From positions 1 to 55,495 of IMG/VR virus record IMGVR_UViG_3300043449_001017: a stretch of 55,495 nt of DNA; one strand, given 5' to 3'. Positions 1 through 55,495 of this stretch are shown here, one piece after another. A program made the position numbers and the translations under genes. How positions within the stretch are numbered: position 1 is the first letter of the stretch; the number at the start of each line of letters is the position of its first letter. The notes below the pieces were generated by a model. That model was given only the letters and a program-made list of their open reading frames with translations. It ran no database searches and was not told where the DNA came from. This DNA is from a virus (Duplodnaviria > Caudoviricetes).

Positions 1-13
1 ATTCGAATTAACC
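1..13. repeat. 13-nt terminal direct repeat, probable cohesive end (cosN)
   Basis: ATTCGAATTAACC at 1-13 is identical to 55483-55495. On the circle it lies about 185 nt upstream of terS, with partly symmetric flanks (TCGCG/CTCGA on the - strand). Confidence 0.7.
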
Positions 14-33
14 CGCGAGGGTTTTCCCTCGGA

Positions 34-40
34 AGGACCC
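34..40 (-). other. cosQ-like packaging termination signal
   Basis: The - strand reads GGGTCCT (the lambda cosQ heptamer), 20 nt before the 13-mer and on the side opposite the terminase genes, as in lambda. Confidence 0.6.
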
Positions 41-152
41 ATAGGGTTGCAATTGAGAATCAGTTGCAACAAGGTGCCAGGCCCTCGGGCCCGGTCCGGC
101 CCTGACAGCCCTGGCCATTGCGCCATCCCACCCCAGGCAAAGGCTAGGGGTG

Positions 153-253
153 AGATACAACAAAGGGCCCGCACAATGGCAGGCCCTCAGATACAACAAA
201 GGGCCAGGGGTGAGCCTGGCCCGGATGCAACAAAGGGGGCCAGCTGGCCCCCT
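153..253 (-). terminator. Three tandem intrinsic terminator-like hairpins
   Basis: GC stems at 234-253, 201-222 and 164-187, each followed on the - strand by TT(T)GTTG(T/C)ATC. They lie directly downstream of the 278-1387 gene. Confidence 0.65.
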
Positions 254-277
254 GTGATTTGGCTGTGATGCCTGGGC

Positions 278-1387
278 TCAGGCCCAGATCAGCTCAATTG
301 ATCCGTCTGCCAGGGCCTGCGGGCCAGGGGTGGCCTGCAGGCTGAAAGGATCAGCAATGGCACGGTCGGCCCCTTTGCTCACTTTTGTGCGCAGTATCAC
401 GGCAACCCCCTGAGGCTCGAGCCAGCGATTATCAGACTCGTCTCCTGCGATCGCAGGGAGGGTGACTGTTTGGCCCTTATGGGTGAGCCTGAGGGCCACA
501 GGCCAGGCCTGGCCCTTTGCTAGCAGCACAGGGGCGGCAAGTCTGAATCCTGCCAGGGCAGCTGCCATAGCGTCTGCCACAGCTGAGGGCCTGTCAGCTG
601 CCAGGCTGGCTGTGACATCCCAGCCAGCTGCCCTTTGTGCCAGGAGGCCAGTTTTGCCCTGCAGGGGGCTTTTGGTGTAGTCGTATAGAACTACTGAGCC
701 ATCAGCCAGGGGCAGGGCCAGGGCCTGGGCCAGGTTCATAGATTCCCCTGCCACGGCCTGCAGGCCGTAACGGATCCTGAGGGCCTGGGCCTCCTGGGGG
801 CTCAGGCTGAACCGGGCCAAATGGTGGGGGTGATCATCGGTGCCCCTGAGCCTCACGGCCAAGGGCAGGCCCAGGGCCTGAGCCTTGGCATAGTGCCTGC
901 CAATGGCCCACAGGATGGCCCGTTGATACGTGGCAGGCTCAGCCAGCATGGCAAGGGTGCGCCGACCCCTGGCAGCTGCCACAGCCTGGCTCAGGCCACC
1001 ATGGCCGGCCCAGTTAAGGCAGCCCATTGCGCAGCCAGGGGTGGCCCAGGGGCATCCATTGCGGGCCAGGCCCTTTGCCAGGAGGCCCTCGGATTCTGCG
1101 AGCTCTCGCAGGGCTGGGATGAAGGCCCGAGAGGGGATGCCGGCATTCTCAGGGGTGAGGGCTGCAGCCAGGGCCTTATGGGGCAGGTGATGCAAGATCA
1201 CAGGGAGGGCCTGGGCTGAGCCCTTGGCCAGCTTGGCATTGTCATCAGTTAGCAGGCCAGGAAGGGTGAGGCTGAACCGTGCCAGGAGGGCTGCCACGTC
1301 TGCAGGCAGACGGGAGGGGGCGCACGTGCGGGCCTGGGCTGTGGTTTGAATGGCAGGCATGGAAGAAAGGGGGATAAGGGTTTGCAT
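278..1387 (-). CDS. GP88-like phage protein (Cys-cluster, radical-SAM-like motif)
   Basis: CPWATPGCAMGCL Cys cluster, RLRGTDD, LYDYTK and GDESDNRW motifs recall the phage 'gene product 88' family. GGAGG RBS precedes the ATG at 1387. Confidence 0.65.
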   Translation of the reverse strand: MQTLIPLSSMPAIQTTAQARTCAPSRLPADVAALLARFSLTLPGLLTDDNAKLAKGSAQALPVILHHLPHKALAAALTPENAGIPSRAFIPALRELAESEGLLAKGLARNGCPWATPGCAMGCLNWAGHGGLSQAVAAARGRRTLAMLAEPATYQRAILWAIGRHYAKAQALGLPLAVRLRGTDDHPHHLARFSLSPQEAQALRIRYGLQAVAGESMNLAQALALPLADGSVVLYDYTKSPLQGKTGLLAQRAAGWDVTASLAADRPSAVADAMAAALAGFRLAAPVLLAKGQAWPVALRLTHKGQTVTLPAIAGDESDNRWLEPQGVAVILRTKVSKGADRAIADPFSLQATPGPQALADGSIELIWA

Positions 1388-1415
1388 TTGCGGGCCTCCT
1401 TTATGGCTGGCCTTT

Positions 1416-1468
1416 TGTAGCCATTGGCCACAAGCTTGGCAACAAAATTCTGTAGCCATTGGCCACAA
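1416..1468. promoter_or_regulatory. Two identical 18-bp near-palindromic operator-like sites
   Basis: TGTAGCCATTGGCCACAA at 1416-1433 and 1451-1468, just upstream of the GP88-like gene. Confidence 0.55.
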
Positions 1469-1475
1469 TTTTGTG

Positions 1476-1685
1476 CTAGTGGCGATCTGAGATCAGCCAG
1501 GCCTGGCCCTGAGGCTCAGGGGGCAGCTGGCCCGATCGGATGGCCCGTCTGAGGGCCTCCTGGGCTGCCCCTTGGGCAGCGTAACGCTGCAGGATGGCTG
1601 CCAGGTCTGGCCTGCCAGGGGTGGCCCAACCTATGGGCTGGCCCTGGCTGTTTGTGACCCGTTCGAGCTCAGGCATGGGGGGCAA
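1476..1685 (-). CDS. Hypothetical protein
   Basis: 69-aa ORF, co-oriented with its neighbours. Confidence 0.5.
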   Translation of the reverse strand: MPPMPELERVTNSQGQPIGWATPGRPDLAAILQRYAAQGAAQEALRRAIRSGQLPPEPQGQAWLISDRH

Positions 1686-1863
1686 GCTTAAAAGTGTGCT
1701 CCTGGCCCTTTATACGCTGCAGGAGGGCCAGCCTACGCTCAGCCACAGCCAGTGGCCGGGCCTGGGGGATGGCAGGCTGCCATCCCTGCTGAATGCCGCG
1801 CCAGATCAGAACGATCGCCATGGGAGGGCAAGGGTAAGGGTAAGGGTTGAAAGGGTGAGAGGC

Positions 1864-2118
1864 TCAGGCCAGCACAGGCAGCACAGGGGCCAGGCTGCCA
1901 TGGCACAGGGGGGCAGGAGGCAGGGCCTCCCCAGGCAGCACAGGCCGGGCCTGGGCCCGCTGAATTGTGCTGAGGATGGCCCCAGGGCTCACAGGCTGGC
2001 CCTGGGCCTGCAGCTGCAGGGCCACAGCCTTAAAGGGGGCCAACTGAGAGGGCAGGAGGGCAAAGGATTGGGCCAGGCATGCCAGGGCCCGCTCAGTGGT
2101 GGGGGTGGGGTTTGTCAT
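1864..2118 (-). CDS. Hypothetical protein
   Basis: 84-aa ORF with an ATG start and a pyrimidine-rich leader. Confidence 0.55.
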   Translation of the reverse strand: MTNPTPTTERALACLAQSFALLPSQLAPFKAVALQLQAQGQPVSPGAILSTIQRAQARPVLPGEALPPAPLCHGSLAPVLPVLA

Positions 2119-2294
2119 AAGAGGTAAGGATCAATGCCCCTAAATACTGAGGCCCAGGCCACCCCTAGCCCAGGGCCAGTGTGCCAGTTCTGGGATTGGT
2201 CTAGTTGCCACAGGCTGGCCACCCCTCGCGAGGGTGCGGGCCTGGGGTGGCATCTCACCCCAGGCATAAGGAGGGCCACAGCCTGGCCACCCCT

Positions 2295-2371
2295 GCCGAG
2301 CAGAGCACGCCTAACCGTGGGCCGAGCAGAGCACACCTAACCGTGGGCCGAGCAGAGCACACCTAACCGTG
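2295..2371. repeat. Three tandem 26-bp direct repeats
   Basis: GCCGAGCAGAGCAC(G/A)CCTAACCGTGG at 2295, 2321 and 2347. The last copy is 25 bp. Confidence 0.95.
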
Positions 2372-2393
2372 TTGGCTGTTTGTGAAAACAAAC

Positions 2394-2479
2394 AAGCAGC
2401 GCTGTTTAATTCAATGCAAACAGCGCTGATAAAAACAATAAAACAGAACGGTTTGTATTAGTTACAAACAGCACTGTTT
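2394..2479. repeat. Four imperfect 14-bp palindromes AAACAGCGCTGTTT at about 24-bp period
   Basis: AAGCAGCGCTGTTT 2394, AAACAGCGCTGATA 2418, AAACAGAACGGTTT 2441, AAACAGCACTGTTT 2466. Confidence 0.8.
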
Positions 2480-2495
2480 TAGTTGTTTATACAAA

Positions 2496-2560
2496 TAGTA
2501 CAAATGTACCAGTAGTACAAATGTACTATAGTACAAATGTACTATAGGACAAATGTACTA
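2496..2560. promoter_or_regulatory. Array of four cyanobacterial-type LexA (SOS) boxes
   Basis: TAGTACAAATGTACCA 2496, TAGTACAAATGTACTA 2513 and 2529, TAGGACAAATGTACTA 2545. The first three match the cyanobacterial LexA consensus RGTAC-N3-DGTWCB and the fourth has one mismatch. Confidence 0.8.
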
Positions 2561-2580
2561 ATTAAGAATTTGACGTGCAA
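2552..2580 (-). promoter_or_regulatory. Sigma70-like promoter overlapped by a LexA box
   Basis: The - strand reads TTGCAC (2580-2575), N17, TACATT (2557-2552). The -10 lies inside box 4. Confidence 0.55.
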
Positions 2581-2626
2581 TAGGCGGGGCGCTAAAACCG
2601 ACCCCGCCGTGTATGTGAATACCCCT

Positions 2627-2707
2627 TAAAAACCGGCCCTTCGCAAGTCCCTGGCCCTAAAAACCGGCACCCCGCAAGTCCCTAAGAACCGGCCGGCCGC
2701 AAGTCCC
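2627..2707. repeat. Three 25-bp direct repeats
   Basis: TAA(A/G)AACCGGC-N4-CGCAAGTCCC at 2627, 2658 and 2683, preceded by the hairpin GGCGGGG..CCCCGCC (2583-2608). Confidence 0.9.
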
Positions 2708-2864
2708 CAGGGCACAGCTCTTCCCACACCTCGAGCAGCTCGTGATCGTCAGCTGCCATCAGATCGTCGCGAGCTTGCAGCATCTGGTCTTCGAAAATGT
2801 CGCCGCGCTTGAGCATGGCCGCCACCAGGGAGGCCACAAGCTGTATCCGTTCGTCGTGGGTCAT
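2682..2864 (-). CDS. Hypothetical protein (60 aa)
   Basis: MTHDERIQL start overlaps the upstream stop (ATGA). Confidence 0.6.
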   Translation of the reverse strand: MTHDERIQLVASLVAAMLKRGDIFEDQMLQARDDLMAADDHELLEVWEELCPGDLRPAGS

Positions 2865-3061
2865 TTTCCGATCAGTCGGTTCCATTCGTCTGGGCACCTG
2901 TCGTTGCATTCCTGGCGCAGCTCGGTGTTGTTCATACCGGCCAGCCAGGCTTCGGTCTCGCCGATCTGGCTGTCGGTAATGTCGCCCACCTCCAGCATTG
3001 CGTCCAGCATGCTGTCGATGACGCGGGCCCTGTCGGCCCTGGTGATATAGGTGCTGCCCAT
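2861..3061 (-). CDS. Hypothetical protein
   Basis: 66 aa, with coupled start/stop overlaps on both sides. Confidence 0.65.
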   Translation of the reverse strand: MGSTYITRADRARVIDSMLDAMLEVGDITDSQIGETEAWLAGMNNTELRQECNDRCPDEWNRLIGK

Positions 3062-3393
3062 CAGACCAGCCCCAGCAGGCGCAGCCAGGAATCATCGGCA
3101 TCGGGCTCGATGATGTCGCCGGCAGGTGTCTCGCACACGCTGTCGAATGTCCAGCGCTCAACATCCTCCATTGCGGGCACCGGCCACCACTTGGAGTGCC
3201 AGCGCAGCTTGAGCACCTGGCTGCCATCGCCCTTGCGGGTGAAGCGGCCCACGGCGCCATCACGCAGGAGCTTCTGCACCGTGCCATCGGGCAGGGTGAC
3301 TTTCTTCACCAGATCCTGAGGCACCAGGATGTCATCGCCTTTGCGGCGGATGTTGACGGTGGCTGGAAACTGGTCGGCTTCTGTGATTTTCAT
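3061..3393 (-). CDS. Hypothetical protein
   Basis: 110 aa, C-terminal DSVCETPxGDxIEPD motif, coupled to the next gene. Confidence 0.7.
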   Translation of the reverse strand: MKITEADQFPATVNIRRKGDDILVPQDLVKKVTLPDGTVQKLLRDGAVGRFTRKGDGSQVLKLRWHSKWWPVPAMEDVERWTFDSVCETPAGDIIEPDADDSWLRLLGLV

Positions 3394-3464
3394 GATCAGA
3401 TAAGTGTTAATGGGACTCCCCGAGGGTAGGCGGGGGACTCCCCGAATGCCCTCGGTCGTTACAT

Positions 3465-3911
3465 TCAGTAATGATCTGGGCTGCCTACGTAGTTGAAGTC
3501 AGTGGGGTCTGGCTCAAAGGGAAGATCAAGCTGGCGCAGGTCCGTGTGGACCCAGCCTTGCTTGGGCACGAACACGTAGGCGTGCTCGCAGCCGCACTCC
3601 TGGAAATGATCGAGCAGGCCCTGGATCTCGGTGAACTCCTTTGGGGCCACCACAGCAGGCACCTCGCCACGATCGGCGTAGTAGAGCGGGCCCGACTCAG
3701 GAAGAGTTTCGCGATCCCAGCCCAGGTTGGTGTGGAGAGCACTGATGTCGCCGCCAGCCACCAACTCCTGCGCAGCCTCATGGCTGTCGTGGTGCGCCAG
3801 CAGCAGGGGTAGCTGATGACTGGGGTAGCCGTCGTAGTGGCAGTAAACAGCCAGGTAGCAGGGCTTGCGGGCAGTGCCGGTGCGGACGGCAATGACAGAG
3901 CGGGTGGCCAT
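3465..3911 (-). CDS. Conserved phage hypothetical protein
   Basis: MATRS.I...VYCHYDGYP motif typical of a widespread phage family. Confidence 0.75.
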   Translation of the reverse strand: MATRSVIAVRTGTARKPCYLAVYCHYDGYPSHQLPLLLAHHDSHEAAQELVAGGDISALHTNLGWDRETLPESGPLYYADRGEVPAVVAPKEFTEIQGLLDHFQECGCEHAYVFVPKQGWVHTDLRQLDLPFEPDPTDFNYVGSPDHY

Positions 3912-3915
3912 CGGA

Positions 3916-4143
3916 TCAATTGATAACGAGAACGGGAGCGGCGCAGCCATTGGCCAGCAGCTGATCAGCCAGGCGCTCGGCATCTTCGAGCACCATCAGG
4001 TAGTCCGTGGGCAGTGGCTGGTAGCCGATGCTGTTGAGGTCGTTGCCGAGGGCGAAGCCTTCGGTGTGCCAGCCGGCCGTGTGCAGGGCCTTGATCACGC
4101 TGGCGGTGTAGTCGCGGACTTGGTTGAGGTTCACGGGAGGCAA
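3916..4143 (-). CDS. Hypothetical protein
   Basis: 75-aa ORF in operon context. The start is uncertain. Confidence 0.55.
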   Translation of the reverse strand: MPPVNLNQVRDYTASVIKALHTAGWHTEGFALGNDLNSIGYQPLPTDYLMVLEDAERLADQLLANGCAAPVLVIN

Positions 4144-4363
4144 GCGATAAAGGCGGCTCGTTGGCCGATGAGAGAAGAATACGCGACCGCCGGACCGCAG
4201 CAGCCGCGCTTGTTACAGATCGAAACAATCAGCGCCGGAAGGGCACGACCTTCCGATCTAGGCGGTGAGCCAGTACCTCGAGCCGGCGGATCCGACTGGA
4301 CTGGCGCAGGCTGTAGGCCACATGGGCGGCCAGGCAGAGGACAAGGGCAGCAGAGAGCATGGA

Positions 4364-4699
4364 TCAGTAGCGAATGGTCACAGGGGCAATGCCGTCGACG
4401 GGGACGCCCAGGGCGACCGCTGCACCGGCAGAGAGATCAATCCGAGGAGAGCAGGCGCAGCGATCAGTGATGGGCACCACCAGCGACCTGCCAGCGTGGC
4501 GGATGGTCACCTTGGTGCCACAGGGCAGCCAGGCGTGGGCGGCGCTGATGCCCCAGTGGTCATAGCGCTGGCCGCAAGCCGTGCGCCCGCCGTGGTAGCT
4601 CGGGTGGTAGACGCTGGCGACGGTGCGCTCAGGGGTAGCGTGGGCCGCTCCGGCTTGCAGCGTGAGCAGGCCGGCAAACAGGAAGTGTCGAAGACTCAT
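4364..4699 (-). CDS. RlpA-like double-psi beta-barrel (lytic transglycosylase-like) secreted protein
   Basis: Signal peptide plus ASVY...GRTACG.YD..ISAAH..LPCGTKV...ITDR...IDLS motifs. Confidence 0.85.
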   Translation of the reverse strand: MSLRHFLFAGLLTLQAGAAHATPERTVASVYHPSYHGGRTACGQRYDHWGISAAHAWLPCGTKVTIRHAGRSLVVPITDRCACSPRIDLSAGAAVALGVPVDGIAPVTIRY

Positions 4700-4724
4700 A
4701 AATCAGAACAGAATTCAGCAACCC

Positions 4725-4946
4725 TTAGCGACTGAAGCGAACGCAATAGTCGCCTTGGGTGTACCAGCCAATGGGACAATCCCGGCTGGTTTTCTTCACC
4801 GCTGGTTGTTGCGTGGTGGAGAATGGCACACAATAGCCATATTGCGTGTAGTAACCGATCGGGCATTGCCCCTGCTTTTGCACAGGTTGCTGCGCAAAGG
4901 CTGGAACACCTGCAAGCAATAGCAGTGCCGTAGCGAGTTTTGTCAT
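4725..4946 (-). CDS. Small secreted Cys-repeat protein
   Basis: Signal peptide plus two CPIG(Y/W)YTQxxYCV repeats. Confidence 0.7.
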   Translation of the reverse strand: MTKLATALLLLAGVPAFAQQPVQKQGQCPIGYYTQYGYCVPFSTTQQPAVKKTSRDCPIGWYTQGDYCVRFSR

Positions 4947-5284
4947 GGCTTCACACTGAATGCGACATAGCTTGTGGGGCGGTCGGTGGCAACGCCTTCG
5001 GCCTGCTCGTCGAGCTGCAGCTGGCGTAGGCGCAGGGCGACGGCATCGGCATGGCCGCTGTAGCTCCAGTTGTGACGCACCTTGCGGGTGGCGCGGAACT
5101 GGCCCAGCTCGATGCGGTCAAGGCCCTGGCGGTGCATGTGCTCAAGCAGCGAGGCCCGCAGGGGTGACAGCTGGGCCTCGAGGCGCTGGATCTCGTCCTG
5201 GAGGCGCTGGGCACGGCGAAGCTTGATGCCGATAGAGCCAGCAGCGCTGTAGGAACGCAAGCGGCGAGCAGTGATAACGGTCAT
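4943..5284 (-). CDS. Hypothetical coiled-coil protein
   Basis: 113 aa from MTVIT, overlapping the next start. Confidence 0.6.
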   Translation of the reverse strand: MTVITARRLRSYSAAGSIGIKLRRAQRLQDEIQRLEAQLSPLRASLLEHMHRQGLDRIELGQFRATRKVRHNWSYSGHADAVALRLRQLQLDEQAEGVATDRPTSYVAFSVKP

Positions 5285-5373
5285 GATGCGCAGGTGGTTT
5301 GCTGAACGCCCAGGAACCGTACAGGCCCGCCGGACTCCCGGAACTGGCGCTGCAACAAACCGCAACATCAAGC

Positions 5374-5562
5374 TCACCGCGAGCGGCGACCGCTGAGCCT
5401 GCGCTCGATCGTCTCCAGCGCCAGGTGAAGAAAAGCCGGTATGGCTCGGGCCCCAGTTTCCCAGCGGGCGACCGTGACACGGTCAATGCCGAGCTTGTCG
5501 GCCAGCTCCTGCTGGGTCAGCTGCAGGCGCTCACGGAGCGCGACGAGGTCTTGCTGTGTCAT
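5374..5562 (-). CDS. XRE-family helix-turn-helix protein
   Basis: LRERLQLTQQELADKLGIDRVTVARWETG. No peptidase domain. Confidence 0.9.
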   Translation of the reverse strand: MTQQDLVALRERLQLTQQELADKLGIDRVTVARWETGARAIPAFLHLALETIERRLSGRRSR

Positions 5563-5593
5563 GCGCCATCTGTAACCGATGGCAACGCAGCCG

Positions 5594-6373
5594 TCAACGG
5601 CCGCCCATCACGTCCTTGAGTTTGCCGAACACCAGCTTGGGGAACTGCTCCTGGGCGATCCGATCAGTCAGGCCGTAGAAGTCGTAACGGGTCGACACCG
5701 TAGGCGGCGAAGGCAGGTACTTGAACAGCATGTTGATGTCGCGGCCGGAGCGCCGGTAGATGCCAGGCTTCAAGCCTTTTGCATTACCAGGCTTCGCCAT
5801 GAAGTATTCCTTCTTGGGCTTACGCTTGGCCTGAGCGTATCGACGACCGGTGTAGGTATCGTTATCGTATGCGCCGATAGAGAACAGCACTTGCGTATAT
5901 TGGCCTGGCGAGATCCTGCCCTTGGACAATCGAGCCGCGTCACTGTCTGTGATTCCGAGCATATACGAGCCACGCGGTGTGTAACCACGGTGCGCTAAAG
6001 CTTTCGAAAAACGTGTGTCATAAACCGGCTTGCCCCCAGCCCCTTGCTCTTTTACGGTCGGGTAAAGATACTTCGATGCGGGGTTGCCTTTGGCGCCAAA
6101 TTCTTTGACGCCGATGTAGCTGTAGAGCTTGGTTTTATCGGACCGCGTGTAGAAGATTGAGTTCAGGGTGAAAGGCACTGGGTTCTCAAATACCCGCTCC
6201 ATCTCCTGCCGGTGGGCAGCCTGCAGTAGCGGCCCCATCTGATTGAGCGCGTAGCTCATCACGAAGGGCATCTGAACCCGGCGAATGACATCCAGGTTCT
6301 TCACCACAGCATCAGCGTCAAAGGTGATCGACCCTTGCCGCCAGCTACCAGAACCGGACCACTCAATCGCCAT
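5594..6373 (-). CDS. Phage protein, possibly neck/tail-completion (gpZ/HK97-gp10-like)
   Basis: 259 aa, basic, with A..ALN...F.NP.PFTLNS motifs. The function is an inference. Confidence 0.5.
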   Translation of the reverse strand: MAIEWSGSGSWRQGSITFDADAVVKNLDVIRRVQMPFVMSYALNQMGPLLQAAHRQEMERVFENPVPFTLNSIFYTRSDKTKLYSYIGVKEFGAKGNPASKYLYPTVKEQGAGGKPVYDTRFSKALAHRGYTPRGSYMLGITDSDAARLSKGRISPGQYTQVLFSIGAYDNDTYTGRRYAQAKRKPKKEYFMAKPGNAKGLKPGIYRRSGRDINMLFKYLPSPPTVSTRYDFYGLTDRIAQEQFPKLVFGKLKDVMGGR

Positions 6374-6470
6374 GGCGGCCTCCTACAGAAAGACCCAGCG
6401 ATGTCACGCGCTGGGTCTGGTGCCTGTCAACGATCCGAGTCTACGAGCGAAAGCCGCATACCCGCCAGTC

Positions 6471-6683
6471 TCAGGTGCGTCTCACATTGCGGGCGTCGTC
6501 GCAGTAGACGGTCCGCTGCTCCTTGCCCAGCCAGATGGCCCCACGAGCGCCCTGGAGGCCGTCCCAGGTGCCTGAGGCCCATCCGTAGCCCATAAACACC
6601 TTGCAGGCGGTTCCACGGGGCCAGGAGGGCCAGCTGGTGGGGCTCCTGGCTAGGCGCTGGTGATCAGGGGTGGGCTTGGGCAT
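6471..6683 (-). CDS. Hypothetical protein
   Basis: 70-aa ORF in operon context. Confidence 0.55.
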   Translation of the reverse strand: MPKPTPDHQRLARSPTSWPSWPRGTACKVFMGYGWASGTWDGLQGARGAIWLGKEQRTVYCDDARNVRRT

Positions 6684-6686
6684 GGC

Positions 6687-6977
6687 TCAGCGCACCCGGA
6701 CACAGATCAGGCGACTGGACGGTTCACCCTCGGCCCGCTCGACGTGGCGCACCGAGAACTTCCAGTCCAGGTGCCGGCGTTCGGCCCAGCCGCTTCCGCA
6801 CAGGCGAATGCCGTCAGCCCTCCGATGGCCCACCGCGTTGACGAAGAAGTAGTCGCCGACCTCCATGGCTGCAAAGGGGTACTTGGTGGAGCCGTGAAGG
6901 TCGGTGGAGAACGGGTCGATAAGCGAGTGCTCGCGACCAGGGGGAAGGCTCAACATCGAACGCAGTAAGACCAGCAC
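6687..6977 (-). CDS. Small phage protein, probably DNA-binding
   Basis: KYPFAAMEVGDYFFV...FSVR motif. The start is uncertain. Confidence 0.6.
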   Translation of the reverse strand: MLVLLRSMLSLPPGREHSLIDPFSTDLHGSTKYPFAAMEVGDYFFVNAVGHRRADGIRLCGSGWAERRHLDWKFSVRHVERAEGEPSSRLICVRVR

Positions 6978-7007
6978 AGACGCTAAGACAGGCAGGCCCC
7001 AGGAGGC

Positions 7008-7252
7008 TGTAACGCCCTGTAACGCGGACCGTTACAGCCAAATCCCAGTCAGGGCCTGGCTTGTAACGTAGTAACCTTTGTAACAAGAAATTTATTTTAT
7101 TAGGGAGGGGGTTCTGAGAGGGGGTCTGGGGGCTCTGGGGCTAAGAGTCTCTTTAAAAGTTTCTCCTGAGAAAACGTTACACGTTACCGAAACGCCAAAA
7201 CCCAGTCATACCAACGGGTTTCGGCGTAACGGGCACCGTTACTTTGTAACGG
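7008..7252. other. Candidate replication origin
   Basis: About 11 GTAAC/GTTAC pentamers in direct and inverted arrangement around an AT tract (7088-7102), directly downstream of the primase-helicase. Confidence 0.55.
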
Positions 7253-7261
7253 TCGGCGGTC

Positions 7262-9907
7262 TCAACCCATCTCGAGCGTCTCAAGTGGGACCAATGTTGC
7301 GCGAGCCACGCCGCTGCCCTTGAAGCGGATCGAGGCGGTGCTGGCGGTCGCACCAGGCAGCCGGCGGAGGGCCTGACGGAACGCATTTCCGGCCCATGGG
7401 GTGTCTTTGAGTAGCGCCTGCAGGTTGGTGCTGTTGTTGGCGACCGCCAAGTGCCCACCGCCCACCTTGAGCCCGTAGCGGCCCAGGATCGTCTCGATCT
7501 CGTCCGAGGGGTGGTCCCGTCCGGGAATGGCGAAGATCACGCCGCGCTGGGCCATCTGCACCAGCTCGAGCACGCTCATGCGCTTGCCGCCGTCCACCTG
7601 CACGAGGTTCTGGAGGATGTGGTTGAGGCACTTCACCTCATCGGCGTCGGTGGCGTCGACCTCGCGGCTGTCCCAGTCCATCGAGTCGATCCACTGCCCG
7701 GCCATCTCGAGCGTCAGCTCGCCACCACCCCCAGGTTCCAGGCTCCAGGCGCCGGCCAGCAGGGTGCCGTACTGATCGCCAAAACGCTGGCCGAAGCGAC
7801 GGGAAAGGGCGGCTGCGAGCACCTTGCCGTTCTTTCGGATGGCGGGAATCTGCTGGAGAGTTCGTGCCACCAGGCGGCGCCCATTCTCTTCAGTGCAGGC
7901 ATTGAGAATCTGCTGCTCGAACTCATGCCAGTCGTCCTTGGCCATCTCGTCTTTGCGCAGGCTGAGAACGCAAAACCGGTCCAGGTCAGCACGCTGAATC
8001 AGTGCGACGTTGATTGAGCTAACGCAGAACATTGAGCGGATCTCAAATGTGTTCGAGCCGCCCGATGTTGTGCCTTTGTAGATCTTGCCGCCCTCGGAAG
8101 ATGCGATGCGTGCCAGGGCCAGGATGTTCTGAACGGTCTGCTTGTCCTTCTGCTCGTTCTGCTCGAGTTCGTCGAACACGACGGGAATGGCATCGGAGCG
8201 CAGCTGGCCGCGTAGGCCGGCCTCGGTGGTGCCGCCTGTGGCGCCCTCGAACATGCCTCCCAGAAGTGGCTTGATGAAGGAGCGCAGGATGGTGGTCTTG
8301 CCGGTGCCGGCACCGCCGGTGATCCAGATGTGCGGCCGCCAGTCGAGGGCGCCGCAGACGGGGGCCAGCACGATCCAGCCGAGCAGCAGGTGAGCGGATG
8401 CGGGTGTCTCCCAGCGGAAGCGCTCAGCGATGCTGCAGATTGATGTCGCCAGGTCGTCAGCGAGAGCATCGTGGCCGGGTCCGTCGATGGCTTTGGCGTT
8501 CTCGTAGAAGTAAAGGCTCGAGAATTTACGGGGCAGCTTGGTGATGGGGTGGGAGTGCCCGTTGATCACGAGGCGGTTGCCGAGGTGCAGGATCACCCGG
8601 CTGGCATCGGCCCAGGCACCACGGCCACGCACACGAGACGGGTCGTAGACGCCCTGGGCAATGCAGGCGCCCATGATTGCGTTCTGAGCCGAGTCCCAGT
8701 CGATGCGATTGCCCTGGGCATTGCTGAAGCCGGTGGCCCACCACTCGAGGGGTGCCAGCTGCAGGAAGTGGGACTTGGTGTGCTGAGCGGCGGTGAGAGG
8801 GATGACCTGACAGGCGTTCTTTGGCAGGTAGTAGTAGATCCCGTGATCGAAGCCGAGGGGGCGAAATGGGAGGGAATCGGCGGGGCCTGGAGCGGTAGCA
8901 GGATCCTCGAGATCGGGGTCCTCGACTGGAGTTTCAGCAGGTCCAGGAGCAATGTCTGCAGCGGGTGCGGGGGGCAAGTTGCGCAGGGCTGGCGGGCCGG
9001 GAAGGATGCGCCGTGGTGCGCGATAGCCGTGCTCCTTGGCCCAGTACCAGAAGGTGCCAGCGGTGATGTCTGCGCCACCAGAGCGGGCGACCTGATCGAT
9101 GCCACCCCACTGAGGGCTGTGCGAGGCCATCATCGAGATGGCGGTGTCGGCCGAGCCGCCGGCCTCCTCGCAGGCCTTGACCAGGCCCCAGAGGATGTTG
9201 CGGTAGATCGGATAGGTGTTGCCGCCAGGCACTCGAGGCGGGATCGCCTGCAGCGCCCGTTGCACCTCGTCGAGTCCCTGGGCTTCGTAATCAGTGAAGG
9301 TGCGGGCCTGCTCGTGCCGGGTGTCGACCACCGGCGCAGGAATGCACGATGTGATCACATCGGCGGTGTAGCGGTGACCGGTGCGATTGACGATTTTGGC
9401 GATTTCGCCGGTCTCGGGGTGCGGGGTGCCAGGGAGCCGCATGACGCGAGAGGGGTTCTTAAGCGCCCGGTCAGCGTCGGCGTAATTGAGCAGGCTGGTC
9501 TGGATGGTCTTCCACGCTTCAGGCGCCAGCGGCTCGGTGAGCACCCAGTAGGAGTGGATGGACTTGCCGCCCGTGTCGACCTGGATGGTGGGCTCGGGGA
9601 GGCCGAGTTGCTGCCATGCGGTGAGCTGCCAGTCCTTGGGCTTGTCGTCCCATTCGACAAAGAAGGCAATGCAATCGGTGATGTCGGTGTCTTTGTCGCC
9701 CCCGTTGTTGACGACGACGTAGACGCCCCGGCGATCGGCGGCCCATTCCTCGACAAGCGCCTTGGTGGGTTCACCCTTGGCACCGTGATCGTTGGCCTTG
9801 CGCGGGTCGGTCTTGGCGTAGAAGGCACGCAGGCGAATAGAGCCCTTGGGTTTTCCCAGGGCTGCCAGGAATTCACGGGCGACAGCAAAGTCAGGAGATA
9901 GGCTCAT
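7262..9907 (-). CDS. Primase-helicase (RepB-like primase, PriCT-like domain, P-loop helicase)
   Basis: FFVEWDD, TGGKSIHSYW and NPSRVMRLPGT primase motifs. GGAGTGKT Walker A and VVFDE Walker B. Confidence 0.85.
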   Translation of the reverse strand: MSLSPDFAVAREFLAALGKPKGSIRLRAFYAKTDPRKANDHGAKGEPTKALVEEWAADRRGVYVVVNNGGDKDTDITDCIAFFVEWDDKPKDWQLTAWQQLGLPEPTIQVDTGGKSIHSYWVLTEPLAPEAWKTIQTSLLNYADADRALKNPSRVMRLPGTPHPETGEIAKIVNRTGHRYTADVITSCIPAPVVDTRHEQARTFTDYEAQGLDEVQRALQAIPPRVPGGNTYPIYRNILWGLVKACEEAGGSADTAISMMASHSPQWGGIDQVARSGGADITAGTFWYWAKEHGYRAPRRILPGPPALRNLPPAPAADIAPGPAETPVEDPDLEDPATAPGPADSLPFRPLGFDHGIYYYLPKNACQVIPLTAAQHTKSHFLQLAPLEWWATGFSNAQGNRIDWDSAQNAIMGACIAQGVYDPSRVRGRGAWADASRVILHLGNRLVINGHSHPITKLPRKFSSLYFYENAKAIDGPGHDALADDLATSICSIAERFRWETPASAHLLLGWIVLAPVCGALDWRPHIWITGGAGTGKTTILRSFIKPLLGGMFEGATGGTTEAGLRGQLRSDAIPVVFDELEQNEQKDKQTVQNILALARIASSEGGKIYKGTTSGGSNTFEIRSMFCVSSINVALIQRADLDRFCVLSLRKDEMAKDDWHEFEQQILNACTEENGRRLVARTLQQIPAIRKNGKVLAAALSRRFGQRFGDQYGTLLAGAWSLEPGGGGELTLEMAGQWIDSMDWDSREVDATDADEVKCLNHILQNLVQVDGGKRMSVLELVQMAQRGVIFAIPGRDHPSDEIETILGRYGLKVGGGHLAVANNSTNLQALLKDTPWAGNAFRQALRRLPGATASTASIRFKGSGVARATLVPLETLEMG

Positions 9908-10029
9908 TAGGTCTCTGCAGGGAAGGGGACTGGGTCTGCGGCTCCCCACGCAGGCCCACACATTTCAGTTCGTCAGAGGTTGGTTCTGGGAACCACTCGA
10001 CGAGCTTGTCGAAGAATCGTTGCAGGGGC

Positions 10030-10401
10030 TCAGACACCTCGGAAGGGCTCTGTTGCGATTCGTAACGCTTCATCGATGGAGCGGACGATGCCGGCGAGGC
10101 CACCGGCTGCTCGTATGTGCTCAATGAACCGCCTCTGTTCAGGTGTGGCGCGGCCTGTGGCGGTTTTGATCTCGATGGCAGTGAAGATCGCGACCTTCCG
10201 TCCGACCATTTCGGGCGTGATGGTGATGGTGCGGTAGCCGAGGAGATCCGACCCGCCGGGGGAGGCAACGCCGAACTGAACCCAGCGACCGGTGCGCGGG
10301 TCTGGGAGCTTGCCGGAGTTGTTTCGCCAGGCGCGGAAGCCGGGAAGAGTGCCAACTGCGAGACGGATCCGTTGCTGGAGTTCCGTCTCTTGATTGGCCA
10401 T
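10030..10401 (-). CDS. VRR-NUC family nuclease
   Basis: GGSDLLG...AIEIKT..GR...EQ..F motif. Confidence 0.9.
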   Translation of the reverse strand: MANQETELQQRIRLAVGTLPGFRAWRNNSGKLPDPRTGRWVQFGVASPGGSDLLGYRTITITPEMVGRKVAIFTAIEIKTATGRATPEQRRFIEHIRAAGGLAGIVRSIDEALRIATEPFRGV

Positions 10402-10426
10402 GGATCTGGGCAGTTGCTGGCCTCCA

Positions 10427-11797
10427 TCATGCAGCCGTCCGCCGCTGGCGTGCTGCCAGGACGTGCCGGGCCCAGCCCTCGGGGTGCTTCATGCCCCTAC
10501 GGCGACCAACCTCGATCAGCTGCTGCAGGCTTTGGGCCTGGCCCTGCTCCTTGCGGTGCTGCTTGCGGCGCAGCTCCTCGGGGTCGACTTCAACCAGCTC
10601 GCCGTCGACCTGCTCGGGGCCCCGTACTACCGCGTCGCGTTGGTACTCGTGACCACAGCAGGGACAGACAGGAGCAGGCGGGTGGCAGGCGTAGCACTCC
10701 GGGCATTCGCGCACCGGTGGCGCCTGGGTGCCGGCACGCTTGGGTTTGGCGTCGAGGGTCCACTCACGAGGATCCTGCGGCAGGCCATGGGTGAACACGC
10801 AGGAAGCATGGTCGAGCACGATGAGATCGGGCTTACCGGGTGCGGTGCGCAGCCCCCGGCCGACCGACTGCAAGTACATCGTGAGCGACTTGGTGGGGCG
10901 CAGCAGGATGACGCAGCCGATCTCAGGGCAGTCGACACCAGCGACCCAGAGGGCGCAATTGCAGACGATGTCGATGGTGCCCTGGCGCAGGCCGGTCAGC
11001 GCCTGGGTGCGCTCTTCACGGGTGGAGTCGCCGGAGATGGCAACAGCGCGGTAGCCGGCTGCAGCAAAGGCAGAAGCGGTGTGCTCTGCGTGTTTGATGT
11101 TGACGCAGAAGGCAACTGCCCGGCGACCGTGGGCGTATTTGCGGTAGTGAGCAACGGCGTCTCCGATGATGGATGGCCGATCAACGGCCTCGGCCAGCTG
11201 GTCTAGCGCGAAGTCGCCACCGCGAGAGCGGATGTTGGCGAGATCGGGCTTGGTGGGCGCGTAGTAGCGGATGGGCGCCAGCAGGCCCTCGGCGATCAGG
11301 TCGGCGGTGGAGCAGGTGGGGATGATGGTGTCGAACAGCTCGCCCAGGCCACGGCCATCCAGTCGGCAGGGTGTGCCGGTGAGGCCGAGTATTGGCGGAT
11401 TGCCGGCGGCAGCCAATACCTGGCGATAGGTGTCCGCGACGGCTAGGTGGCACTCGTCGATGATGATCAGGCCGGGCTTGCGCACCACCGGCCGGCGGAC
11501 AGCGGTCTGCACCGACACCACCTGCACCGGCTGGTACGGGTTGCGGGGCATGCCGGCCATGATGAAGCCGTGGGGGATGTCGGCAGCTGCGAGGCGGCGA
11601 GCGGTGTCATCGAGGATCTCGCGCAGGTGGGCGAGGAACCAGACATCGTTGCCGCGCTCGATGGCGGATTTGATGATTTCGGCAGCGGTGTGGGTCTTGC
11701 CGAAGCCAGTGGCGGCGCACAGCAACGGCGCACGGAAACCAGCCCGATAGGCGGCCCGCACGTCCTGAATAGCTTTCTGTTGACGGGGTCTGAGCAT
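10427..11797 (-). CDS. SF2 DEAD/DEAH-box helicase with C-terminal Zn finger
   Basis: ATGFGKT, DECH, TGTP, QSVGRGLR and CPEC..CPCC. Confidence 0.92.
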   Translation of the reverse strand: MLRPRQQKAIQDVRAAYRAGFRAPLLCAATGFGKTHTAAEIIKSAIERGNDVWFLAHLREILDDTARRLAAADIPHGFIMAGMPRNPYQPVQVVSVQTAVRRPVVRKPGLIIIDECHLAVADTYRQVLAAAGNPPILGLTGTPCRLDGRGLGELFDTIIPTCSTADLIAEGLLAPIRYYAPTKPDLANIRSRGGDFALDQLAEAVDRPSIIGDAVAHYRKYAHGRRAVAFCVNIKHAEHTASAFAAAGYRAVAISGDSTREERTQALTGLRQGTIDIVCNCALWVAGVDCPEIGCVILLRPTKSLTMYLQSVGRGLRTAPGKPDLIVLDHASCVFTHGLPQDPREWTLDAKPKRAGTQAPPVRECPECYACHPPAPVCPCCGHEYQRDAVVRGPEQVDGELVEVDPEELRRKQHRKEQGQAQSLQQLIEVGRRRGMKHPEGWARHVLAARQRRTAA

Positions 11798-11949
11798 GGT
11801 CTTGACCGCAGTGGTCAGCAATGGATAGATCGAAAAACCGAGCAATCATAAGCACTTAACCGGGACGTTCCGTGAAGTGCGAAGAAACATGACAGGAGAA
11901 CAGGAAGGTGCGTGAACTAGCGGTAAGCTTGCGTCCACAAGCACCACAG

Positions 11950-12777
11950 ATGCCTATGGGGCTCACCAACGCCGAGTACCACGCACACCCGGCGGTCTCT
12001 AAAAGCGGACTGGATTTGGTGCGGCGTTCGCCGCTGCACTACTGGAACCGCTACCTCAATCCCAACAGGGTGATTGAGCCGCCGACACCAGCGATGGTGC
12101 TGGGTTCGGCCTTGCATGCACGGGTGCTCGAGCCCCACGTCTACGACGACGAGTACATCGTGGCGCCGGAGGGGATCGACCGCCGCACCAAGGAGGGCAA
12201 GCTCCGATGGGCAGACTTCGAGGCAGAGTCAGAGGGCAGGATCGCGCTCAAGGCCGAGGATGCTGCCCATATTGAGGGCATGGCAGCAGCGGTGCATGCT
12301 CACCCTGCGGCTAGCGCCATCCTGCGGCTGCCAGGCAAGTGCGAGCAGTCCTACTTCTGGACCGACCCTGAGACTGGCATCGAATGCAAGTGCCGGCCTG
12401 ACTGGCATAGTGACGACCGCCGACTGATTGCCGATGTAAAGACCACCGAGGACGCCAGCCCTTCTGGCTTTAGCAGATCCGTCATCAAGTATCGGTATTA
12501 CGTTCAGGCTGCGTTTTACCAGCAGGGAATCACTGCCGAGCAGTTTGTATTTTTGGCAGTCGAGAAAAAGCCTCCGTATGCAGTTGGCGTGTACGTCACG
12601 CCACTCCCTGCCATCGAGCGCGGATTCCGAGATGCCATGGAGGATCTGCGACGGATCGCCACATGCAGGGCTGCGAATGAGTGGCCGGCCTATGGCGACG
12701 AGATCCAGTCCCTGCGACTTCCGTCATGGTTCAGTGATGAATCAGACGAGCCAACTCATGAAATTGAAGGTTTCTAA
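11950..12777 (+). CDS. RecE/exonuclease VIII-like PD-(D/E)XK nuclease
   Basis: YHAHPAVSKSGL, GSALHA..LEP, KCRPDW, DVKTT and Y..QAAFY. Confidence 0.88.
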   Translation: MPMGLTNAEYHAHPAVSKSGLDLVRRSPLHYWNRYLNPNRVIEPPTPAMVLGSALHARVLEPHVYDDEYIVAPEGIDRRTKEGKLRWADFEAESEGRIALKAEDAAHIEGMAAAVHAHPAASAILRLPGKCEQSYFWTDPETGIECKCRPDWHSDDRRLIADVKTTEDASPSGFSRSVIKYRYYVQAAFYQQGITAEQFVFLAVEKKPPYAVGVYVTPLPAIERGFRDAMEDLRRIATCRAANEWPAYGDEIQSLRLPSWFSDESDEPTHEIEGF

Positions 12778-13463
12778 TGACCGCATCTGACAATCAGATT
12801 GTTATACAATCAGGCGCCCAAAATCAGGGCAGCCTGACTGCACAATCGGGAGGCGTGTTCGCCGGCATTCAACAGTTCGAGAACGCGCAAAGAATTGCCA
12901 AAGCTTTAGCGTCATCGGCCCTAGTACCAAAGGACTACCAAGGGCAGAGCGGACTCGCGAACGTACTCGTTGCGATGGAGATCGCTGGACGAATGAGTCT
13001 TTCGCCCTTGCAGGTCATGCAGAACCTCCACATTATTCACGGGCGCCCTAGTTGGTCGTCGCAGTTCATCATTGCGATGGTTAACGGCTGTGGGCGATTT
13101 TCCCCGTTGGACTATGAGATGACCGGCGAGGGTGAATCGCTTGCGTGCTATGCCTTTGCCAAAGAGCTAAGCACAGACAAGGTTTTGAAGGGGCCAACCG
13201 TCAGCATGGCGATGGCCAAAAGGGAGGGATGGGCGACAAAGTCAGGATCTAAATGGCAAACCATGCCGGAGCTTATGGTCCGGTATCGCGCCGCAGCGTT
13301 TTGGGGCCGCCTCTATGTCCCTGAGTTCTTGGTTGGCATGAAGACACAAGAAGAAGTGATCGACATTGAACCTGTCGACGTGACTGAACAGCCAACAGTG
13401 GTGAATGAACTGAATCAAATGATTCAGGAAAGTAAGGGACAGTCGGATGACGCAGTCTGGTAA
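12777..13463 (+). CDS. RecT/Red-beta-like single-strand annealing protein
   Basis: SALVPKDYQG, PLQVMQNL.IIHGRPSWSS and KWQTMPELM.RYRAA. Coupled to the RecE-like gene. Confidence 0.75.
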   Translation: MTASDNQIVIQSGAQNQGSLTAQSGGVFAGIQQFENAQRIAKALASSALVPKDYQGQSGLANVLVAMEIAGRMSLSPLQVMQNLHIIHGRPSWSSQFIIAMVNGCGRFSPLDYEMTGEGESLACYAFAKELSTDKVLKGPTVSMAMAKREGWATKSGSKWQTMPELMVRYRAAAFWGRLYVPEFLVGMKTQEEVIDIEPVDVTEQPTVVNELNQMIQESKGQSDDAVW

Positions 13464-13662
13464 TTACTTGACGCCACAGGAGCTGGCGCAACGCTGGCGT
13501 AATGTGGTGTCCCTCTCGACCCTGGACAACTGGCGCAGCCAGCAGAAGGGGCCGAGATGGTTCAAAGCCGGAGGACGGGTGCTTTACCCGTTCAACGAGG
13601 TCATCCAATTCGAGCAGCGCAACATGCGCGGCTTCCCCAACACCCCCAATACCGAGCGATGA
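13447..13662 (+). CDS. Excisionase-like HTH protein
   Basis: YLTPQELAQRW..VSLSTLDNWR...GP..FK.GGRVLY. Confidence 0.8.
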   Translation: MTQSGNYLTPQELAQRWRNVVSLSTLDNWRSQQKGPRWFKAGGRVLYPFNEVIQFEQRNMRGFPNTPNTER

Positions 13663-13910
13663 ATCGCATCACTGCAGAAGAGGCACTGGCGCAGGTGGGC
13701 CGCCGCTCGAAGGCGAGCCCGCTGCGCAGTGAGATCCTCGACCTTGAACCTGGTGAGGCCATTGAAATTGGCTTCAACGAGTTCAAGCCGAGCACGATCA
13801 CGCAGATCGCCGGCAACCTCAGCCGCCGCCAATTGAGTCGTAAGTTCTCGGTGCGCAAGCGCCGGGACGGACTCGGCTGCTTTGTGATCTGCACCGCCAA
13901 AACTAACTGA
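13659..13910 (+). CDS. Small phage protein, probably DNA-binding
   Basis: 83 aa from MNRIT with an ATGA overlap. LEPGEAI...FSVRK resembles 6687-6977. Confidence 0.6.
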   Translation: MNRITAEEALAQVGRRSKASPLRSEILDLEPGEAIEIGFNEFKPSTITQIAGNLSRRQLSRKFSVRKRRDGLGCFVICTAKTN

Positions 13911-13918
13911 GATCAACC

Positions 13919-14398
13919 ATGTTTAACGGAACCCTTACCGGCAACATCGGCCGCGACCCTGACTTCAGCACCACTCAAACCGGGCAGATGGTGTCGAAGT
14001 TTTCGGTGGCGGTCCGCCAGCCGAAGAAGCAGGGCCAGGACCAGCCCGCTTTCTGGGTGAAGGTGGAATGCTGGGGCAAGACGGCCGAGTACGCAGCCAA
14101 CTACCTAAAGAAGGGCAACTCGGTGTGCGTGACCGGCCAGGTGTCGGAGGAAAGCTGGAACGACAAGACCACCGGCGAGCTGAAAAAGGCCGTGGTGATC
14201 CGCAACGCCAACATCGAGAGCTGGCAGTCTCGTGATGATGGCGGCCAGCAGCAGCCTGTGACCCAGCAGTCCTATGCGCAGGCCAGTCAGCGCATGGCAC
14301 CTCCCGTTCAGCAGCAACAGGTGATCAACACCGCTGCGCAGACTGTGGCGCAGAACTTCGGCGGCCAGGTGATCGACGACGGGGATATTCCGTTCTGA
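13919..14398 (+). CDS. ssb: Single-stranded DNA-binding protein
   Basis: LTGNIGRDP, WGKTAE..YLKKG and a DDGDIPF tail. Confidence 0.95.
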   Translation: MFNGTLTGNIGRDPDFSTTQTGQMVSKFSVAVRQPKKQGQDQPAFWVKVECWGKTAEYAANYLKKGNSVCVTGQVSEESWNDKTTGELKKAVVIRNANIESWQSRDDGGQQQPVTQQSYAQASQRMAPPVQQQQVINTAAQTVAQNFGGQVIDDGDIPF

Positions 14399-14435
14399 TC
14401 ATCCACGGGCCCGGCTTCGGTCGGGCCTCGAACCT

Positions 14436-14933
14436 TTGAACCTTGGAGACATGCTGACTTTCAGAAGCCTTGAACTTGATCGCGAAGTAAAAATCGAGGA
14501 GGTCCACGACTTGGACCTCGACGCCTGTCGGCGGCTGCACGTCGAGCTGACGATGGCAGTGCAGGGCGTAGACGACTCGATCAAGGAGGCCTTCCGGCTC
14601 GAGTCTGACGCGAGCGTGCCGTTTGATCGGGACTGGATGCACCGGGCCCGGAAGAAGCGCCGGATCATGCTGTCCTTCGCCACCGAGGCAAAGCGCCGGC
14701 TGCTGAAACTGGAGGGTGTTGACGGCACTGAACTGCGCCAGAAACGCACGCTGCTGGAGGCGCAGCGAAACAAGTTCCTGGGCATGCGCCACGAACAGTT
14801 GCGGACGCTGCTGCGCGAGGAACTGGGCCCTGGTGTGCTCGAGGAGGTCGAAGCAGAAGCTCACGAACTTGCCGAGGCGGAGTTCAGGAGCTGGCTGCAG
14901 GACCACGGCTACGAGCAGCTGTATGTGACGTGA
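14436..14933 (+). CDS. Hypothetical helical protein
   Basis: 165-aa ORF. The likely start is the ATG about 15 nt in. Confidence 0.7.
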   Translation: MNLGDMLTFRSLELDREVKIEEVHDLDLDACRRLHVELTMAVQGVDDSIKEAFRLESDASVPFDRDWMHRARKKRRIMLSFATEAKRRLLKLEGVDGTELRQKRTLLEAQRNKFLGMRHEQLRTLLREELGPGVLEEVEAEAHELAEAEFRSWLQDHGYEQLYVT

Positions 14934-15005
14934 CGAATTGCAACAACAGTCGCCTGCGAGGTCGGCTGGTTGCTTTGATAGGCCAGCCACAACGGAGTTA
15001 CGACC

Positions 15006-15260
15006 TTGCTTGAGTTACTCGCAGCCGCCTCAGCGGGCAGTGTTTTAGGCGCAATTGCGATGGGCAGTCTTGCAAGTCGCGGACTGCGCAGCGACGAGGT
15101 GACCGCGTTCATCGAGATGCAGCTGCAGATCGCATTTCGAGCGGGGTTCATGACGGCAGCGGACATGGTGACCATGAGTGGTCACGATGAGCTGGCCGGT
15201 AAGCTTCGCCGCACGGCCGATGAGGCCCTTGCTAACAACGACAACTTTGCTGATCAATGA
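15006..15260 (+). CDS. Hypothetical protein with N-terminal hydrophobic segment
   Basis: 84 aa, coupled to the next gene. Confidence 0.6.
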   Translation: MLELLAAASAGSVLGAIAMGSLASRGLRSDEVTAFIEMQLQIAFRAGFMTAADMVTMSGHDELAGKLRRTADEALANNDNFADQ

Positions 15261-15487
15261 CTGGAAATTTTGCAGCTCTCACCGTCTGGGATGAAGGGCA
15301 ACACGGCAGCTATGGACCCGGCATCAGCAGGGCAAAGGAAGGCGAGCGCACCAGGCCGTACACGCTGCTGGTACGGCAAAACACCGCACGTCCGATGAAG
15401 GTGACGCTGCAGGCCCGCACCAAGACCGACGCGATCAAGTTCGCCCGCAATCGCTGGCCTGGTGCTGCGGTGGAGGTGGCGGCCTGA
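15257..15487 (+). CDS. Hypothetical protein
   Basis: 76 aa with an ATGA overlap. Confidence 0.65.
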   Translation: MTGNFAALTVWDEGQHGSYGPGISRAKEGERTRPYTLLVRQNTARPMKVTLQARTKTDAIKFARNRWPGAAVEVAA

Positions 15488-15489
15488 GC

Positions 15490-15756
15490 ATGGGCTACTT
15501 CAACTGCAGTACCAGCAAGGAGACCTACTACCTGTCGATGGCTAACCGGCCCAGGCCGGCAAATGCCTCGAGCGTTTACCGGGGCGTCTCACGCAGCACC
15601 GATCCAAAGCTGCCATGGCGGGCGGCGTTGGGCTATCGCGGCGCCCGGTACTACCTGGGCAATCACGCCACAGAGCGTGAGGCGGCGTTGGCCTACAACG
15701 CGGCCGCCCTGCGGATTATTGGCGAACACGCTGTTATCAACGAAATCACCGAATGA
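15490..15756 (+). CDS. AP2-domain DNA-binding protein
   Basis: SSVYRGVS..WRAAL..YLG..TEREAALAYNAAA..IGEHA.IN. Confidence 0.9.
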   Translation: MGYFNCSTSKETYYLSMANRPRPANASSVYRGVSRSTDPKLPWRAALGYRGARYYLGNHATEREAALAYNAAALRIIGEHAVINEITE

Positions 15757-15974
15757 CCAATTCCCAACCAACTCCTAATCCAGTCCCAATTAGGAGTTCG
15801 CTGGTGGAGCGAGTGAGCTGCGCCATTGATGGGCGGATCAACCCTGACCAATGGCTGCACCAAGACGCTGCCCGCGCCGCGATCCGCGAGGTGGCGGCGT
15901 GGATGACCAGCAACCCCGATGTTTACTTTCCACCTGCGCTTGTCTTTGCGCTTGAGCGGGAGGCTGAGCGATGA
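15753..15974 (+). CDS. Hypothetical protein (mosaic cassette)
   Basis: 73 aa. Shares NSxPTPNxxxIRSS with 16117-16611. Confidence 0.65.
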   Translation: MTNSQPTPNPVPIRSSLVERVSCAIDGRINPDQWLHQDAARAAIREVAAWMTSNPDVYFPPALVFALEREAER

Positions 15975-16116
15975 GCACCTTCATTGCAATCCTCGCCTTC
16001 TCGATGCTGTTCCTGTTATTCGCCCTGGTCCTGACGGGCTTCGCCCTTAGCACGTTCAGCTTATGGCTGGACTTGAAGGACCAGCTCCAGGAGCGCCGCA
16101 AGCGGAGGCAAGGGCG

Positions 16117-16611
16117 ATGACACACCCCATCACCCCACCGCCTCCGCACCTGCTCAAGAAGTTCTCGGAACAGGCGAGAGTCAGCAGCCAAAAACGTGGT
16201 ACACCCAACTATCTAAAGACCTTTGCCACCCTTTGCATCGAGTGGGCGATGAACTCCAAGCCAACTCCTAATTCAATCCAAATTAGGAGTTCCGAAATCA
16301 CCCCACCGCCGGAGCTGGTGCAGCAGTGGATGGATGCACCGCATGGGCTTGGCCTTGGCTGCCATCGTGCAAGATCCGTAGCAGATGAAACCTATGCAAA
16401 AAGACTGACCGAGGCCGCCCAATGGGGCGCCGACCAGGAGCTGGAGGCGTGCTGTGAGTGGCTAGATGGTGTTGGCGATCTGACGCTGCAACTCCGCGCC
16501 GCCCGTCGCCCCAAGCCGCCGAGCTTGAAGGAGCAGGCGTTGAAAGCACTGGAAGATGACGACATTGATGTCTACCTAATCCGCCGCGCACTGGAGGCAC
16601 TGCCCGAATGA
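16117..16611 (+). CDS. Hypothetical protein (mosaic cassette)
   Basis: Starts MTHPITPPP, with an internal ITPPP repeat. Confidence 0.65.
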   Translation: MTHPITPPPPHLLKKFSEQARVSSQKRGTPNYLKTFATLCIEWAMNSKPTPNSIQIRSSEITPPPELVQQWMDAPHGLGLGCHRARSVADETYAKRLTEAAQWGADQELEACCEWLDGVGDLTLQLRAARRPKPPSLKEQALKALEDDDIDVYLIRRALEALPE

Positions 16612-16943
16612 CTGGCCCGACCCCCACCGACTGGCGAGCGCTGTGCGCCCGCATGGCTGATGAGCTGGATCATTACCGCCAGCTCCTAATGGATGATCGC
16701 CGCGAGACTCATGCGCTGGCGTCTGAAGCCCGCGCCGCCCTAGCCCAGCCCGAGCGGCAGTGGCCAACGGATGAGGAGATCGACAAAGTTCTTTTTCAAG
16801 CCTTCACCGAATACATGGAGCAAGAAAGCCCGTTTGGTGGTCCTACTAATCAACGGCAGCTTGACCGCGCAAAGGCCCGCGCCGTCCTTGCCCGCTGGGG
16901 CCGCCCCGCCAGCGAGCCGGTGCCGCAGCAGGAGGCTGAGTGA
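16608..16943 (+). CDS. Hypothetical protein (mosaic cassette)
   Basis: Shares DWRALCA, ARAALAQPE and EPVPQQEAE blocks with 17151-17372. Confidence 0.65.
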   Translation: MTGPTPTDWRALCARMADELDHYRQLLMDDRRETHALASEARAALAQPERQWPTDEEIDKVLFQAFTEYMEQESPFGGPTNQRQLDRAKARAVLARWGRPASEPVPQQEAE

Positions 16944-17150
16944 TGATTACCATCATCGTTGCGTTCATTGCAGTTTTCCTCATCGGCTTATTCGTAGGCA
17001 GCCTGCGATGACGAGATGGTTTTCTATCCGCAAAGCTGAGTTTGACAAGACATTCTTTGTCGGCTTTGGCTTTGGCGGAGACATTCCGAAGATTGAACTC
17101 GCTGTAATTGTCGTTATCGGACCTCGTGTAATCTGCCTCGGACCCCACAA

Positions 17151-17372
17151 ATGACTGACCTCTCCCCCGCCGACTGGCGAGCACTGTGCGCTGAGCTTGT
17201 TGATTCCTTGGAAGAGTGGCTAAGTTGCAATTCTATTGGTGGTATTTCACTTGACGATGGCACAGATGCTGAATTGATTAACCGCGCCCGCGCCGCCCTG
17301 GCCCAGCCCGAGCCGCAAGGGCCGACGGGCCGCCCCGCCGTCGAGCCGGTGCCGCAGCAGGAGGCTGAGTGA
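17151..17372 (+). CDS. Hypothetical protein (mosaic cassette)
   Basis: Paralogous blocks shared with 16608-16943. Confidence 0.65.
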   Translation: MTDLSPADWRALCAELVDSLEEWLSCNSIGGISLDDGTDAELINRARAALAQPEPQGPTGRPAVEPVPQQEAE

Positions 17373-17584
17373 TGGCTGAGCTATCGAAAGAGGCGCAGGC
17401 GGTGTTAAGCGCCTGCGCCAAATATCCCTTGCACGGTGACCGCATAGCCGAAACGCTGATGCACGGTGCGCTCCCCGCCGCCCTCCGCGCTGCTGCGGAT
17501 CACATTGATCACGACTGGTCGGCGTTCAACTGCATCGATTCCCTCTACGAAATCGCCGCCGAGCTGGAGGGCCTTCATGGCTAA
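17369..17584 (+). CDS. Hypothetical protein
   Basis: 71 aa with a coupled overlap. Confidence 0.6.
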   Translation: MMAELSKEAQAVLSACAKYPLHGDRIAETLMHGALPAALRAAADHIDHDWSAFNCIDSLYEIAAELEGLHG

Positions 17585-17605
17585 CCCTCTCCACTTAGAA
17601 GGCAG

Positions 17606-18076
17606 ATGGTCGCTGTAACTCTGGCCTGGCACGAGTACGCCATGGCGTCTGAAATCGGACGACTCCGGCAGCTTGCATCGGTTCGCCATGGTCGCCGCGA
17701 TCAGCACGGATTCGAGGGCCTCGGGTGGTCAGAGCACATCGAAGGTGCCTGTGGCGAACTGGCCGTAGCCAAACATCTAAATGTCTACTGGGACGGCAGC
17801 GTCGACACCTTCAAGGCTGATGATCTCCCCCACCTGCAGGTTCGCACTCGAAGCCTGCACCACTACGACCTCCTCGTGAGGCCGCAAGATAGTGACGAGG
17901 CCATTTGGGTTCACGTCACCGGCCGATGCCCCGTCTACCGCGTGCATGGCTGGCTCTATGGCCACGAAGCGAAGAAGCCTTGCTGGCTTCAAGCTGTTGG
18001 TGGTCGACCTCCGGCCTATTTTGTGCCGCAAGCAGCTCTCCATTCCATCGATGACCTCCCCAACCTGGATCTGTAA
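17606..18076 (+). CDS. Putative PD-(D/E)XK-like nuclease
   Basis: GACGELAVAKHL...D...QVRT...GW motif. Confidence 0.6.
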   Translation: MVAVTLAWHEYAMASEIGRLRQLASVRHGRRDQHGFEGLGWSEHIEGACGELAVAKHLNVYWDGSVDTFKADDLPHLQVRTRSLHHYDLLVRPQDSDEAIWVHVTGRCPVYRVHGWLYGHEAKKPCWLQAVGGRPPAYFVPQAALHSIDDLPNLDL

Positions 18077-18254
18077 TTCTTGCGCCCGCGACCTGTGCGG
18101 GTTTTACATCGACGGCCGCTGGGTCGGCCCAGCCAAGCACGTCGCCACCTATCACATGGGCGAATGCAGCGTGTGCGGCGTCACTGACGCTGTCACCGAG
18201 CCCCGCGATCACGGTGGCATGGTGAAAGGCTGGGAGAAGATCGCCCGCCGCTGA

Positions 18255-18491
18255 TCAGTCCAACAGCTGGCGGGCCATCTCTTCAAAGCGAGGATCGATG
18301 CCGTTTTCCTTGCTCATCAGTTCCAGCTCCAGCCTGGCGATTTCGTGGGTGGCTTGCTGGAGCTGGTGCTGGAGGCGGCAGCACAGCCGATACAGCATGG
18401 CTGTCCTGGGATCTTCCTTTCTGGCCATCAGCTCAACCTGCAGCGAGTCTTCTGGCGACATGTCAGCCCGCAGCCATTGTCCAAATTCCAT
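18255..18491 (-). CDS. Hypothetical coiled-coil protein
   Basis: 78 aa on the opposite strand, filling the gap cleanly. Confidence 0.55.
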   Translation of the reverse strand: MEFGQWLRADMSPEDSLQVELMARKEDPRTAMLYRLCCRLQHQLQQATHEIARLELELMSKENGIDPRFEEMARQLLD

Positions 18492-18523
18492 TTTGATTTA
18501 GGGCAGTCCCGCTCACCTTATCC

Positions 18524-18850
18524 ATGCCTCGACTTGACGACGACACTCTCGTGTGGATCACAGCATTCGGCCATAAGCCGAGCTATTCCAAGATCGCCAG
18601 CAAGATAGGCCGGCCGGCTCAGACGGTGTATGACGTGCTGGTAGGCAAAACAAACGCGGCTCGCCTGGCCAAGTTGCAGAAGCAGACGTACTGCGTGAAC
18701 TGCCGGAACTTCGATGCAGAAAAAGGCGAGTGCCTCTACGGCTTTCCAGACCTCGACCTGCATGGGCCGGCATTCGCCAGGGACTGCTCGATGTACGAAC
18801 GTGACGAATTGCAACAAGCTTCGTCGGCGTCGGTCGTTTCAGCGGCATGA
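18524..18850 (+). CDS. HTH plus Cys4 domain protein
   Basis: SYSKIASKIGRPAQTVYDVL.GKT HTH and CxxC...C..GFP...C. Confidence 0.65.
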   Translation: MPRLDDDTLVWITAFGHKPSYSKIASKIGRPAQTVYDVLVGKTNAARLAKLQKQTYCVNCRNFDAEKGECLYGFPDLDLHGPAFARDCSMYERDELQQASSASVVSAA

Positions 18851-19759
18851 TGACCCCGTCACCACTTCACCCGATGGCACGACTCCTTTTGCTTTTGATC
18901 CCGGTCGTCACAATTGCGGCGATCGTCCATGACCACGCAGCCTCCTGCAAGGTGGCACACCACCCCGTTGCCGGGCGCATGCCCGTTTGCGAATGACTGC
19001 TCCCAACACCATTGAATTCCGCGAGGCAGATCAGACCGAGATGCTGCGCCTCGACAGCGAAGGCTTTCACTACAAAGGCCAAGTCATTGAGGACGCAGGC
19101 GAAGCCTATCGCTTGTTTCGGGAGTGGCTGGCCAAACAGAACGAGACCACCAATGACTGAACGCAACTACCACTTCACCATCCCGCAATCGAACGTGTTC
19201 GATTACGTGAAAGCTGCCAGCTTCACTGAGGCCAAGGCAAAAGCTTTTGAGGAGTACGGCCCTTTTTATGGGCAGATCGAATGGCTCGATGCTGATCGGC
19301 AAGAGCCATGATCGAGATCACTTCTGATTTTGGCCGGATTGGCGAGCTCCGATGGATGAACACAAACCAGGAATTCTGGTTTGAGATTGCTCCAAGGCGT
19401 GGAGAGGTATTGCCTACCACCTTCCCGGCCTGGTGGGGCTGCGCCTGGTTTGGCCGTCCACCGGAGCATTACTGCCGCCGGATCGACACCGTCGTTGATG
19501 GTTTGGGCCGTGCCCTGTCCTGACGATCTGCGGGCTGCTCTGGGGCCCTGGGCCACATTGCGCGACGACCTCGACTGGCGCGAGTGTCCTGACGATGTCT
19601 GGCAGCAGCTGCTGGTGCAGGCGCCCAAGTTGGCGGCCATCAGTCGCTACTGGTTCGAGAGAGGCCTCCACCGCGCCATCGACGAGATGGAACGCAAGAT
19701 CGACGGCAAGCCCATGTGGGTCACCCGAGACGAACTGATCAAACACCTCAAGACTATTC

Positions 19760-20149
19760 ATGCACCCAAGTGAAGACGATTTCAGGCTGATCCCTGAGAC
19801 CTCCCGCTACCTAAAAACACGCACCATCAACTGCCTGCTTCGTGGTGGCTTTTTTACCGCCGAGCAGATCATGATGGGCTCCACAGCCGATTTTCTGAAG
19901 ATCAACGGCTTTGGCTACCAGTCCCTCCAGGAAGTCGCGGAATGGCGCGACGCTCTCATGGCGCAAGACCCTGAGCTCTTTAACGAGACTCTGGCAAGCG
20001 TGATGCAAGCCATGGACAAGACTGAATCGGTGATGACCGAGAGGCTTGCCAGGGCCGCCATGGCTCACATCTGGGGCAAGATTGCCACAGGCGCTTTCAC
20101 TGCTGCTCGCGTGCGCCAGATGCTCATCGATCCTTCGCAAGACCCATGA
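19760..20149 (+). CDS. RNA polymerase alpha-CTD-like domain protein
   Basis: LKTRTINCLLRGG..TAEQI....ADFLKINGFGYQSLQEV aligns by eye with the RpoA CTD pattern L.VR..NCL......L......LL...N.G.KSL.EI. Confidence 0.75.
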   Translation: MHPSEDDFRLIPETSRYLKTRTINCLLRGGFFTAEQIMMGSTADFLKINGFGYQSLQEVAEWRDALMAQDPELFNETLASVMQAMDKTESVMTERLARAAMAHIWGKIATGAFTAARVRQMLIDPSQDP

Positions 20150-20583
20150 CGCTCTCCACTGCTCTCTACCTGGCTGGTGCCTACTGGCTGATTTGCATCG
20201 CCTTTCTCTGCCTCTGCAAGAAGATCCTTCCATGACCACTCGCGGCAATTTTTACCGGGTGCAGCTGGTTTATTCAGACGGCCACCGGGAGCAGAAACAG
20301 ATCTGGGGCAACGGCTCCACCAATGCGCACTGGATCGCTTCACAGCTGCATCCTGACGCTCAAGTGAGCGTGCTCAGCATTGTCGCGGAGTACGACGCCG
20401 AATGATCCACTCTGAACAGGTCCGGTACACAGGCCAAAACCACCCTTGCTATGGGGTCCAGCCACAAGACCGGGGCCTTGGTCTCATCTTCCTGCCGTGG
20501 TGCTTTGACGGCAACTATGTGACGTGGGGTCCGGCCTATGAGACCCATTCCGAGGCTCTTGCTCACGCTCGCGATCTTGCATC

Positions 20584-21111
20584 ATGGAACTGATTGGCCT
20601 TTACAGCCCTGCACCCGGCTGCGGGAAGACCGCCGTTGCGCGGATCCTTCACGACGACGGCTATGCGCGGGTGCCGTTTGCTGCACCACTCAAGCGAATG
20701 GCGTGCGAGTTTCTGACACAGATCGGCTACGACCGGGGCGAGGCTGAGCGTCTGGTGTGGTCGGACAAGGAGACGGTGATCCCGGAGCTTCGGGTTAGCG
20801 TGCGGCATATCCTGCGGACGCTTGGCACCGAGTGGGGACGGTCCTGCATTCACCCAGGCCTATGGGTCTACGCTTGGGCCAAGAACTGCCATGCGCACTC
20901 AAAGGTCGTCGTCGACGACGTGCGGTTCCTCAACGAAGCTGTCGAGGTAAAGGCGCGAGGCGGACAGATGTGGTTGATCACCAGGCCTGGCATCGAAGAT
21001 GCTTCAGGCCACGAGTCGGAGGGCGGGTTGGCCGGATTTCACTTTGACGCTGTAATCGAAAACGACGGCACGCTCGCGGATCTTCGAGCGAAACTGCAAA
21101 ACCTCCTGTGA
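20584..21111 (+). CDS. Deoxynucleoside monophosphate kinase
   Basis: P-loop APGCGKT, FAAPLK, LGTEWGR, DDVRFLNE and HESE. Confidence 0.9.
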   Translation: MELIGLYSPAPGCGKTAVARILHDDGYARVPFAAPLKRMACEFLTQIGYDRGEAERLVWSDKETVIPELRVSVRHILRTLGTEWGRSCIHPGLWVYAWAKNCHAHSKVVVDDVRFLNEAVEVKARGGQMWLITRPGIEDASGHESEGGLAGFHFDAVIENDGTLADLRAKLQNLL

Positions 21112-21428
21112 AGCAGCGGCGCTACCACGCAGGGCGAATGGTCCTCGATCAGGTGGCAGGTGGCTGGCACCTGACCATCCGCCTTGATGGTGCCCGTACT
21201 CACGAAGCATGCCTACAGGTCACAAGCCTGGCTCAGGCTGTTGTGGCAGCCGAGCGCATTTATTCAGACCTCAGGGGCCTGCCCAGTGACAGGCCCATGT
21301 GCTGGCAATGTGTGCATTGGCTGCCAGTGCAGGCGAGTTGCTATTTTGGCTGGCCAGAAGCTCGACAGACTGGCGGAAGGTTCGCCGCGCAATGCAGCGT
21401 GTTCAAGGCATGTCCCACCCGGAAATAA
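21108..21428 (+). CDS. Hypothetical Cys4 protein
   Basis: CWQC.HW...C.FGWPE...FA..C, similar to the C-terminus of 18524-18850. Confidence 0.6.
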   Translation: MKQRRYHAGRMVLDQVAGGWHLTIRLDGARTHEACLQVTSLAQAVVAAERIYSDLRGLPSDRPMCWQCVHWLPVQASCYFGWPEARQTGGRFAAQCSVFKACPTRK

Positions 21429-21754
21429 TCAGCACCATTGAGCGCGATGGTGGAACCATCGACACCCTCGAACCAGCCGAGGGAGGCGAGCTGTACTACC
21501 GCAGCTGCGCCAAGGGCTACTGCCGGTATTCGAGCGACCTGTGGCAGGCCGAGATTTACCTGGACCAGCTGCTGGCGCGATGACCCGGCGTGAGCGCTGG
21601 CTGCTCGAGGCGGCCTACCTGGTGACGAACGCCTTCATCGTGGCCGGCGTCGTGCGCCACTGGAACGACTTAGGGTGAGGCTTGGGTCGGTAGCCCAAGC
21701 AGAGGCAGCCAGGACAACTGGAACTCAGTGCTGGTTCAAGCCCAGCCCGACTCT

Positions 21755-22075
21755 TCAACCAGCGCCCTGGATCCACTCGTAGATCACCTGGGCCCGGATA
21801 GCGCAGTAGAAGTCCTGCGATTCAAACCAGGGCGCCCAGTCGTGGTGCTGCTTGTGGGCATTGCAGCCGAGACAGGCTGGCACCAGATTGCGTGGGTCGG
21901 TGGTGCCACCCTTGGCTTTCGGGATGACGTGATCCAACGTCGCCGATCTCCCAAGCGGCTCGTCGCAGTAAGCGCACTTGTGCCCCCATCGACTCAGGAT
22001 CTGATCACGGAACCGAAGTTTCGCCTCCTTCTTCGGAATCAGCTCCTTCTCCGAGATCTGATGGTCCGGCACCAT
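21755..22075 (-). CDS. HNH endonuclease
   Basis: CAYC, TLDHVIPKAKGG and NLVPACLGCN. Confidence 0.92.
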   Translation of the reverse strand: MVPDHQISEKELIPKKEAKLRFRDQILSRWGHKCAYCDEPLGRSATLDHVIPKAKGGTTDPRNLVPACLGCNAHKQHHDWAPWFESQDFYCAIRAQVIYEWIQGAG

Positions 22076-22238
22076 TCCAGTCGGGCAGTTGGAAAGCGTT
22101 GATCTCTGCAGCTACGAGGTCATCATCCTGTGGGATGAACTCGGCGATCCGGCTGTAGATGTTGCCGCACAGATCCTCTGCCTCCAGCTCGCTGGAGACC
22201 ACGACCTTGGCCGTGACCTCGATCAGATAGGCAGGCAC
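22005..22238 (-). CDS. Hypothetical acidic protein
   Basis: 77-aa ORF upstream of the HNH gene. Confidence 0.55.
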   Translation of the reverse strand: MPAYLIEVTAKVVVSSELEAEDLCGNIYSRIAEFIPQDDDLVAAEINAFQLPDWNGAGPSDLGEGADSEEGGETSVP

Positions 22239-22302
22239 GAGGGCGCTGCGGCTGGACCCACCCTAGCCATGGGTTACGGGACGTAACGTTTCCTTTGGGA
22301 TC

Positions 22303-22555
22303 GTGCGCGAAAGGTGCGCGAAAGAGGCTGTGCGCAACTCCACCCCATTGAAATACTTAATAAATGCCAGGCAGTTGGCTGCCTTGTAAGCGGTAGGTCG
22401 CGTGTTCGAGTCACGCAACCGGCACCACCTCGAACTTCCCGAAGCTTACCGATTTCAACGGGTTGCGCCGGTCATGGCGCCCTGGACAGTTCCCGCCAGT
22501 TCGCGCAGAATCCCGCCGGTTCGCGCAAATCTGCGCGAATGGCTGCGCGAATGGG
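22303..22555. mobile_element. attP: core equal to the 3' half of tRNA-Thr(UGU), flanked by integrase arm-type repeats
   Basis: 22379-22427 has the anticodon loop CTTGTAA, T-arm GCGTG-TTCGAGT-CACGC and 3' end ACCGGC-A-CCA, with no D-arm or 5' strand. TGCGCGAA repeats lie on both sides, and the site abuts the integrase. Confidence 0.88.
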
Positions 22556-22562
22556 GTGAGCG

Positions 22563-23672
22563 ATGAAGCGGTGGGAAAGCGACTCGTCGGTGCCAGGGCT
22601 AGGTGTCATGGTGCTGCCGTCCGGCGTTCGCACCTGGTATTTGCGCTATCGCGAGCCGGACGGAAAGCAGCAAACGCAGAAAATCGGCCGCGACGGCATC
22701 ATCAACAAAACGATCGCCAGAAAGCAGGCGGTGCAGATCCTGGCCGAAGTCGCCAAAGGCAATGCGCCAGCGACGGCTCGCAAGCAGCGCCTGAATGCAC
22801 CAAAAATGATCGAGCTACAGGCTCGGATGGAGAAGGAACACTACGCCACGCTGCGCCAAAAGACCGCCTCCAACTACGAGCAAATCTGGCGCCTTCATGT
22901 CGCACCAACGCTCGGCTCCAGTCGGGTGCGCGATGTCACTCGTGAGCAGGTGATCCAGATGCTCAGCAAGCTGGCACCAGTGCAGCGAAACCGTGTGCTG
23001 CAGTGCCTCAAGGCGGCATTCACCATGGCCGAGGTATGGGGCTTGCGCCCTGAAGGCACCAACCCCTGCCGAAAAATCTCCAAGACCCCTGAGCGAATCC
23101 GCACTCGCTACCTCGCCGACCCCGAACGGGCCCGACTACTGGCATCGCTTGACGCTATGGGCACCACGCCACTTCGGTGGCGATTTGCGCAGCTCGTGCG
23201 CCTCCTGATGCTCACCGGCTGCCGTGTGGGCGAGATCTGCCGTGGTCGCTGGGAATGGCTTGACGACGATTTTCGGCTGATGGTGATACCAGCAGAGCGG
23301 CACAAGACGGGTGAGCGAACAGGCGAGCAGCGCGTGGTGCATGTTCCTCCTGCAGCAGCTCGCATCTTGAAGGAACTGCGGCAGCAATCCCATTCGCCTT
23401 GGATCATTGCTGGCGACGGCGAGAAGCACCTGGTGGGCTACCAAAAACTTTGGCTGGAGCTGCTGCGCACGGCCAAGATCGACAATCTGAAGGTTCACGA
23501 TCTGCGGCACAACTTTGCTTCTGTGGCACTGACCAAGGCCGGACTGACACTGCCCCAGGTCGGCAGTCTCCTCGGCCATGCAAGCCCCTCAACAACAAAG
23601 CGCTACGCCCACCTCATCGACGAGGGAGCGCAGCGGATGGTTGCAGACGTAGCTGGGAAAATTGGGCTCTAA
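22563..23672 (+). CDS. int: Tyrosine integrase
   Basis: N-terminal arm-binding domain, TGCR, HDLRH and LLGH...T.RY catalytic motifs. Confidence 0.95.
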   Translation: MKRWESDSSVPGLGVMVLPSGVRTWYLRYREPDGKQQTQKIGRDGIINKTIARKQAVQILAEVAKGNAPATARKQRLNAPKMIELQARMEKEHYATLRQKTASNYEQIWRLHVAPTLGSSRVRDVTREQVIQMLSKLAPVQRNRVLQCLKAAFTMAEVWGLRPEGTNPCRKISKTPERIRTRYLADPERARLLASLDAMGTTPLRWRFAQLVRLLMLTGCRVGEICRGRWEWLDDDFRLMVIPAERHKTGERTGEQRVVHVPPAAARILKELRQQSHSPWIIAGDGEKHLVGYQKLWLELLRTAKIDNLKVHDLRHNFASVALTKAGLTLPQVGSLLGHASPSTTKRYAHLIDEGAQRMVADVAGKIGL

Positions 23673-23959
23673 AGCGCCCAGGGACTGGCCTTGTAGGCCG
23701 GCTCGTCGTTTTCGGTGAGCACTGGCTGGGCCATCTCGTTGCAGATCATGTCGTGCAACGTGACATAGGCTTTCATCAGCTTGAAGTGATCGGCGAGAGC
23801 GGTGTACTCACTCTCGCCGACAATGCCAAACGCGTCGGGGTCTGCGTAGACCAGGAACATCATGGCCGCTTCTTGGATGCGACCGTCCCGGTAGAGCTGG
23901 AAGGCTGTTTCAAGGCCATCCTCGTAGCTGACAGTACCGTCGCGGGTGGCGAATCTCAC
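23669..23959 (-). CDS. Hypothetical protein
   Basis: GTG start overlaps the nrdJ stop. Confidence 0.6.
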   Translation of the reverse strand: MRFATRDGTVSYEDGLETAFQLYRDGRIQEAAMMFLVYADPDAFGIVGESEYTALADHFKLMKAYVTLHDMICNEMAQPVLTENDEPAYKASPWAL

Positions 23960-26223
23960 TGGGGTTTGGCAGCGGCAAACAGGCATTTGTCTCCGTCGCA
24001 CCCAGCAGGGCCCGCTTCGACAAGCTCTCCCACGTCATAGCGCTTCAGAGCTGCAAAGAAGTCCTGTTCGCCACGACGGGTTTCCACCTCAGCCGAAAGC
24101 TGGTCGAAAGTTGCCTTGTCGATCGGCTCGAACGGCAGACGGGGGAACGTCTCGTTGGCGTCAAAGCGGGCAAGCAAGGCCGCCGAGATGTAGCCCTCGT
24201 TGTCCTGGATGGCTTGGTAGATCGCGTCGGCGAGCGGCTCGATCTCGTTCTCCCGGTACTCAATCGTGGCAGAGGTGTTGTGCGTGGTGTAGTGCTTCTG
24301 CACCTGCATGTAGAAGTCGAACTGAGCCAGCGCCGAGATCTGGCTGATGTCGACCGCATCAGCGCCAGGCATGTCAGCCCAGGGCACGGCGGTGGGGATT
24401 TCCACCAGCCACTCGGTGCAGCGCTCGTCGAATGGATTGTCGAGCAGCTTGCCGGTCTCATCCTTGTCGGACTGGCTCGGGACCACGCTGTAGCCGTAGT
24501 CGATGCAGGCCATGGCCACCGGATCGTTCTTGCGGAACGTGATGCGGCGGATGAAGCGCTGAGACTTCGGCGGGTGCCAGCCAGGCGCAGCGCCGGTGAG
24601 CAGGCTCTTGGTGCCGGCGGGCTGCACGGTGGTGCAGCGGTTGGGGCGCTTCAGGCCATGGCGGTCGCAGTATTCCCAGACAGTGCCCTCAACCACGTTG
24701 CGCCAGCGCATCAGGTACGAGGCCTCAGCGGCCTTGTAGGCCTTGCCTTCGTCGGTGTCGGGGCGGCCAGCCACAAACCACTCCAGCCACTCAACGCCGA
24801 ATGCCTTCACGAAGAAGTCAAAAAGGCCGGTGAAAGACACGCCCACGATGGGGTCCAGCTCGCGGCTGACGCGGTAGCGCTCCACCTCAAAGCGGTGATT
24901 CAACAGGCAGGCCACGGCCAGGCCACCGGCACGGAAGGCGTCGTCCTGACCCCTGCTGTCAGTGGGATCGATCTGATTCAGGTGGATCTCAGACAGATTG
25001 CAGTGGAAGTCGGTGCCGAGGATCTCGCCGCAGGGGTTCAAGCCGTAGCGGCCGAGGCGGTGATCGAGTTCCTCCACGTCCATCTCGGGGCGCAGGTGCA
25101 GCAGCATGCTGGCGGCAGCCTCCTCGCCCTCCCGGCAGTACACGTCCACAAATTCCCGGCGGTACGCATCATTCCTGAGCAGGTCGCGGTTGGAGCGGGC
25201 GATAGCTTCGGGAGCGAACTGGATCGCGCCCTCACCGGAGTAGAACTGCTTGGTGACTGCCTCGAGCACCACCTCGCGACTGGGGCGCTCGTGGAACACT
25301 CTGGTGTGGTTAGCCATGCGCAGGGCGTCGCGCTCAGGGTCGATGCGCCAGGCGCCGTCGTCGCCCTGGAACCACAGGTTGTCCTTCGCGGCAGATGCCT
25401 CAAGGTCGTCTGCCGCGAATTGGCGCATGCCGGCGCTGCGGCGGATGTTGCCAGCCACGATGGTCACGGCAGCCTCATCGATCAGCAGGCAGCACTCCAC
25501 GGAGGTGAGCTGGCGGCCCTGGGCTTTCGACAGGATTCGGGCGACGCGCTGATACAGGTCGGGCAACTTGGCAGGATTGGCCATGCCACCGAAGCCCTTG
25601 AGGCTGGCGCCGGCGGGGCGAACGTTACCCAGGTCGATCTTCACCGCTACGTCGCCGGTGAACTCGAGATGCGTCGACAGGTGAAGCAAGGCCCGGTAGC
25701 TCTCAACCCAGCCTGCGCGGCTATCGCCGACCTCGATGATGGCGCTGTTGCCCCGGATCGAAGTGAAGGTTTCGTCGTCGCGCTCGCTCTCAGGCTTGGT
25801 GCCGATCGCAGTGACCTCCTCGATCACCAGGCGATTGCGGATTTCAGGCAGCTGGTCGATCAGGTGCGGCTCGATGATGGCGCCGGTGCCGGAGCCCATC
25901 ATTGCCAGGTCCATCATCAGCGCGAACGCTTCCCAGTCGATGAGATCCGTCGAGGTGCAGTTGTAGGCGCCGGAAAAGTTCTCGGGCTTCTCGATCCAGG
26001 GCGTCCCACCCACCCACAGCCAGCGGCCGGAGGGCAGGCAGCGCAGCTGCTCCTGCTGCTGACGGATCAGGTGGGTCTCGGCCTCTGTGAGCTTGCCAAG
26101 CCCCACCAGGCCATCGACGGTGCGCTGGGTGACCTCGCGCCAGCTCTCGCGGCCCTCAGGGCGCTTACGGGAGTAGGTGCGGTAGAAGACAGGATTGGCT
26201 GCAGGTGCGGTAGTGGGAAACAT
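23956..26223 (-). CDS. nrdJ: Class II (B12-dependent) monomeric ribonucleotide reductase
   Basis: PSGRWLW, AYNC, VAGNIRRSA, NPCGE, TTVQPAGT and C-terminal CDGDKC. No beta-subunit gene present. Confidence 0.92.
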   Translation of the reverse strand: MFPTTAPAANPVFYRTYSRKRPEGRESWREVTQRTVDGLVGLGKLTEAETHLIRQQQEQLRCLPSGRWLWVGGTPWIEKPENFSGAYNCTSTDLIDWEAFALMMDLAMMGSGTGAIIEPHLIDQLPEIRNRLVIEEVTAIGTKPESERDDETFTSIRGNSAIIEVGDSRAGWVESYRALLHLSTHLEFTGDVAVKIDLGNVRPAGASLKGFGGMANPAKLPDLYQRVARILSKAQGRQLTSVECCLLIDEAAVTIVAGNIRRSAGMRQFAADDLEASAAKDNLWFQGDDGAWRIDPERDALRMANHTRVFHERPSREVVLEAVTKQFYSGEGAIQFAPEAIARSNRDLLRNDAYRREFVDVYCREGEEAAASMLLHLRPEMDVEELDHRLGRYGLNPCGEILGTDFHCNLSEIHLNQIDPTDSRGQDDAFRAGGLAVACLLNHRFEVERYRVSRELDPIVGVSFTGLFDFFVKAFGVEWLEWFVAGRPDTDEGKAYKAAEASYLMRWRNVVEGTVWEYCDRHGLKRPNRCTTVQPAGTKSLLTGAAPGWHPPKSQRFIRRITFRKNDPVAMACIDYGYSVVPSQSDKDETGKLLDNPFDERCTEWLVEIPTAVPWADMPGADAVDISQISALAQFDFYMQVQKHYTTHNTSATIEYRENEIEPLADAIYQAIQDNEGYISAALLARFDANETFPRLPFEPIDKATFDQLSAEVETRRGEQDFFAALKRYDVGELVEAGPAGCDGDKCLFAAAKPQ

Positions 26224-26274
26224 CGGTCGCGAAAAGAGAGCCCGGCGTTTTTGGCACCGGGCAGTGGGTATAAG

Positions 26275-26907
26275 TCAGGAGTCCGCGCCGTAGAGCGCTT
26301 CGCTGATGATCGGAAATTCGGCCGAGAAAATGGCCTTGATCGCGTCGGCGATTTCGCGGTGCTCAAGCTGGGTCGCCGGATCGCACCGAACCTCAAGATA
26401 GTGAATCCATGAGCGCAGCGTGCCGTGCATATAGAGCGTGGTCGGCGTGCAGAGCGGCAGGATCCGGCGGGCGGTTTCCTTGGCAATGCCGAGGCCCAGC
26501 ATCTCCTCGTAGAGGTCGTAGGCGTTCTCTAGGTGGTTGCCGAGCACATAGTCCCAGCTCGATTTTGCGACATCAGCAAGATCGTCGATGCTGTTCTGGC
26601 GGTTCTTGGTGTCCTGGCGACGCAAGGCAGGTGGCTTGGGCTTGCCAGTCACGGCATAGCGGGTGCTGAACTCCTGGAAGCTGAAGCTCCGGTGTCGAAG
26701 GATCTGCGCCGCAATGTCCCGCTCGGTATCGATCTGGACGCACATGGATGCCATTTCAAACGGCGACCAGTGCCTGTGCCTGATCAGATAGCGCAGCAGG
26801 CGGGGCCCGGTCTCCTCGTTGTCCTGGTTGGCCGGGTTGCTCACCCGCGCCATCTTGACGATCAGTCGCTCAGCATCCGGGGTGCAGTGGATCAGTTTGA
26901 CTCCCAT
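26275..26907 (-). CDS. thyX: FAD-dependent thymidylate synthase
   Basis: HWSPFE and RHRSFSFQEFSTRY signature. Confidence 0.95.
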   Translation of the reverse strand: MGVKLIHCTPDAERLIVKMARVSNPANQDNEETGPRLLRYLIRHRHWSPFEMASMCVQIDTERDIAAQILRHRSFSFQEFSTRYAVTGKPKPPALRRQDTKNRQNSIDDLADVAKSSWDYVLGNHLENAYDLYEEMLGLGIAKETARRILPLCTPTTLYMHGTLRSWIHYLEVRCDPATQLEHREIADAIKAIFSAEFPIISEALYGADS

Positions 26908-27413
26908 GAGGGCATCACCTGGGGTTGAAGATTGTAATGGCCGACTTCGGCGTAGGAGATGTCCGGGATCCCAGCGGTCAGCATGAAGACCATCTGGCCG
27001 ATCTTGAGCCCGGGCCACAGGCGCAGTGGCCGCAGCTGTCGGGCATTGGTGAGCTCCAGCGTCAGCTTCGACCCGGTCCATTGCGGATCCGCAAAGCCCG
27101 CATGGCTGTGTTCTAGACCTTCGCGAGCGCGACTTGATTTGAGAAAGAAGAACCCTGCCACGTCGTCGGGCATGTTGAACGTCTCAAACGTCTCGGCGAG
27201 GATCCACTGGCCGGGCTTGAGCAGATAGGGATCGTCCTTACTGCAGTCGCTGATGTCGACGCGCACCAGCTCGTCGGCGGTGGCGCTCTCAATCATGATC
27301 TCGCTGCCGAGCAACAGGTCGTAGCTAGCCGGGTTGAGCTGCTCAACATCAAATGGGACGATCATCCGATCTTCTTCGCAGAAGCGGCGGATCTCGCGAT
27401 CGTGGAGGATCAA
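26892..27413 (-). CDS. dcd: dCTP deaminase
   Basis: LNPASYDL, KSSRAREG, AGFADP..G..LTLE and KIGQMVF. Confidence 0.92.
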   Translation of the reverse strand: MILHDREIRRFCEEDRMIVPFDVEQLNPASYDLLLGSEIMIESATADELVRVDISDCSKDDPYLLKPGQWILAETFETFNMPDDVAGFFFLKSSRAREGLEHSHAGFADPQWTGSKLTLELTNARQLRPLRLWPGLKIGQMVFMLTAGIPDISYAEVGHYNLQPQVMPSWESN

Positions 27414-27487
27414 GGCTTGTCCTTATGGGGCTCGGCCAGCCTATTCGCGAGTGGTCGCCCCAGGCCCGCGCTTCACGGACTGAAACA

Positions 27488-28546
27488 TCAGTAGTCCCAG
27501 CGCACGCGCGGCCGGCCGTCGCGGATTCCGAGATGGATGAATCCCTTGGCAGCGCCGTACCCAAGCGAGTAGGGCCAGTTGTCATCGCACCAGTCCTGCA
27601 CGGCGTAGATGTCGACGCCGCTCAGGTAGAAGTCGACGGCCCCGCAGCCGGGCTTGTAGAGGTGCTCGCTGTTGGAGGCGCCACCCACGGCCGCGTTGAC
27701 CGCCGGGGGGCGATGTCCGCTGGTGATCACCACCGGCGCCTTGAAGTGAACCCGAACCTTCTCGAGGAACTGACACAGCTCGGTGGCAATGTCGCACTGG
27801 CCCTGAACCGTGAAGCGGCGACGCTCTTCGCCGTTGCAAAGCTCGCCGTAGGTGACGTGCGGCGTGACCTTGAAGCTGAACGGAGCGCCAGGGGTGAGCT
27901 TGGCAGCGGCAGCCGGCGAGGAGAATCCCTGGCTCCAGAGTTTGCCCTCGGCCTCCCTGCGCCGCTTCAGGCCGGCCTCGACGTTGCTGCCTGGGTTTCG
28001 GTAGAGCAGTAGGGCAGCAGGCACCTGGCCCCAGTCCTTCTCTCGCAGCCGGCGGCTGATCGTCTCGAAATCCTGGGCCCCGTAAAAGCCGCTCCCCAGG
28101 TTGTAGGCGAAGGAGATCAGAGCAGAGCGCTTCTCGTCGCTCATCTCGGTCCAATGCGGCACGCTGGCGGCCAGCTTGGCGGCGATCCGATCCACCTCCA
28201 GCCGCAGGAGCATGTCGGCCTCGATGGCGTTGATCTTGTCGCCGCGCTTGACCGGCCGGCCGTCACCGTAGCGGGTGGTGCCGTAGCCAATCGTCCAGGG
28301 ATCCCCGCCGCTGAGCGGGTCGGGATAAGACTCGAGGTGGCAGCCTTCGAACTCTTTTATGAGCCTTATGGCTGAGGCATAATCGCCCTGCTTGCCACCC
28401 GCCTGCCAGGTTTTATACCAGGCGGCGTCTCGTTCGAGCGCAGCGGGCGCGTGCTTGGCAATGAATTCCTGCAGCTCCGCAATCGCAGCGTCCTGGTGGG
28501 GCAGTTGCTTGTAGAAGCGGAAAAAATCTCGAAGCTGCAGTGTCAT
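27488..28546 (-). CDS. Endolysin: GH24 lysozyme plus M15 peptidase domain
   Basis: FEGC..YPDP..WTIGYG..SFAYNLG..GLKRRREAE, then TSGHR..N..VGGA..SEH...AVDF...FIHL. Confidence 0.9.
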   Translation of the reverse strand: MTLQLRDFFRFYKQLPHQDAAIAELQEFIAKHAPAALERDAAWYKTWQAGGKQGDYASAIRLIKEFEGCHLESYPDPLSGGDPWTIGYGTTRYGDGRPVKRGDKINAIEADMLLRLEVDRIAAKLAASVPHWTEMSDEKRSALISFAYNLGSGFYGAQDFETISRRLREKDWGQVPAALLLYRNPGSNVEAGLKRRREAEGKLWSQGFSSPAAAAKLTPGAPFSFKVTPHVTYGELCNGEERRRFTVQGQCDIATELCQFLEKVRVHFKAPVVITSGHRPPAVNAAVGGASNSEHLYKPGCGAVDFYLSGVDIYAVQDWCDDNWPYSLGYGAAKGFIHLGIRDGRPRVRWDY

Positions 28547-28549
28547 GAC

Positions 28550-28696
28550 TCAGCGGCGGGGGCTGTACGGAAAAGCGCGGCGAGCAGCAGTCAGCACCAG
28601 CTGAAGAACGCTGTTGGAGCGCAGCTTGCTCATGCCGATGATCTCGCTGGCGACAAAAAGCGCGAGGCCGGCGTATTCGATGTAGTGGCCTTCCAT
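28550..28696 (-). CDS. Small holin-like membrane protein (48 aa, not in the ORF track)
   Basis: MEGHYIEYAGLALFVASEIIGMSKLRSNSVLQLVL..., immediately upstream of the endolysin. Confidence 0.6.
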   Translation of the reverse strand: MEGHYIEYAGLALFVASEIIGMSKLRSNSVLQLVLTAARRAFPYSPRR

Positions 28697-28722
28697 GTCC
28701 AACATTGAGGAGTGCTCTCAGG

Positions 28723-28995
28723 TTACCTCTGTCTCTCGATCTGCGTCGGCGCAGGCTGCGGGCGACCTAACGCGATGAGATCGGCAAACCATCCAAGCGC
28801 GGCCGGCAATACCAGGCCTGCCAAGGCGGCAATGATCACCACCTGCGCCATGCGGCTTTCAAGTGTCCCAATCCGCCGAAAGATCTCAGTGCGGTCCTGC
28901 TCCTCCTTTGATCGGCTGAGGATGAGGCTGTCCATCTTGCCCTGCAGGATGCCGAGCTCGCGATAGATCTCGGCGTGCGACACTTCAGCTTCCAT
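28723..28995 (-). CDS. Coiled-coil plus TM lysis-cassette protein
   Basis: Heptad N-terminus, one C-terminal TM segment, lysis context. Confidence 0.65.
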   Translation of the reverse strand: MEAEVSHAEIYRELGILQGKMDSLILSRSKEEQDRTEIFRRIGTLESRMAQVVIIAALAGLVLPAALGWFADLIALGRPQPAPTQIERQR

Positions 28996-29033
28996 GCTGC
29001 TGCCCGTAACCCGCTGATACTAGCCACGCAAAA

Positions 29034-29202
29034 TTGCGCAGACCTTTCGACCTGCGCAACAGCGCAACTTACGCGGTTTTCACGGACTACCTGCCCTGGC
29101 CACGCAATTTCTTGCGACCTCTGCGTTGGGGGCGGCTGCGCTGCCCCTGGCCCTGGCAGGTGGTCTTAGGGGGCCCTGGCGTGTGGCCAGAGCGCCCCAG
29201 GG
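29034..29202 (+). ncRNA. Candidate structured RNA (multi-stem)
   Basis: Stems 29034-41/29052-59, 29085-95/29155-65, 29098-102/29148-52 and 29129-36/29140-47. The wobble pairs are G-U on the + strand. Confidence 0.35.
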
Positions 29203-29210
29203 AGCCGGTT

Positions 29211-29417
29211 TTAGCCTTGACCGCCATCGCCCTCGGTAGCGGGTTCCACGGCCACGTCGGTGCTGATAGTGCAGTTCTCCAGGAAGCCGATCAAACTGGA
29301 GCCTGCGGACTGAACCAGGAGCTGGTTGCCGGTGGCGCGAGCGATGGCGTAGGCCTCGATCAGTTCGGTGAGCTGCTGCTTGGGGTCAGGCATCGATGTC
29401 CTCGTTTGCGGTTTCAT
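29211..29417 (-). CDS. Hypothetical protein
   Basis: Likely starts at MPDPKQQ. Follows the tail-fibre partner gene. Confidence 0.55.
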   Translation of the reverse strand: MKPQTRTSMPDPKQQLTELIEAYAIARATGNQLLVQSAGSSLIGFLENCTISTDVAVEPATEGDGGQG

Positions 29418-29742
29418 TATTGCTCAGGTTGGCCTGCCACGGCAGACCCTGCGCGACGGTCGGCTGGAGTATCTGATCGAGCTCCTTCTGGAGAGATGTC
29501 TCGATCCCAGCCACCCCTTCAGGGGTCAGCTTGTCCTTGACCCAGCCGATGCAAATTTCAGGGCTGAGGTCTTCGTAAGAGATCATGGCGTCCGGATCGG
29601 GCGCCTCAAGCCCCATGGAGCCATAGGCGCTGGTGAGGTTGCTGCCGTCTTCAGCCACGGCCCGCCAGTGGACTGTAGTGACAGTTCCATCTGCGAGCAG
29701 TCGCTCCATGCTGGCGATGGTCCAGGTGAACGTTGTGGTCAT
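29386..29742 (-). CDS. Tail-fibre-associated small protein
   Basis: FTWTI..MER..DG.V..VHW...GLPW pattern, downstream of the fibre gene. Confidence 0.7.
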   Translation of the reverse strand: MTTTFTWTIASMERLLADGTVTTVHWRAVAEDGSNLTSAYGSMGLEAPDPDAMISYEDLSPEICIGWVKDKLTPEGVAGIETSLQKELDQILQPTVAQGLPWQANLSNNETANEDIDA

Positions 29743-29778
29743 TGCAGGTGCTCAGTGTTGAAGGTTTGGAAGCGGCGA

Positions 29779-32700
29779 CTAGCTCAAGCGATAGGTCACG
29801 AAAGTGTTGGCCGCCGTGCGTCGTGAGGCAAAGCGACCGGAGGTGCCAGTGGCAACAGAGCCGGAGCCGACAATGGTGTGAGCGGTACCAGCTAGCACAC
29901 GAACCAGACTGGGGCCTGTGTTGATGACACTCCACTGGAAGGTCAGGTTTGTGTAGATACCGTTGAATCCAGCTTCTGTGAGTGTACCGGTGGGCAGCGT
30001 CATGTCAGTAGCGGCTGCTGACGTGCTGGTGATGATGCCGGTTTTCAGGTTTGCAACCGTAAGGGTTGCGGTGGCGTTGACTGCAGCAGGAGCGGACTGG
30101 TTGTAAGCAACAACGCGATCTGAAGTGACCCGCCAGGCTTCTGAAGGCGTTCCGCTCGCTGGCGGGGTGGTCATGATCTCTATGCGCCCTGGCATCACAC
30201 CAAAGCTGGGGTTGCCATCTACTACTGCTTGGACGCGAGCAGCGGCTACGCGAGAGAATCCATCTCCACCGCTCCAGCTCATCAAACCCAGAATGGTCTC
30301 ACTTGCAACCAGCGCGAATGCGGCGGGGTCGGTTCCGCCGGACCGGGTCATCGCCAGGACGCAAGGCCCTGCCGTAGTAAAGACACCGATACCTTCGTTG
30401 CCCGTGCCCGAGATGATCAGCTTCTGGCTTGTATTCCATCCGTTGATATAAGTGCTCGTCCCCAGTAGCAGCCTGCCGGTGTTGTCGATTCGGGCCGCCT
30501 CCTGACCGCCTTCTACAAACGCCAGTTCATCCGCCGCAGGCCAATAGATTCCGGTGTTGGTGTCGCCGTTTGTTGCCAGTGACGGAGCGGCAAGCGATCC
30601 CGCGCCGACCTGCACCTGTCCGGCGAAGTAGTTGGGCGCCGTGCCCACCATGAAGCAGTTCCAGTTGTTAGCGCCGGAGGCGATGGCGCCGTAGAACCCG
30701 TAATTGTTGGTGGCACCGTCCAGGGTGGAGCTGGCACTGAAGCCGATCTGGTTTGTCAGCGTGGTGCTGGCGCCCAGGGTGCCGGTGGCTGCCTGGTAGT
30801 GAATCAGCGATGAGATGGACTGGCTGCCAACAGTGGACAGGCTGGTGCCAATGCCAACGGCGGTTGCGGTGACATCAGATTGCACCGTGCCGTCGATATA
30901 TTGCGCCCAGGCCGTGGTGCCGCCGGTGACTGCCCTGCTGTTGCGGAAGCCGACGTTTGCGTTTGCGGCGGTGCTGCCCAGGGCCAGGCGCTGTAGGCGC
31001 ACAATGCCGCCACTCACCCCGTCAACAGTGTTCACATACAAGTCAGCCCATGCATTCAGGGCATTGTTGTGCGCAAAGACACCGGCGACGTTGGGGTAAG
31101 TTCCGAGGAAGACGGCGCGATCAACAGTGGAGTTTTTGCTGAGAATCCTTCCGTACCAAGCAGCATTAGCACCGTTGTGTTGATTAACAATGGCCTGGTC
31201 CGCTGCTGCGGAGACTGAAGCGGCGGCGTAGTTGGTGTAGTTGGAGGAGTCCAGAACGGTCCTCCACGATGTCCAGGTGCCGCTGTTTCTGCCGCGTACA
31301 GCAATCTGACCAGTCCGGTAATCGCCATAGATTTGGTGAACCCAAGACGCATTGTAACCTTGCGCGTAAAGAGCGCCGTCTACCTGTCCGAATAAAGAAA
31401 CACCGGTAACGTAAGCATGTCCGTTATTGGTAAGAGAATCCGGGCCGGCGACGGGGGTGTTGAGGTTGGAATTTGTGAAGCCGCTGAGATTAGATGCAGT
31501 GGTTGCCGTTCCAGCATTGCCCGTAACGTTGATACCCCAAGTCCCCGAGGCGCCGCCGCCGGTCAGGGATGGCGAGTAGCTGGTGTAATTGCCGTCTGTA
31601 AGAATTGTCCGCCATGGGTTCCACGCAGCCGCATCATCATTGCGAGTGCGAATCTTGAAGTCATTGCCTCCTGAGTAGGCGCCGACCAGCTGGCAGGAGT
31701 AATCGATATCTCCATTGAGTCCTCCAAATGCAATAAATGGTCCAGGGGGCTCCCCTGATCCGCCATAGGTGAACCCCATTTCAGGGGTGCTAATCGACGA
31801 GTTCAGGGACGTGCCGTCAGTTGTGTTGATCCTTGTGCGACGCTTCAGAATTGCCCGGTTAGACGAGACACCCCCAAGGCTTGCAGCGCTTCCAGTAATA
31901 CTGATCCCCCACGTGCCAGTAGCGCCCGTGCCAGTCGTGGTGGCGTAGGTGTTGGTGTCGAGCGAGTATGCACCGGCGGCAGTCTTGCGGATCAGGCCAC
32001 TTGTGCCCGCCAGGCCAGCGATACCAGTGAGCTCTGCGCTGATCGGCTGGTTGCCCGAGGCCGAGCCCGTCAGGTTGGCGGTGATGGTGCCAGCCGAGAA
32101 GTTGCCAGAGGCGTCACGTGCTACCACCTTGCTGGCGGTGTTCGCACTGGTGGCGTCTACCGCGAAAGTGCGGGCCAGGGCCCCGTCAAACGTGCCGCCA
32201 GAAGTCAGGTATGTCCCAGCCGTCAGTGCTGCGGGGGTGCTGGCCGTGACCGTGATGTTGGCCGAGCCGTTGAAGCTGACCCCGTTGATGGTCCGTGCTG
32301 TGGCCAGGGTGGTGGCCGTCGCCGCGTTCCCAGTGACCGAGATCCCCCAGGTGCCCGTCGCGCCGGTACCGTCCTTGGCCGGGGCGTCGTTGGCGATCTC
32401 GGCCTGCACGAAGGCCGTCGTGGCGAGTTGCGTGGTGTTGGTGCCAACCGCCGCTGTAGGGGCCGCAGGAGTGCCCGTGAAGGTTGGGCTGGCCAGCGGC
32501 GCCCGGCTGGTGTCCGTGGGGTGAACGTGATCACCACGGGCAAACTCGAGCGAAGTCCCAACTGCTGCCGTGCCGTTCATCGGCGGCACCACATCAGCGC
32601 CCTGGCCGATCACGAACGCCGTAGTGGCCAGCTGCGTGGTGTTGGTGTTGACGGCTGCCGTGGGCGCTGTGGGGACACCCGTAAGCGCAGGGCCGGCGAG

Positions 32701-33072
32701 CGGTGCGTAGGCCTGCGCCCGAACGTAGGCCGTGGTCGCAATGGCCGTGCTGTTGTCGTTCGTGGCTGGCGTGGTGCTGGTGCCGCCGCCGTTCAGTGCC
32801 GCCGCGCCTGTGACCGTCAACGCCCCGCCGATGCCGGCCGCCCCGGTGGTGCTCAGCCCCGTCAGCGCATAGGTCGTGGTCAGCTCTGCCCATGCGCTAC
32901 CGCTCCACTTCTTCCAGCGGTTGGCGCTGCTGTCCCACCGAATGGTGCCGGTGACCAGGTTGCTGAGGGTGCCGCTGTCAAACTGCAGCGCCAGGTCTGT
33001 GTCCCGAGCCTTCAGCTCCGAAAGGAAGTCTGTGTAGAGCGACGTGAGGGTGGGGTTGTTCCAGTTGGCCAT
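29779..33072 (-). CDS. Tail fibre protein
   Basis: 1097 aa, A/T/G-rich, with two APLAxPxxTGxPxAPTAA..TNTTQLATTAFV repeats and three GAxGTWGIxxTG repeats. Confidence 0.88.
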   Translation of the reverse strand: MANWNNPTLTSLYTDFLSELKARDTDLALQFDSGTLSNLVTGTIRWDSSANRWKKWSGSAWAELTTTYALTGLSTTGAAGIGGALTVTGAAALNGGGTSTTPATNDNSTAIATTAYVRAQAYAPLAGPALTGVPTAPTAAVNTNTTQLATTAFVIGQGADVVPPMNGTAAVGTSLEFARGDHVHPTDTSRAPLASPTFTGTPAAPTAAVGTNTTQLATTAFVQAEIANDAPAKDGTGATGTWGISVTGNAATATTLATARTINGVSFNGSANITVTASTPAALTAGTYLTSGGTFDGALARTFAVDATSANTASKVVARDASGNFSAGTITANLTGSASGNQPISAELTGIAGLAGTSGLIRKTAAGAYSLDTNTYATTTGTGATGTWGISITGSAASLGGVSSNRAILKRRTRINTTDGTSLNSSISTPEMGFTYGGSGEPPGPFIAFGGLNGDIDYSCQLVGAYSGGNDFKIRTRNDDAAAWNPWRTILTDGNYTSYSPSLTGGGASGTWGINVTGNAGTATTASNLSGFTNSNLNTPVAGPDSLTNNGHAYVTGVSLFGQVDGALYAQGYNASWVHQIYGDYRTGQIAVRGRNSGTWTSWRTVLDSSNYTNYAAASVSAAADQAIVNQHNGANAAWYGRILSKNSTVDRAVFLGTYPNVAGVFAHNNALNAWADLYVNTVDGVSGGIVRLQRLALGSTAANANVGFRNSRAVTGGTTAWAQYIDGTVQSDVTATAVGIGTSLSTVGSQSISSLIHYQAATGTLGASTTLTNQIGFSASSTLDGATNNYGFYGAIASGANNWNCFMVGTAPNYFAGQVQVGAGSLAAPSLATNGDTNTGIYWPAADELAFVEGGQEAARIDNTGRLLLGTSTYINGWNTSQKLIISGTGNEGIGVFTTAGPCVLAMTRSGGTDPAAFALVASETILGLMSWSGGDGFSRVAAARVQAVVDGNPSFGVMPGRIEIMTTPPASGTPSEAWRVTSDRVVAYNQSAPAAVNATATLTVANLKTGIITSTSAAATDMTLPTGTLTEAGFNGIYTNLTFQWSVINTGPSLVRVLAGTAHTIVGSGSVATGTSGRFASRRTAANTFVTYRLS

Positions 33073-34106
33073 CAGACTCCTCGGGCACTCCAGCTAAAGG
33101 CCCCGCTCACCCGGTTGCCACTGGTGTCAAACAGCAGAACCTTGAAGCTGACGGGGTTCGGGGCATCCACAAAATCATAGATGGCAATTCTGGGCGTCGT
33201 CCCGGAAGGTGTCACGCTGATTGCCTCCACGTCAACGAAAGCAACATTGAAGTTCACGGTGGTTCCGCCACTGTCCGCAGAGTTCGCGGTGCCTGTGCCG
33301 AAGTCATTGCGCAGCTTGGAATCGAGCCGATAGTTCAGTTCGGTCAGGCGCATCAGGTCGTCGCCGCCCGCGCTGCTGAAGTCATAGCGGAACTTGATGT
33401 AGCGGAAGTCGCTCGCATAGACCTGATTCACGCCGTTGTAGTCGGTCCAGGGGTCTGTGGTCAGCTTGCGCACGCTGATCTTGGGGGTGACCGAGAACGA
33501 ACCGGCTATCACCGTGCTGGTGAGCGTCTCCGTCACCTTGCTGGATGCGACCACGCTGCCATAGTCCACGATCTCCTCGTAGTAGGCCGAGGTAGTGGAT
33601 GGCATGATCCAGTAGCTGTAGCCGGCTGTGATCTGGTCCTGCGGGCTGTTCCAGCTGCGGGTGGTGAAATGATCCTGGTAGGTCTCGGTGAGGTTCAGGC
33701 CCAACAGCAGCGTCCCGCTGTCCAGCAGCGCGTTGTTCTTCGTGCCGCTCCAGGTTGAGTTCTGGTTGAGCTTTAGCTGGTAGTCCGGCGGCTGATTGAC
33801 TATCGCCGACACGCTCCCTGGGGTGCCGTAGTTCCCTGCACTGTCGATGGCTGCCAGCCAGTAGGTATACGTCCCGCCGGCCGTCTCGAAAACTGAGGTG
33901 AAACGGCCAGACTTGGTGCCAATCAGGGTGGCGCTTGCCCATGCCGCTCCGCGCCGGAGTTCATATGAATCAACGGGCAAAGTTGTCGTGCAGTCGTTCC
34001 ACTGGAGTAGGACGTTGTTATCAACAACCTGCTGCGCGATTGTTGGCTGAGACGGTGCCGAGACCGTGATGTCAACCGCTGTTTCTTGGCCGAGTCCGTC
34101 GCTCAT
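33072..34106 (-). CDS. Tail tip protein, C-terminal continuation of J-like protein
   Basis: Begins with the same FN3-like repeat (YELRRG..W...YWLAAIDSAGNYG) found at the end of J. Confidence 0.75.
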   Translation of the reverse strand: MSDGLGQETAVDITVSAPSQPTIAQQVVDNNVLLQWNDCTTTLPVDSYELRRGAAWASATLIGTKSGRFTSVFETAGGTYTYWLAAIDSAGNYGTPGSVSAIVNQPPDYQLKLNQNSTWSGTKNNALLDSGTLLLGLNLTETYQDHFTTRSWNSPQDQITAGYSYWIMPSTTSAYYEEIVDYGSVVASSKVTETLTSTVIAGSFSVTPKISVRKLTTDPWTDYNGVNQVYASDFRYIKFRYDFSSAGGDDLMRLTELNYRLDSKLRNDFGTGTANSADSGGTTVNFNVAFVDVEAISVTPSGTTPRIAIYDFVDAPNPVSFKVLLFDTSGNRVSGAFSWSARGV

Positions 34107-37100
34107 GATCCGGCTGCCCCGTAAAGGCCGTTCACGTCAACTGCTGCCACCCAGAACCTCTGAGTGCCAACCCAGTTGGCGCGGGTCGTGAAATAAGTGG
34201 CGTTCACCCGCCCCTGCACGGTAGCGGTCGCGAAGGTGCTCCCCCGCCGCACCTCATAGTAGGCAACCTCCAGGGTGCCCTTGACCGCTTGCCAGCTGAT
34301 CTGAGCGTCTCGGCCGCTGAAGGTGACGCTGAGCGTCGGGGCCGGCGCTCGGTCAATCGAGGTCACCACACTGCCCGCCGCGCCGTAGTTGCCGTTCGCG
34401 TCCACGGCAGCCACCCAGAAGGTTCGCGCCCCGGCCCAATTGGCATCAGTGGAGTAGCCGGTGCCATCGGCGCTGATCTTGGCGATCTTGGTGCCGGCCG
34501 CCCAGCTCGCGCCATAGCGGATCTCATAGAACACCGACCGGAGCGTGCCGTTGACCGGATTCCAGCTGAGCGTGCAACTGCGCCCGTAGAAGGTGGCCGC
34601 TACGGTCGGCGCTGCGGCTGCGGTGATCGTGACGTTCCGGCTGCCGGCTGCTCCAGTGTTGCCTGCTGGATCAACACCGGCCACCCAGAAGGTTCTGGTT
34701 CCGCTCCACATGACGGGCACGTTGAAGCTGTTGCCATAGACCCTGCCCACGCTGGTGCCGGACGCGAAGCTCGCGCCGTGGCGCAGCTCGTAGTAGTCCG
34801 GGGTATAGGAGCCTCGCGGGGTGGTCCAGGTGATCGCCGCCACGGGGTCTTCGATGGTGTGGGTGACCGTGGGAGCGCCCGGCCCCGTGATCGTGATCGT
34901 CGTGGTGGCTTGGGCCGTGCTCAAGACGTTGCTGCTGTCTCGAGCCTTGACCCGGTAGACCGTGGTGCTGGGGTCCAGCAGGCCGAGCACGTAGCGAGTG
35001 GTCTGGGCGTAGGCGAGGAACGCCGCTGTCTCCCAGCTGGACCCGCCAGACCTGATTTCGTAGTCCTTCAGGTCGATGTCCTCGACAGGATTCCAGCTGA
35101 GTGCCACACCCAGATCCTTATCGATGACGCTGGTGAGCCCAGTCACGTTGGCTGGCGGCGCAGTCTTGCCCAGCGCTTCCAGGGTGCCTGTCAGCGAGCT
35201 GGTGCTGATCTGCCCAACGGAGTTGAGGCTGAACACCTCCACCTCGAAGCTGCCAGGGGTGATGTTCAGGATTTCGTGGTCGGGTGACTGGGTTGTGTAA
35301 ATCGTCCAGTTGCCTTGGTTCTTGCGCCAGCGCACCCTGTACTGGTTCACGCCCGGCACTTGCCGCCAAGAGATCGACACCTTTGCGCGAACCTCTCCAC
35401 GGAACGGATACAGCGACTCCGTGATCTGCAGGTTTGTTGGCGCGGCCGGCACCAGGTTCAGGTTGGTGACATCACGGAACTGCAGCGGCCGGTCACGCTC
35501 GACGTAGGCGTACTTGCTGGCGTTGTAGCTCAGCGCTGTGACGCTGTAGCGAACGCCCTCCTGCTCCTGCACTGAGAGCACCCGCCATAGCGTGGTCGAA
35601 ATCCCGCCGCCGCCGTAAACCCAGATGGAGTTTGCCGCCGGTGCGGCAGACAATGCGCTGGGCAGGTTGAAGGTGTTGCCGCTTCGGGTCCCAACTGTCC
35701 GGGCTTCTACTGTGCCGTCTTTCAAGATGACCGACAGGGTGCCACCGCTGGCCGGGAGGCCGCTGGCGTCGTCCACAACGACTGAGGTGGTGGTCGCGCT
35801 CATGATCCTGCCACCACGCCGCGCCCCTGAACGGGCCGGGTCGGCAATCTCGATCACCTGGCCGGGCCGCACCATCACGCCCGCCTCCACGGAAGCCGTG
35901 AAGGTCACCACCTCCGTCTCGTACTGGCTGGAGTAGAGGAGCCACTCACCGAGGCGCGCGGCCTGCCCCCTCGAGGTGCAGGCAAAGGCGGAAACCTGCG
36001 TGGTCTGCACGCCGTACTTGGCGACAGCCACCACGTCCTCCACCACCTCGTAGGCGATGTCTTTGGTGCGCAGGTCCAGGTAGGACACCACCGCCACTGT
36101 GGGGCGCACCTTGGAATCGCTGCCCGCGTAGCTGAAGCCCTCCTCGGCCACGTTGGCCATCGTGAACAGGTAGGAGGCCGGCTGCGGCTTGTCCTGGGCG
36201 ATGGTCAGCGCACCGGTGCTCCAGTAGGGCATGGCCCGGAACACGCTGCAGAGATCATTGATGAGCTTGTAGGCATCCTCTTGGGTTTGGATCAGGCAGT
36301 TCATCGAGAACCGAGGTTCAGTGCCGCCAAAACCCGTAGGGACCAGCTCGTTGCAGTATTGGCTCGCCGAATAAAACGCCCACTTGTCGAGGCTGGCTGC
36401 CGAGATGTGATCGCCAAACCCGAACCGCTTGCTGGTCAGCAGATTCCATAGGCACCAGGCCGGATCGGATGTCCATTGCGCCGCGCCAAATGTCCCATTC
36501 CAGACCCCGCTGTAGGTGATGCGCCCCGTGGCCCGGTCAACCGTTGCGTTGTTGGGGATCTGAACCTTCAGCCCCCGCACCTGATAGCTGCGGCTGGGGA
36601 CGGAGCCAAATTGCTCAGCATTGACCCGCAGTGCCACAAGTGCGCTGTTGGGATAGCGCAGCTTCTCGGCAATGATCTCGGTGTAGCTGGTCCAGGTGAA
36701 GGCGTTGACGATTTTGGCGCTTGTGCTGTCGGGGTTCGCGCGGCTCACCCGAACATCAACGGGGAACGGCCCCGTCACTGGAATCATGTAGTCGCGCTGA
36801 TAGGAGTCAGGAGTGCGACCACGGATCACGTCGTTCACAACGTCTGACCAGCCGCCACCATTGCGCTGAAGCGCAACCACGACGTGCGCAGCCTCGCCAT
36901 TGATGTCGCCGTTGCTGTCATAGCTCTGCAGTTGCGGAACTGTGATCGTGACCCGCACGGCGTCCACGTTGGTGTCCGTGATGGTCCGCACGACAGGAAC
37001 GTTCCTGTCTACCTGCACTCCGACAGAAACCTCAGACGCAGCACTCCCGCTGCCGGTGTTGGAATTGATTGCGGACTGCGCCTGCGTCCCGTAGCGAGGA

Positions 37101-37414
37101 TTTACTCCGACGTTCTTGAAGTTGTAATCCGATGCCGCTGGAGCTGTATTGCTGGCCCCGGCGCGAAGGATAGGGGTGTTGTCGAGGTAGATGTCCTTGA
37201 GCATGGCGCGATTCCAGTCCGCGCTGCCCCGTGCATAGCCAGCCTTGGAAGGCGTAGCAAAGCCCTCTATCTCACCCTCGCCGAGCACGTCGATGATCTC
37301 AACGGTGGCGCTGCTGTTGAGGTTGTCGCCGGCCTCCGTGGGGGTGCGCGTATTGACCCCGCTGCTTCCGCCACGGCCGCCGAATGCGCCTGAGATCAAG
37401 GGCTGGTCTGTCAT
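34103..37414 (-). CDS. Host-specificity/tail tip protein J (lambda gpJ-like)
   Basis: GEGEIEG, YPNSALV, WTSDPAW, EPRFS.N and CTSRGQA.RLGEW, followed by FN3 repeats. Confidence 0.92.
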   Translation of the reverse strand: MTDQPLISGAFGGRGGSSGVNTRTPTEAGDNLNSSATVEIIDVLGEGEIEGFATPSKAGYARGSADWNRAMLKDIYLDNTPILRAGASNTAPAASDYNFKNVGVNPRYGTQAQSAINSNTGSGSAASEVSVGVQVDRNVPVVRTITDTNVDAVRVTITVPQLQSYDSNGDINGEAAHVVVALQRNGGGWSDVVNDVIRGRTPDSYQRDYMIPVTGPFPVDVRVSRANPDSTSAKIVNAFTWTSYTEIIAEKLRYPNSALVALRVNAEQFGSVPSRSYQVRGLKVQIPNNATVDRATGRITYSGVWNGTFGAAQWTSDPAWCLWNLLTSKRFGFGDHISAASLDKWAFYSASQYCNELVPTGFGGTEPRFSMNCLIQTQEDAYKLINDLCSVFRAMPYWSTGALTIAQDKPQPASYLFTMANVAEEGFSYAGSDSKVRPTVAVVSYLDLRTKDIAYEVVEDVVAVAKYGVQTTQVSAFACTSRGQAARLGEWLLYSSQYETEVVTFTASVEAGVMVRPGQVIEIADPARSGARRGGRIMSATTTSVVVDDASGLPASGGTLSVILKDGTVEARTVGTRSGNTFNLPSALSAAPAANSIWVYGGGGISTTLWRVLSVQEQEGVRYSVTALSYNASKYAYVERDRPLQFRDVTNLNLVPAAPTNLQITESLYPFRGEVRAKVSISWRQVPGVNQYRVRWRKNQGNWTIYTTQSPDHEILNITPGSFEVEVFSLNSVGQISTSSLTGTLEALGKTAPPANVTGLTSVIDKDLGVALSWNPVEDIDLKDYEIRSGGSSWETAAFLAYAQTTRYVLGLLDPSTTVYRVKARDSSNVLSTAQATTTITITGPGAPTVTHTIEDPVAAITWTTPRGSYTPDYYELRHGASFASGTSVGRVYGNSFNVPVMWSGTRTFWVAGVDPAGNTGAAGSRNVTITAAAAPTVAATFYGRSCTLSWNPVNGTLRSVFYEIRYGASWAAGTKIAKISADGTGYSTDANWAGARTFWVAAVDANGNYGAAGSVVTSIDRAPAPTLSVTFSGRDAQISWQAVKGTLEVAYYEVRRGSTFATATVQGRVNATYFTTRANWVGTQRFWVAAVDVNGLYGAAGS

Positions 37415-38007
37415 GTCTGGCTGATGTCGATGGAGGCGCTGATGACAATCGACCCGACGATGGTCTCGCCGTAGATCACGGGAACCGGGACGCCCTGCCG
37501 CGAGACGTTCTGGATGCCGCTGAAGCTGTATGACTTGCGTGGGTCGGCCTCCCCATCCATGCCGGTGGTGGCTTTGGGAACGGGGCTGAGAAGCTCTGCG
37601 ACGCCACCCAGGATCAGACTGGCGCCGACGCCAAGGGCCACGGTGCCCACCGCAAGGGTGCCGGCACCAAAGAGTCCAATCGCAGCGCCACCGAATCCGC
37701 CGGTGACGATGGTCAGGGCTACCAGCGCCACGCCGGCCAGGATCCGCCCGACAGCACCACCAGCACCGGCCACCACGGGGACGATCTTGATCTCCTGCTG
37801 CCCTGCAGGGTGGTGAAGTTCTTCCAGAGCGAGGTCGTAGTCGCCAACACTCACCCGATAGTGCTGGTCGGCCATGTGCTGCTCGAGCTCTGGCCAGTTC
37901 GCGAGAAGGAAGCGCACGGCCTCGGCCGCGCTGGCAACATCAGCGTGGAGAACTCGCTTGCCGATGAACTTCGCAAGCTGGCCGTAGAGCTTAATCCTGC
38001 GAAGCAT
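37411..38007 (-). CDS. Tail assembly protein I
   Basis: [27 protein letters not shown]. Confidence 0.9.
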
Positions 38008-38698
38008 GACGAAGCCGCCTCCCTGTGCATTGTAGGAGCCAGCCACCGTAGAGATCGCGGCTGCTGAGGCGTCCCTGCAGGTGGTGAAAGACGGCCTGGT
38101 CGCCCAGGTAGACAGCGCAATGATTCAGGCCTGGGCTGCTGATGGCCATCAGCAGAAGGTCGCCGCGCTTCAGCTCCTCATCCTCTCCTAGCTCTCGGAA
38201 GCCAGTGTCCCGCCAGCAGCGATCAAAGATCGGCTCCCGCAGGAAGTCCTCAGACCGCACGGGCCGTTCCCAGTCCCGCAGCTCTAGGTCCAGCTCCTCG
38301 CGATACCAGTCACGCGCCAGCGTCCAGCAGTCAGACACCCCCCACGCCCAGCAGCGCCCGATCAGCGGCGCCCTGTAGCCCTCCGGCTTGCACCCGCCCC
38401 ACTCTCCAGTCTTGGGGTTGACGATGTGCCACTCCAGCCCACTGTTCTCGCACGCCATTCGGTCCGCCTGGCTGGGCACCGGCTGGGTGAGAGGGTGGCT
38501 GTGAACGACAGCCAGGATCTCGCCAGCGTCCTCGGCTGCTGCGTAGTCGAGCGGGTCCAAGACGAAGAAATCAGCCGTGTCGGCAAGGTTCCTGCACGGC
38601 CAGTAGCGTTCGCGGCCTTTGACCACCACCAGCAGGCCACAGGCCTCGCGCGGGTCTTCGGCTTGTGCGTGCTCAAGGGCATCGGTGCGCCAGGTCAT
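37991..38698 (-). CDS. Tail assembly protein K (JAB plus NlpC/P60)
   Basis: EACG, VHSHP..PS.AD, DCW.L.RD.Y and NHCAVY. Confidence 0.92.
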
Positions 38699-39909
38699 AC
38701 GGCAAAGCTCCCCACGCCAGGGAAGCTGCCGAAGGGCAGTGCGGCCGTCGCGCCGAATCGCAGCTTGCAGCTGTCCACCCTCTTGCCGCAGGCGTCGCCG
38801 CTGTAGGCGATGTCCGCGTCCCAGGCGGCAGAGGCCTGCCAAGTGTTCAGTGCGGTGTCCCGAGCTGCAACAGCGGCGTTGTAGTTAGAGAGAGCGGTGT
38901 TGTAGGCAGCCAGCGCCGCGTCGTAGGCAGCCTGTGCGGCAGCGAGGCCAGTGGAATCAAGAACCCACCGCTGGATCTCGTACACGGCGAGATAAACGCT
39001 AAAGTATTTTTGCGTGCCGCGCCTGTATTCAGTGCCCAAAGTTACGCTCACTCCGTTCCATGACGCAAATTCACCTACAGCTGAAAAGGTGTTGAATCCG
39101 ACTTGGTTAAATGCGTCGTAGCGGGTCTCGGCCAGCTTCCAGGTCGGTTGCGTAGCATTCAGCGTGTTTTTGGTTGTGTTCAGCGTCGTGGTCGCAGTCG
39201 CCAACTGTGTCGTGCGTGTCGCCAGCGTTGTCACGGCGCTGTAGTAGGCCGTCGCTTCTGTCGATGTTGGCGTTAGAGCAGGAACGTCAAACTCGTTGGC
39301 CACCGGCGGGCCATCGAAACCACACTCAGCAGACCTGTAGCCCCACTGGCAGACGTTCGCGATGCACTGCCGCTTGGGCGCACGCACACCCTGCAGGTCA
39401 AACGCAGCCGCCAGCTCGAACTCCACGACATCGCGGTTCTCCGCCACCTTCCGGCTGATGTAGTAGATCTCCTCCGGGAACTCGGCGGTGCTGTCCGGCG
39501 TGCCGTAGGGGTTCACGTTGCCGGGGAAGTTGGATGCGTCCATGTAGCGGGCCAGGGTGCGCCGCCGGATCACCTTTGCGCCGATCAGGTCATTGCCTGG
39601 CGTGATTGCGTTCACAGCCAGCAGCACCGTGGTGATCGTACTGAGCACGTTGGCGACCCGCAGCCGGGGCCGGGGGAGCTGGCCATTGCCGCTGTACTCG
39701 AAGCCGTCGCACTCGATGGGGAACGCTGTATAGGTCTGTCCAGCCCACACCACGCTGCCGCCATCGTTCTTGCCATTCACGCCGGCATGGAAGCGATAAA
39801 CGTCGGTGCTGCCGTGGAGCTTCTGCACCAGGCGCAGCTCAAACAGCTCGATGATCGCGCTCGGGGCGACCTTCTGCAGCTCCTCCGTGATCTGCTGGGG
39901 AACTGTCAT
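38695..39909 (-). CDS. Minor tail protein L with large internal insertion
   Basis: IELFEL, GFE..G.G..PRP, CQWGYRS.ECG and C-terminal CGK...[14 protein letters not shown]. Confidence 0.9.
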
Positions 39910-40250
39910 GAGGGCTCTGCAACCTGCCGGAAGGTCGCGGTGACAGTGTTCAGGTTGTAAGAGTCAGCCGTGATCTGCCAGTCCTCGCACACGTACTGGC
40001 CCTGAGCAGCGCCCCACACCGGCGGTGTCCAGGTGAACGACTCCACTCCACCGCGCGCCTGCAAGAAGTTGCGGATAGCAGTCGTCTCAGTGTTGTTGCG
40101 CGACTTGAACGTGAGCTGCCAGCTCTTGAGGTCAGTGTTCAATCCAAAGCGAATGCGTTGCTCGTAGCCGTCTCCGAATTGAGCCTTGCGTGCGCGAGGA
40201 TTACTCACCTCGGTGGGTGGATATTCAGGGATGTAGGTGAAGGTCGCCAT
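39906..40250 (-). CDS. Minor tail protein M
   Basis: FGDGYEQR..GLN and FL..RGG.ESF.WTPP. Confidence 0.92.
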   Translation of the reverse strand: MATFTYIPEYPPTEVSNPRARKAQFGDGYEQRIRFGLNTDLKSWQLTFKSRNNTETTAIRNFLQARGGVESFTWTPPVWGAAQGQYVCEDWQITADSYNLNTVTATFRQVAEPS

Positions 40251-40252
40251 GA

Positions 40253-43200
40253 TTAAGCCGCCAGTAAGCCGCCAGGGCGCTTCTGGCGGAGAAGTTCATT
40301 CTGCACCGCCTGCGACACAGCGCGACCGAGCGCTTCAGCCTGACCCGGATTGCCCTGGACCTGGCTGCCGCCAGACGCGTCCACATTCACGACGACGCTG
40401 GTGCTGCCGCCGCCGCTGCCCGCCGCGACCCCGAGCTTCCCGTCGCGCCCACGACGCAGTGGCATGATCGCCTCTGGACCGGCTTCGCCCATCAGTCCGA
40501 GCTGGCCGGCGCCACCATTGGCAAACTTGAACAGGGTGGGCTTATCGACGACGCCACCCATTGCAAACGGAACGATGCCGTTTTGGGCAAATGCGTTGCC
40601 ATTGGCGTTGGGTAGTGGAATGCCAAACAGCCCCATCACTCCGCCCATTAGCGGCTTGATGATCGCCTGCTGAATAGCGATCCGAGCCATGTCAGAAAGG
40701 ATGCTGCGGGCGAGCTCCTTGAAATTGGCCTTGCCGGTGGTGACGAAATTCAGAAGCTGATCTTCAAGGCCCTTGAATGTGCTTTGAATAACTGTGCCAA
40801 CAGAGCCGCCAAAATCGTTCAGTGTCTTGTAGTAGTTCTGCAGGGATGTGGTGAGGCTTCCGTTAAAGCTCCTCGCCCTGTCAGCAGCTTCTACCTGTCT
40901 TTTAGCGTTGTCAGTGATTGCCTGACCGAGCTGTGGATACAGGACCACCAAGGCCTGAATCGCTTCGCGCAACTTATTGGCTTCAGCGGAATTGCCCTGA
41001 CCGCTCTTTTCCAGCGCCTTTAGCGCCTCGTTTGCCACGCTAATGCTTTGCGTGACCTCGCGAGCCGCCTTGGCTTTGCGCAGTTCAGCGTCAACAAACT
41101 CGGGCCGCATGTTGGATTTCTCCAACCTGTTGCGGTACTCGAGCTCAAAGTTTGCGTCCTTTTGAGCGTCTAGCTGTTCACGGATTTGCTGCGTATAGTC
41201 ACGCACAAATCCCGTGCCAATTTGCTCTTTCAGCTTAGCGACTTGCTCTTCGGTAAGCTTCAGGATGCGCTCAGCCCCAGCGAGGTCGACAGCCTCAACG
41301 CCTGACTTGGCTTCGGCGCCGATCGAGCGAGCCTGCTGCGAAGCATTGCCAGTTGCCGAGGCAGTCGCTCGAGCCGTTGAACCACCTTGCAGATGCAGAA
41401 GACGCATGGGGCCGTCTGCCGTCTGAATTTCAACAGCAAAGCCTCCTGCGCCAGTAAAGCCCAGGTCGCGCAGTACGGTTGCGCCGTTGCGCAGACCGAT
41501 GCCGCTGCCGCTGGGGGTGCCGAAGTCGATTCCGTTATGGAAGCTGCGGCCAAACATCCTGCGCGGCCCGTAGGGGCTGGTGACGCCATAGCTGCTTGGG
41601 TCCCTGCCATTGACGCTGATATAGCGATCAACATCTTCTGCCGTGATGCGCCGGCCGTCAGCCCAGCGAGCATCCAGATGTGGCCCCGTGCTCTGGCCAG
41701 TATCGCCGGTGCGAGCAATAACGCCAGTCGGAGAGACGCCGGTGCCGCCAGTCGCCGTCGCCATAGCCTGAGCAGACTTGGCCGCCTGCTGAGCAGCCAT
41801 GACACCAAAGGCGGCTTCCCGGCGACGATTCGTAAGCCCATCCATCTCGCCATAGAAAGACGTGATGAGACTGGCGGCAGATTTAGCTACGCCAGTAAAG
41901 CTTTTCACCCAGTTGTCGCGCTGCTTATTTTGTAACTCTTGTTCGAACTCGTATCGCTTACGGATCAACTCCATCGCATTGCGATGGGTCGCATTGTCTA
42001 GATCAACACGAGCTCGAGCATTGGCTTCGTCGAGACGGCGCTGTTCGTCGGCTTCCTTTTTAGCCTTCTCAGAATCTTCGCCAGTGCTAGGGGGTACGTT
42101 TTGCGCCTGGCCGCCAAAGTTGCCGCCCAGCTCGGGCATTTTGAACATGTCGTTGAACTTGCCGCCGATCGAGTCGACGATGCCACTGACAGCTCCGTCG
42201 ATCTGATCCTTGAACAGCGCCGCTGCACCAGCACCGGCCGCCAGTCCAACAACGGCGCCAACTCCTTTTGCGCTTCTAAGCCCTTTGACAGCACCGGAAG
42301 CGGAGCCACTGATGACGGCTTGCAATGCGCCTTGAATGGCCTTGAGTGCCGTGATCGCCTTCTCAAGCGTCAGCAGCTCTCGAGTGACCTTAACCAGCGT
42401 CGTCGTGACACCCACAACAGTCCTGAACGCCGCCACGAAGGTGCCGATGTTCTGCACCGCAAAGACGCCCGCCATGGTCGTGCCGAGCACGAGCAGCGTC
42501 TTGGTGAGACCAGACAGGATGTCCTTCAGCCCCTGTACGCCACCGATCAGCTTGCTGACGTTGCTGAACGTGTTGCCAAGAGCCTTCTGCCAGTTCGTTG
42601 TTCCCTCGGCGACCCGCGTCAGTGAGTTCAGTGCTTCGGTGCCAAAGTTCTGGAACGCTGTGACGATGGGCAGCAATGCCTGGCCCGCCGCCAGCTTGAA
42701 GTTGTCCATTGCAAGCTGGAAGCGGATGCTTGCAGCAAACGGCGAGTCGCCGATTGATTTGGCTGCATCTCCGTAGCGCTTGAACAGCTCTTCGCTGAAC
42801 TTGACGAACTGCTCAGTCGTGACCTTGCCGTCCTGCAGCGCCTTGTCGAGCTGCTGCGGGGTCATCTTTACAGCCTGGGCAAAGATCGTGAATGCACCGG
42901 GCAGGCGCTCGCCGATTTGTCCGCGCAGTTCTTCCGCGCTCACTTTGCCCTTGGAAAATACCTGCGAGGCAGCGAGCATGGCCGCGTTGAGCTGCTCGGT
43001 GCTGCCACCGGTGGCCACGATGGCAGCGCTGAGGCCCTTGAAGACCGTCTGGGTCTCATTGACGCCCATGCCTGCGCCGCGCACGGAGGCTTGCAGCCTG
43101 GTGTAGTTCTTGGTGGCGTCTCCGAGACTGGTTAGAAACTGCGGTGCTGCATCCTTGATGAACTTGAGGCTGTTGTTGAACTCGCGTTGATCGGTGCTGA

Positions 43201-44908
43201 CACCCTTCAGCGCGATCTGCAGGCGAGCGATTTCCGATGCGTAGTTGCTAGCACCAGCCGCAGCCTGCCCAACTCCACCGACTGCTGCACCGATCGCCGC
43301 GCCTCCCAGGGCTCCGGCAAAGCCGCCGACCCCAGATGCTGCACCAAAGGCTGCGCCGGCAGCGCCGCCGAGGAAGCCCGCAGGCCCACCAAACACGGCG
43401 CCCGAGGCAACAGCGCCAAGGGTCTGGAACCTGCTACCAAACGCGTTGCCGCCGCCGATACGCTTCTCCAACTGCCGATCAATTGTCGACAGCTCCTTGC
43501 CGATCTCTTTCAGCGCAGCCTTGTTGTTGCCGACAGTGTTGCGAAGTTCTTCCCAGGCCGCGCGCTGCGAGCGCAGGCTATTGATGCTGCCATCAGAGGC
43601 GGCGGTCGCCTTGCGAATGTCAACAGCTACCTCTTCGTAGCTGTTGCCCATTCGTTCGATGTCATTGCTGATCTTTGCAAAACCAACACCACCGATTGAC
43701 TGGTAGAGGGAGCTGATCTCTCGGGGCGGCATCGAGATCTGCGACAGCAAATTTTCGCGAGCAGCCGAGCGCCCTTCTGTGCCACGCGCCAGCATGGCGC
43801 CTGTCGCGGGGTCGCGGTAACCCCCGACGTTCGGCGCCTTTGCAACATCCTCCTGGATCCTTGCGAGCTTCTCCAGGACGCGAGCGCGACGCTCCTCTAC
43901 CCTGGCTGCCTGCTCCTGTTCCTTGGTCGTGCCATTCAGCATGCGCTGAAGGTCGTCCTCGGCATCCAATAGCTGCGTCTGCAGCACCCGCACTTGGTCC
44001 TGCTGGGCCTGCTTTAGGCGGTCGTACTCGGCGGCCAGCTGGCCCAGTTGAATGCGCGAAGCTTCCCATTCGCGGCCGATGTCGCGGCCGGCGCCTTCCA
44101 GGCCCGGAATGGTCGTGCGAGCGCCGCCGCTAGTGGTTGCTGGGCCGCGAGTGGATGCAAGGTTGCCCTCGATGCGGCGAATGTCATTAAGCAGCGGCTC
44201 GAGGTTAGAAGTGTCCCGCAGGACGTTCTGCAGCTGCTCCTTCAGGCGGGAGACTTCAGCCTGCTTGGCGGCGACTGTGGCGGGCAAGCCACCCTGCTTC
44301 GCCTGGCGCTCAAACAGAGCGGCCGGGTCATCAACGAAGTAGTTGCCCTTCAGGTAAGGATTCGCGTTCAGCGCATTGCTGAACAGGTTGTTGTCTTGAC
44401 TTTTGCGCTGCCCTTCTTGCGTCGCCTTATTGATATCGGCGACGCCTTGGATGTACTCCCGGCTCAAAAGCTTGAACTTCGCCAGGTCGTCCTGCATCTG
44501 ACGAACCTGCGCGGCAAGCATGCTCGGCTTGCTCGTTGCAGCACCCAGATTGCTGAGCTGCTTCGCCGTATAGGTCGCGCCCGTGGCGAGATCGACGTAG
44601 GCCGCGTTCAGGTCGCGGACCTCGCCCTCAAGGCGACGAATATCGGCCCCCAGCGTGGTGTAGAGCTGGCCACCAGCGCCGGCCTGGCCCTTTAGCGCCT
44701 TCAGGGCGTCAATCTGCCCTCTGATGATCTGCTCGGTGCGCTTGCCGGCTTCCCCGAAGGCAATGATGTCCTGTCGAGCCTTGCTCAGCTGCGTCTCGGC
44801 AGGGCCGATCGCCTGCTGCAGACCCTTGAAGGCGCCCTTGAGCTTATCGAAGCCCTCGAGGCCTTCGATCTGGGCAAGGATCTTTAGCCGTGCGACCTGT
44901 TCAGCCAT
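40253..44908 (-). CDS. Tape measure protein with internal M23-like domain
   Basis: 1551 aa, SQVFSKGKVSAEELRGQIGERLPG core and lambda-type C-terminus MGEAGPEAIMPL. Confidence 0.93.
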   Translation of the reverse strand: MAEQVARLKILAQIEGLEGFDKLKGAFKGLQQAIGPAETQLSKARQDIIAFGEAGKRTEQIIRGQIDALKALKGQAGAGGQLYTTLGADIRRLEGEVRDLNAAYVDLATGATYTAKQLSNLGAATSKPSMLAAQVRQMQDDLAKFKLLSREYIQGVADINKATQEGQRKSQDNNLFSNALNANPYLKGNYFVDDPAALFERQAKQGGLPATVAAKQAEVSRLKEQLQNVLRDTSNLEPLLNDIRRIEGNLASTRGPATTSGGARTTIPGLEGAGRDIGREWEASRIQLGQLAAEYDRLKQAQQDQVRVLQTQLLDAEDDLQRMLNGTTKEQEQAARVEERRARVLEKLARIQEDVAKAPNVGGYRDPATGAMLARGTEGRSAARENLLSQISMPPREISSLYQSIGGVGFAKISNDIERMGNSYEEVAVDIRKATAASDGSINSLRSQRAAWEELRNTVGNNKAALKEIGKELSTIDRQLEKRIGGGNAFGSRFQTLGAVASGAVFGGPAGFLGGAAGAAFGAASGVGGFAGALGGAAIGAAVGGVGQAAAGASNYASEIARLQIALKGVSTDQREFNNSLKFIKDAAPQFLTSLGDATKNYTRLQASVRGAGMGVNETQTVFKGLSAAIVATGGSTEQLNAAMLAASQVFSKGKVSAEELRGQIGERLPGAFTIFAQAVKMTPQQLDKALQDGKVTTEQFVKFSEELFKRYGDAAKSIGDSPFAASIRFQLAMDNFKLAAGQALLPIVTAFQNFGTEALNSLTRVAEGTTNWQKALGNTFSNVSKLIGGVQGLKDILSGLTKTLLVLGTTMAGVFAVQNIGTFVAAFRTVVGVTTTLVKVTRELLTLEKAITALKAIQGALQAVISGSASGAVKGLRSAKGVGAVVGLAAGAGAAALFKDQIDGAVSGIVDSIGGKFNDMFKMPELGGNFGGQAQNVPPSTGEDSEKAKKEADEQRRLDEANARARVDLDNATHRNAMELIRKRYEFEQELQNKQRDNWVKSFTGVAKSAASLITSFYGEMDGLTNRRREAAFGVMAAQQAAKSAQAMATATGGTGVSPTGVIARTGDTGQSTGPHLDARWADGRRITAEDVDRYISVNGRDPSSYGVTSPYGPRRMFGRSFHNGIDFGTPSGSGIGLRNGATVLRDLGFTGAGGFAVEIQTADGPMRLLHLQGGSTARATASATGNASQQARSIGAEAKSGVEAVDLAGAERILKLTEEQVAKLKEQIGTGFVRDYTQQIREQLDAQKDANFELEYRNRLEKSNMRPEFVDAELRKAKAAREVTQSISVANEALKALEKSGQGNSAEANKLREAIQALVVLYPQLGQAITDNAKRQVEAADRARSFNGSLTTSLQNYYKTLNDFGGSVGTVIQSTFKGLEDQLLNFVTTGKANFKELARSILSDMARIAIQQAIIKPLMGGVMGLFGIPLPNANGNAFAQNGIVPFAMGGVVDKPTLFKFANGGAGQLGLMGEAGPEAIMPLRRGRDGKLGVAAGSGGGSTSVVVNVDASGGSQVQGNPGQAEALGRAVSQAVQNELLRQKRPGGLLAA

Positions 44909-45245
44909 CGTCGTTCAGAACTTTCAGGGCGGCGGCTTCCATGGCCTGAATGCCCTCAAGCATGGCCTTGGGATCCTCAACCGAGTATAGGTCGCACAGC
45001 CACCGCAGCACCTCGTACTTGAGGCCGGCATAGCCGCTCATGGTGATGTTCCACTGCGTTTGCATGCGCAGAAACATCATCACCGTCTCCCAGTTGTCGA
45101 AGAAGACTTCAAAGTCAGAAGGCGGCGTAGAGGCTCGCAGTTTTGCGATGTCCTCATCCGTTGCGCCGAATGCCTTGAAGTCTTCCTCCGCCTGGTCGTC
45201 GACGCCGCCGGAAGCCCAGTGCTCGGCGGCCTCTTTCAGTTTTTT
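44901..45245 (-). CDS. Tail assembly chaperone GT (frameshift extension)
   Basis: The -1 frame is open from the slippery site: KLKEAAEHW...NWETVMMFLRMQTQW...GLKY...MEAAAL. Confidence 0.8.
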   Translation of the reverse strand, partial: KKLKEAAEHWASGGVDDQAEEDFKAFGATDEDIAKLRASTPPSDFEVFFDNWETVMMFLRMQTQWNITMSGYAGLKYEVLRWLCDLYSVEDPKAMLEGIQAMEAAALKVLNDDG

Positions 45246-45565
45246 ACCTTCGCCCCTTCCAGGCTCTCAAGGTAGCTTTTGATGATCCCTCGCGTGAAGT
45301 AGGGGTCGTCAATCAGCTCCTTGAGGGCCGACTTCGAGTAGGGCAGCTCCTTGTCGCCTTCGTCCTTGATGCCTTCCCAGCCAACCAGCACAGACTCGAT
45401 AAGGTCGGTGTCGCCCTTGTCGAGCAGCTTGTTGAACTCCGAGCGACCGACACGGCGGAACACCGCGTCAAAAGTTTCGGTTTCAAAGCGCCCGCCGTCA
45501 GTCGGATACTCAACAGCGACGGGCCACTTGAAGGATGCGTCCTTGGACTTGCGGACGAAGGGCAT
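45236..45565 (-). CDS. Tail assembly chaperone G
   Basis: Lies between the tail tube and TMP genes and ends GTA AAA AAC TGA. Confidence 0.85.
   Translation of the reverse strand: MPFVRKSKDASFKWPVAVEYPTDGGRFETETFDAVFRRVGRSEFNKLLDKGDTDLIESVLVGWEGIKDEGDKELPYSKSALKELIDDPYFTRGIIKSYLESLEGAKVKN
45239..45245 (-). other. -1 ribosomal frameshift site A AAA AAC
   Basis: In-frame X XXY YYZ heptamer just before the G stop codon. Confidence 0.85.
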
Positions 45566-46512
45566 CAGAACACCTCGAGAGAGAACTCATCATCGCCGGT
45601 GCCGTTGTTGGACGGCAGTGCAGCAAACGGAATCGAGTATTGAGTGACCCGGTTCTGCTCGGCGTAGTTGATGGTTGTGATGTTAGCCCGAGGAATGGTC
45701 AATTTCACCTTGTTGCCGGCAACAGTGCCGTGGGTCACGGTGCAGTTACCGGAAGTGCTGGTGATGGCGCTCGTGAAGTAGTCCTTCGTTGCCATCGTGA
45801 CCGCGTCGAACTGGACGGTGCCAGTGGTGTTGCGGTCGGTCAGCAGCACTTCCTTGGTGTTGCCAACCAGCTCGCGGTAGACCATGTCCATGCCCACCTG
45901 CACTTCCAGGCTGCTGAGCTCGGGGCTGTAGGAGTGGAACTCAAAGCCGGAGCTGTTGGTGTTGTTGAACAGCAGGGGGTTCTGGAAGCCGGTGTAGGTA
46001 GTGCCGATGGTCGAGAACGCCACGTCAACAGGCGCGTCATAGACACCCATCAGCTCAAACTGGAACACGGGGATCTGGCTGACCGTCATGTTCATGCTGA
46101 CGGTGCCCCGGCACCCTTTGATCTTGTGGGTGACGCCGTCGATGTTGACGTAGATGGTGCAGGAGCTGAAAGCCTCTGACACCGGGGCGTAGGTCACCTT
46201 GGTGGCAGCGGTGACAGTCTCAGACATGCCGCAGGCTTTGAGGATTGGGCCATACTTGGGCGCCGTGCCTGCAGTGCCCGAGCCGGCCATTTCCACTTCA
46301 AATGTCACCCGGCTGCGGACGTTGGCGATCAGGATGTCGCTCGAGCCCAGGTAGGGACGGACCAGGTCGCGGCTGACCTGTTCGGCGTCGACTGGCTGGA
46401 TCTCTAGGTTGCGCACCAGGATGGCATTGGCCGCACCCGTAGGGGTCGGGTCAACGCCGTAGGTGACTTCCTGTTTGGCGAGCAGAACTCGCTTGTTGTA
46501 AAGGAGGGGCAT
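45565..46512 (-). CDS. Major tail tube protein
   Basis: 315 aa, LLAK.E.TYG.D and GSGTAGTAP.Y..IL.ACG, in the expected position. Confidence 0.85.
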   Translation of the reverse strand: MPLLYNKRVLLAKQEVTYGVDPTPTGAANAILVRNLEIQPVDAEQVSRDLVRPYLGSSDILIANVRSRVTFEVEMAGSGTAGTAPKYGPILKACGMSETVTAATKVTYAPVSEAFSSCTIYVNIDGVTHKIKGCRGTVSMNMTVSQIPVFQFELMGVYDAPVDVAFSTIGTTYTGFQNPLLFNNTNSSGFEFHSYSPELSSLEVQVGMDMVYRELVGNTKEVLLTDRNTTGTVQFDAVTMATKDYFTSAITSTSGNCTVTHGTVAGNKVKLTIPRANITTINYAEQNRVTQYSIPFAALPSNNGTGDDEFSLEVF

Positions 46513-46523
46513 GGCCGATTACC

Positions 46524-46724
46524 TCAAGGCTTGGAGGTGGATTCAGGGGCAGGCTCAGGAGCCTTGGGAATTGCAGCTGTAGGAGCGGTTTCCTCTTCCA
46601 GCTTCGCTTGCGTGGACTGAGGCTCGGTGCGTGAGCCCTGCACCAGCGTGCGCTTGCCAGACTTCGGATCCACCGTGTAGGTGCCGCCCTTGCCGTGATG
46701 TTCGTCCACCATGCTAGGCCTCAA
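46524..46724 (-). CDS. Hypothetical protein
   Basis: G.GG.Y..DP..GKR.L motif, located between the tail terminator and tube genes. Confidence 0.6.
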   Translation of the reverse strand: MRPSMVDEHHGKGGTYTVDPKSGKRTLVQGSRTEPQSTQAKLEEETAPTAAIPKAPEPAPESTSKP

Positions 46725-47143
46725 GCTAGAGAGAGATCGGCAGCCTGAGTCCGGTAGCGGATGGAATAGTCCATCATCACCACGCCCGCAGGCTGATCTG
46801 CATCGATACTATCGAAGACCACACGAACCGGGACGATTTCGCTGACAAGTTCGAGAAGCGCTGAGTTGGTCAGCAATCGCTTGTGAACGTCTTCGACAAC
46901 TGGGTCTGCAAGCTGGTCGGGGACTGCGCCGCGAACCACAACCGCAATTCGCACGATCAGGCGCCAATCAAGCTTGGGCACCACGCCATTGTCGGCATCG
47001 TCCGTAATTGGCTCGACGACAATCGCTGGACTTTCGGATCGCGCCAGGGCCGACGCCCTGCTGCGATAGATGCGGTTGCCCACCTGGGCGGTCCCGGCAA
47101 GCGCCGTAGCTACAGCGGCGAGAATGGTTTCGCGTTTTGTCAT
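46721..47143 (-). CDS. Tail terminator-like protein
   Basis: RE.IL.A...L, IYRSR and ESPAI.V, in the expected position. Confidence 0.75.
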   Translation of the reverse strand: MTKRETILAAVATALAGTAQVGNRIYRSRASALARSESPAIVVEPITDDADNGVVPKLDWRLIVRIAVVVRGAVPDQLADPVVEDVHKRLLTNSALLELVSEIVPVRVVFDSIDADQPAGVVMMDYSIRYRTQAADLSLA

Positions 47144-47415
47144 GTGCGCTGCAGGTAAAGGTCGCAGAATTGGCCGTCATCAAGCAGCACGTTTTCGCGA
47201 ACTTGGTAAGAGACGCCGTTCACGGAAATGCTATCGCCGTACTTAAGCGTCCCAAAATCTGACGTTTTTGCTGTGAGCCTGTAGTCGGTGGTAAGCACCA
47301 TCCCATCGGCGACCACTTGACTTGGCGTGTCCAGGATGCCCAGTGCGGTCACTGCACCGGCAGTGCAGCTGACCCCGAAGTCATCCAGGAAGACATTCAG
47401 ATCCTCTGAGATCAC
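47140..47415 (-). CDS. Head-tail joining protein (gpFII-like)
   Basis: FL.DFG..GILD..GD.I.V.G..Y.V...DDG. Confidence 0.8.
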   Translation of the reverse strand: MISEDLNVFLDDFGVSCTAGAVTALGILDTPSQVVADGMVLTTDYRLTAKTSDFGTLKYGDSISVNGVSYQVRENVLLDDGQFCDLYLQRT

Positions 47416-48428
47416 AGCGGCACCGCCTTGTGTCGTGCAATCAGGCTAGCCGCATCTGCAGCTTGCACTGCGACCTCGGTGCCAGACCAGGCTGGCTGGC
47501 CGCCGATCATCACGTCACCGGTCAAACGCACGCGAATCTCGCCCTTTGCATTCACCGGCGTGGTGACGCGGCGCATCTGATCGACCCGGATCGTCTCGAT
47601 TGCGCAGTCGAGATCGTTGCGGCCGTAGGACACGAGCGCCTTTTGTCCAACCAGCTCGAGGCCGCCAGGAAAGACGCACAGCGGCTGCCAGCCTCTAGCT
47701 GTTTCAGGTGCTCCCCATTCCTCCTCTGCCGTAATCACCGGCCCAGCTGACATCATCGTTGGCGCATGCGGCGCTGTGGCACTGAAGGCCACCCATGCCG
47801 CGTGATACAGCCGACTCCGCCGAGGGTGCTTCTCCCAGCTGTGGAACATCGCCAGTTTCTGTCCCTGCCAGTCAACTGCCGGTGTTCCGCCGCTCATTCG
47901 ACCCCAGCGCCAACGCAAAGGAGCATTTCGCCACTCCTGCACTACGTCGTCGCCATCAAGTTCGAGCACAACCCAGCCGCTAGCGCCCATGTCATAAACG
48001 CAGCGCAATGCGCCCTCGGCTTCAAAGAAGGTCCAGTTCTTCTCCTTGCTGCTCCAGTTATTGGCGCCGTACCTCGGCACCCACATCTGCGACAGGCTCC
48101 ACGAACGGCCCTTTTTCACTAGCCGGCCATAAGCCTGTACGCACTTCCACCCTTCCGCCTCGCCGTACTTGGCGATCGAAAAAGCGATGTACGGCGATCC
48201 GCCGTACATGAACAGGCGCGGGTCTTCCAGTGAGCACCCGGCCGGGATGCCTGGCACTTTCAGTCGCTGGTTGCGCAGCACGTTTCGTGCCGCATCCATC
48301 TCAGCAAGCACGATCTCGCTGGCCTTGAAACTTTTCGGTTCAGACCGATACGCCAACAGAAAGCCCTCCCCGGCCGAAACCAGGGAGGGGTTGTAGTTCC
48401 GCTTGGCTTCAACTAGCCCAGCAATCAT
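47412..48428 (-). CDS. Five-bladed beta-propeller glycoside hydrolase-like protein with short C-terminal module
   Basis: YNPSL, EDPRLF, EKNW.FF, GGTP, VFPGG and VSYG.ND blade motifs (GH130/GH43-like). Confidence 0.72.
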   Translation of the reverse strand: MIAGLVEAKRNYNPSLVSAGEGFLLAYRSEPKSFKASEIVLAEMDAARNVLRNQRLKVPGIPAGCSLEDPRLFMYGGSPYIAFSIAKYGEAEGWKCVQAYGRLVKKGRSWSLSQMWVPRYGANNWSSKEKNWTFFEAEGALRCVYDMGASGWVVLELDGDDVVQEWRNAPLRWRWGRMSGGTPAVDWQGQKLAMFHSWEKHPRRSRLYHAAWVAFSATAPHAPTMMSAGPVITAEEEWGAPETARGWQPLCVFPGGLELVGQKALVSYGRNDLDCAIETIRVDQMRRVTTPVNAKGEIRVRLTGDVMIGGQPAWSGTEVAVQAADAASLIARHKAVPL

Positions 48429-48430
48429 GC

Positions 48431-50686
48431 TCAGCTCAGGGCACCGGTGCCGTAGCAGAAGGCGCCGGGATGCTTGACAGCGAAGTCGATGTCCTGCAGC
48501 GCGATGATGCGAACGGTGCCGCTGGTGGCGCCGGCGTAGGGGTCGAGAGTCAGGTCAAGACCAGACCACATGCCCATGATCATCTTGTCAAAGGCACCGA
48601 ACACGATGTCGTCAAATGCCAGCTGGTTGGACACGACGGCAGGGTAGCCGTTCACCTCGTTGTTCTCGTACACGAAGCCAGCAGCCACGGCAGAGCCAGA
48701 CTTGGCGGTGGACTTCAGAGCACCGCGAGCAGCGGCGTTCATCAGGTAGAACAGCGAGCCGGCGTCGGCGTTGTCCTTGGCCACCTCGGTCTCCATGTCG
48801 ATCAGCTCGGCGAAGGTGCCGTAGCCGGTCAGAGCCTTGGTGTTAATGCCGACAGTGTTCACCAGGCCGCGAGGCTGGTTAGAGGTGCCGGAGCCGTACA
48901 GGCCAGCCCGGTCAATCTCGAGGGCGATCACACGAGCCAGGTCATTGCGGACCATCTGCTCAACGTCCACGGAAGACTGAAGCAGCAGGCGACGGCTGTA
49001 GTCGACGTAGGCGCCCACGGTCTTGGGCGACATGGTCACCTGGTCCAGGGTCTGCTGGCTCTCGGTAGGAGCGTTGCCTTCACCCACCCAGTAGGCGGTA
49101 GCGGCAGCAGTCTGGCGAGGGATGGCAATGTTGCCCTGCAGGCCATTCAGCACGGTGGCGCCCACCTGGGCCAGAGCCAGCTTGTTGCGGAGCAGCTCGA
49201 TGAAGCTGCCGGCCAGCAGGTCGGTGGCGACCAGGTTGCCGCCAGCGGAGGCAGGGCTGGTGGCCAGGTCGCGGCGCAGCACTTCGTTGGGCACCATCAG
49301 ACCGTTGGCGGGCTTGCCGTAGGTCTTGGATGCAGCTTCAGACACCTCACGCTCGAAAGCGGCGGCCTCTGCGGCTTTCTTGTCGCCAGGATTGGCGAGG
49401 TAGTTCAGTGCGCGAAGGAAGGAGTAGCTGCGGGTCTCCTTGTCGTTCAGGCCCACCTCGGAGGTGGTGTCGATGCGGTGCTCCACTTTGGTGCTGCGAG
49501 TGTCGATTTTTTCAAGGAAGGCAGCGCGAGCCTCGTCAAGGCTGCGGCCGCCGTTGATCAGCTCGCCAGCAAGCTCGGACATGCCGTGCTTTTCGCCGAG
49601 AGCAGTGATGGAAGCGATACGGCTACGCTCGGCCTCGACGGCCTTGGACCGGATCACCTCCACGTCAGGGGTGGTGTTCTCCATTTGAACCTCAGGTTCT
49701 TGAGTGGGTGATGCGGCTGGGGCCGCAGAGTCGATCGAAAGCGACCGGCCGATCCCGATGGTCGGGTCTGCAGGGATGCTAACCACCGATACTTCGTAGG
49801 GAGCCCAGTTGGTTGCTACGAAGTTATCGCCACGCTCCTCCATTTTGTTGATGGAGTAGCCGAAGCTGACCCCGCGAAGGACATTGTCCTTCACGTCGGC
49901 CATGACCTCCTTGGCGAAGCTATTGCGGGAGAAACGCACTTTGACGTAACCCCGCTTCTTGCTGCCGTCGACCCATGCACGCTCGACGACACCCACGACC
50001 TTGTCAGGGTTGTGGTTGAAGAGCAGAGGAGCTCCGTCGTTGAGACGGCTCAGATCGGCTGCTTCAATTTCGTGGCTAAGCACTTCGTTTCCAAAGTACC
50101 TAGGCACGGGATACTCGGAACTAAAGGGGAACTCAAAGGAGCGCTCCTCTACTTCCGAGAAGACGGTGGCTTCAGTGCGTTGGTACTTACCTTCCAGTGA
50201 GCGCAGAGCTGTGGTCTTGGTCAGAGCACTGAAGCGATGACCGGCCATCACGTCGGTCTCATTCCAGCCGTCCGCGCCCTTGCGGTAGACCGCGATCAGC
50301 GCAGCTGGATCTTCCTCCGTGCCGACGATCTCGAAGCTGCTACTTGGCACATCGATGCGACCGTTGCGCTCGACCTTCTTGATCTGCCCTTGGGCTTGGC
50401 CACCGGGCGTGTTCCACTTGACGAAGTCGCCGACGCTTAGGGCGTCAGCTTTTGCTCTGTCGCCCATCGGCATCGGAGCAGACTCCTCGGCCATCTCCTC
50501 GGTTTCGTCCTCGGACTCCGGGTCTTCGCCCGACAGCGTCTCGACCGTATCCTCGACGATCTCGGCCATATGCTCGGCCACGACCTGGCCGATGGTCTCG
50601 CCGATCGCGACTACCTGCTCCTCCGTCAGATCGTGCATGGCACGCTCCGCGCTAGAGGTTTCAGTTGTTTCCTTCAGTTCGTCCAT
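48431..50686 (-). CDS. Prohead protease-major capsid protein fusion (HK97 fold)
   Basis: PLLFNH, VSFGY and EVSVVSIPAD protease motifs, then GGNLV.T, AYWVGE and SRRLL.QS capsid motifs. Confidence 0.93.
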   Translation of the reverse strand: MDELKETTETSSAERAMHDLTEEQVVAIGETIGQVVAEHMAEIVEDTVETLSGEDPESEDETEEMAEESAPMPMGDRAKADALSVGDFVKWNTPGGQAQGQIKKVERNGRIDVPSSSFEIVGTEEDPAALIAVYRKGADGWNETDVMAGHRFSALTKTTALRSLEGKYQRTEATVFSEVEERSFEFPFSSEYPVPRYFGNEVLSHEIEAADLSRLNDGAPLLFNHNPDKVVGVVERAWVDGSKKRGYVKVRFSRNSFAKEVMADVKDNVLRGVSFGYSINKMEERGDNFVATNWAPYEVSVVSIPADPTIGIGRSLSIDSAAPAASPTQEPEVQMENTTPDVEVIRSKAVEAERSRIASITALGEKHGMSELAGELINGGRSLDEARAAFLEKIDTRSTKVEHRIDTTSEVGLNDKETRSYSFLRALNYLANPGDKKAAEAAAFEREVSEAASKTYGKPANGLMVPNEVLRRDLATSPASAGGNLVATDLLAGSFIELLRNKLALAQVGATVLNGLQGNIAIPRQTAAATAYWVGEGNAPTESQQTLDQVTMSPKTVGAYVDYSRRLLLQSSVDVEQMVRNDLARVIALEIDRAGLYGSGTSNQPRGLVNTVGINTKALTGYGTFAELIDMETEVAKDNADAGSLFYLMNAAARGALKSTAKSGSAVAAGFVYENNEVNGYPAVVSNQLAFDDIVFGAFDKMIMGMWSGLDLTLDPYAGATSGTVRIIALQDIDFAVKHPGAFCYGTGALS

Positions 50687-52323
50687 CAGTTAAGCGGCCC
50701 CTCTGGACGCTCGGATTGAACTTGTTCAACTGTAGTCGGCTTCTTGCGACGCGATCTTGTTGACTTGGCGCGAGGCTCAGCGCTTGTATCTTGCTGCGCT
50801 TCCTCGACCGGAGGTTCTTCGGTAGCTGAAGGCTCCGTCGGTGCGCTGGGCGGCGACTTAATCAGATCAGTGTCGAGCTGCACGCCAAGGTTGGCAGCAG
50901 TCTTCCGCTCGCGAGCAATTTGCTGAAGGTTTTCGTCGAGGTCTCCGCCTAGCTGTGCGCAGATCTGCGCCTTGGTCATGTAGCCAGCTGCCTCCATCTC
51001 GCGGTAGGCCTTTACCTCCTTGAGCGGATCCACCCAGCTCCAACCGCGTGCCAGCCACTTCGGACTGTCGTAACGCTCAGGGCGCAGCTCGTAGTCCGGC
51101 AGGGCTAGCTCGCCACTGAGAACCGCTACGTCGAGCCACTCACGGAACACCCGCATGTGAAAGTGCTCGATCAGGTAGTTCTGCACCACCTTCCAGTGGT
51201 CACGGTCCTCGAGCAGGCTTAGGCGGGAGCTGGAGTAGTTGGTCTCCGAGAAGTCCCTCGACAGGGTCTCATAGGAGCAGCCAAAACCTGAGGCAAAGCG
51301 CCGAGTCTTAGCCCGCACAAAGCTTTCATACTGCGCATCCGGCGAGCGCAGGTCGGGCACGGTCACCGACTGGCCTGGGTCGAGGTACTTGAAGACACCA
51401 GGCTCGAACTCGGTGATGCGCTGGCCCTCTTCAACCGCATCTGCCTCCAGCTCCCCCTCGGGGCTGGTGATGAAGCCCATCAGGGACGCAGTAGACCGGG
51501 CCCGGATTACCGCTGCCTCTTCGTAGCCAGACAGTTGGTGGGCATCGGCGATCACCGGCGCAAACCAGGGCACTCCACGGTGCTGGTTGGGGCGCTCTGG
51601 GATGAAAAGGTGGATCACCTCATTCGCCGGCAGAAAAACGTGCTTCACGTTTTCCTTGTCGGGCGTGCCCTGGAACCAGTAGTCGCCAGGGTGACGGGTC
51701 AGGAACGCATAACGGACTGCTCGCCCATAGCGGTCGATCTCGACCCCCATGCGCCATTCATTGCCCTTGGCGCTCACTGCGCCGTTGTACTCGTCATCGA
51801 GTAGATCGCTCTCGATGATCTCGAGGGCCAAGGGGATCCTGCTGCCACCAAACCCACGTTTGTGGACCCGGAAAATCACCTCGCCGGACTCGGGCAGTGC
51901 CCCGGCAGCAAGCCACTCAAACGAATGGAAGCTATTGCGACCCGTCACGTCGCAATAGTCGGACCGACACCAGCGCTCCCACTTGCTTTCGATCAGGCTG
52001 TTCGTCCGCTCGTCACGCTTGTTGCCGCGCAGGGTCATCACCTGCGACTGGAGCTTGACGCCCTGACCGATCACGTTGATCTGCGTCGTGCGCTTGGCCT
52101 GTCGCGCATACGGGTTGTCCCGTACCATCTGACGCGACCGGTCGCGCAGCTTGCGCAGGCTGGTCTTGATCTCAGCGTCGGCGCTGGTGCCGTGCGCGAT
52201 CCAGTCACTGGTCAGGCGGTTGATCACAGCGCCTGCATAGGCACGGCGCCGACGCTTGGCGGGCTGTGGTTCAGGCTCTGGCCCGAATCCAAAGAATTGA
52301 GCTACTCGAGTGCGGAGTCCCAT
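50686..52323 (-). CDS. Lambda-family portal protein
   Basis: LR.RSR...NPYA, GVE.D..GR, RGVPW, NYSS.R and WVDPLKE. Confidence 0.95.
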   Translation of the reverse strand: MGLRTRVAQFFGFGPEPEPQPAKRRRRAYAGAVINRLTSDWIAHGTSADAEIKTSLRKLRDRSRQMVRDNPYARQAKRTTQINVIGQGVKLQSQVMTLRGNKRDERTNSLIESKWERWCRSDYCDVTGRNSFHSFEWLAAGALPESGEVIFRVHKRGFGGSRIPLALEIIESDLLDDEYNGAVSAKGNEWRMGVEIDRYGRAVRYAFLTRHPGDYWFQGTPDKENVKHVFLPANEVIHLFIPERPNQHRGVPWFAPVIADAHQLSGYEEAAVIRARSTASLMGFITSPEGELEADAVEEGQRITEFEPGVFKYLDPGQSVTVPDLRSPDAQYESFVRAKTRRFASGFGCSYETLSRDFSETNYSSSRLSLLEDRDHWKVVQNYLIEHFHMRVFREWLDVAVLSGELALPDYELRPERYDSPKWLARGWSWVDPLKEVKAYREMEAAGYMTKAQICAQLGGDLDENLQQIARERKTAANLGVQLDTDLIKSPPSAPTEPSATEEPPVEEAQQDTSAEPRAKSTRSRRKKPTTVEQVQSERPEGPLN

Positions 52324-52907
52324 CAGCGGCCGAACCTCACGAACAGGCTATGCGGATTGCCAAGGCCGTTTGCGATCATCGCGGCCTTCTGCTCGCGAGC
52401 GACCTCCGCCTTCAGTCGCGACTCGAGCGCCAACAGCTCAGCGAGGTCGTAGCGTTTCAGGCTGCGGGTGCCGATCCGGTATTCCTGAACGGCACCGCCG
52501 GACATCAGCGTCCGAATTGCTGCCTGGCAGGCATCGAGATCTTTCTGCGCCTGAGACCTGGCATCTACTGCAGCGGGAGTGCCGACGTAGGCAAAATTTG
52601 GGTCAACCTCAAAGCTGCCCGAACCCAGCGTCGTCTTCGCGCCGCCAACATTCGCAGTGGCAACTGCCTGCCAGTAGCCAATGTCGTCCTCGTGAAACCC
52701 GCCGCTGACGGCAGAGCTGATCGTGAGCCTCCATCCGCTCCCGTCAGCAACTCCCACAACAGTGGCGCCGTGGTTGTTGCGGTTGAACCTGACGTAATAA
52801 GTCAGGTCGTGGGTGGAGCTGTCGATCGGAGCGCCGAACACGTCGACAGTCGGATCGTCTTTCCACGCGACCGTGTCACCAGCCCGAATTTTGGATGGGA
52901 TCTTCAC
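52323..52907 (-). CDS. Head completion protein with C-terminal gpW-like domain
   Basis: C-terminal GGAVQEY.IG.RSL.R..L.EL, located between terL and portal. Confidence 0.7.
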   Translation of the reverse strand: MKIPSKIRAGDTVAWKDDPTVDVFGAPIDSSTHDLTYYVRFNRNNHGATVVGVADGSGWRLTISSAVSGGFHEDDIGYWQAVATANVGGAKTTLGSGSFEVDPNFAYVGTPAAVDARSQAQKDLDACQAAIRTLMSGGAVQEYRIGTRSLKRYDLAELLALESRLKAEVAREQKAAMIANGLGNPHSLFVRFGR

Positions 52908-52911
52908 GGCC

Positions 52912-54765
52912 TCACCACTGGCGGACAAAACTCCGTTTTGGAGCCTTGTTCGATCTTAGCGGGGCCTTGCGCTCGGCTTCTACGGGCTTTTCTAGCCTTT
53001 TTTCCAGCTGATCCCACATTGTTCTGCGGTCGTACCGCTGGTACATGCGATTTAACGCTGCATACGCATACACAAGCTCGTCCAGCGCTTCATTTCTCTG
53101 ACTCGACTTCTTGACCCAGACCCTCTCGGGGTAGCCGCGCACAAATCGCGTGATCTGCTTCTCGGCCGTCAACTCTTCGAAATACTCGAGCCCGGCCTGG
53201 GCATAGAAGTGCAAAAATCCTGGACCTGGTTCATTGTGCTTCAGCCGGCCAAACAGCAGGCTTTTCACCGTGTCGCCACCCACCGGATAGACCTCAGCGC
53301 CTTTCTTCAGGGCCTTGCCCTTGTAATTCAAGTCCACCTTGGTGGGCTTACCAATCGGCGGCTTGCCCTTCTGGCTCTGACCTTTCACGGCAATCACGCC
53401 TAGGTTCTGCCGCTCGCGGGCGTACTGGTACACCTCCATCGTGTGGTGGCCGCCAGAGTCGATGCAGACCACATCTGGCCGCAACTCGCAGCCAAGCGCA
53501 TGTGGAAACGGCCGTGTCACGACCTCGTCAAGCTGCTTCCATGGCTCGGGCCTGCTCGGATCGCCATGAATCACAACCCTGTCGACCAGCCAGCCTTCCT
53601 CCTCGCGGCCCCACGCCCAGACGCTGAGACTGAGGCGGTTGTCCTGCACGTCGCATCCAATCGTCAGGGCCGACGCTTCGGCAGGGACCAGCCTGGGCTC
53701 GTATAGCTCGGCCCGCTCGAGCAGGCTGTCGGCGCCGACCTTTGCGGCATAGTCGTCTTCCCAGCTTTCGCCGAGCACGGTGTTTACGAATGTCTTGAGC
53801 GCCTCGGCGTCATTCTTGGCCTCGAGGAACTCGTCTTTCAGGTTGTCCCAGCTTGCATTCGGGCTGTAGCTGTATGCCGCCCAGATGTGAAAGCTGACGT
53901 GCTTGCCATTGCCAGGAGTCGTCGGGCGCCACTCACCGCGCTCAACCATCCATCGCTTCTTCGAGTGTGGAATAAAAACGCCACAGCTCTCGCAGACGTA
54001 GTGAACCGGGTCGGTCGGTTCATTCCATCGCATCCCGCTCCATTTCAGGTACTGCATGTGCCCGCAGTCGGGGCACGGCACGAAGTAACGACGCTGGTCG
54101 CCTTGTTGAAACAGTCTTTCGATGCGACTGGCATCCTTCAGCGTCGGTGTGCTGCCAGCGATGATCTTGCGATTCCAGTAATACTCCGTTCGGCGGATGC
54201 CCAGCTTGATCTGGTCGCCCTCAGGGCCGGCGCTCGGTGGATAGCCGTCTGTCTCGTCAAACATCACGATCCGGCGGCTGACACGACGAAAGCCACGCGG
54301 ACTGTTGGCACCCACCAGGCCGAGCGTTCCACCCGGATACTGCTTCTGCAGGATGGTGTTGGCGCCGTCCTTGGCCTTGCTGTCACTCACCAGGCCGCGC
54401 AGCACCGGCACATCCCTGAGCATCGGTGCGATCTCTTCCTTTGAGTAGCCCTGGGCGTCCTCAATGGTGGGCAGCACCAGCATCATCGGGCAGGGATCTT
54501 GGTGGATGTGAAATGCGATGCAGGCATTCAGGATCTTGGTGTACCCGACACGAGCAGATTTCATCACCGACACCTGCTCCACCCTTGGATCGGTGACGGC
54601 ATCCATGATCCCCTTCTGGTAGGGGAGCGTGTGCCAGCGGCCAGCCTCAGCGCTGCTCTCGGCCGACAGTGCAAAGTGCTTGTCTGCCCACTCGCTTAGC
54701 GAGAGCTTCTCGGGCGGCTTCCATGCGCGGAGTGCCGAGCTGGCGATGTCCTCAACTGTCGCCAT
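52912..54765 (-). CDS. terL: Terminase large subunit (lambda gpA family)
   Basis: KSARVGYT, FDETDGYP, GSTPT, CPDCG, DVQ, DSGG and RNEALD. Confidence 0.96.
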   Translation of the reverse strand: MATVEDIASSALRAWKPPEKLSLSEWADKHFALSAESSAEAGRWHTLPYQKGIMDAVTDPRVEQVSVMKSARVGYTKILNACIAFHIHQDPCPMMLVLPTIEDAQGYSKEEIAPMLRDVPVLRGLVSDSKAKDGANTILQKQYPGGTLGLVGANSPRGFRRVSRRIVMFDETDGYPPSAGPEGDQIKLGIRRTEYYWNRKIIAGSTPTLKDASRIERLFQQGDQRRYFVPCPDCGHMQYLKWSGMRWNEPTDPVHYVCESCGVFIPHSKKRWMVERGEWRPTTPGNGKHVSFHIWAAYSYSPNASWDNLKDEFLEAKNDAEALKTFVNTVLGESWEDDYAAKVGADSLLERAELYEPRLVPAEASALTIGCDVQDNRLSLSVWAWGREEEGWLVDRVVIHGDPSRPEPWKQLDEVVTRPFPHALGCELRPDVVCIDSGGHHTMEVYQYARERQNLGVIAVKGQSQKGKPPIGKPTKVDLNYKGKALKKGAEVYPVGGDTVKSLLFGRLKHNEPGPGFLHFYAQAGLEYFEELTAEKQITRFVRGYPERVWVKKSSQRNEALDELVYAYAALNRMYQRYDRRTMWDQLEKRLEKPVEAERKAPLRSNKAPKRSFVRQW

Positions 54766-55297
54766 ACTCCTCGGCCAGTTCCTCGAGGGCTTCACGCACG
54801 ATGTCTTCGAGCACCACCACCTGATCCTGCGTCAGGTCTGGGATGCGCTGCTTTGCCTTGCTTGGGATTCCCAGCACCTTGGTGCGACTGATGGTGATGA
54901 CCTCAACCCACTTTGCCTGCACCTCAGCCGCTCGGACCAGCAGCCCTTCCTTTTCCTTGCGCTCCAGCTCGAGCAGCTCGGCCTTCAGGTACTCGGTGCG
55001 GGCACGCGATTCGTTGTAGTCAGGGACAATGTCCCCTGGCTCGGGGTCAGTGAGTGGTCGGTCTCGTTTGGGTCGCTCTGGAGGAAAGGCGCTCTCGCCC
55101 ATCGGGGGCTTGGGACCGATGCCGACTTTTTGCATCGTGTTGGCAGCCCAGTGCTCGCGTAGCGTCTCGCTGTCGATCAGCTCTTGCCCGTCTCTGGTCC
55201 GAACGACCGGGACGCGACCTTCCTTGACCGCTTTGTAGACGGCCTGGCGTGTCACCCCGAGGACTCGGCCAGCTTCTGCCTTGGTGATGAGTGGCAT
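54752..55297 (-). CDS. terS: Terminase small subunit (Nu1-like)
   Basis: N-terminal wHTH (AGRVLGVTRQAVYKA) and ARTE..KA...ELE....G.LV. Confidence 0.9.
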   Translation of the reverse strand: MPLITKAEAGRVLGVTRQAVYKAVKEGRVPVVRTRDGQELIDSETLREHWAANTMQKVGIGPKPPMGESAFPPERPKRDRPLTDPEPGDIVPDYNESRARTEYLKAELLELERKEKEGLLVRAAEVQAKWVEVITISRTKVLGIPSKAKQRIPDLTQDQVVVLEDIVREALEELAEEYGDS

Positions 55298-55482
55298 GGC
55301 CGAAGGTTAGCCGCAGTGGCGGTCCTATTGCGGATTGTGTAATTCTGGGACGGACAGTTACCTGCCAGAGTATCTGGATGGTACTGTTTTCGGTTGCCTC
55401 GTTTTCGGGGAAAGGGGTGTCTTTGCGTGAGACGCAGGAGACGTGAACTAACTCCGGGGGTAGTGCCTAGAAAAATATCGAG

Positions 55483-55495
55483 ATTCGAATTAACC
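55483..55495. repeat. 13-nt terminal direct repeat, probable cohesive end (cosN)
   Basis: Identical to 1-13. Confidence 0.7.

Follow-up and report, generated by a model that had tools for sequence, protein, structure and literature searches.

Why is one end of a bacteriophage genome so poor in CpG when the rest is not? The window analysed here, a stretch of 55,495 nucleotides, is the complete genome of a temperate, integrase-bearing, lambda-like cos siphovirus from freshwater. The preliminary description of this DNA had proposed that its first 2.3 kb are purged of CG, and we found the symmetrised observed/expected ratio, rho*(CG), to be 0.29 in positions 1 to 2294 and 0.97 outside them. None of 1013 segments of the same size elsewhere fell below 0.85 (mean, 0.98; standard deviation, 0.047), and at z = −14.4 the bias is highly significant. 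In 500-nt steps, CpG o/e was 0.24 to 0.45 in the first 5 of 111 segments and 0.70 to 1.25 in the other 106, and the best two-rate change point lay at 2570, with 80 CG in 2570 nt (31 per kb) on one side and 4838 CG in 52,925 nt (91 per kb) on the other. The dinucleotide-signature distance (delta*) was 0.255 to 0.272 in this island compared with a mean of 0.067 and a maximum of 0.125 elsewhere, and this end is the genome's most atypical 2 kb. Hand counts of CG given in the preliminary description (7 in 601 to 900, 3 in 1861 to 2100, 21 in 2701 to 2940) agreed exactly with our position list, and the compositional switch does fall, as had been suggested, at the repeat block (2295 to 2708). In the terminal segment, hereafter the cassette, about two of every three CG dinucleotides are gone, whereas the rest of the genome shows no such loss.

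Positions 1 to 2294 retain 67 CG. The first approximately 100 nt, which include cos, contain 7 CG and are not depleted, and the noncoding DNA past the last terminator (31 to 150) contains 4 CG versus 12.2 expected. At the inner border, the 26-bp direct repeats (7 CG in 78 nt) show no depletion and the cassette leader as a whole (2295 to 2455) is not CpG poor; any simple model of a sensor acting on DNA or RNA must explain this leader as a constraint on the repeats. TG/CA is elevated (1.51 versus 1.21 elsewhere). A GC-rich mutational island was rejected as an account of the segment: G+C at codon positions 1, 2, and 3 is 0.70, 0.55, and 0.67 in the GP88 gene versus 0.61, 0.44, and 0.75 in terL, and the excess G+C stems from amino acid composition, not from GC3.

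Position 1 is the true physical end of the molecule: 13 nucleotides are identical at the two termini, and among 74 unrelated contigs, 41 stop at the homologous point. In these 41, a GGGTCC motif is followed by the contig end 24 to 36 nt later, as in the window; the 74 contigs counted are those with a 60- to 800-nt tail after GP88. The earlier placement of the segment at a genuine genome terminus is thus borne out. Read-through (permuted) contigs connect position 1 to position 55495. The fixed ends with a short cohesive sequence, together with a gpA-type TerL and a TerS beside one end, correspond to lambda-type cos packaging; the closest TerL from an isolate in the phage collection, at 46% identity, is that of Synechococcus phage S-LBS1. 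In lambda packaging, the terminase-distal end goes in last and is ejected first, and by analogy the end with the cassette would be packaged last and leave first. A search of positions 1 to 2600 against 50,697 phage records returned no DNA match, no tRNA gene was detected in the genome, and an Rfam search of the whole window gave no match. Six sequencing runs labelled freshwater metagenome or metagenome contain the sequence, with no RNA run among the runs listed.

Table 1. Features of the terminal cassette, its border, and the packaging genes.
Feature	Position	Strand	Remarks
Cohesive-end (cos) sequence ATTCGAATTAACC	1..13		Identical copy at 55483-55495; 14th base differs
Conserved terminal sequence, reverse complement GGGTCC...GCGGGTTAATTCGAAT	1..45		Stop point of unrelated assemblies; CpG not depleted
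CpG-depleted block (rho* about 0.3)	100..2294		Window scans, CG position list, signature distance
Row of three GC-rich hairpins, UUUGUUG after each	163..256	-	Terminator-like; between GP88 stop and cos
GP88-family protein, 369 aa	278..1387	-	Open frame extends upstream to 1468; relatives begin at 1387
orf66, small conserved protein	1476..1676	-	Conserved in L001 and L004; phrog_14769 at 1e-6
orf50, small conserved protein	1669..1821	-	Conserved in L001 and L004
orf84	1864..2118	-	Short form of relatives' longer Ala/Pro-rich protein; common ARPVLPGEALPPAP motif
Three 26-bp direct repeats	2295..2372		Cassette specific; common to L001; CpG not depleted
Terminator-like hairpin	2397..2428	-	Lies between promoter and genes, in a 24-bp repeat array (2385-2446)
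Inner recombination joint	2456		Homology with sibling phage L089 stops about here (alignment)
Four 16-bp palindromes TAGTACAAATGTACTA, operator-like, AT-rich DNA	2496..2560		Overlap promoter-like site
Promoter-like site	2552-2525	-	Promoter scan; among operator-like palindromes
Three 25- to 29-bp direct repeats	2624..2708		Part of conserved regulatory block; homologous in L089
Large terminase subunit (TerL), lambda gpA type	52912..54795	-	phrog_15 at 4e-250
Small terminase subunit (TerS)	54752..55297	-	phrog_57 at 1e-26; 198 nt from other physical end

The CpG-poor block is one leftward operon with predicted signals (Table 1), the promoter and terminators being consensus predictions. Transcription would run from orf84 through orf50 and orf66 to GP88, toward the three putative terminator hairpins just inside cos, of which the scan detected two and the fold shows all three (minimum free energy, −78.3 kcal/mol; z = −3.1). 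The operator-like palindromes are unique in the genome, their number was reached in 0 of 100 shuffles, and L089 carries five copies. GP88 matches PF17338 with 34.1 bits against a gathering cutoff of 24.4 (residues 127 to 362 of the long ORF) and phrog_1617 at 8e-25. It has 548 relatives in metagenomes, while tblastn against 50,697 phage records at an E value of 1e-5 found none. No literature on PF17338, a family without known function, was found. Three invariant cysteines (C112, C119, and C123) form a C-X6-C-X3-C pattern, a spacing that differs from the CX3CX2C motif of radical SAM enzymes. The structure model (pLDDT, 86) had no Foldseek match at E ≤ 0.001, and VIA-align placed radical SAM enzymes in 13 of the top 14 rows with Z scores of only 4.9 to 6.4. 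Members of the orf50 cluster occur in 75 of 96 cassettes, and orf66 has a dN/dS of about 0.2 relative to L001. Neither orf50 (Pfam, PHROGs) nor orf84 matched a family. For the four cassette proteins, Pfam, PHROGs, and PADLOC gave no functional match (PADLOC, 0/4), the Pfam and PHROGs hits being only GP88 and two families without an assigned function; in the Protein Atlas, the only leads were to DUF7227 (0.89 to 0.90).

Comparison with relatives showed that this operon is a swapped module. Four siblings (L089, L092, L094, and L115) have TerS, TerL, and portal proteins 81 to 84%, 89%, and 80 to 82% identical to those of the window, but their GP88 proteins are only 56 to 58% identical to its own, and their cassettes have a CpG o/e of 1.21 to 1.44. 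Nucleotide homology between siblings and window begins at 55495 (55490 in L089), is absent over the cassette, and is found again in the operator/repeat block down to about 2456. Both sharp compositional borders are recombination joints, one at the physical end and one just downstream of the promoter. With CpG-rich cassettes in this terminal place in the four siblings, CpG poverty is not a requirement of position. A GP88 cassette occupied this place in every related genome seen, with the allele and the accessory ORFs varying; in this family of cos siphoviruses, it always fills the gap between the conserved operator/promoter block and cos. Among 17 pairs of relatives, the cassettes were closer than the flanks in 13 and less similar in 4. 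Relative to L001, GP88 had a dS of 0.36 and orf66 one of 0.12, whereas six backbone genes ranged from 0.57 to 1.22; the low cassette values could, however, reflect synonymous constraint instead of recent exchange. Where a stretch of the cassette is replaced by other DNA in L001, that DNA is likewise CpG poor (0.22). A scan of genome contigs yielded only three MAG contigs, each with a CpG-normal cassette. A host-range correlation was pursued and dropped: the 1097-amino-acid distal tail protein has no counterpart in four of five related genomes, L001 included, and therefore cannot be correlated with cassette type.

CpG poverty belongs to the cassette lineage, not to the phage backbone or the position. 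In the GP88 tree, one clade comprises cassettes with a CpG o/e of 0.28 to 0.84 in 42 of 43 rows (the remaining one, 0.98), and all 42 other rows lie between 0.97 and 1.40; the flanks have a CpG o/e of about 1.0 wherever flanking DNA was available. The cassette might instead be a passive relic, recently imported from a wholly CpG-poor phage or element and not yet drifted back. Its exchange and its dS, which would make it younger than the backbone, agree with this, as do a sister clade that sits in backbones of about 50% G+C (CpG o/e, 0.74 to 0.90) with a different gene order, TerS or TerL being found in the available downstream DNA of none of 11 such loci with GP88, and the close relatives P0001 to P0009 (81 to 92% identical), which lie on short contigs without recovered backbones. 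However, none of about 140 related loci revealed a donor with a CpG-poor whole genome or a backbone below 0.70, and each CpG-poor cassette has less CpG than the backbone around it. Moreover, more than 30 diverse "mild" cassettes remain at 0.6 to 0.85 in backbones of 1.0 to 1.1 across deep branches, and branches within the depleted clades show an excess substitution rate at CpG sites. We consider a passive relic rather improbable. No accessory gene was common to strong and mild cassettes yet absent from normal ones, and a clade-specific gene was rejected as the cause; accessory-gene clustering is noisy owing to spurious ORFs in GC-rich DNA.

The substitutions themselves argue for selection. In the strongly depleted clade, rates at CpG relative to other C/G sites were raised 2.5-fold for transitions (P = 0.01) and 3.5-fold for transversions (P = 4e-5), and at third codon positions, 4.4- and 3.5-fold, respectively. 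The mild clade showed an excess of 1.5-fold (transitions) and 1.3-fold (transversions), and three CpG-normal clades showed 0.8- to 1.2-fold, which was not significant. Under parsimony, CpG losses exceed gains in every clade, normal ones included, and therefore only relative rates are trustworthy. The strong clade consists of three cassettes, with the backbone known for two, and its substitutions may have arisen not in these backbones but in a donor population that escaped sampling. The amino acid skew (A, L, G, P, and Q) described earlier is real and extends to codon choice, NCG making up 4 of 131 NCN codons in the cassette compared with 497 of 1964 in eight genes of the backbone. The number of C3|G1 codon junctions is 20 versus 58.9 expected, and CGN accounts for 14 of 23 arginine codons versus 401 of 450 in the backbone. 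GCG and CCG are replaced mainly by GCC and CCT, not by GCA and CCA. In the noncoding tail, CpG o/e is 0.53 in strong, 0.85 in mild, and 1.13 in normal cassettes. Since transitions and transversions, all codon contexts, and noncoding DNA are affected, selection on the nucleic acid is indicated, not deamination alone.

These data bear directly on two other accounts. Mutational decay, in which a CpG methylase of host or phage modifies the cytosines and deamination then removes them, as happens in vertebrates and in Mycoplasma with M.MpeI, would fit the raised TG/CA and the slight surplus of third-position transitions over transversions. It would predict a transition-only excess, whereas transversions at CpG are equally raised, and the main replacement codons do not end in A; furthermore, a methylase would act genome-wide, not on 2.3 kb, and a search for a C5-methylase gene (PF00145) in the phage genome gave no match, the control being positive in 9 of 14 genomes. 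We regard such decay as very unlikely. No more credit is due to translational selection, which we judge slightly less probable still and in which the genes would be tuned to a host tRNA pool disfavoring NCG and CGN codons. The scarcity of NCG (3% versus 25% in backbone genes), the share of AGG among cassette arginine codons (35%), and the low dS speak for it. Against it, C|G is avoided equally across codon boundaries, the noncoding tail and intergenic DNA are depleted as well, the phage's backbone genes, that for the capsid among them, are unaffected, and the genome lacks tRNA genes.

Together, these results lead us to conclude that the segment from about 14 to 2455 is probably an allelic form of an accessory operon, the GP88 cassette, that is exchanged between phages and has been made CpG poor by lineage-specific selection. 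They point to a pressure against CG that acts on this cassette lineage alone. Selection still acting against the dinucleotide at the level of the nucleic acid, whether DNA or transcript, would maintain the cassette's CpG poverty, and CpG would have been removed by transitions and transversions alike, in all three codon contexts, by replacement of arginine, and in noncoding DNA.

The preliminary description had also reported a saturation with restriction-type motifs, of which only part held. GGCC and CCWGG are indeed enriched in 1 to 2294, with 84 GGCC versus 44.6 ± 5.5 and 51 CCWGG versus 26.3 ± 4.5 in dinucleotide-preserving shuffles (the rest of the genome has 20.8 GGCC per 2294 nt). Under a second null that keeps protein, CpG count, and G+C, GGCC stood at 38 versus 24 expected in the window and at 33 versus 17 and 39 versus 23 in CpG-normal orthologues, and the GGCC excess is a family-wide trait of GCC/GGC codon choice in Ala/Gly-rich proteins. 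CCWGG rises from 4 to 9, through 14 to 19, to 23 to 25 as CpG falls, with 3 to 5, 7 to 10, and 17 to 21 expected under the same null, and for the most part its excess is an arithmetic consequence of a high G+C that lacks CpG. CCTNAGG, said to be everywhere, occurs just four times. CGATCG is present at 448, 1533, and 1812, and not at 388 as had been stated; selective retention of this HIP1-type site was rejected, the three being kept in 1/3 cases in L001 and 0/3 in L004. Chi-like oriented motifs were likewise rejected, the enriched 7- and 8-mers being coding patterns (GCC-CTG-GCC, GCC-CAG-GCC) with no frame-independent motif. No site-level avoidance is apparent; 4-mer palindromes containing CG occur at about the dinucleotide-predicted number: CCGG, 8 versus 11.2; GCGC, 6 versus 10.4; CGCG, 3 versus 2.6; and TCGA and ACGT, three each, near expectation.

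Could the position at the end of the molecule nevertheless matter? The preliminary description had interpreted the segment as a camouflaged pioneer: this end would enter first and pause, as in T5, and its CpG-free leader would evade restriction or a sensor while its genes disarm the host. In favor of this, the segment sits at a real end, with the terminase genes at the other, the bias is significant and without a same-bias donor, the depletion extends to the noncoding DNA past the last terminator, and next to the terminal genes is a repeat-rich noncoding block, such as T5 has at its FST/SST border. In addition, the pressure is selection-like and lineage specific, which could mean host specific, and cassette exchange is typical of host-interaction modules. 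However, siblings with the same packaging genes and operator block have a CpG o/e of 1.2 to 1.4 at the same end, the remaining CGs show no avoidance of CG palindromes, and the DNA between genes and promoter, which would also be needed inside before transcription, is CpG normal. The molecule ends in 13-nt cohesive sequences instead of long terminal repeats, searches of Pfam, PHROGs, and PADLOC brought up no homologue of a known pre-early or antirestriction protein, and the sharp borders mark where a swapped cassette was joined by recombination. We know of no two-step entry among lambda-like siphoviruses, which also weighs against the model, and we judge it unlikely.

Position would also matter if DNA mechanics were the cause, the last-packaged DNA bending most tightly and being selected against CpG as the least bendable step. 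The segment is terminal, and in the accessible text of PMC11282364, Loop-seq data are cited in which the bendability quotient is the most negative for CpG and CpG depletion is linked to predicted bendability. The border is, however, a step at the gene-cassette joint rather than a gradient, the terminal 100 nt are not depleted, siblings with an 89% identical TerL package CpG-rich ends, and sister-clade cassettes are CpG poor though no terminase genes follow. This explanation appears the least probable of those weighed here.

Returning to lineage-specific selection on an exchangeable operon, the agent may, as a tentative suggestion, be a host-specific CpG-directed factor, such as a nuclease or sensor, that the operon encounters by itself or ahead of the remaining genome. 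The entry-order model is a form that this guess can take and, as such, a doubtful one. Still more speculatively, some freshwater bacteria might possess an immune or degradative activity recognizing unmethylated CpG in incoming DNA or early transcripts, which the phage lineage would escape by purging CpG from an operon that acts before the rest of the genome is protected. If true, this would be a bacterial counterpart of TLR9/ZAP, and siblings with CpG-rich alleles would infect hosts lacking the activity. To our knowledge, no CpG-directed sensor has been described in bacteria. According to the accessible text of PMC11282364, bacterial defense systems are not known to prefer CpG, and what causes the CpG bias of bacteria and phages has yet to be established; a literature search on CpG depletion in bacteriophages retrieved no paper on a CpG-poor region within a phage. 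The family offers a natural controlled comparison, with the same position, operator block, and packaging genes and with cassette alleles ranging in CpG o/e from 1.4 down to 0.28. This matched setting with graded alleles makes the cause of CpG loss testable. More generally, in cos phages, the physical end is one fixed border of an exchangeable terminal module.

The locus resembles known systems in part. In lambdoid phages, morons and accessory cassettes next to cos are a familiar concept, associated with Hendrix and Juhala. Like these, the GP88 cassette lies at a module junction beside cos, is exchanged between related phages, has its own predicted promoter- and terminator-like signals, and has a composition unlike its neighbors. 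Unlike morons, it occurs in every family member seen, so that the allele is swapped rather than its presence and the GP88 core is conserved; its promoter/operator block belongs to the backbone, and its oddity is CpG loss, not a shift in G+C.

In T5, as far as the accessible text of PMC10644984 describes it, a repeat-rich noncoding region separates the terminal genes from the rest, and restriction of T5-like phages depends on FST sites only. The cassette likewise forms a terminal block at a physical end with genes mostly of unknown function and a repeat-rich noncoding border, although this border (2295 to 2708), a possible counterpart of the T5 injection stop region, also resembles an operator/promoter region. 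It differs from T5 in its 13-nt cohesive ends as opposed to approximately 10-kb terminal repeats, in its size (2.4 kb versus approximately 9 kb), in the lack of A1-, A2-, or dmp-like genes (Pfam and PHROGs), in belonging to a lambda-like, temperate, integrase-bearing phage, and in avoiding a dinucleotide instead of particular recognition sites.

Finally, vertebrate-infecting viruses, which evade ZAP/TLR9, and Mycoplasma with CpG methylases share with the cassette a CpG o/e near 0.3, raised TpG/CpA, and loss at synonymous sites and codon boundaries. In the cassette, by contrast, no CpG methylase was found in the phage genome, transversions contribute as much as transitions, and the loss is confined to 4% of the genome of a bacterial virus.

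We calculated CpG observed/expected (o/e) ratios in 500-nt windows and found values of 0.24 to 0.45 in the first five windows versus 0.70 to 1.25 in the remaining 106. The symmetrised ratio rho*(CG) was 0.29 over positions 1-2294 and 0.97 elsewhere, and none of the 1,013 same-size windows elsewhere fell below 0.85 (z = -14.4), confirming the CpG bias that the preliminary description had seen at this end; its three hand counts of CG agreed exactly with the computed positions. Within the island, other dinucleotides had values of 1.51 (TG/CA), 1.31 (AG/CT), 1.25 (CC/GG), 0.54 (AC/GT), and 0.68 (GA/TC), and the signature as a whole was unlike that of the backbone (distance 0.255 to 0.272 versus a maximum of 0.125 elsewhere). 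The depleted block spans approximately 100 to 2294; neither the terminal 100 nt (7 CG) nor the 26-bp repeats (7 CG in 78 nt) are depleted. NCG codons accounted for 4/131 NCN codons in the cassette versus 497/1,964 in eight backbone genes, C3|G1 codon junctions were observed 20 times versus 58.9 expected, and 14/23 arginine codons were CGN versus 401/450 in the backbone. Arginine is rarer in GP88, with 23 residues versus 30 to 32 in six of nine tabulated CpG-normal orthologues (five of these six being closer relatives) and 31 to 36 in the other three. From these deficits we conclude that the cause of the depletion acts on nucleotides and is not directed at the proteins.

The features of the GP88 cassette, a leftward operon between an operator/promoter block and cos, are collected in the table together with two backbone landmarks.

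Features of the cassette and of the phage backbone
Feature	Position	Strand	Remark
Four operator-like 16-bp palindromes	2496-2560		AT-rich block; absent elsewhere in genome
Promoter-like site	2552-2525	-	Overlapped by the operator-like palindromes
Terminator-like hairpin	2428-2397	-	
Three 26-bp repeats	2295-2372		After hairpin, before genes
orf84, orf50, orf66, GP88-family protein (369 aa), in this order		-	
GP88	278-1387	-	
Three hairpins, each followed by UUUGUUG	256-163	-	Followed by cos
Primase/helicase block	7262-11845		
Small terminase (TerS)	54752-55297	-	

The palindromes (TAGTACA-N2/3-TGTACTA, tandem units of 16 to 17 bp) number four in the window and five in the sibling phage L089 (7517-7602); they lie in AT-rich DNA, are about 90% conserved between phages with different cassettes, and are putative regulator binding sites, or iterons. 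Searches of Pfam, PHROGs, PADLOC, and Protein Atlas returned no known function for any of the four cassette proteins. The structure model of GP88 was confident (pLDDT 86), and its sole structural echoes were weak matches to radical SAM partial barrels (Z 4.9 to 6.4). Across 24 aligned sequences, three cysteines (C-X6-C-X3-C) and the motifs RLRGTD, TAS-A-DR, and GD-SD-RW are invariant. The modeled likeness to radical SAM enzymes may serve as a lead, not as an assignment. Three of the cassette genes are crossed by an antisense open reading frame of 177 aa (1594-2127, plus strand). This frame is probably a spurious by-product of codon preference: the favored codons CTG/CAG and GCC/GGC form reverse-complementary pairs, and both strands stay open as a result.

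The terminal segment had also been described as saturated with GGCC and CCWGG, and the two motifs are indeed frequent, with 84 and 51 copies in 2,294 nt versus 44.6 and 26.3 predicted by dinucleotide-preserving shuffles. Against a second null that keeps protein, CpG count, and G+C, GGCC in the window exceeded expectation about 1.6-fold (38 versus 24), and its excess was equal or greater in CpG-normal orthologues (33 versus 17 and 39 versus 23); GGCC richness thus characterizes the whole family of Ala/Gly-rich genes. CCWGG rose from 4 to 9 through 14 to 19 to 23 to 25 copies with falling CpG, and the second null predicted most of this rise; where G+C-rich DNA lacks CG, an A or T must stand between a C and the next G. 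The survival of CG within CGATCG proved not to be meaningful, since, of the three sites in the window, L001 retains only one and L004 retains none; these are the two loci whose cassettes are similarly CpG-poor. CpG-normal cassettes (L052, L058, L002, L017, L066, and L084) hold 5 to 14 CGATCG versus about 0.8 expected and up to five copies of the HIP1-like GCGATCGC versus 0.1 expected, with flanks near expectation. This excess is a second cassette-specific oligonucleotide oddity.

The window is the entire record (55,495 bp, no N) and represents a lambda-like siphovirus, with TerS, gpA-type large terminase (TerL), portal, capsid, and tape-measure genes on the minus strand. Given its integrase, RecT-like/PDDEXK pair, class II RNR-like protein, ThyX, and lysozyme-M15 endolysin genes, it is probably temperate, and it carries nucleotide-metabolism genes. 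A tyrosine integrase, the RNR-like protein with its class II insertion domain, ThyX, and the lysozyme+M15 peptidase fusion lie within 22563-28546. Among 50,697 phage records, the nearest large terminase was that of Synechococcus phage S-LBS1, at merely 46% identity, and the DNA was found only in runs labelled freshwater metagenome or metagenome. The 1,097-aa distal tail protein (29779-33072, minus strand) has no counterpart in the L001, L092, L115, and L003 genomes and matches L094 only over its first 132 residues (71% identity); host-recognition genes are thus mosaic even among phages with a common cassette or backbone.

The placement of the CpG-poor segment at a genuine end was borne out. 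Positions 1-13 are identical to 55483-55495 (ATTCGAATTAACC), the 14th base differs, and 13 nt is likely the cohesive-end length of these phages as a family. The record is listed as linear without end repeats, presumably because so short a repeat is not scored as one. Of 74 related contigs extending 60 to 800 nt beyond the GP88 gene, 41 end 24 to 36 nt past a GGGTCC motif, as the window does, and in permuted contigs position 1 continues directly into 55495. Position 1 is therefore the true physical end. The remaining 33 tails break mostly within tandem repeats between the GP88 stop codon and cos (L005, L016, L022, L038, L051, L065, and others), and many contigs of 2 to 4 kb consist of the cassette alone, indicating that the cassette borders are repeat-rich on both sides across the family. 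The terminase genes adjoin the opposite end. In lambda, the terminase-distal end is packaged last and ejected first, and by analogy the same order would apply to the position 1 end.

We collected approximately 140 related loci. In all but L116 (gene 0.55, backbone 0.40), the GP88 gene and 1 to 2.5 kb upstream form a G+C-rich block (0.62 to 0.75) in a backbone of 0.45 to 0.65. In the window, G+C at the three codon positions was 0.70/0.55/0.67 in GP88 and 0.61/0.44/0.75 in TerL; the G+C excess of this cassette is one of amino-acid composition. In a GP88 tree of 85 rows, all depleted genes fell within one 43-row clade (CpG o/e 0.28 to 0.84, one row 0.98); the other 42 rows had 0.97 to 1.40. Depletion was extreme in the window (0.33), L001 (0.28), and L004 (0.39). 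Where flanking DNA was present, flanks were near 1.0, and CpG and G+C both shifted at one and the same point, the border of the cassette. A sister group on 55- to 109-kb contigs (L099, L103, L108, L110, L111, L125, L127, L130, L132, and also L075 and L082) has backbones of about 50% G+C with CpG of 0.74 to 0.90 and cassettes lower still (0.45 to 0.64). No terminase gene (TerS or TerL) was found within the downstream DNA of those contigs. Despite their different genome architecture, the cassette still stands out from the adjacent DNA by high G+C and low CpG; the orf66 homologue of L099 follows GP88. Passive import of the cassette from a CpG-poor genome is still a candidate explanation, although no such genome occurs among the ~140 loci, a set that lacks backbone DNA for the nearest cassettes (P0001-P0009 and L004).

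Four sibling phages (L089, L092, L094, and L115) are 81 to 84% (TerS), 89% (TerL), and 80 to 82% (portal) identical to the window, a closeness comparable to that of L001 (TerL 91%), and yet their GP88 proteins are merely 56 to 58% identical, with CpG o/e of 1.21 to 1.44. Their nucleotide homology starts exactly at 55495 (55490 for L089) and is absent over the cassette; towards the interior, the window and L089 have clearly homologous operator palindromes, 25-bp repeats, and leader down to about 2456. The cassette is a swapped module, and both sharp borders are therefore recombination joints, one being the physical end itself and the other a site just downstream of the conserved putative promoter. 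The sharp compositional switch in the preliminary description was real, and its borders are those of an exchanged cassette. PMC11282364 describes CpG as the least bendable step, which could favor CpG-poor terminal DNA, but this mechanical idea fits poorly: CpG changes abruptly at the cassette joint, and the siblings package CpG-rich ends. Between the window and L001, dS was 0.36 for GP88 and 0.12 for orf66 versus 0.57 to 1.22 for six backbone genes, and the cassette was the more similar part in 13 of 17 relative pairs and the less similar in 4; it has its own clock, apart from the backbone. A stretch replaced by unrelated DNA in L001 is equally CpG-poor (0.22), and the signature is therefore a property of the locus lineage and not of a single gene.

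Substitutions were polarised by parsimony on codon alignments, and rates at CpG sites were compared with those at other C/G sites; since CpG losses exceeded gains in every clade, only relative rates were used. On branches within the strong clade (window/L001/L004), transitions at CpG were raised 2.5-fold (12/344 versus 40/2,884, p 0.01) and transversions 3.5-fold (18/344 versus 43/2,884, p 4e-5), numbers that are small and may in part date from unseen carriers. At third codon positions the ratios were 4.4 and 3.5, respectively. The mildly depleted clade gave 1.5 and 1.3 (both p < 0.001), and three CpG-normal clades gave 0.8 to 1.2 (not significant). Methylation-deamination would raise transitions only; it is a very unlikely cause, as transversions were raised too and the phage genome contains no C5-methylase gene. 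GCG and CCG were mainly replaced by GCC and CCT. The noncoding DNA from GP88 to cos had CpG o/e of 0.53, 0.85, and 1.13 in strongly depleted, mildly depleted, and normal cassettes, respectively.

The best-supported reading is an exchangeable accessory operon bounded by cos, with the window's allele lineage apparently under continuing selection against CpG. CpG-rich alleles occur in phages that share this position, this promoter block, and this packaging machinery, and thus the first-in/last-packaged position as such does not demand CpG poverty, which must come from the lineage's host, the cassette itself, or an unseen reservoir. According to PMC11282364, phage CpG content tends to track that of the host and known bacterial defences are without CpG preference. 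The cassette is a variant of a terminal accessory cassette and compositional island, with a CpG purge whose cause can be tested. The preliminary description had proposed a pioneer segment that enters first and evades restriction or sensing while its genes disarm the host. This proposal was partly supported: its geometry holds (a real end, with terminase opposite), but the function does not. Against it count the 67 CGs that remain, the normal CpG of the leader, and the absence of any anti-defence homologue among the four cassette proteins. It may still apply as a version of the host-factor idea and gains a little from a parallel with T5-like phages, in which, according to PMC10644984, restriction hinges on sites within the block transferred first, next to which lies a repeat-rich border.

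What the first reader, a model, noticed from the sequence alone, without database searches (positions are those of the whole stretch)
2496..2580. Four abutting host LexA boxes covering a leftward promoter in a temperate phage with no recognisable CI
Seen: four 16-bp TAGTACA-AA-TGTACTA palindromes (two perfect) packed into 65 bp. A - strand TTGCAC-N17-TACATT promoter has its -10 in box 4 and its start region under the other boxes. Known: this matches the cyanobacterial LexA consensus RGTAC-N3-DGTWCB, and some phages (GIL01, 186 tum, CTXphi) are wired to host LexA, usually through one or two sites. Seen: the only XRE protein is 62 aa with no S24 cleavage domain. Inference: host LexA acts as the induction switch for the terminal leader, or the array titrates LexA or forms a protein roadblock on incoming DNA.
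Basis: partly seen in the sequence, partly recalled or inferred. Interest (0 to 1): 0.9.

Follow-up and report, generated by a model that had tools for sequence, protein, structure and literature searches.

The report
Host LexA-box array in a cyanophage
This uncultured freshwater cyanophage carries four back-to-back copies of the DNA site that its likely host's DNA-damage repressor LexA is predicted to bind, ahead of a gene block that leads into the packaging genes, and similar arrays occur in unrelated cyanophage lineages, so these viruses probably read the host's damage signal directly.

Summary
Four 16-bp palindromes lie at 2496-2560: two are perfect and two have one mismatch. No other site with up to 2 mismatches occurs in the 55.5-kb phage.

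The motif equals the published Prochlorococcus LexA consensus TAGTACA-N2-TGTACTA. [quoted passage not shown]

Tail-fibre and gene-content comparisons point to a Synechococcus-type host. The genome has no S24 peptidase domain, no LexA DNA-binding domain, and only one XRE helix-turn-helix (62 aa).

New here: arrays of 2-9 such boxes occur in 84 IMG/VR stretches, against 7 for a reversed control pattern.
- They occur in relatives of this siphovirus and in P-SSP7-like podoviruses.
- One complete podovirus shares only two detectable proteins with this phage, which argues for a host binder.
- In the siphovirus group the array always follows a gpZ-like gene and precedes a GP88-like gene and terS.

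Best reading (about 0.55): a LexA operator array gating a leftward promoter.

Binding, transcription and the host genome could not be tested. Whether LexA is the whole induction switch is unproven, because one complete array-bearing relative lacks a tyrosine integrase.

Earlier notes of this scan describe LexA-type arrays in other phages, for example e1-3670310.

The parts
2496..2511 (.). Box 1, TAGTACAAATGTACCA (1 mismatch to TAGTACA-N2-TGTACTA)
2513..2528 (.). Box 2, perfect TAGTACAAATGTACTA
2529..2544 (.). Box 3, perfect, abuts box 2
2545..2560 (.). Box 4, TAGGACAAATGTACTA. The same AGGAC variant is listed for a Prochlorococcus NATL lexA site in Li et al. Table 1.
2552..2580 (-). Candidate promoter a: TTGCAC (2580-2575), 17 nt, TACATT (2557-2552). 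The -10 lies inside box 4. This is an inference from the sequence only.
   Evidence: A -10-like TAnnnT in the first box is kept in L115, G002 and L094. The -35 is not conserved.
2525..2552 (-). Candidate promoter b: TTGTCC-16-TATAGT, built from box 4 and the box 3/2 junction
   Evidence: 1 site found against 0.5 expected in shuffles.
2584..2609 (-). GC-rich hairpin just upstream of the promoter candidates. It may terminate the early-left unit.
   Evidence: -19 kcal/mol, z -1.6, 19 of 200 shuffles fold as well; a hairpin is kept in 5 relatives and 5 of 9 pairs show a double change. The terminator scan did not call it.
2624..2708 (.). Three copies of a ~29-nt unit (AAAACCGGCC..GCAAGTCCC). The unit stays next to the box array in all architecture types.
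2393..2487 (.). AAACAGCGCTGTTT-type palindromes between the boxes and the first gene. They are specific to this phage subtype.
2300..2377 (.). 3 x 26-nt tandem repeat (CACCTAACCGTG core). The contig of relative G001 breaks inside its own, longer copy.
1864..2118 (-). orf84, the first sizeable ORF downstream of the array. It matches no family and varies between close relatives.
1476..1685 (-). orf69 (phrog_14769, unknown function)
278..1468 (-). GP88-like protein (PF17338) with three invariant Cys and a weak radical-SAM-like fold. It is the conserved cargo downstream of arrays.
54752..55297 (-). Small terminase gene. In relatives G001 and L010 it follows the GP88-like gene directly, so across the joined ends the unit runs into the late genes.
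5594..6373 (-). gpZ-like 'minor tail protein' (phrog_1924). It always lies upstream of the array in the siphovirus group.
5374..5562 (-). The only XRE helix-turn-helix protein (62 aa)
22563..23672 (+). Tyrosine integrase

Best explanation
The four boxes are high-affinity binding sites for the LexA repressor of a picocyanobacterial host (Synechococcus/Cyanobium type).

They sit directly after a conserved hairpin that ends the early-left genes. They cover the -10 and the first ~50 nt of a leftward promoter. That promoter heads the unit orf84 - orf69 - GP88-like gene. Once the cos ends are joined, or in a prophage, the unit continues into terS, terL and the structural genes.

In an undamaged cell LexA dimers fill the abutting boxes and keep this unit shut. 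After DNA damage, RecA-stimulated self-cleavage of LexA frees it.

Shown: the motif identity, the array, its conservation and its fixed place in the gene order.
Inferred: LexA binding, the promoter, and the repression.

My odds:
- LexA is the binder: about 0.8.
- The array works as a promoter operator: about 0.6-0.65.
- Both together: about 0.55.
For: 1. Motif. Boxes 2 and 3 equal TAGTACA-N2-TGTACTA. [quoted passage not shown] They also fit AGTACWNWTGTACT of Li et al. 14 of 14.

2. Host.
- The tail fibre hits 34 phage records. 32 of them are Synechococcus phages or cyanophages.
- Many proteins are shared with Synechococcus phages S-LBS1 and S-H1: 11 of the 34 marker genes each, and more ORF-level hits.

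3. No phage candidate for the binder.
- The record has no PF01726, no PF00717, one HTH_3 and no Phd/YefM.
- XRE62 is not detected in G003, G004 or G005, which have perfect boxes.

4. A host-factor signature.
- 84 IMG/VR stretches hold at least 2 perfect-half-site boxes within 24 nt. The reversed control pattern gives 7.
- GC content of these stretches ranges from 0.335 to 0.636.
- Of the 80 loci analysed, 35 are most like this phage, 21 most like P-SSP7, 2 most like S-H1, and 22 match none.
- G007, a complete P-SSP7-like genome, shares only an HNH and a lysozyme fragment with the window. G008 shares nothing at E<=1e-4.
- The half-sites are fixed while the 4-nt centre varies, with A at position 7 in 65% and T at position 10 in 74%.

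5. Place in the gene order.
- The array is downstream of the gpZ-like gene in 13 of 13 loci.
- It is upstream of terS in 6 of 6.
- The nearest box is upstream of the GP88-like gene in 16 of 19.
- All perfect boxes of G007, G008, G009 and G011 lie in one cluster per genome.

6. Architecture. A hairpin, then ~20 nt, then 4 boxes at 16/16/17 spacing is kept in the window, L115, G002 and L094. Promoter-like hexamers overlap the boxes.
Against: - No binding data exist, and no RNA run holds the sequence, so nothing could be learned about transcription.
- The host genome is unknown.
- The only genome-bin link is a 17-kb contig in a MAG labelled Gammaproteobacteria. That MAG's own lexA carries CTGTATAAAAAAACAG. 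It has no AGTAC-N4-GTACT outside the phage contig. If that bin were the true host, the LexA reading would fail. I judge it a mis-binned phage contig, but I did not prove this.
- 0 of 4 cultured cyanophages checked (S-LBS1, S-H1, P-SSP7, S-CBS4) carry an array.
- The promoter scan gives 1 site against 0.5 expected.
- The hairpin is not significant on its own.
- In podovirus L063 the last box lies upstream of the strongest sigma-70-like promoters by my reading of the sequence printed. Another consensus-like promoter there has a box just downstream.
- Some of the 84 arrays (G008, G010, G011) have a T..A centre that departs from the LexA consensus. 22 of the 80 loci show no link to known cyanophages. 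Part of that set may be something else.
Confidence: 0.55

Rival explanations
1. LexA is the phage's master lysogeny repressor, as in GIL01. With no CI, LexA bound to the array is what keeps the prophage silent, and its cleavage is the whole induction switch.
For: - An integrase is present.
- No S24 domain and only one small XRE are found in six frames.
- 20 further small ORFs gave no repressor family in Pfam.
- The array heads the unit that runs into the late genes.
- GIL01 shows that such wiring exists (PMC4551915).
Against: - No box (up to 2 mismatches) lies at the divergent early region 11845-11908 or anywhere else in the genome. Replication and recombination genes would therefore be left unrepressed.
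- G003 is complete by CheckV and has boxes but no Phage_integrase domain.
- Arrays also occur in P-SSP7-like podoviruses.
- A repressor without a known family cannot be excluded. Another note of this scan (e1-6295966) reports a recurring 17-bp site at early promoters; I did not test it.
Confidence: 0.2
2. The boxes are LexA sites but not a promoter operator. The array soaks up LexA from replicating phage DNA and so switches on the host SOS regulon, or it builds a protein-DNA structure near the genome end, such as a roadblock, end marking, or help for packaging or replication.
For: - There are 2-9 consensus-grade sites per array.
- Arrays sit near genome ends. They are 2.5 kb from the left end here (the ends share a 13-mer). 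They are about 100 nt from the end in G003. In podoviruses they lie between terL and the early genes.
- The array sits among other repeat families. In relatives it sits beside Fur-box-like palindromes, like a panel of host-factor sites.
Against: - The fixed position right after a hairpin and ahead of a gene unit, with the genes transcribed away from it, fits an operator.
- Each box carries a -10-like TACATT on the transcribed strand.
- Nothing here measures titration.
Confidence: 0.15
3. A phage-encoded dimeric protein, not LexA, binds the boxes. The binder would be a LexA mimic or an unrecognised regulator, and the resemblance to the host SOS box would be mimicry or chance.
For: - The GP88-like gene travels with the array in 19 of 80 loci, and the gpZ-like gene in 13.
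- Earlier notes of this scan found look-alike palindrome arrays that were judged to be read by phage or antitoxin proteins (e1-722175, e1-5346842).
Against: - G007 and G008 share no candidate DNA-binding protein with the window.
- The GP88-like protein looks like an enzyme. It has three invariant Cys, and radical-SAM enzymes fill the top rows at Z 4.7-6.7.
- The gpZ-like protein resembles a tail-completion protein.
- No LexA-like, S24 or Phd/YefM domain is found.
- The boxes lack the TGTACA hexamer of YefM-type operators.
- A chance match to all 14 specified positions of the host consensus is unlikely.
Confidence: 0.1
4. The boxes are a terminase (cosB-like) or replication-origin repeat.
For: - The array lies in a multi-repeat, locally AT-rich intergenic block.
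- It is near cos in G003, and 214 nt upstream of terS in L096.
Against: - In the window the array lies 2.5 kb from the end and on the far side from terS. The 198 nt between terS and the right end hold no box.
- terS proteins of array-bearing phages are only 24-84% identical, and podoviruses use other packaging systems, yet the half-sites are identical.
- Palindromes are not typical iterons.
Confidence: 0.05

Closest known systems
Picocyanobacterial LexA operator (TAGTACA-N2-TGTACTA, Kolowrat et al. 2010; AGTACWNWTGTACT, Li et al. 2010; RGTACNNNDGTWCB, Mazon et al. 2004 as cited by Li)
   Same: The sequence is identical in all 14 specified positions for boxes 2 and 3. Box 4's AGGAC variant is listed for a Prochlorococcus NATL lexA site.
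   Different: Li et al.'s Table 1, as far as one search showed it, lists one predicted site for most transcription units and gives no arrays. Here four sites abut at 16-17 nt on phage DNA. Binding is untested.
SOS operon of coliphage 186 (LexA-repressed p95 driving the antirepressor Tum, near the right genome end). Recalled, not read here.
   Same: Both are temperate phages without a self-cleaving repressor. In both, a LexA site sits at the promoter of a small unit close to a cos end and transcribed towards it.
   Different: 186 has one box, by recall. No Tum-like or other antirepressor family was found in orf84 or orf69. Here the unit carries a GP88-like enzyme and seems to run on into terS.
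Tectivirus GIL01 promoter P1 (dinBox1 + dinBox1b, LexA plus phage gp7; PMC4551915, passages read)
   Same: Host LexA is used in place of a CI. More than one LexA site lies just downstream of the start site.
   Different: GIL01 has one full site and one half-site, and they control replication and immunity genes. Here there are four full sites downstream of the replication genes. A gp7-like helper was not looked for.
Overlapping double SOS boxes of colicin operons (recalled)
   Same: Abutting or overlapping LexA sites give very tight repression of a lethal function.
   Different: Colicin operons have two boxes on plasmids of enterobacteria. This array has four, and up to nine in relatives.

Membership tests
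Cyanobacterial LexA operator | Sequence fits the published consensus | tested here: met
   Boxes 2 and 3 equal TAGTACA-N2-TGTACTA. They fit AGTACWNWTGTACT 14/14. RGTACNNNDGTWCB matches boxes 1-3.
Cyanobacterial LexA operator | The host is a cyanobacterium that encodes a cleavable LexA | not testable with these tools
   The host genome is not held. A cyanobacterial host is inferred from the tail fibre and shared genes. Conserved LexA cleavage motifs in Prochlorococcus MED4 come from PMC2921402.
Cyanobacterial LexA operator | The same motif stands before host SOS genes | tested here: inconclusive
   The literature says yes. In my own scan, 0 of 117 metagenome stretches holding the exact 16-mer had a RecA or LexA homologue nearby.
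Cyanobacterial LexA operator | LexA binds it | not testable with these tools
   Needs EMSA, footprinting or ChIP.
Cyanobacterial LexA operator | Overlaps a promoter | tested here: inconclusive
   Two sigma-70-like candidates overlap the boxes. The -35 is not conserved. No RNA data are available.
LexA-controlled antirepressor operon (186 tum type) | A recognisable antirepressor gene downstream of the box | tested here: inconclusive
   orf84 matched no family in Pfam, PHROGs or NCBIfam. orf69 matched only phrog_14769, of unknown function. Small antirepressors often have no family.
LexA-controlled antirepressor operon (186 tum type) | A non-cleavable phage repressor at the early promoters | tested here: inconclusive
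   None was identified. The genome has one XRE of 62 aa, an AP2-domain protein and an RpoA-CTD-like protein.
GIL01-type control (LexA as main repressor) | No phage CI or S24 repressor | tested here: met
GIL01-type control (LexA as main repressor) | LexA sites at the promoter of the replication or immunity genes | tested here: not met
   The boxes lie downstream of the helicase, primase and XRE genes. No box is found at 11845-11908.
cosB / terminase small-subunit site array | Lies between the cos cut and terS | tested here: not met
   The array is 2.5 kb from the left end. terS is at the right end, 198 nt from it, and that stretch has no box.
Phd/YefM-type antitoxin operator array | TGTACA core hexamers and an antitoxin gene | tested here: not met
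   The boxes contain no TGTACA. PF02604 is absent in six frames. HEPN/MNT genes were not searched for.

The most novel reading that the evidence does not exclude
A portable array of host LexA operators, often travelling with a GP88-like, radical-SAM-like gene, is shared by unrelated cyanophage lineages: lambda-like siphoviruses, S-CBS4-like siphoviruses and P-SSP7-like podoviruses. It serves as their CI-independent switch. Host LexA itself would be the repressor that decides whether, or when, these phages proceed. That would explain why integrase-bearing cyanophages have no recognisable repressor, and it would tie phage development to daily UV damage in picocyanobacteria.
Probability: 0.2. Interest if true: 0.9.

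Novelty: new variant of a known kind. Interest (0 to 1): 0.7.

Why it matters
How cyanophages of Prochlorococcus, Synechococcus and Cyanobium choose between killing, waiting and lysogeny is an open question. Many carry integrases but no recognisable repressor.

A conserved array of consensus LexA sites at a fixed control point makes a concrete hypothesis testable: these phages read the host SOS state directly. The array is present in at least three phage lineages and in phages of very different GC content.

It also offers a simple sequence marker (two or more TAGTAC-N4-GTACTA boxes within about 40 nt) for finding such control hubs in metagenomes. The GP88-like enzyme stands out as the conserved regulated cargo.

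Tried and rejected
Host identification
- A genome-contig scan for the double box gave one contig, in a Gammaproteobacteria-labelled MAG. I read it as mis-binning because it is nearly the same phage as IMG/VR record G002.
- The int-flanking DNA gave no attB-like match in that MAG, and that stretch is coding anyway.
- No tRNA and no Rfam family was found in the window.
- Integrase homologues and their cluster members carried no organism names.
- Sequencing runs: 7 DNA holders in 3 studies, labelled freshwater metagenome or metagenome. No RNA holder was listed, so nothing was laid.
- DNA of 1-8000 has no match in named phages, and the GP88-like protein has none either.

Other nulls
0 had a RecA or LexA homologue. 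15 of the 117 were related to the reference phages.
- GP88-like fold: Foldseek against PDB gave nothing at E<=0.001. The VIA-align rows are all under Z 8, so 'radical-SAM-like' is only a lead.
- The gpZ-like protein gave no PDB sequence match below E 0.08.
- G008 DNA has no match in named phages.
- NtcA (GTA-N8-TAC) was considered for the boxes and rejected, because the spacing is N6.

Literature
- No paper describing LexA boxes in cyanophages was found in searches. These cover CC-licensed PMC plus bioRxiv only.
- Supplementary files were not opened. The additional files of Li et al. 2010 may list more picocyanobacterial sites.

Papers: what I saw
- PMC3091678, PMC3744912, PMC2921402 and PMC4551915: passages by 'find'.
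- PMC3121763, PMC6182141 and PMC11511902: search listing and abstract only.
- Recalled, not read: Mazon 2004, coliphage 186 Tum, colicin double boxes, lambda cosB and gpZ, the E. coli Fur-box consensus.
Full report
WHAT IS THERE

The window is a complete (CheckV 100%), linear IMG/VR virus record of 55,495 bp. Positions 2496-2560 hold four copies of a 16-bp palindrome:
- box 1, TAGTACAAATGTACCA (one mismatch);
- boxes 2 and 3, TAGTACAAATGTACTA (perfect);
- box 4, TAGGACAAATGTACTA (one mismatch).

Start-to-start spacing is 17, 16 and 16 nt. Allowing 3 mismatches, the window has 9 strand-matches. Eight of them are these boxes, against 0.03 expected, and 0 of 100 shuffles reach 9. No other site with up to 2 mismatches exists in the genome.

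The boxes are one of four different repeat families packed into 2300-2710. This is the least GC-rich kilobase of the genome's left end.

GENOME CONTEXT

- All genes from 11845 down to 278 are on the minus strand. In order they are a helicase, a VRR-NUC nuclease, a primase-helicase, a gpZ-like 'minor tail protein', a 62-aa XRE, a Gp157-like protein, a DPBB protein, small ORFs, the repeat block, orf84, orf69 and a GP88-like protein.
- The plus-strand arm 11908-23672 carries RecE/RecT-like proteins, SSB, an AP2-domain protein, an RpoA-CTD-like protein, a dNMP kinase and a tyrosine integrase.
- The rest, 55297 down to 23956, is the minus-strand structural arm. It starts with terS and terL.
- The two ends share a 13-mer, as another note of this scan said.
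- In relatives whose contigs are cut elsewhere (G001, L010), the GP88-like gene is followed directly by terS, terL and portal on the same strand.

With the ends joined, the repeat block therefore stands at the head of a unit that runs through orf84, orf69 and GP88-like into the late genes.

WHAT THE MOTIF IS

Kolowrat et al. [quoted passage not shown] Boxes 2 and 3 match it at every specified position.

Li et al. 2010 give AGTACWNWTGTACT from 48 predicted sites. Their table lists AGGACAAATGTACT, the core of box 4, for a Prochlorococcus NATL lexA gene. The Anabaena pattern RGTACNNNDGTWCB matches boxes 1-3.

WHO THE HOST IS

- No host genome is held.
- The tail fibre (29779-33072) finds 34 phage records. 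32 of them are Synechococcus phages or cyanophages of sipho-, podo- and myovirus types.
- Many proteins are shared with Synechococcus phages S-LBS1 and S-H1: 11 of the 34 marker genes each, and more ORF-level hits. With S-LBS1 these include portal (54% identity), capsid (55%) and the fibre C-terminus (57%).
- The DNA occurs in freshwater metagenome runs.

Against this, the only hit in 185,579 species genomes is a 17-kb contig binned into a MAG labelled Gammaproteobacteria. That contig is nearly the same phage as IMG/VR record G002. The MAG's own lexA is preceded by CTGTATAAAAAAACAG, the enterobacterial type of SOS box. The MAG has no AGTAC-N4-GTACT outside the phage contig. I take the contig to be mis-binned. 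If it were not, the LexA reading would fall.

IS THERE A PHAGE-ENCODED BINDER?

- Six-frame searches of the record find no LexA DNA-binding domain, no S24 peptidase, no Phd/YefM antitoxin, and a single HTH_3, which is the 62-aa XRE.
- Twenty further small ORFs gave no repressor family.
- XRE62 is not detected in G003, G004 and G005, which have perfect boxes. The AP2 protein is detected only in G001 among those five records.

THE WIDER PICTURE

A scan of IMG/VR for two boxes with perfect half-sites within 24 nt found 84 stretches. The same pattern read backwards found 7.

In the 80 loci analysed:
- GC runs from 0.335 to 0.636.
- Arrays have 2 (39), 3 (25), 4 (23) or 5-9 (6) boxes.
- The commonest spacings are 16 (44 cases), 17 (12), 32 (15) and 37-39 nt (34).
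- The 4-nt centre varies while favouring A at position 7 (65%) and T at position 10 (74%).

By protein similarity, 35 loci are closest to this phage, 21 to the T7-like Prochlorococcus podovirus P-SSP7, 2 to S-H1, and 22 to none of the four references. L063 is 72% identical in DNA to P-SSP7 over 55% of the query. G009 has a small match to Synechococcus siphovirus S-CBS4.

Two complete genomes were compared with the window in full. G007 (podovirus, 44 kb) shares only an HNH endonuclease and a lysozyme fragment. G008 shares nothing at E<=1e-4.

Identical half-sites in phages that share no DNA-binding protein and differ by 30 points of GC are what a conserved host protein would produce. They are not what a phage repressor would produce. 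This is the strongest new argument for LexA.

Limits of this argument:
- Some arrays (G008, G010, G011) have a T..A centre off the LexA consensus.
- 22 loci have no known affiliation.
- None of four cultured cyanophages checked has an array.

WHERE ARRAYS SIT

In the siphovirus group the order is fixed:
- The array lies downstream of the gpZ-like gene in 13 of 13 loci. In seven of these (L005, L048, L075, L083, L106, L118, L121) the gap is only 156-284 nt.
- It lies upstream of terS in 6 of 6.
- The nearest box is upstream of the GP88-like gene in 16 of 19. By eye, two of the three exceptions, L066 and L113, also have their multi-box array upstream. L068 has a single box upstream.

In G003 there are two places. 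A single box follows the gpZ-like gene, between the same GGGACTTGC..GGTCGGTTTATAGGG repeats and an AT-rich iteron field. A two-box array follows a terminator-like hairpin about 100 nt from the genome end, ahead of terS.

In P-SSP7-like podoviruses, 3-10 boxes fill the gap between terL and the early genes: methyltransferase, MarR-like gene, integrase and RNA polymerase.

In each of G007, G008, G009 and G011 all perfect boxes lie in one cluster.

LOCAL ANATOMY AND MECHANISM

Read on the minus strand, the window shows these elements in order:
1. three GGGACTTGCG..CCGGTTTTTAGGG units;
2. a GC-rich hairpin (2609-2584);
3. TTGCAC, a 17-nt spacer, and TACATT inside box 4;
4. boxes 3, 2 and 1;
5. phage-subtype-specific palindromes and tandem repeats;
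6. orf84.

The same layout recurs in L115, G002 and L094: a hairpin, about 20 nt, four boxes at 16/16/17, and TTTGTAtAAAgATCTaAAACAGTGCTGTTTG. Five relatives keep a hairpin, with double changes in 5 of 9 pairs. Alone the hairpin is not significant, and the terminator scan did not call it.

Every box read on this strand carries TACATT, a TAnnnT -10-like hexamer. Abutting boxes also create TTGTAC-16-TATAGT, which is the one promoter the scan lists (1 found, 0.5 expected).

My reading is as follows. A leftward start lies within or just after box 4. LexA dimers on four abutting sites block RNA polymerase at the -10 and along the first ~50 nt. They release it when LexA is cleaved. This step is inference, because no RNA run holds the sequence.

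WHAT IS UNDER CONTROL

- orf84 and orf69 match no informative family. The first ORF differs between close relatives.
- The GP88-like protein (PF17338) is the conserved cargo. Fifteen homologues share three invariant cysteines (C139, C146, C150) and a GD..D.R motif.
- The model is confident (pLDDT 83.5, pTM 0.81). Foldseek finds nothing.
- The exhaustive aligner puts radical-SAM enzymes in nearly all of its top 23 rows, but only at Z 4.7-6.7. This is a lead, no more.

IS LEXA THE INDUCTION SWITCH?

The phage is temperate by its integrase and has no S24 repressor, so SOS input through LexA is plausible. The nearest known designs are the LexA-repressed tum operon of coliphage 186 (recalled) and the GIL01 P1 promoter.

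Three observations argue that the array is a more general 'read the host's damage state' device than a prophage switch:
- No box guards the early divergent region.
- G003 has boxes but no tyrosine integrase.
- Podoviruses carry arrays.

I put the GIL01-like 'LexA is the master repressor' reading at about 0.2. A decoy or architectural role stands at about 0.15, a phage-encoded binder at about 0.1, and a packaging or origin repeat at about 0.05.

NOVELTY

Phages wired to host LexA are known. I found no paper on LexA boxes in cyanophages in five searches. These searches cover CC-licensed PMC and bioRxiv only.

Earlier AI notes of this scan report LexA-type arrays in a Microcystis phage (e1-3670310) and an actinophage (e1-6002304), and a Fur-box panel in a Microcystis phage (e1-5998855). 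They are unchecked by me, and they show the scan has met this kind of thing before.

I class the finding as a new variant of a known kind. It has a fairly high interest because it is conserved, cross-lineage and directly testable.

Noticed in passing
window 1-13 and 55483-55495: Both ends carry the same 13-mer, ATTCGAATTAACC. This fits filled-in cohesive ends. The end of contig L007 also reads ..GATTCGAAC.
   Followed up: partly
L065 12480-12600; L119 1-60 and 220-250; L066 2080-2120: Close relatives carry GATAATGAGAATCATTCTCAA-type palindromes beside their LexA-type boxes. These resemble the classical Fur box as I recall it. The intergenic block may be a panel of sites for several host regulators.
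   Followed up: no
window 278-1468: The GP88-like protein has three invariant Cys (139, 146, 150) with C-x6-C-x3-C spacing. Its best structural rows are radical-SAM enzymes at Z 4.7-6.7. It travels with box arrays in both siphovirus and podovirus backgrounds.
   Followed up: partly
window 2624-2708; L035 16130-16205; L010 470-540: The repeat unit GGGACTTGCG..GGTCGGTTT(T)ATAGGG occurs in 2-3 copies. It is kept next to the boxes in all three siphovirus architecture types, even where everything else in the block differs. Its binder or role is unknown.
   Followed up: no
window 5594-6373: A gpZ-like 'minor tail protein' (phrog_1924) sits among early genes, far from the tail genes. It is present in all six array-bearing relatives that cover the region. 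It is absent from the box-less phages S-LBS1 and S-H1.
   Followed up: partly
whole window: GTAC is under-represented: 86 sites against about 195 expected from base composition, and 7 of the 86 lie in the array.
   Followed up: no
L019 (G006 contig C653): A 17-kb phage contig, nearly identical to IMG/VR record G002, is binned in a MAG labelled Gammaproteobacteria. That MAG's own lexA has an enterobacterial-type SOS box. This is probably a binning error.
   Followed up: partly
window 19760-20149 and 15490-15756: A free RpoA C-terminal-domain-like protein (PF03118, E 3e-6) and an 88-aa AP2-domain protein are the only other nucleic-acid-binding candidates in the early arm.
   Followed up: no
L063 12800-13497: In a P-SSP7-like podovirus, six boxes are interleaved with consensus-grade sigma-70 promoters (TTGACA-18-TATAAT and TTGACT-17-TATAAT). 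They lie in the terminal region ahead of the early genes.
   Followed up: partly
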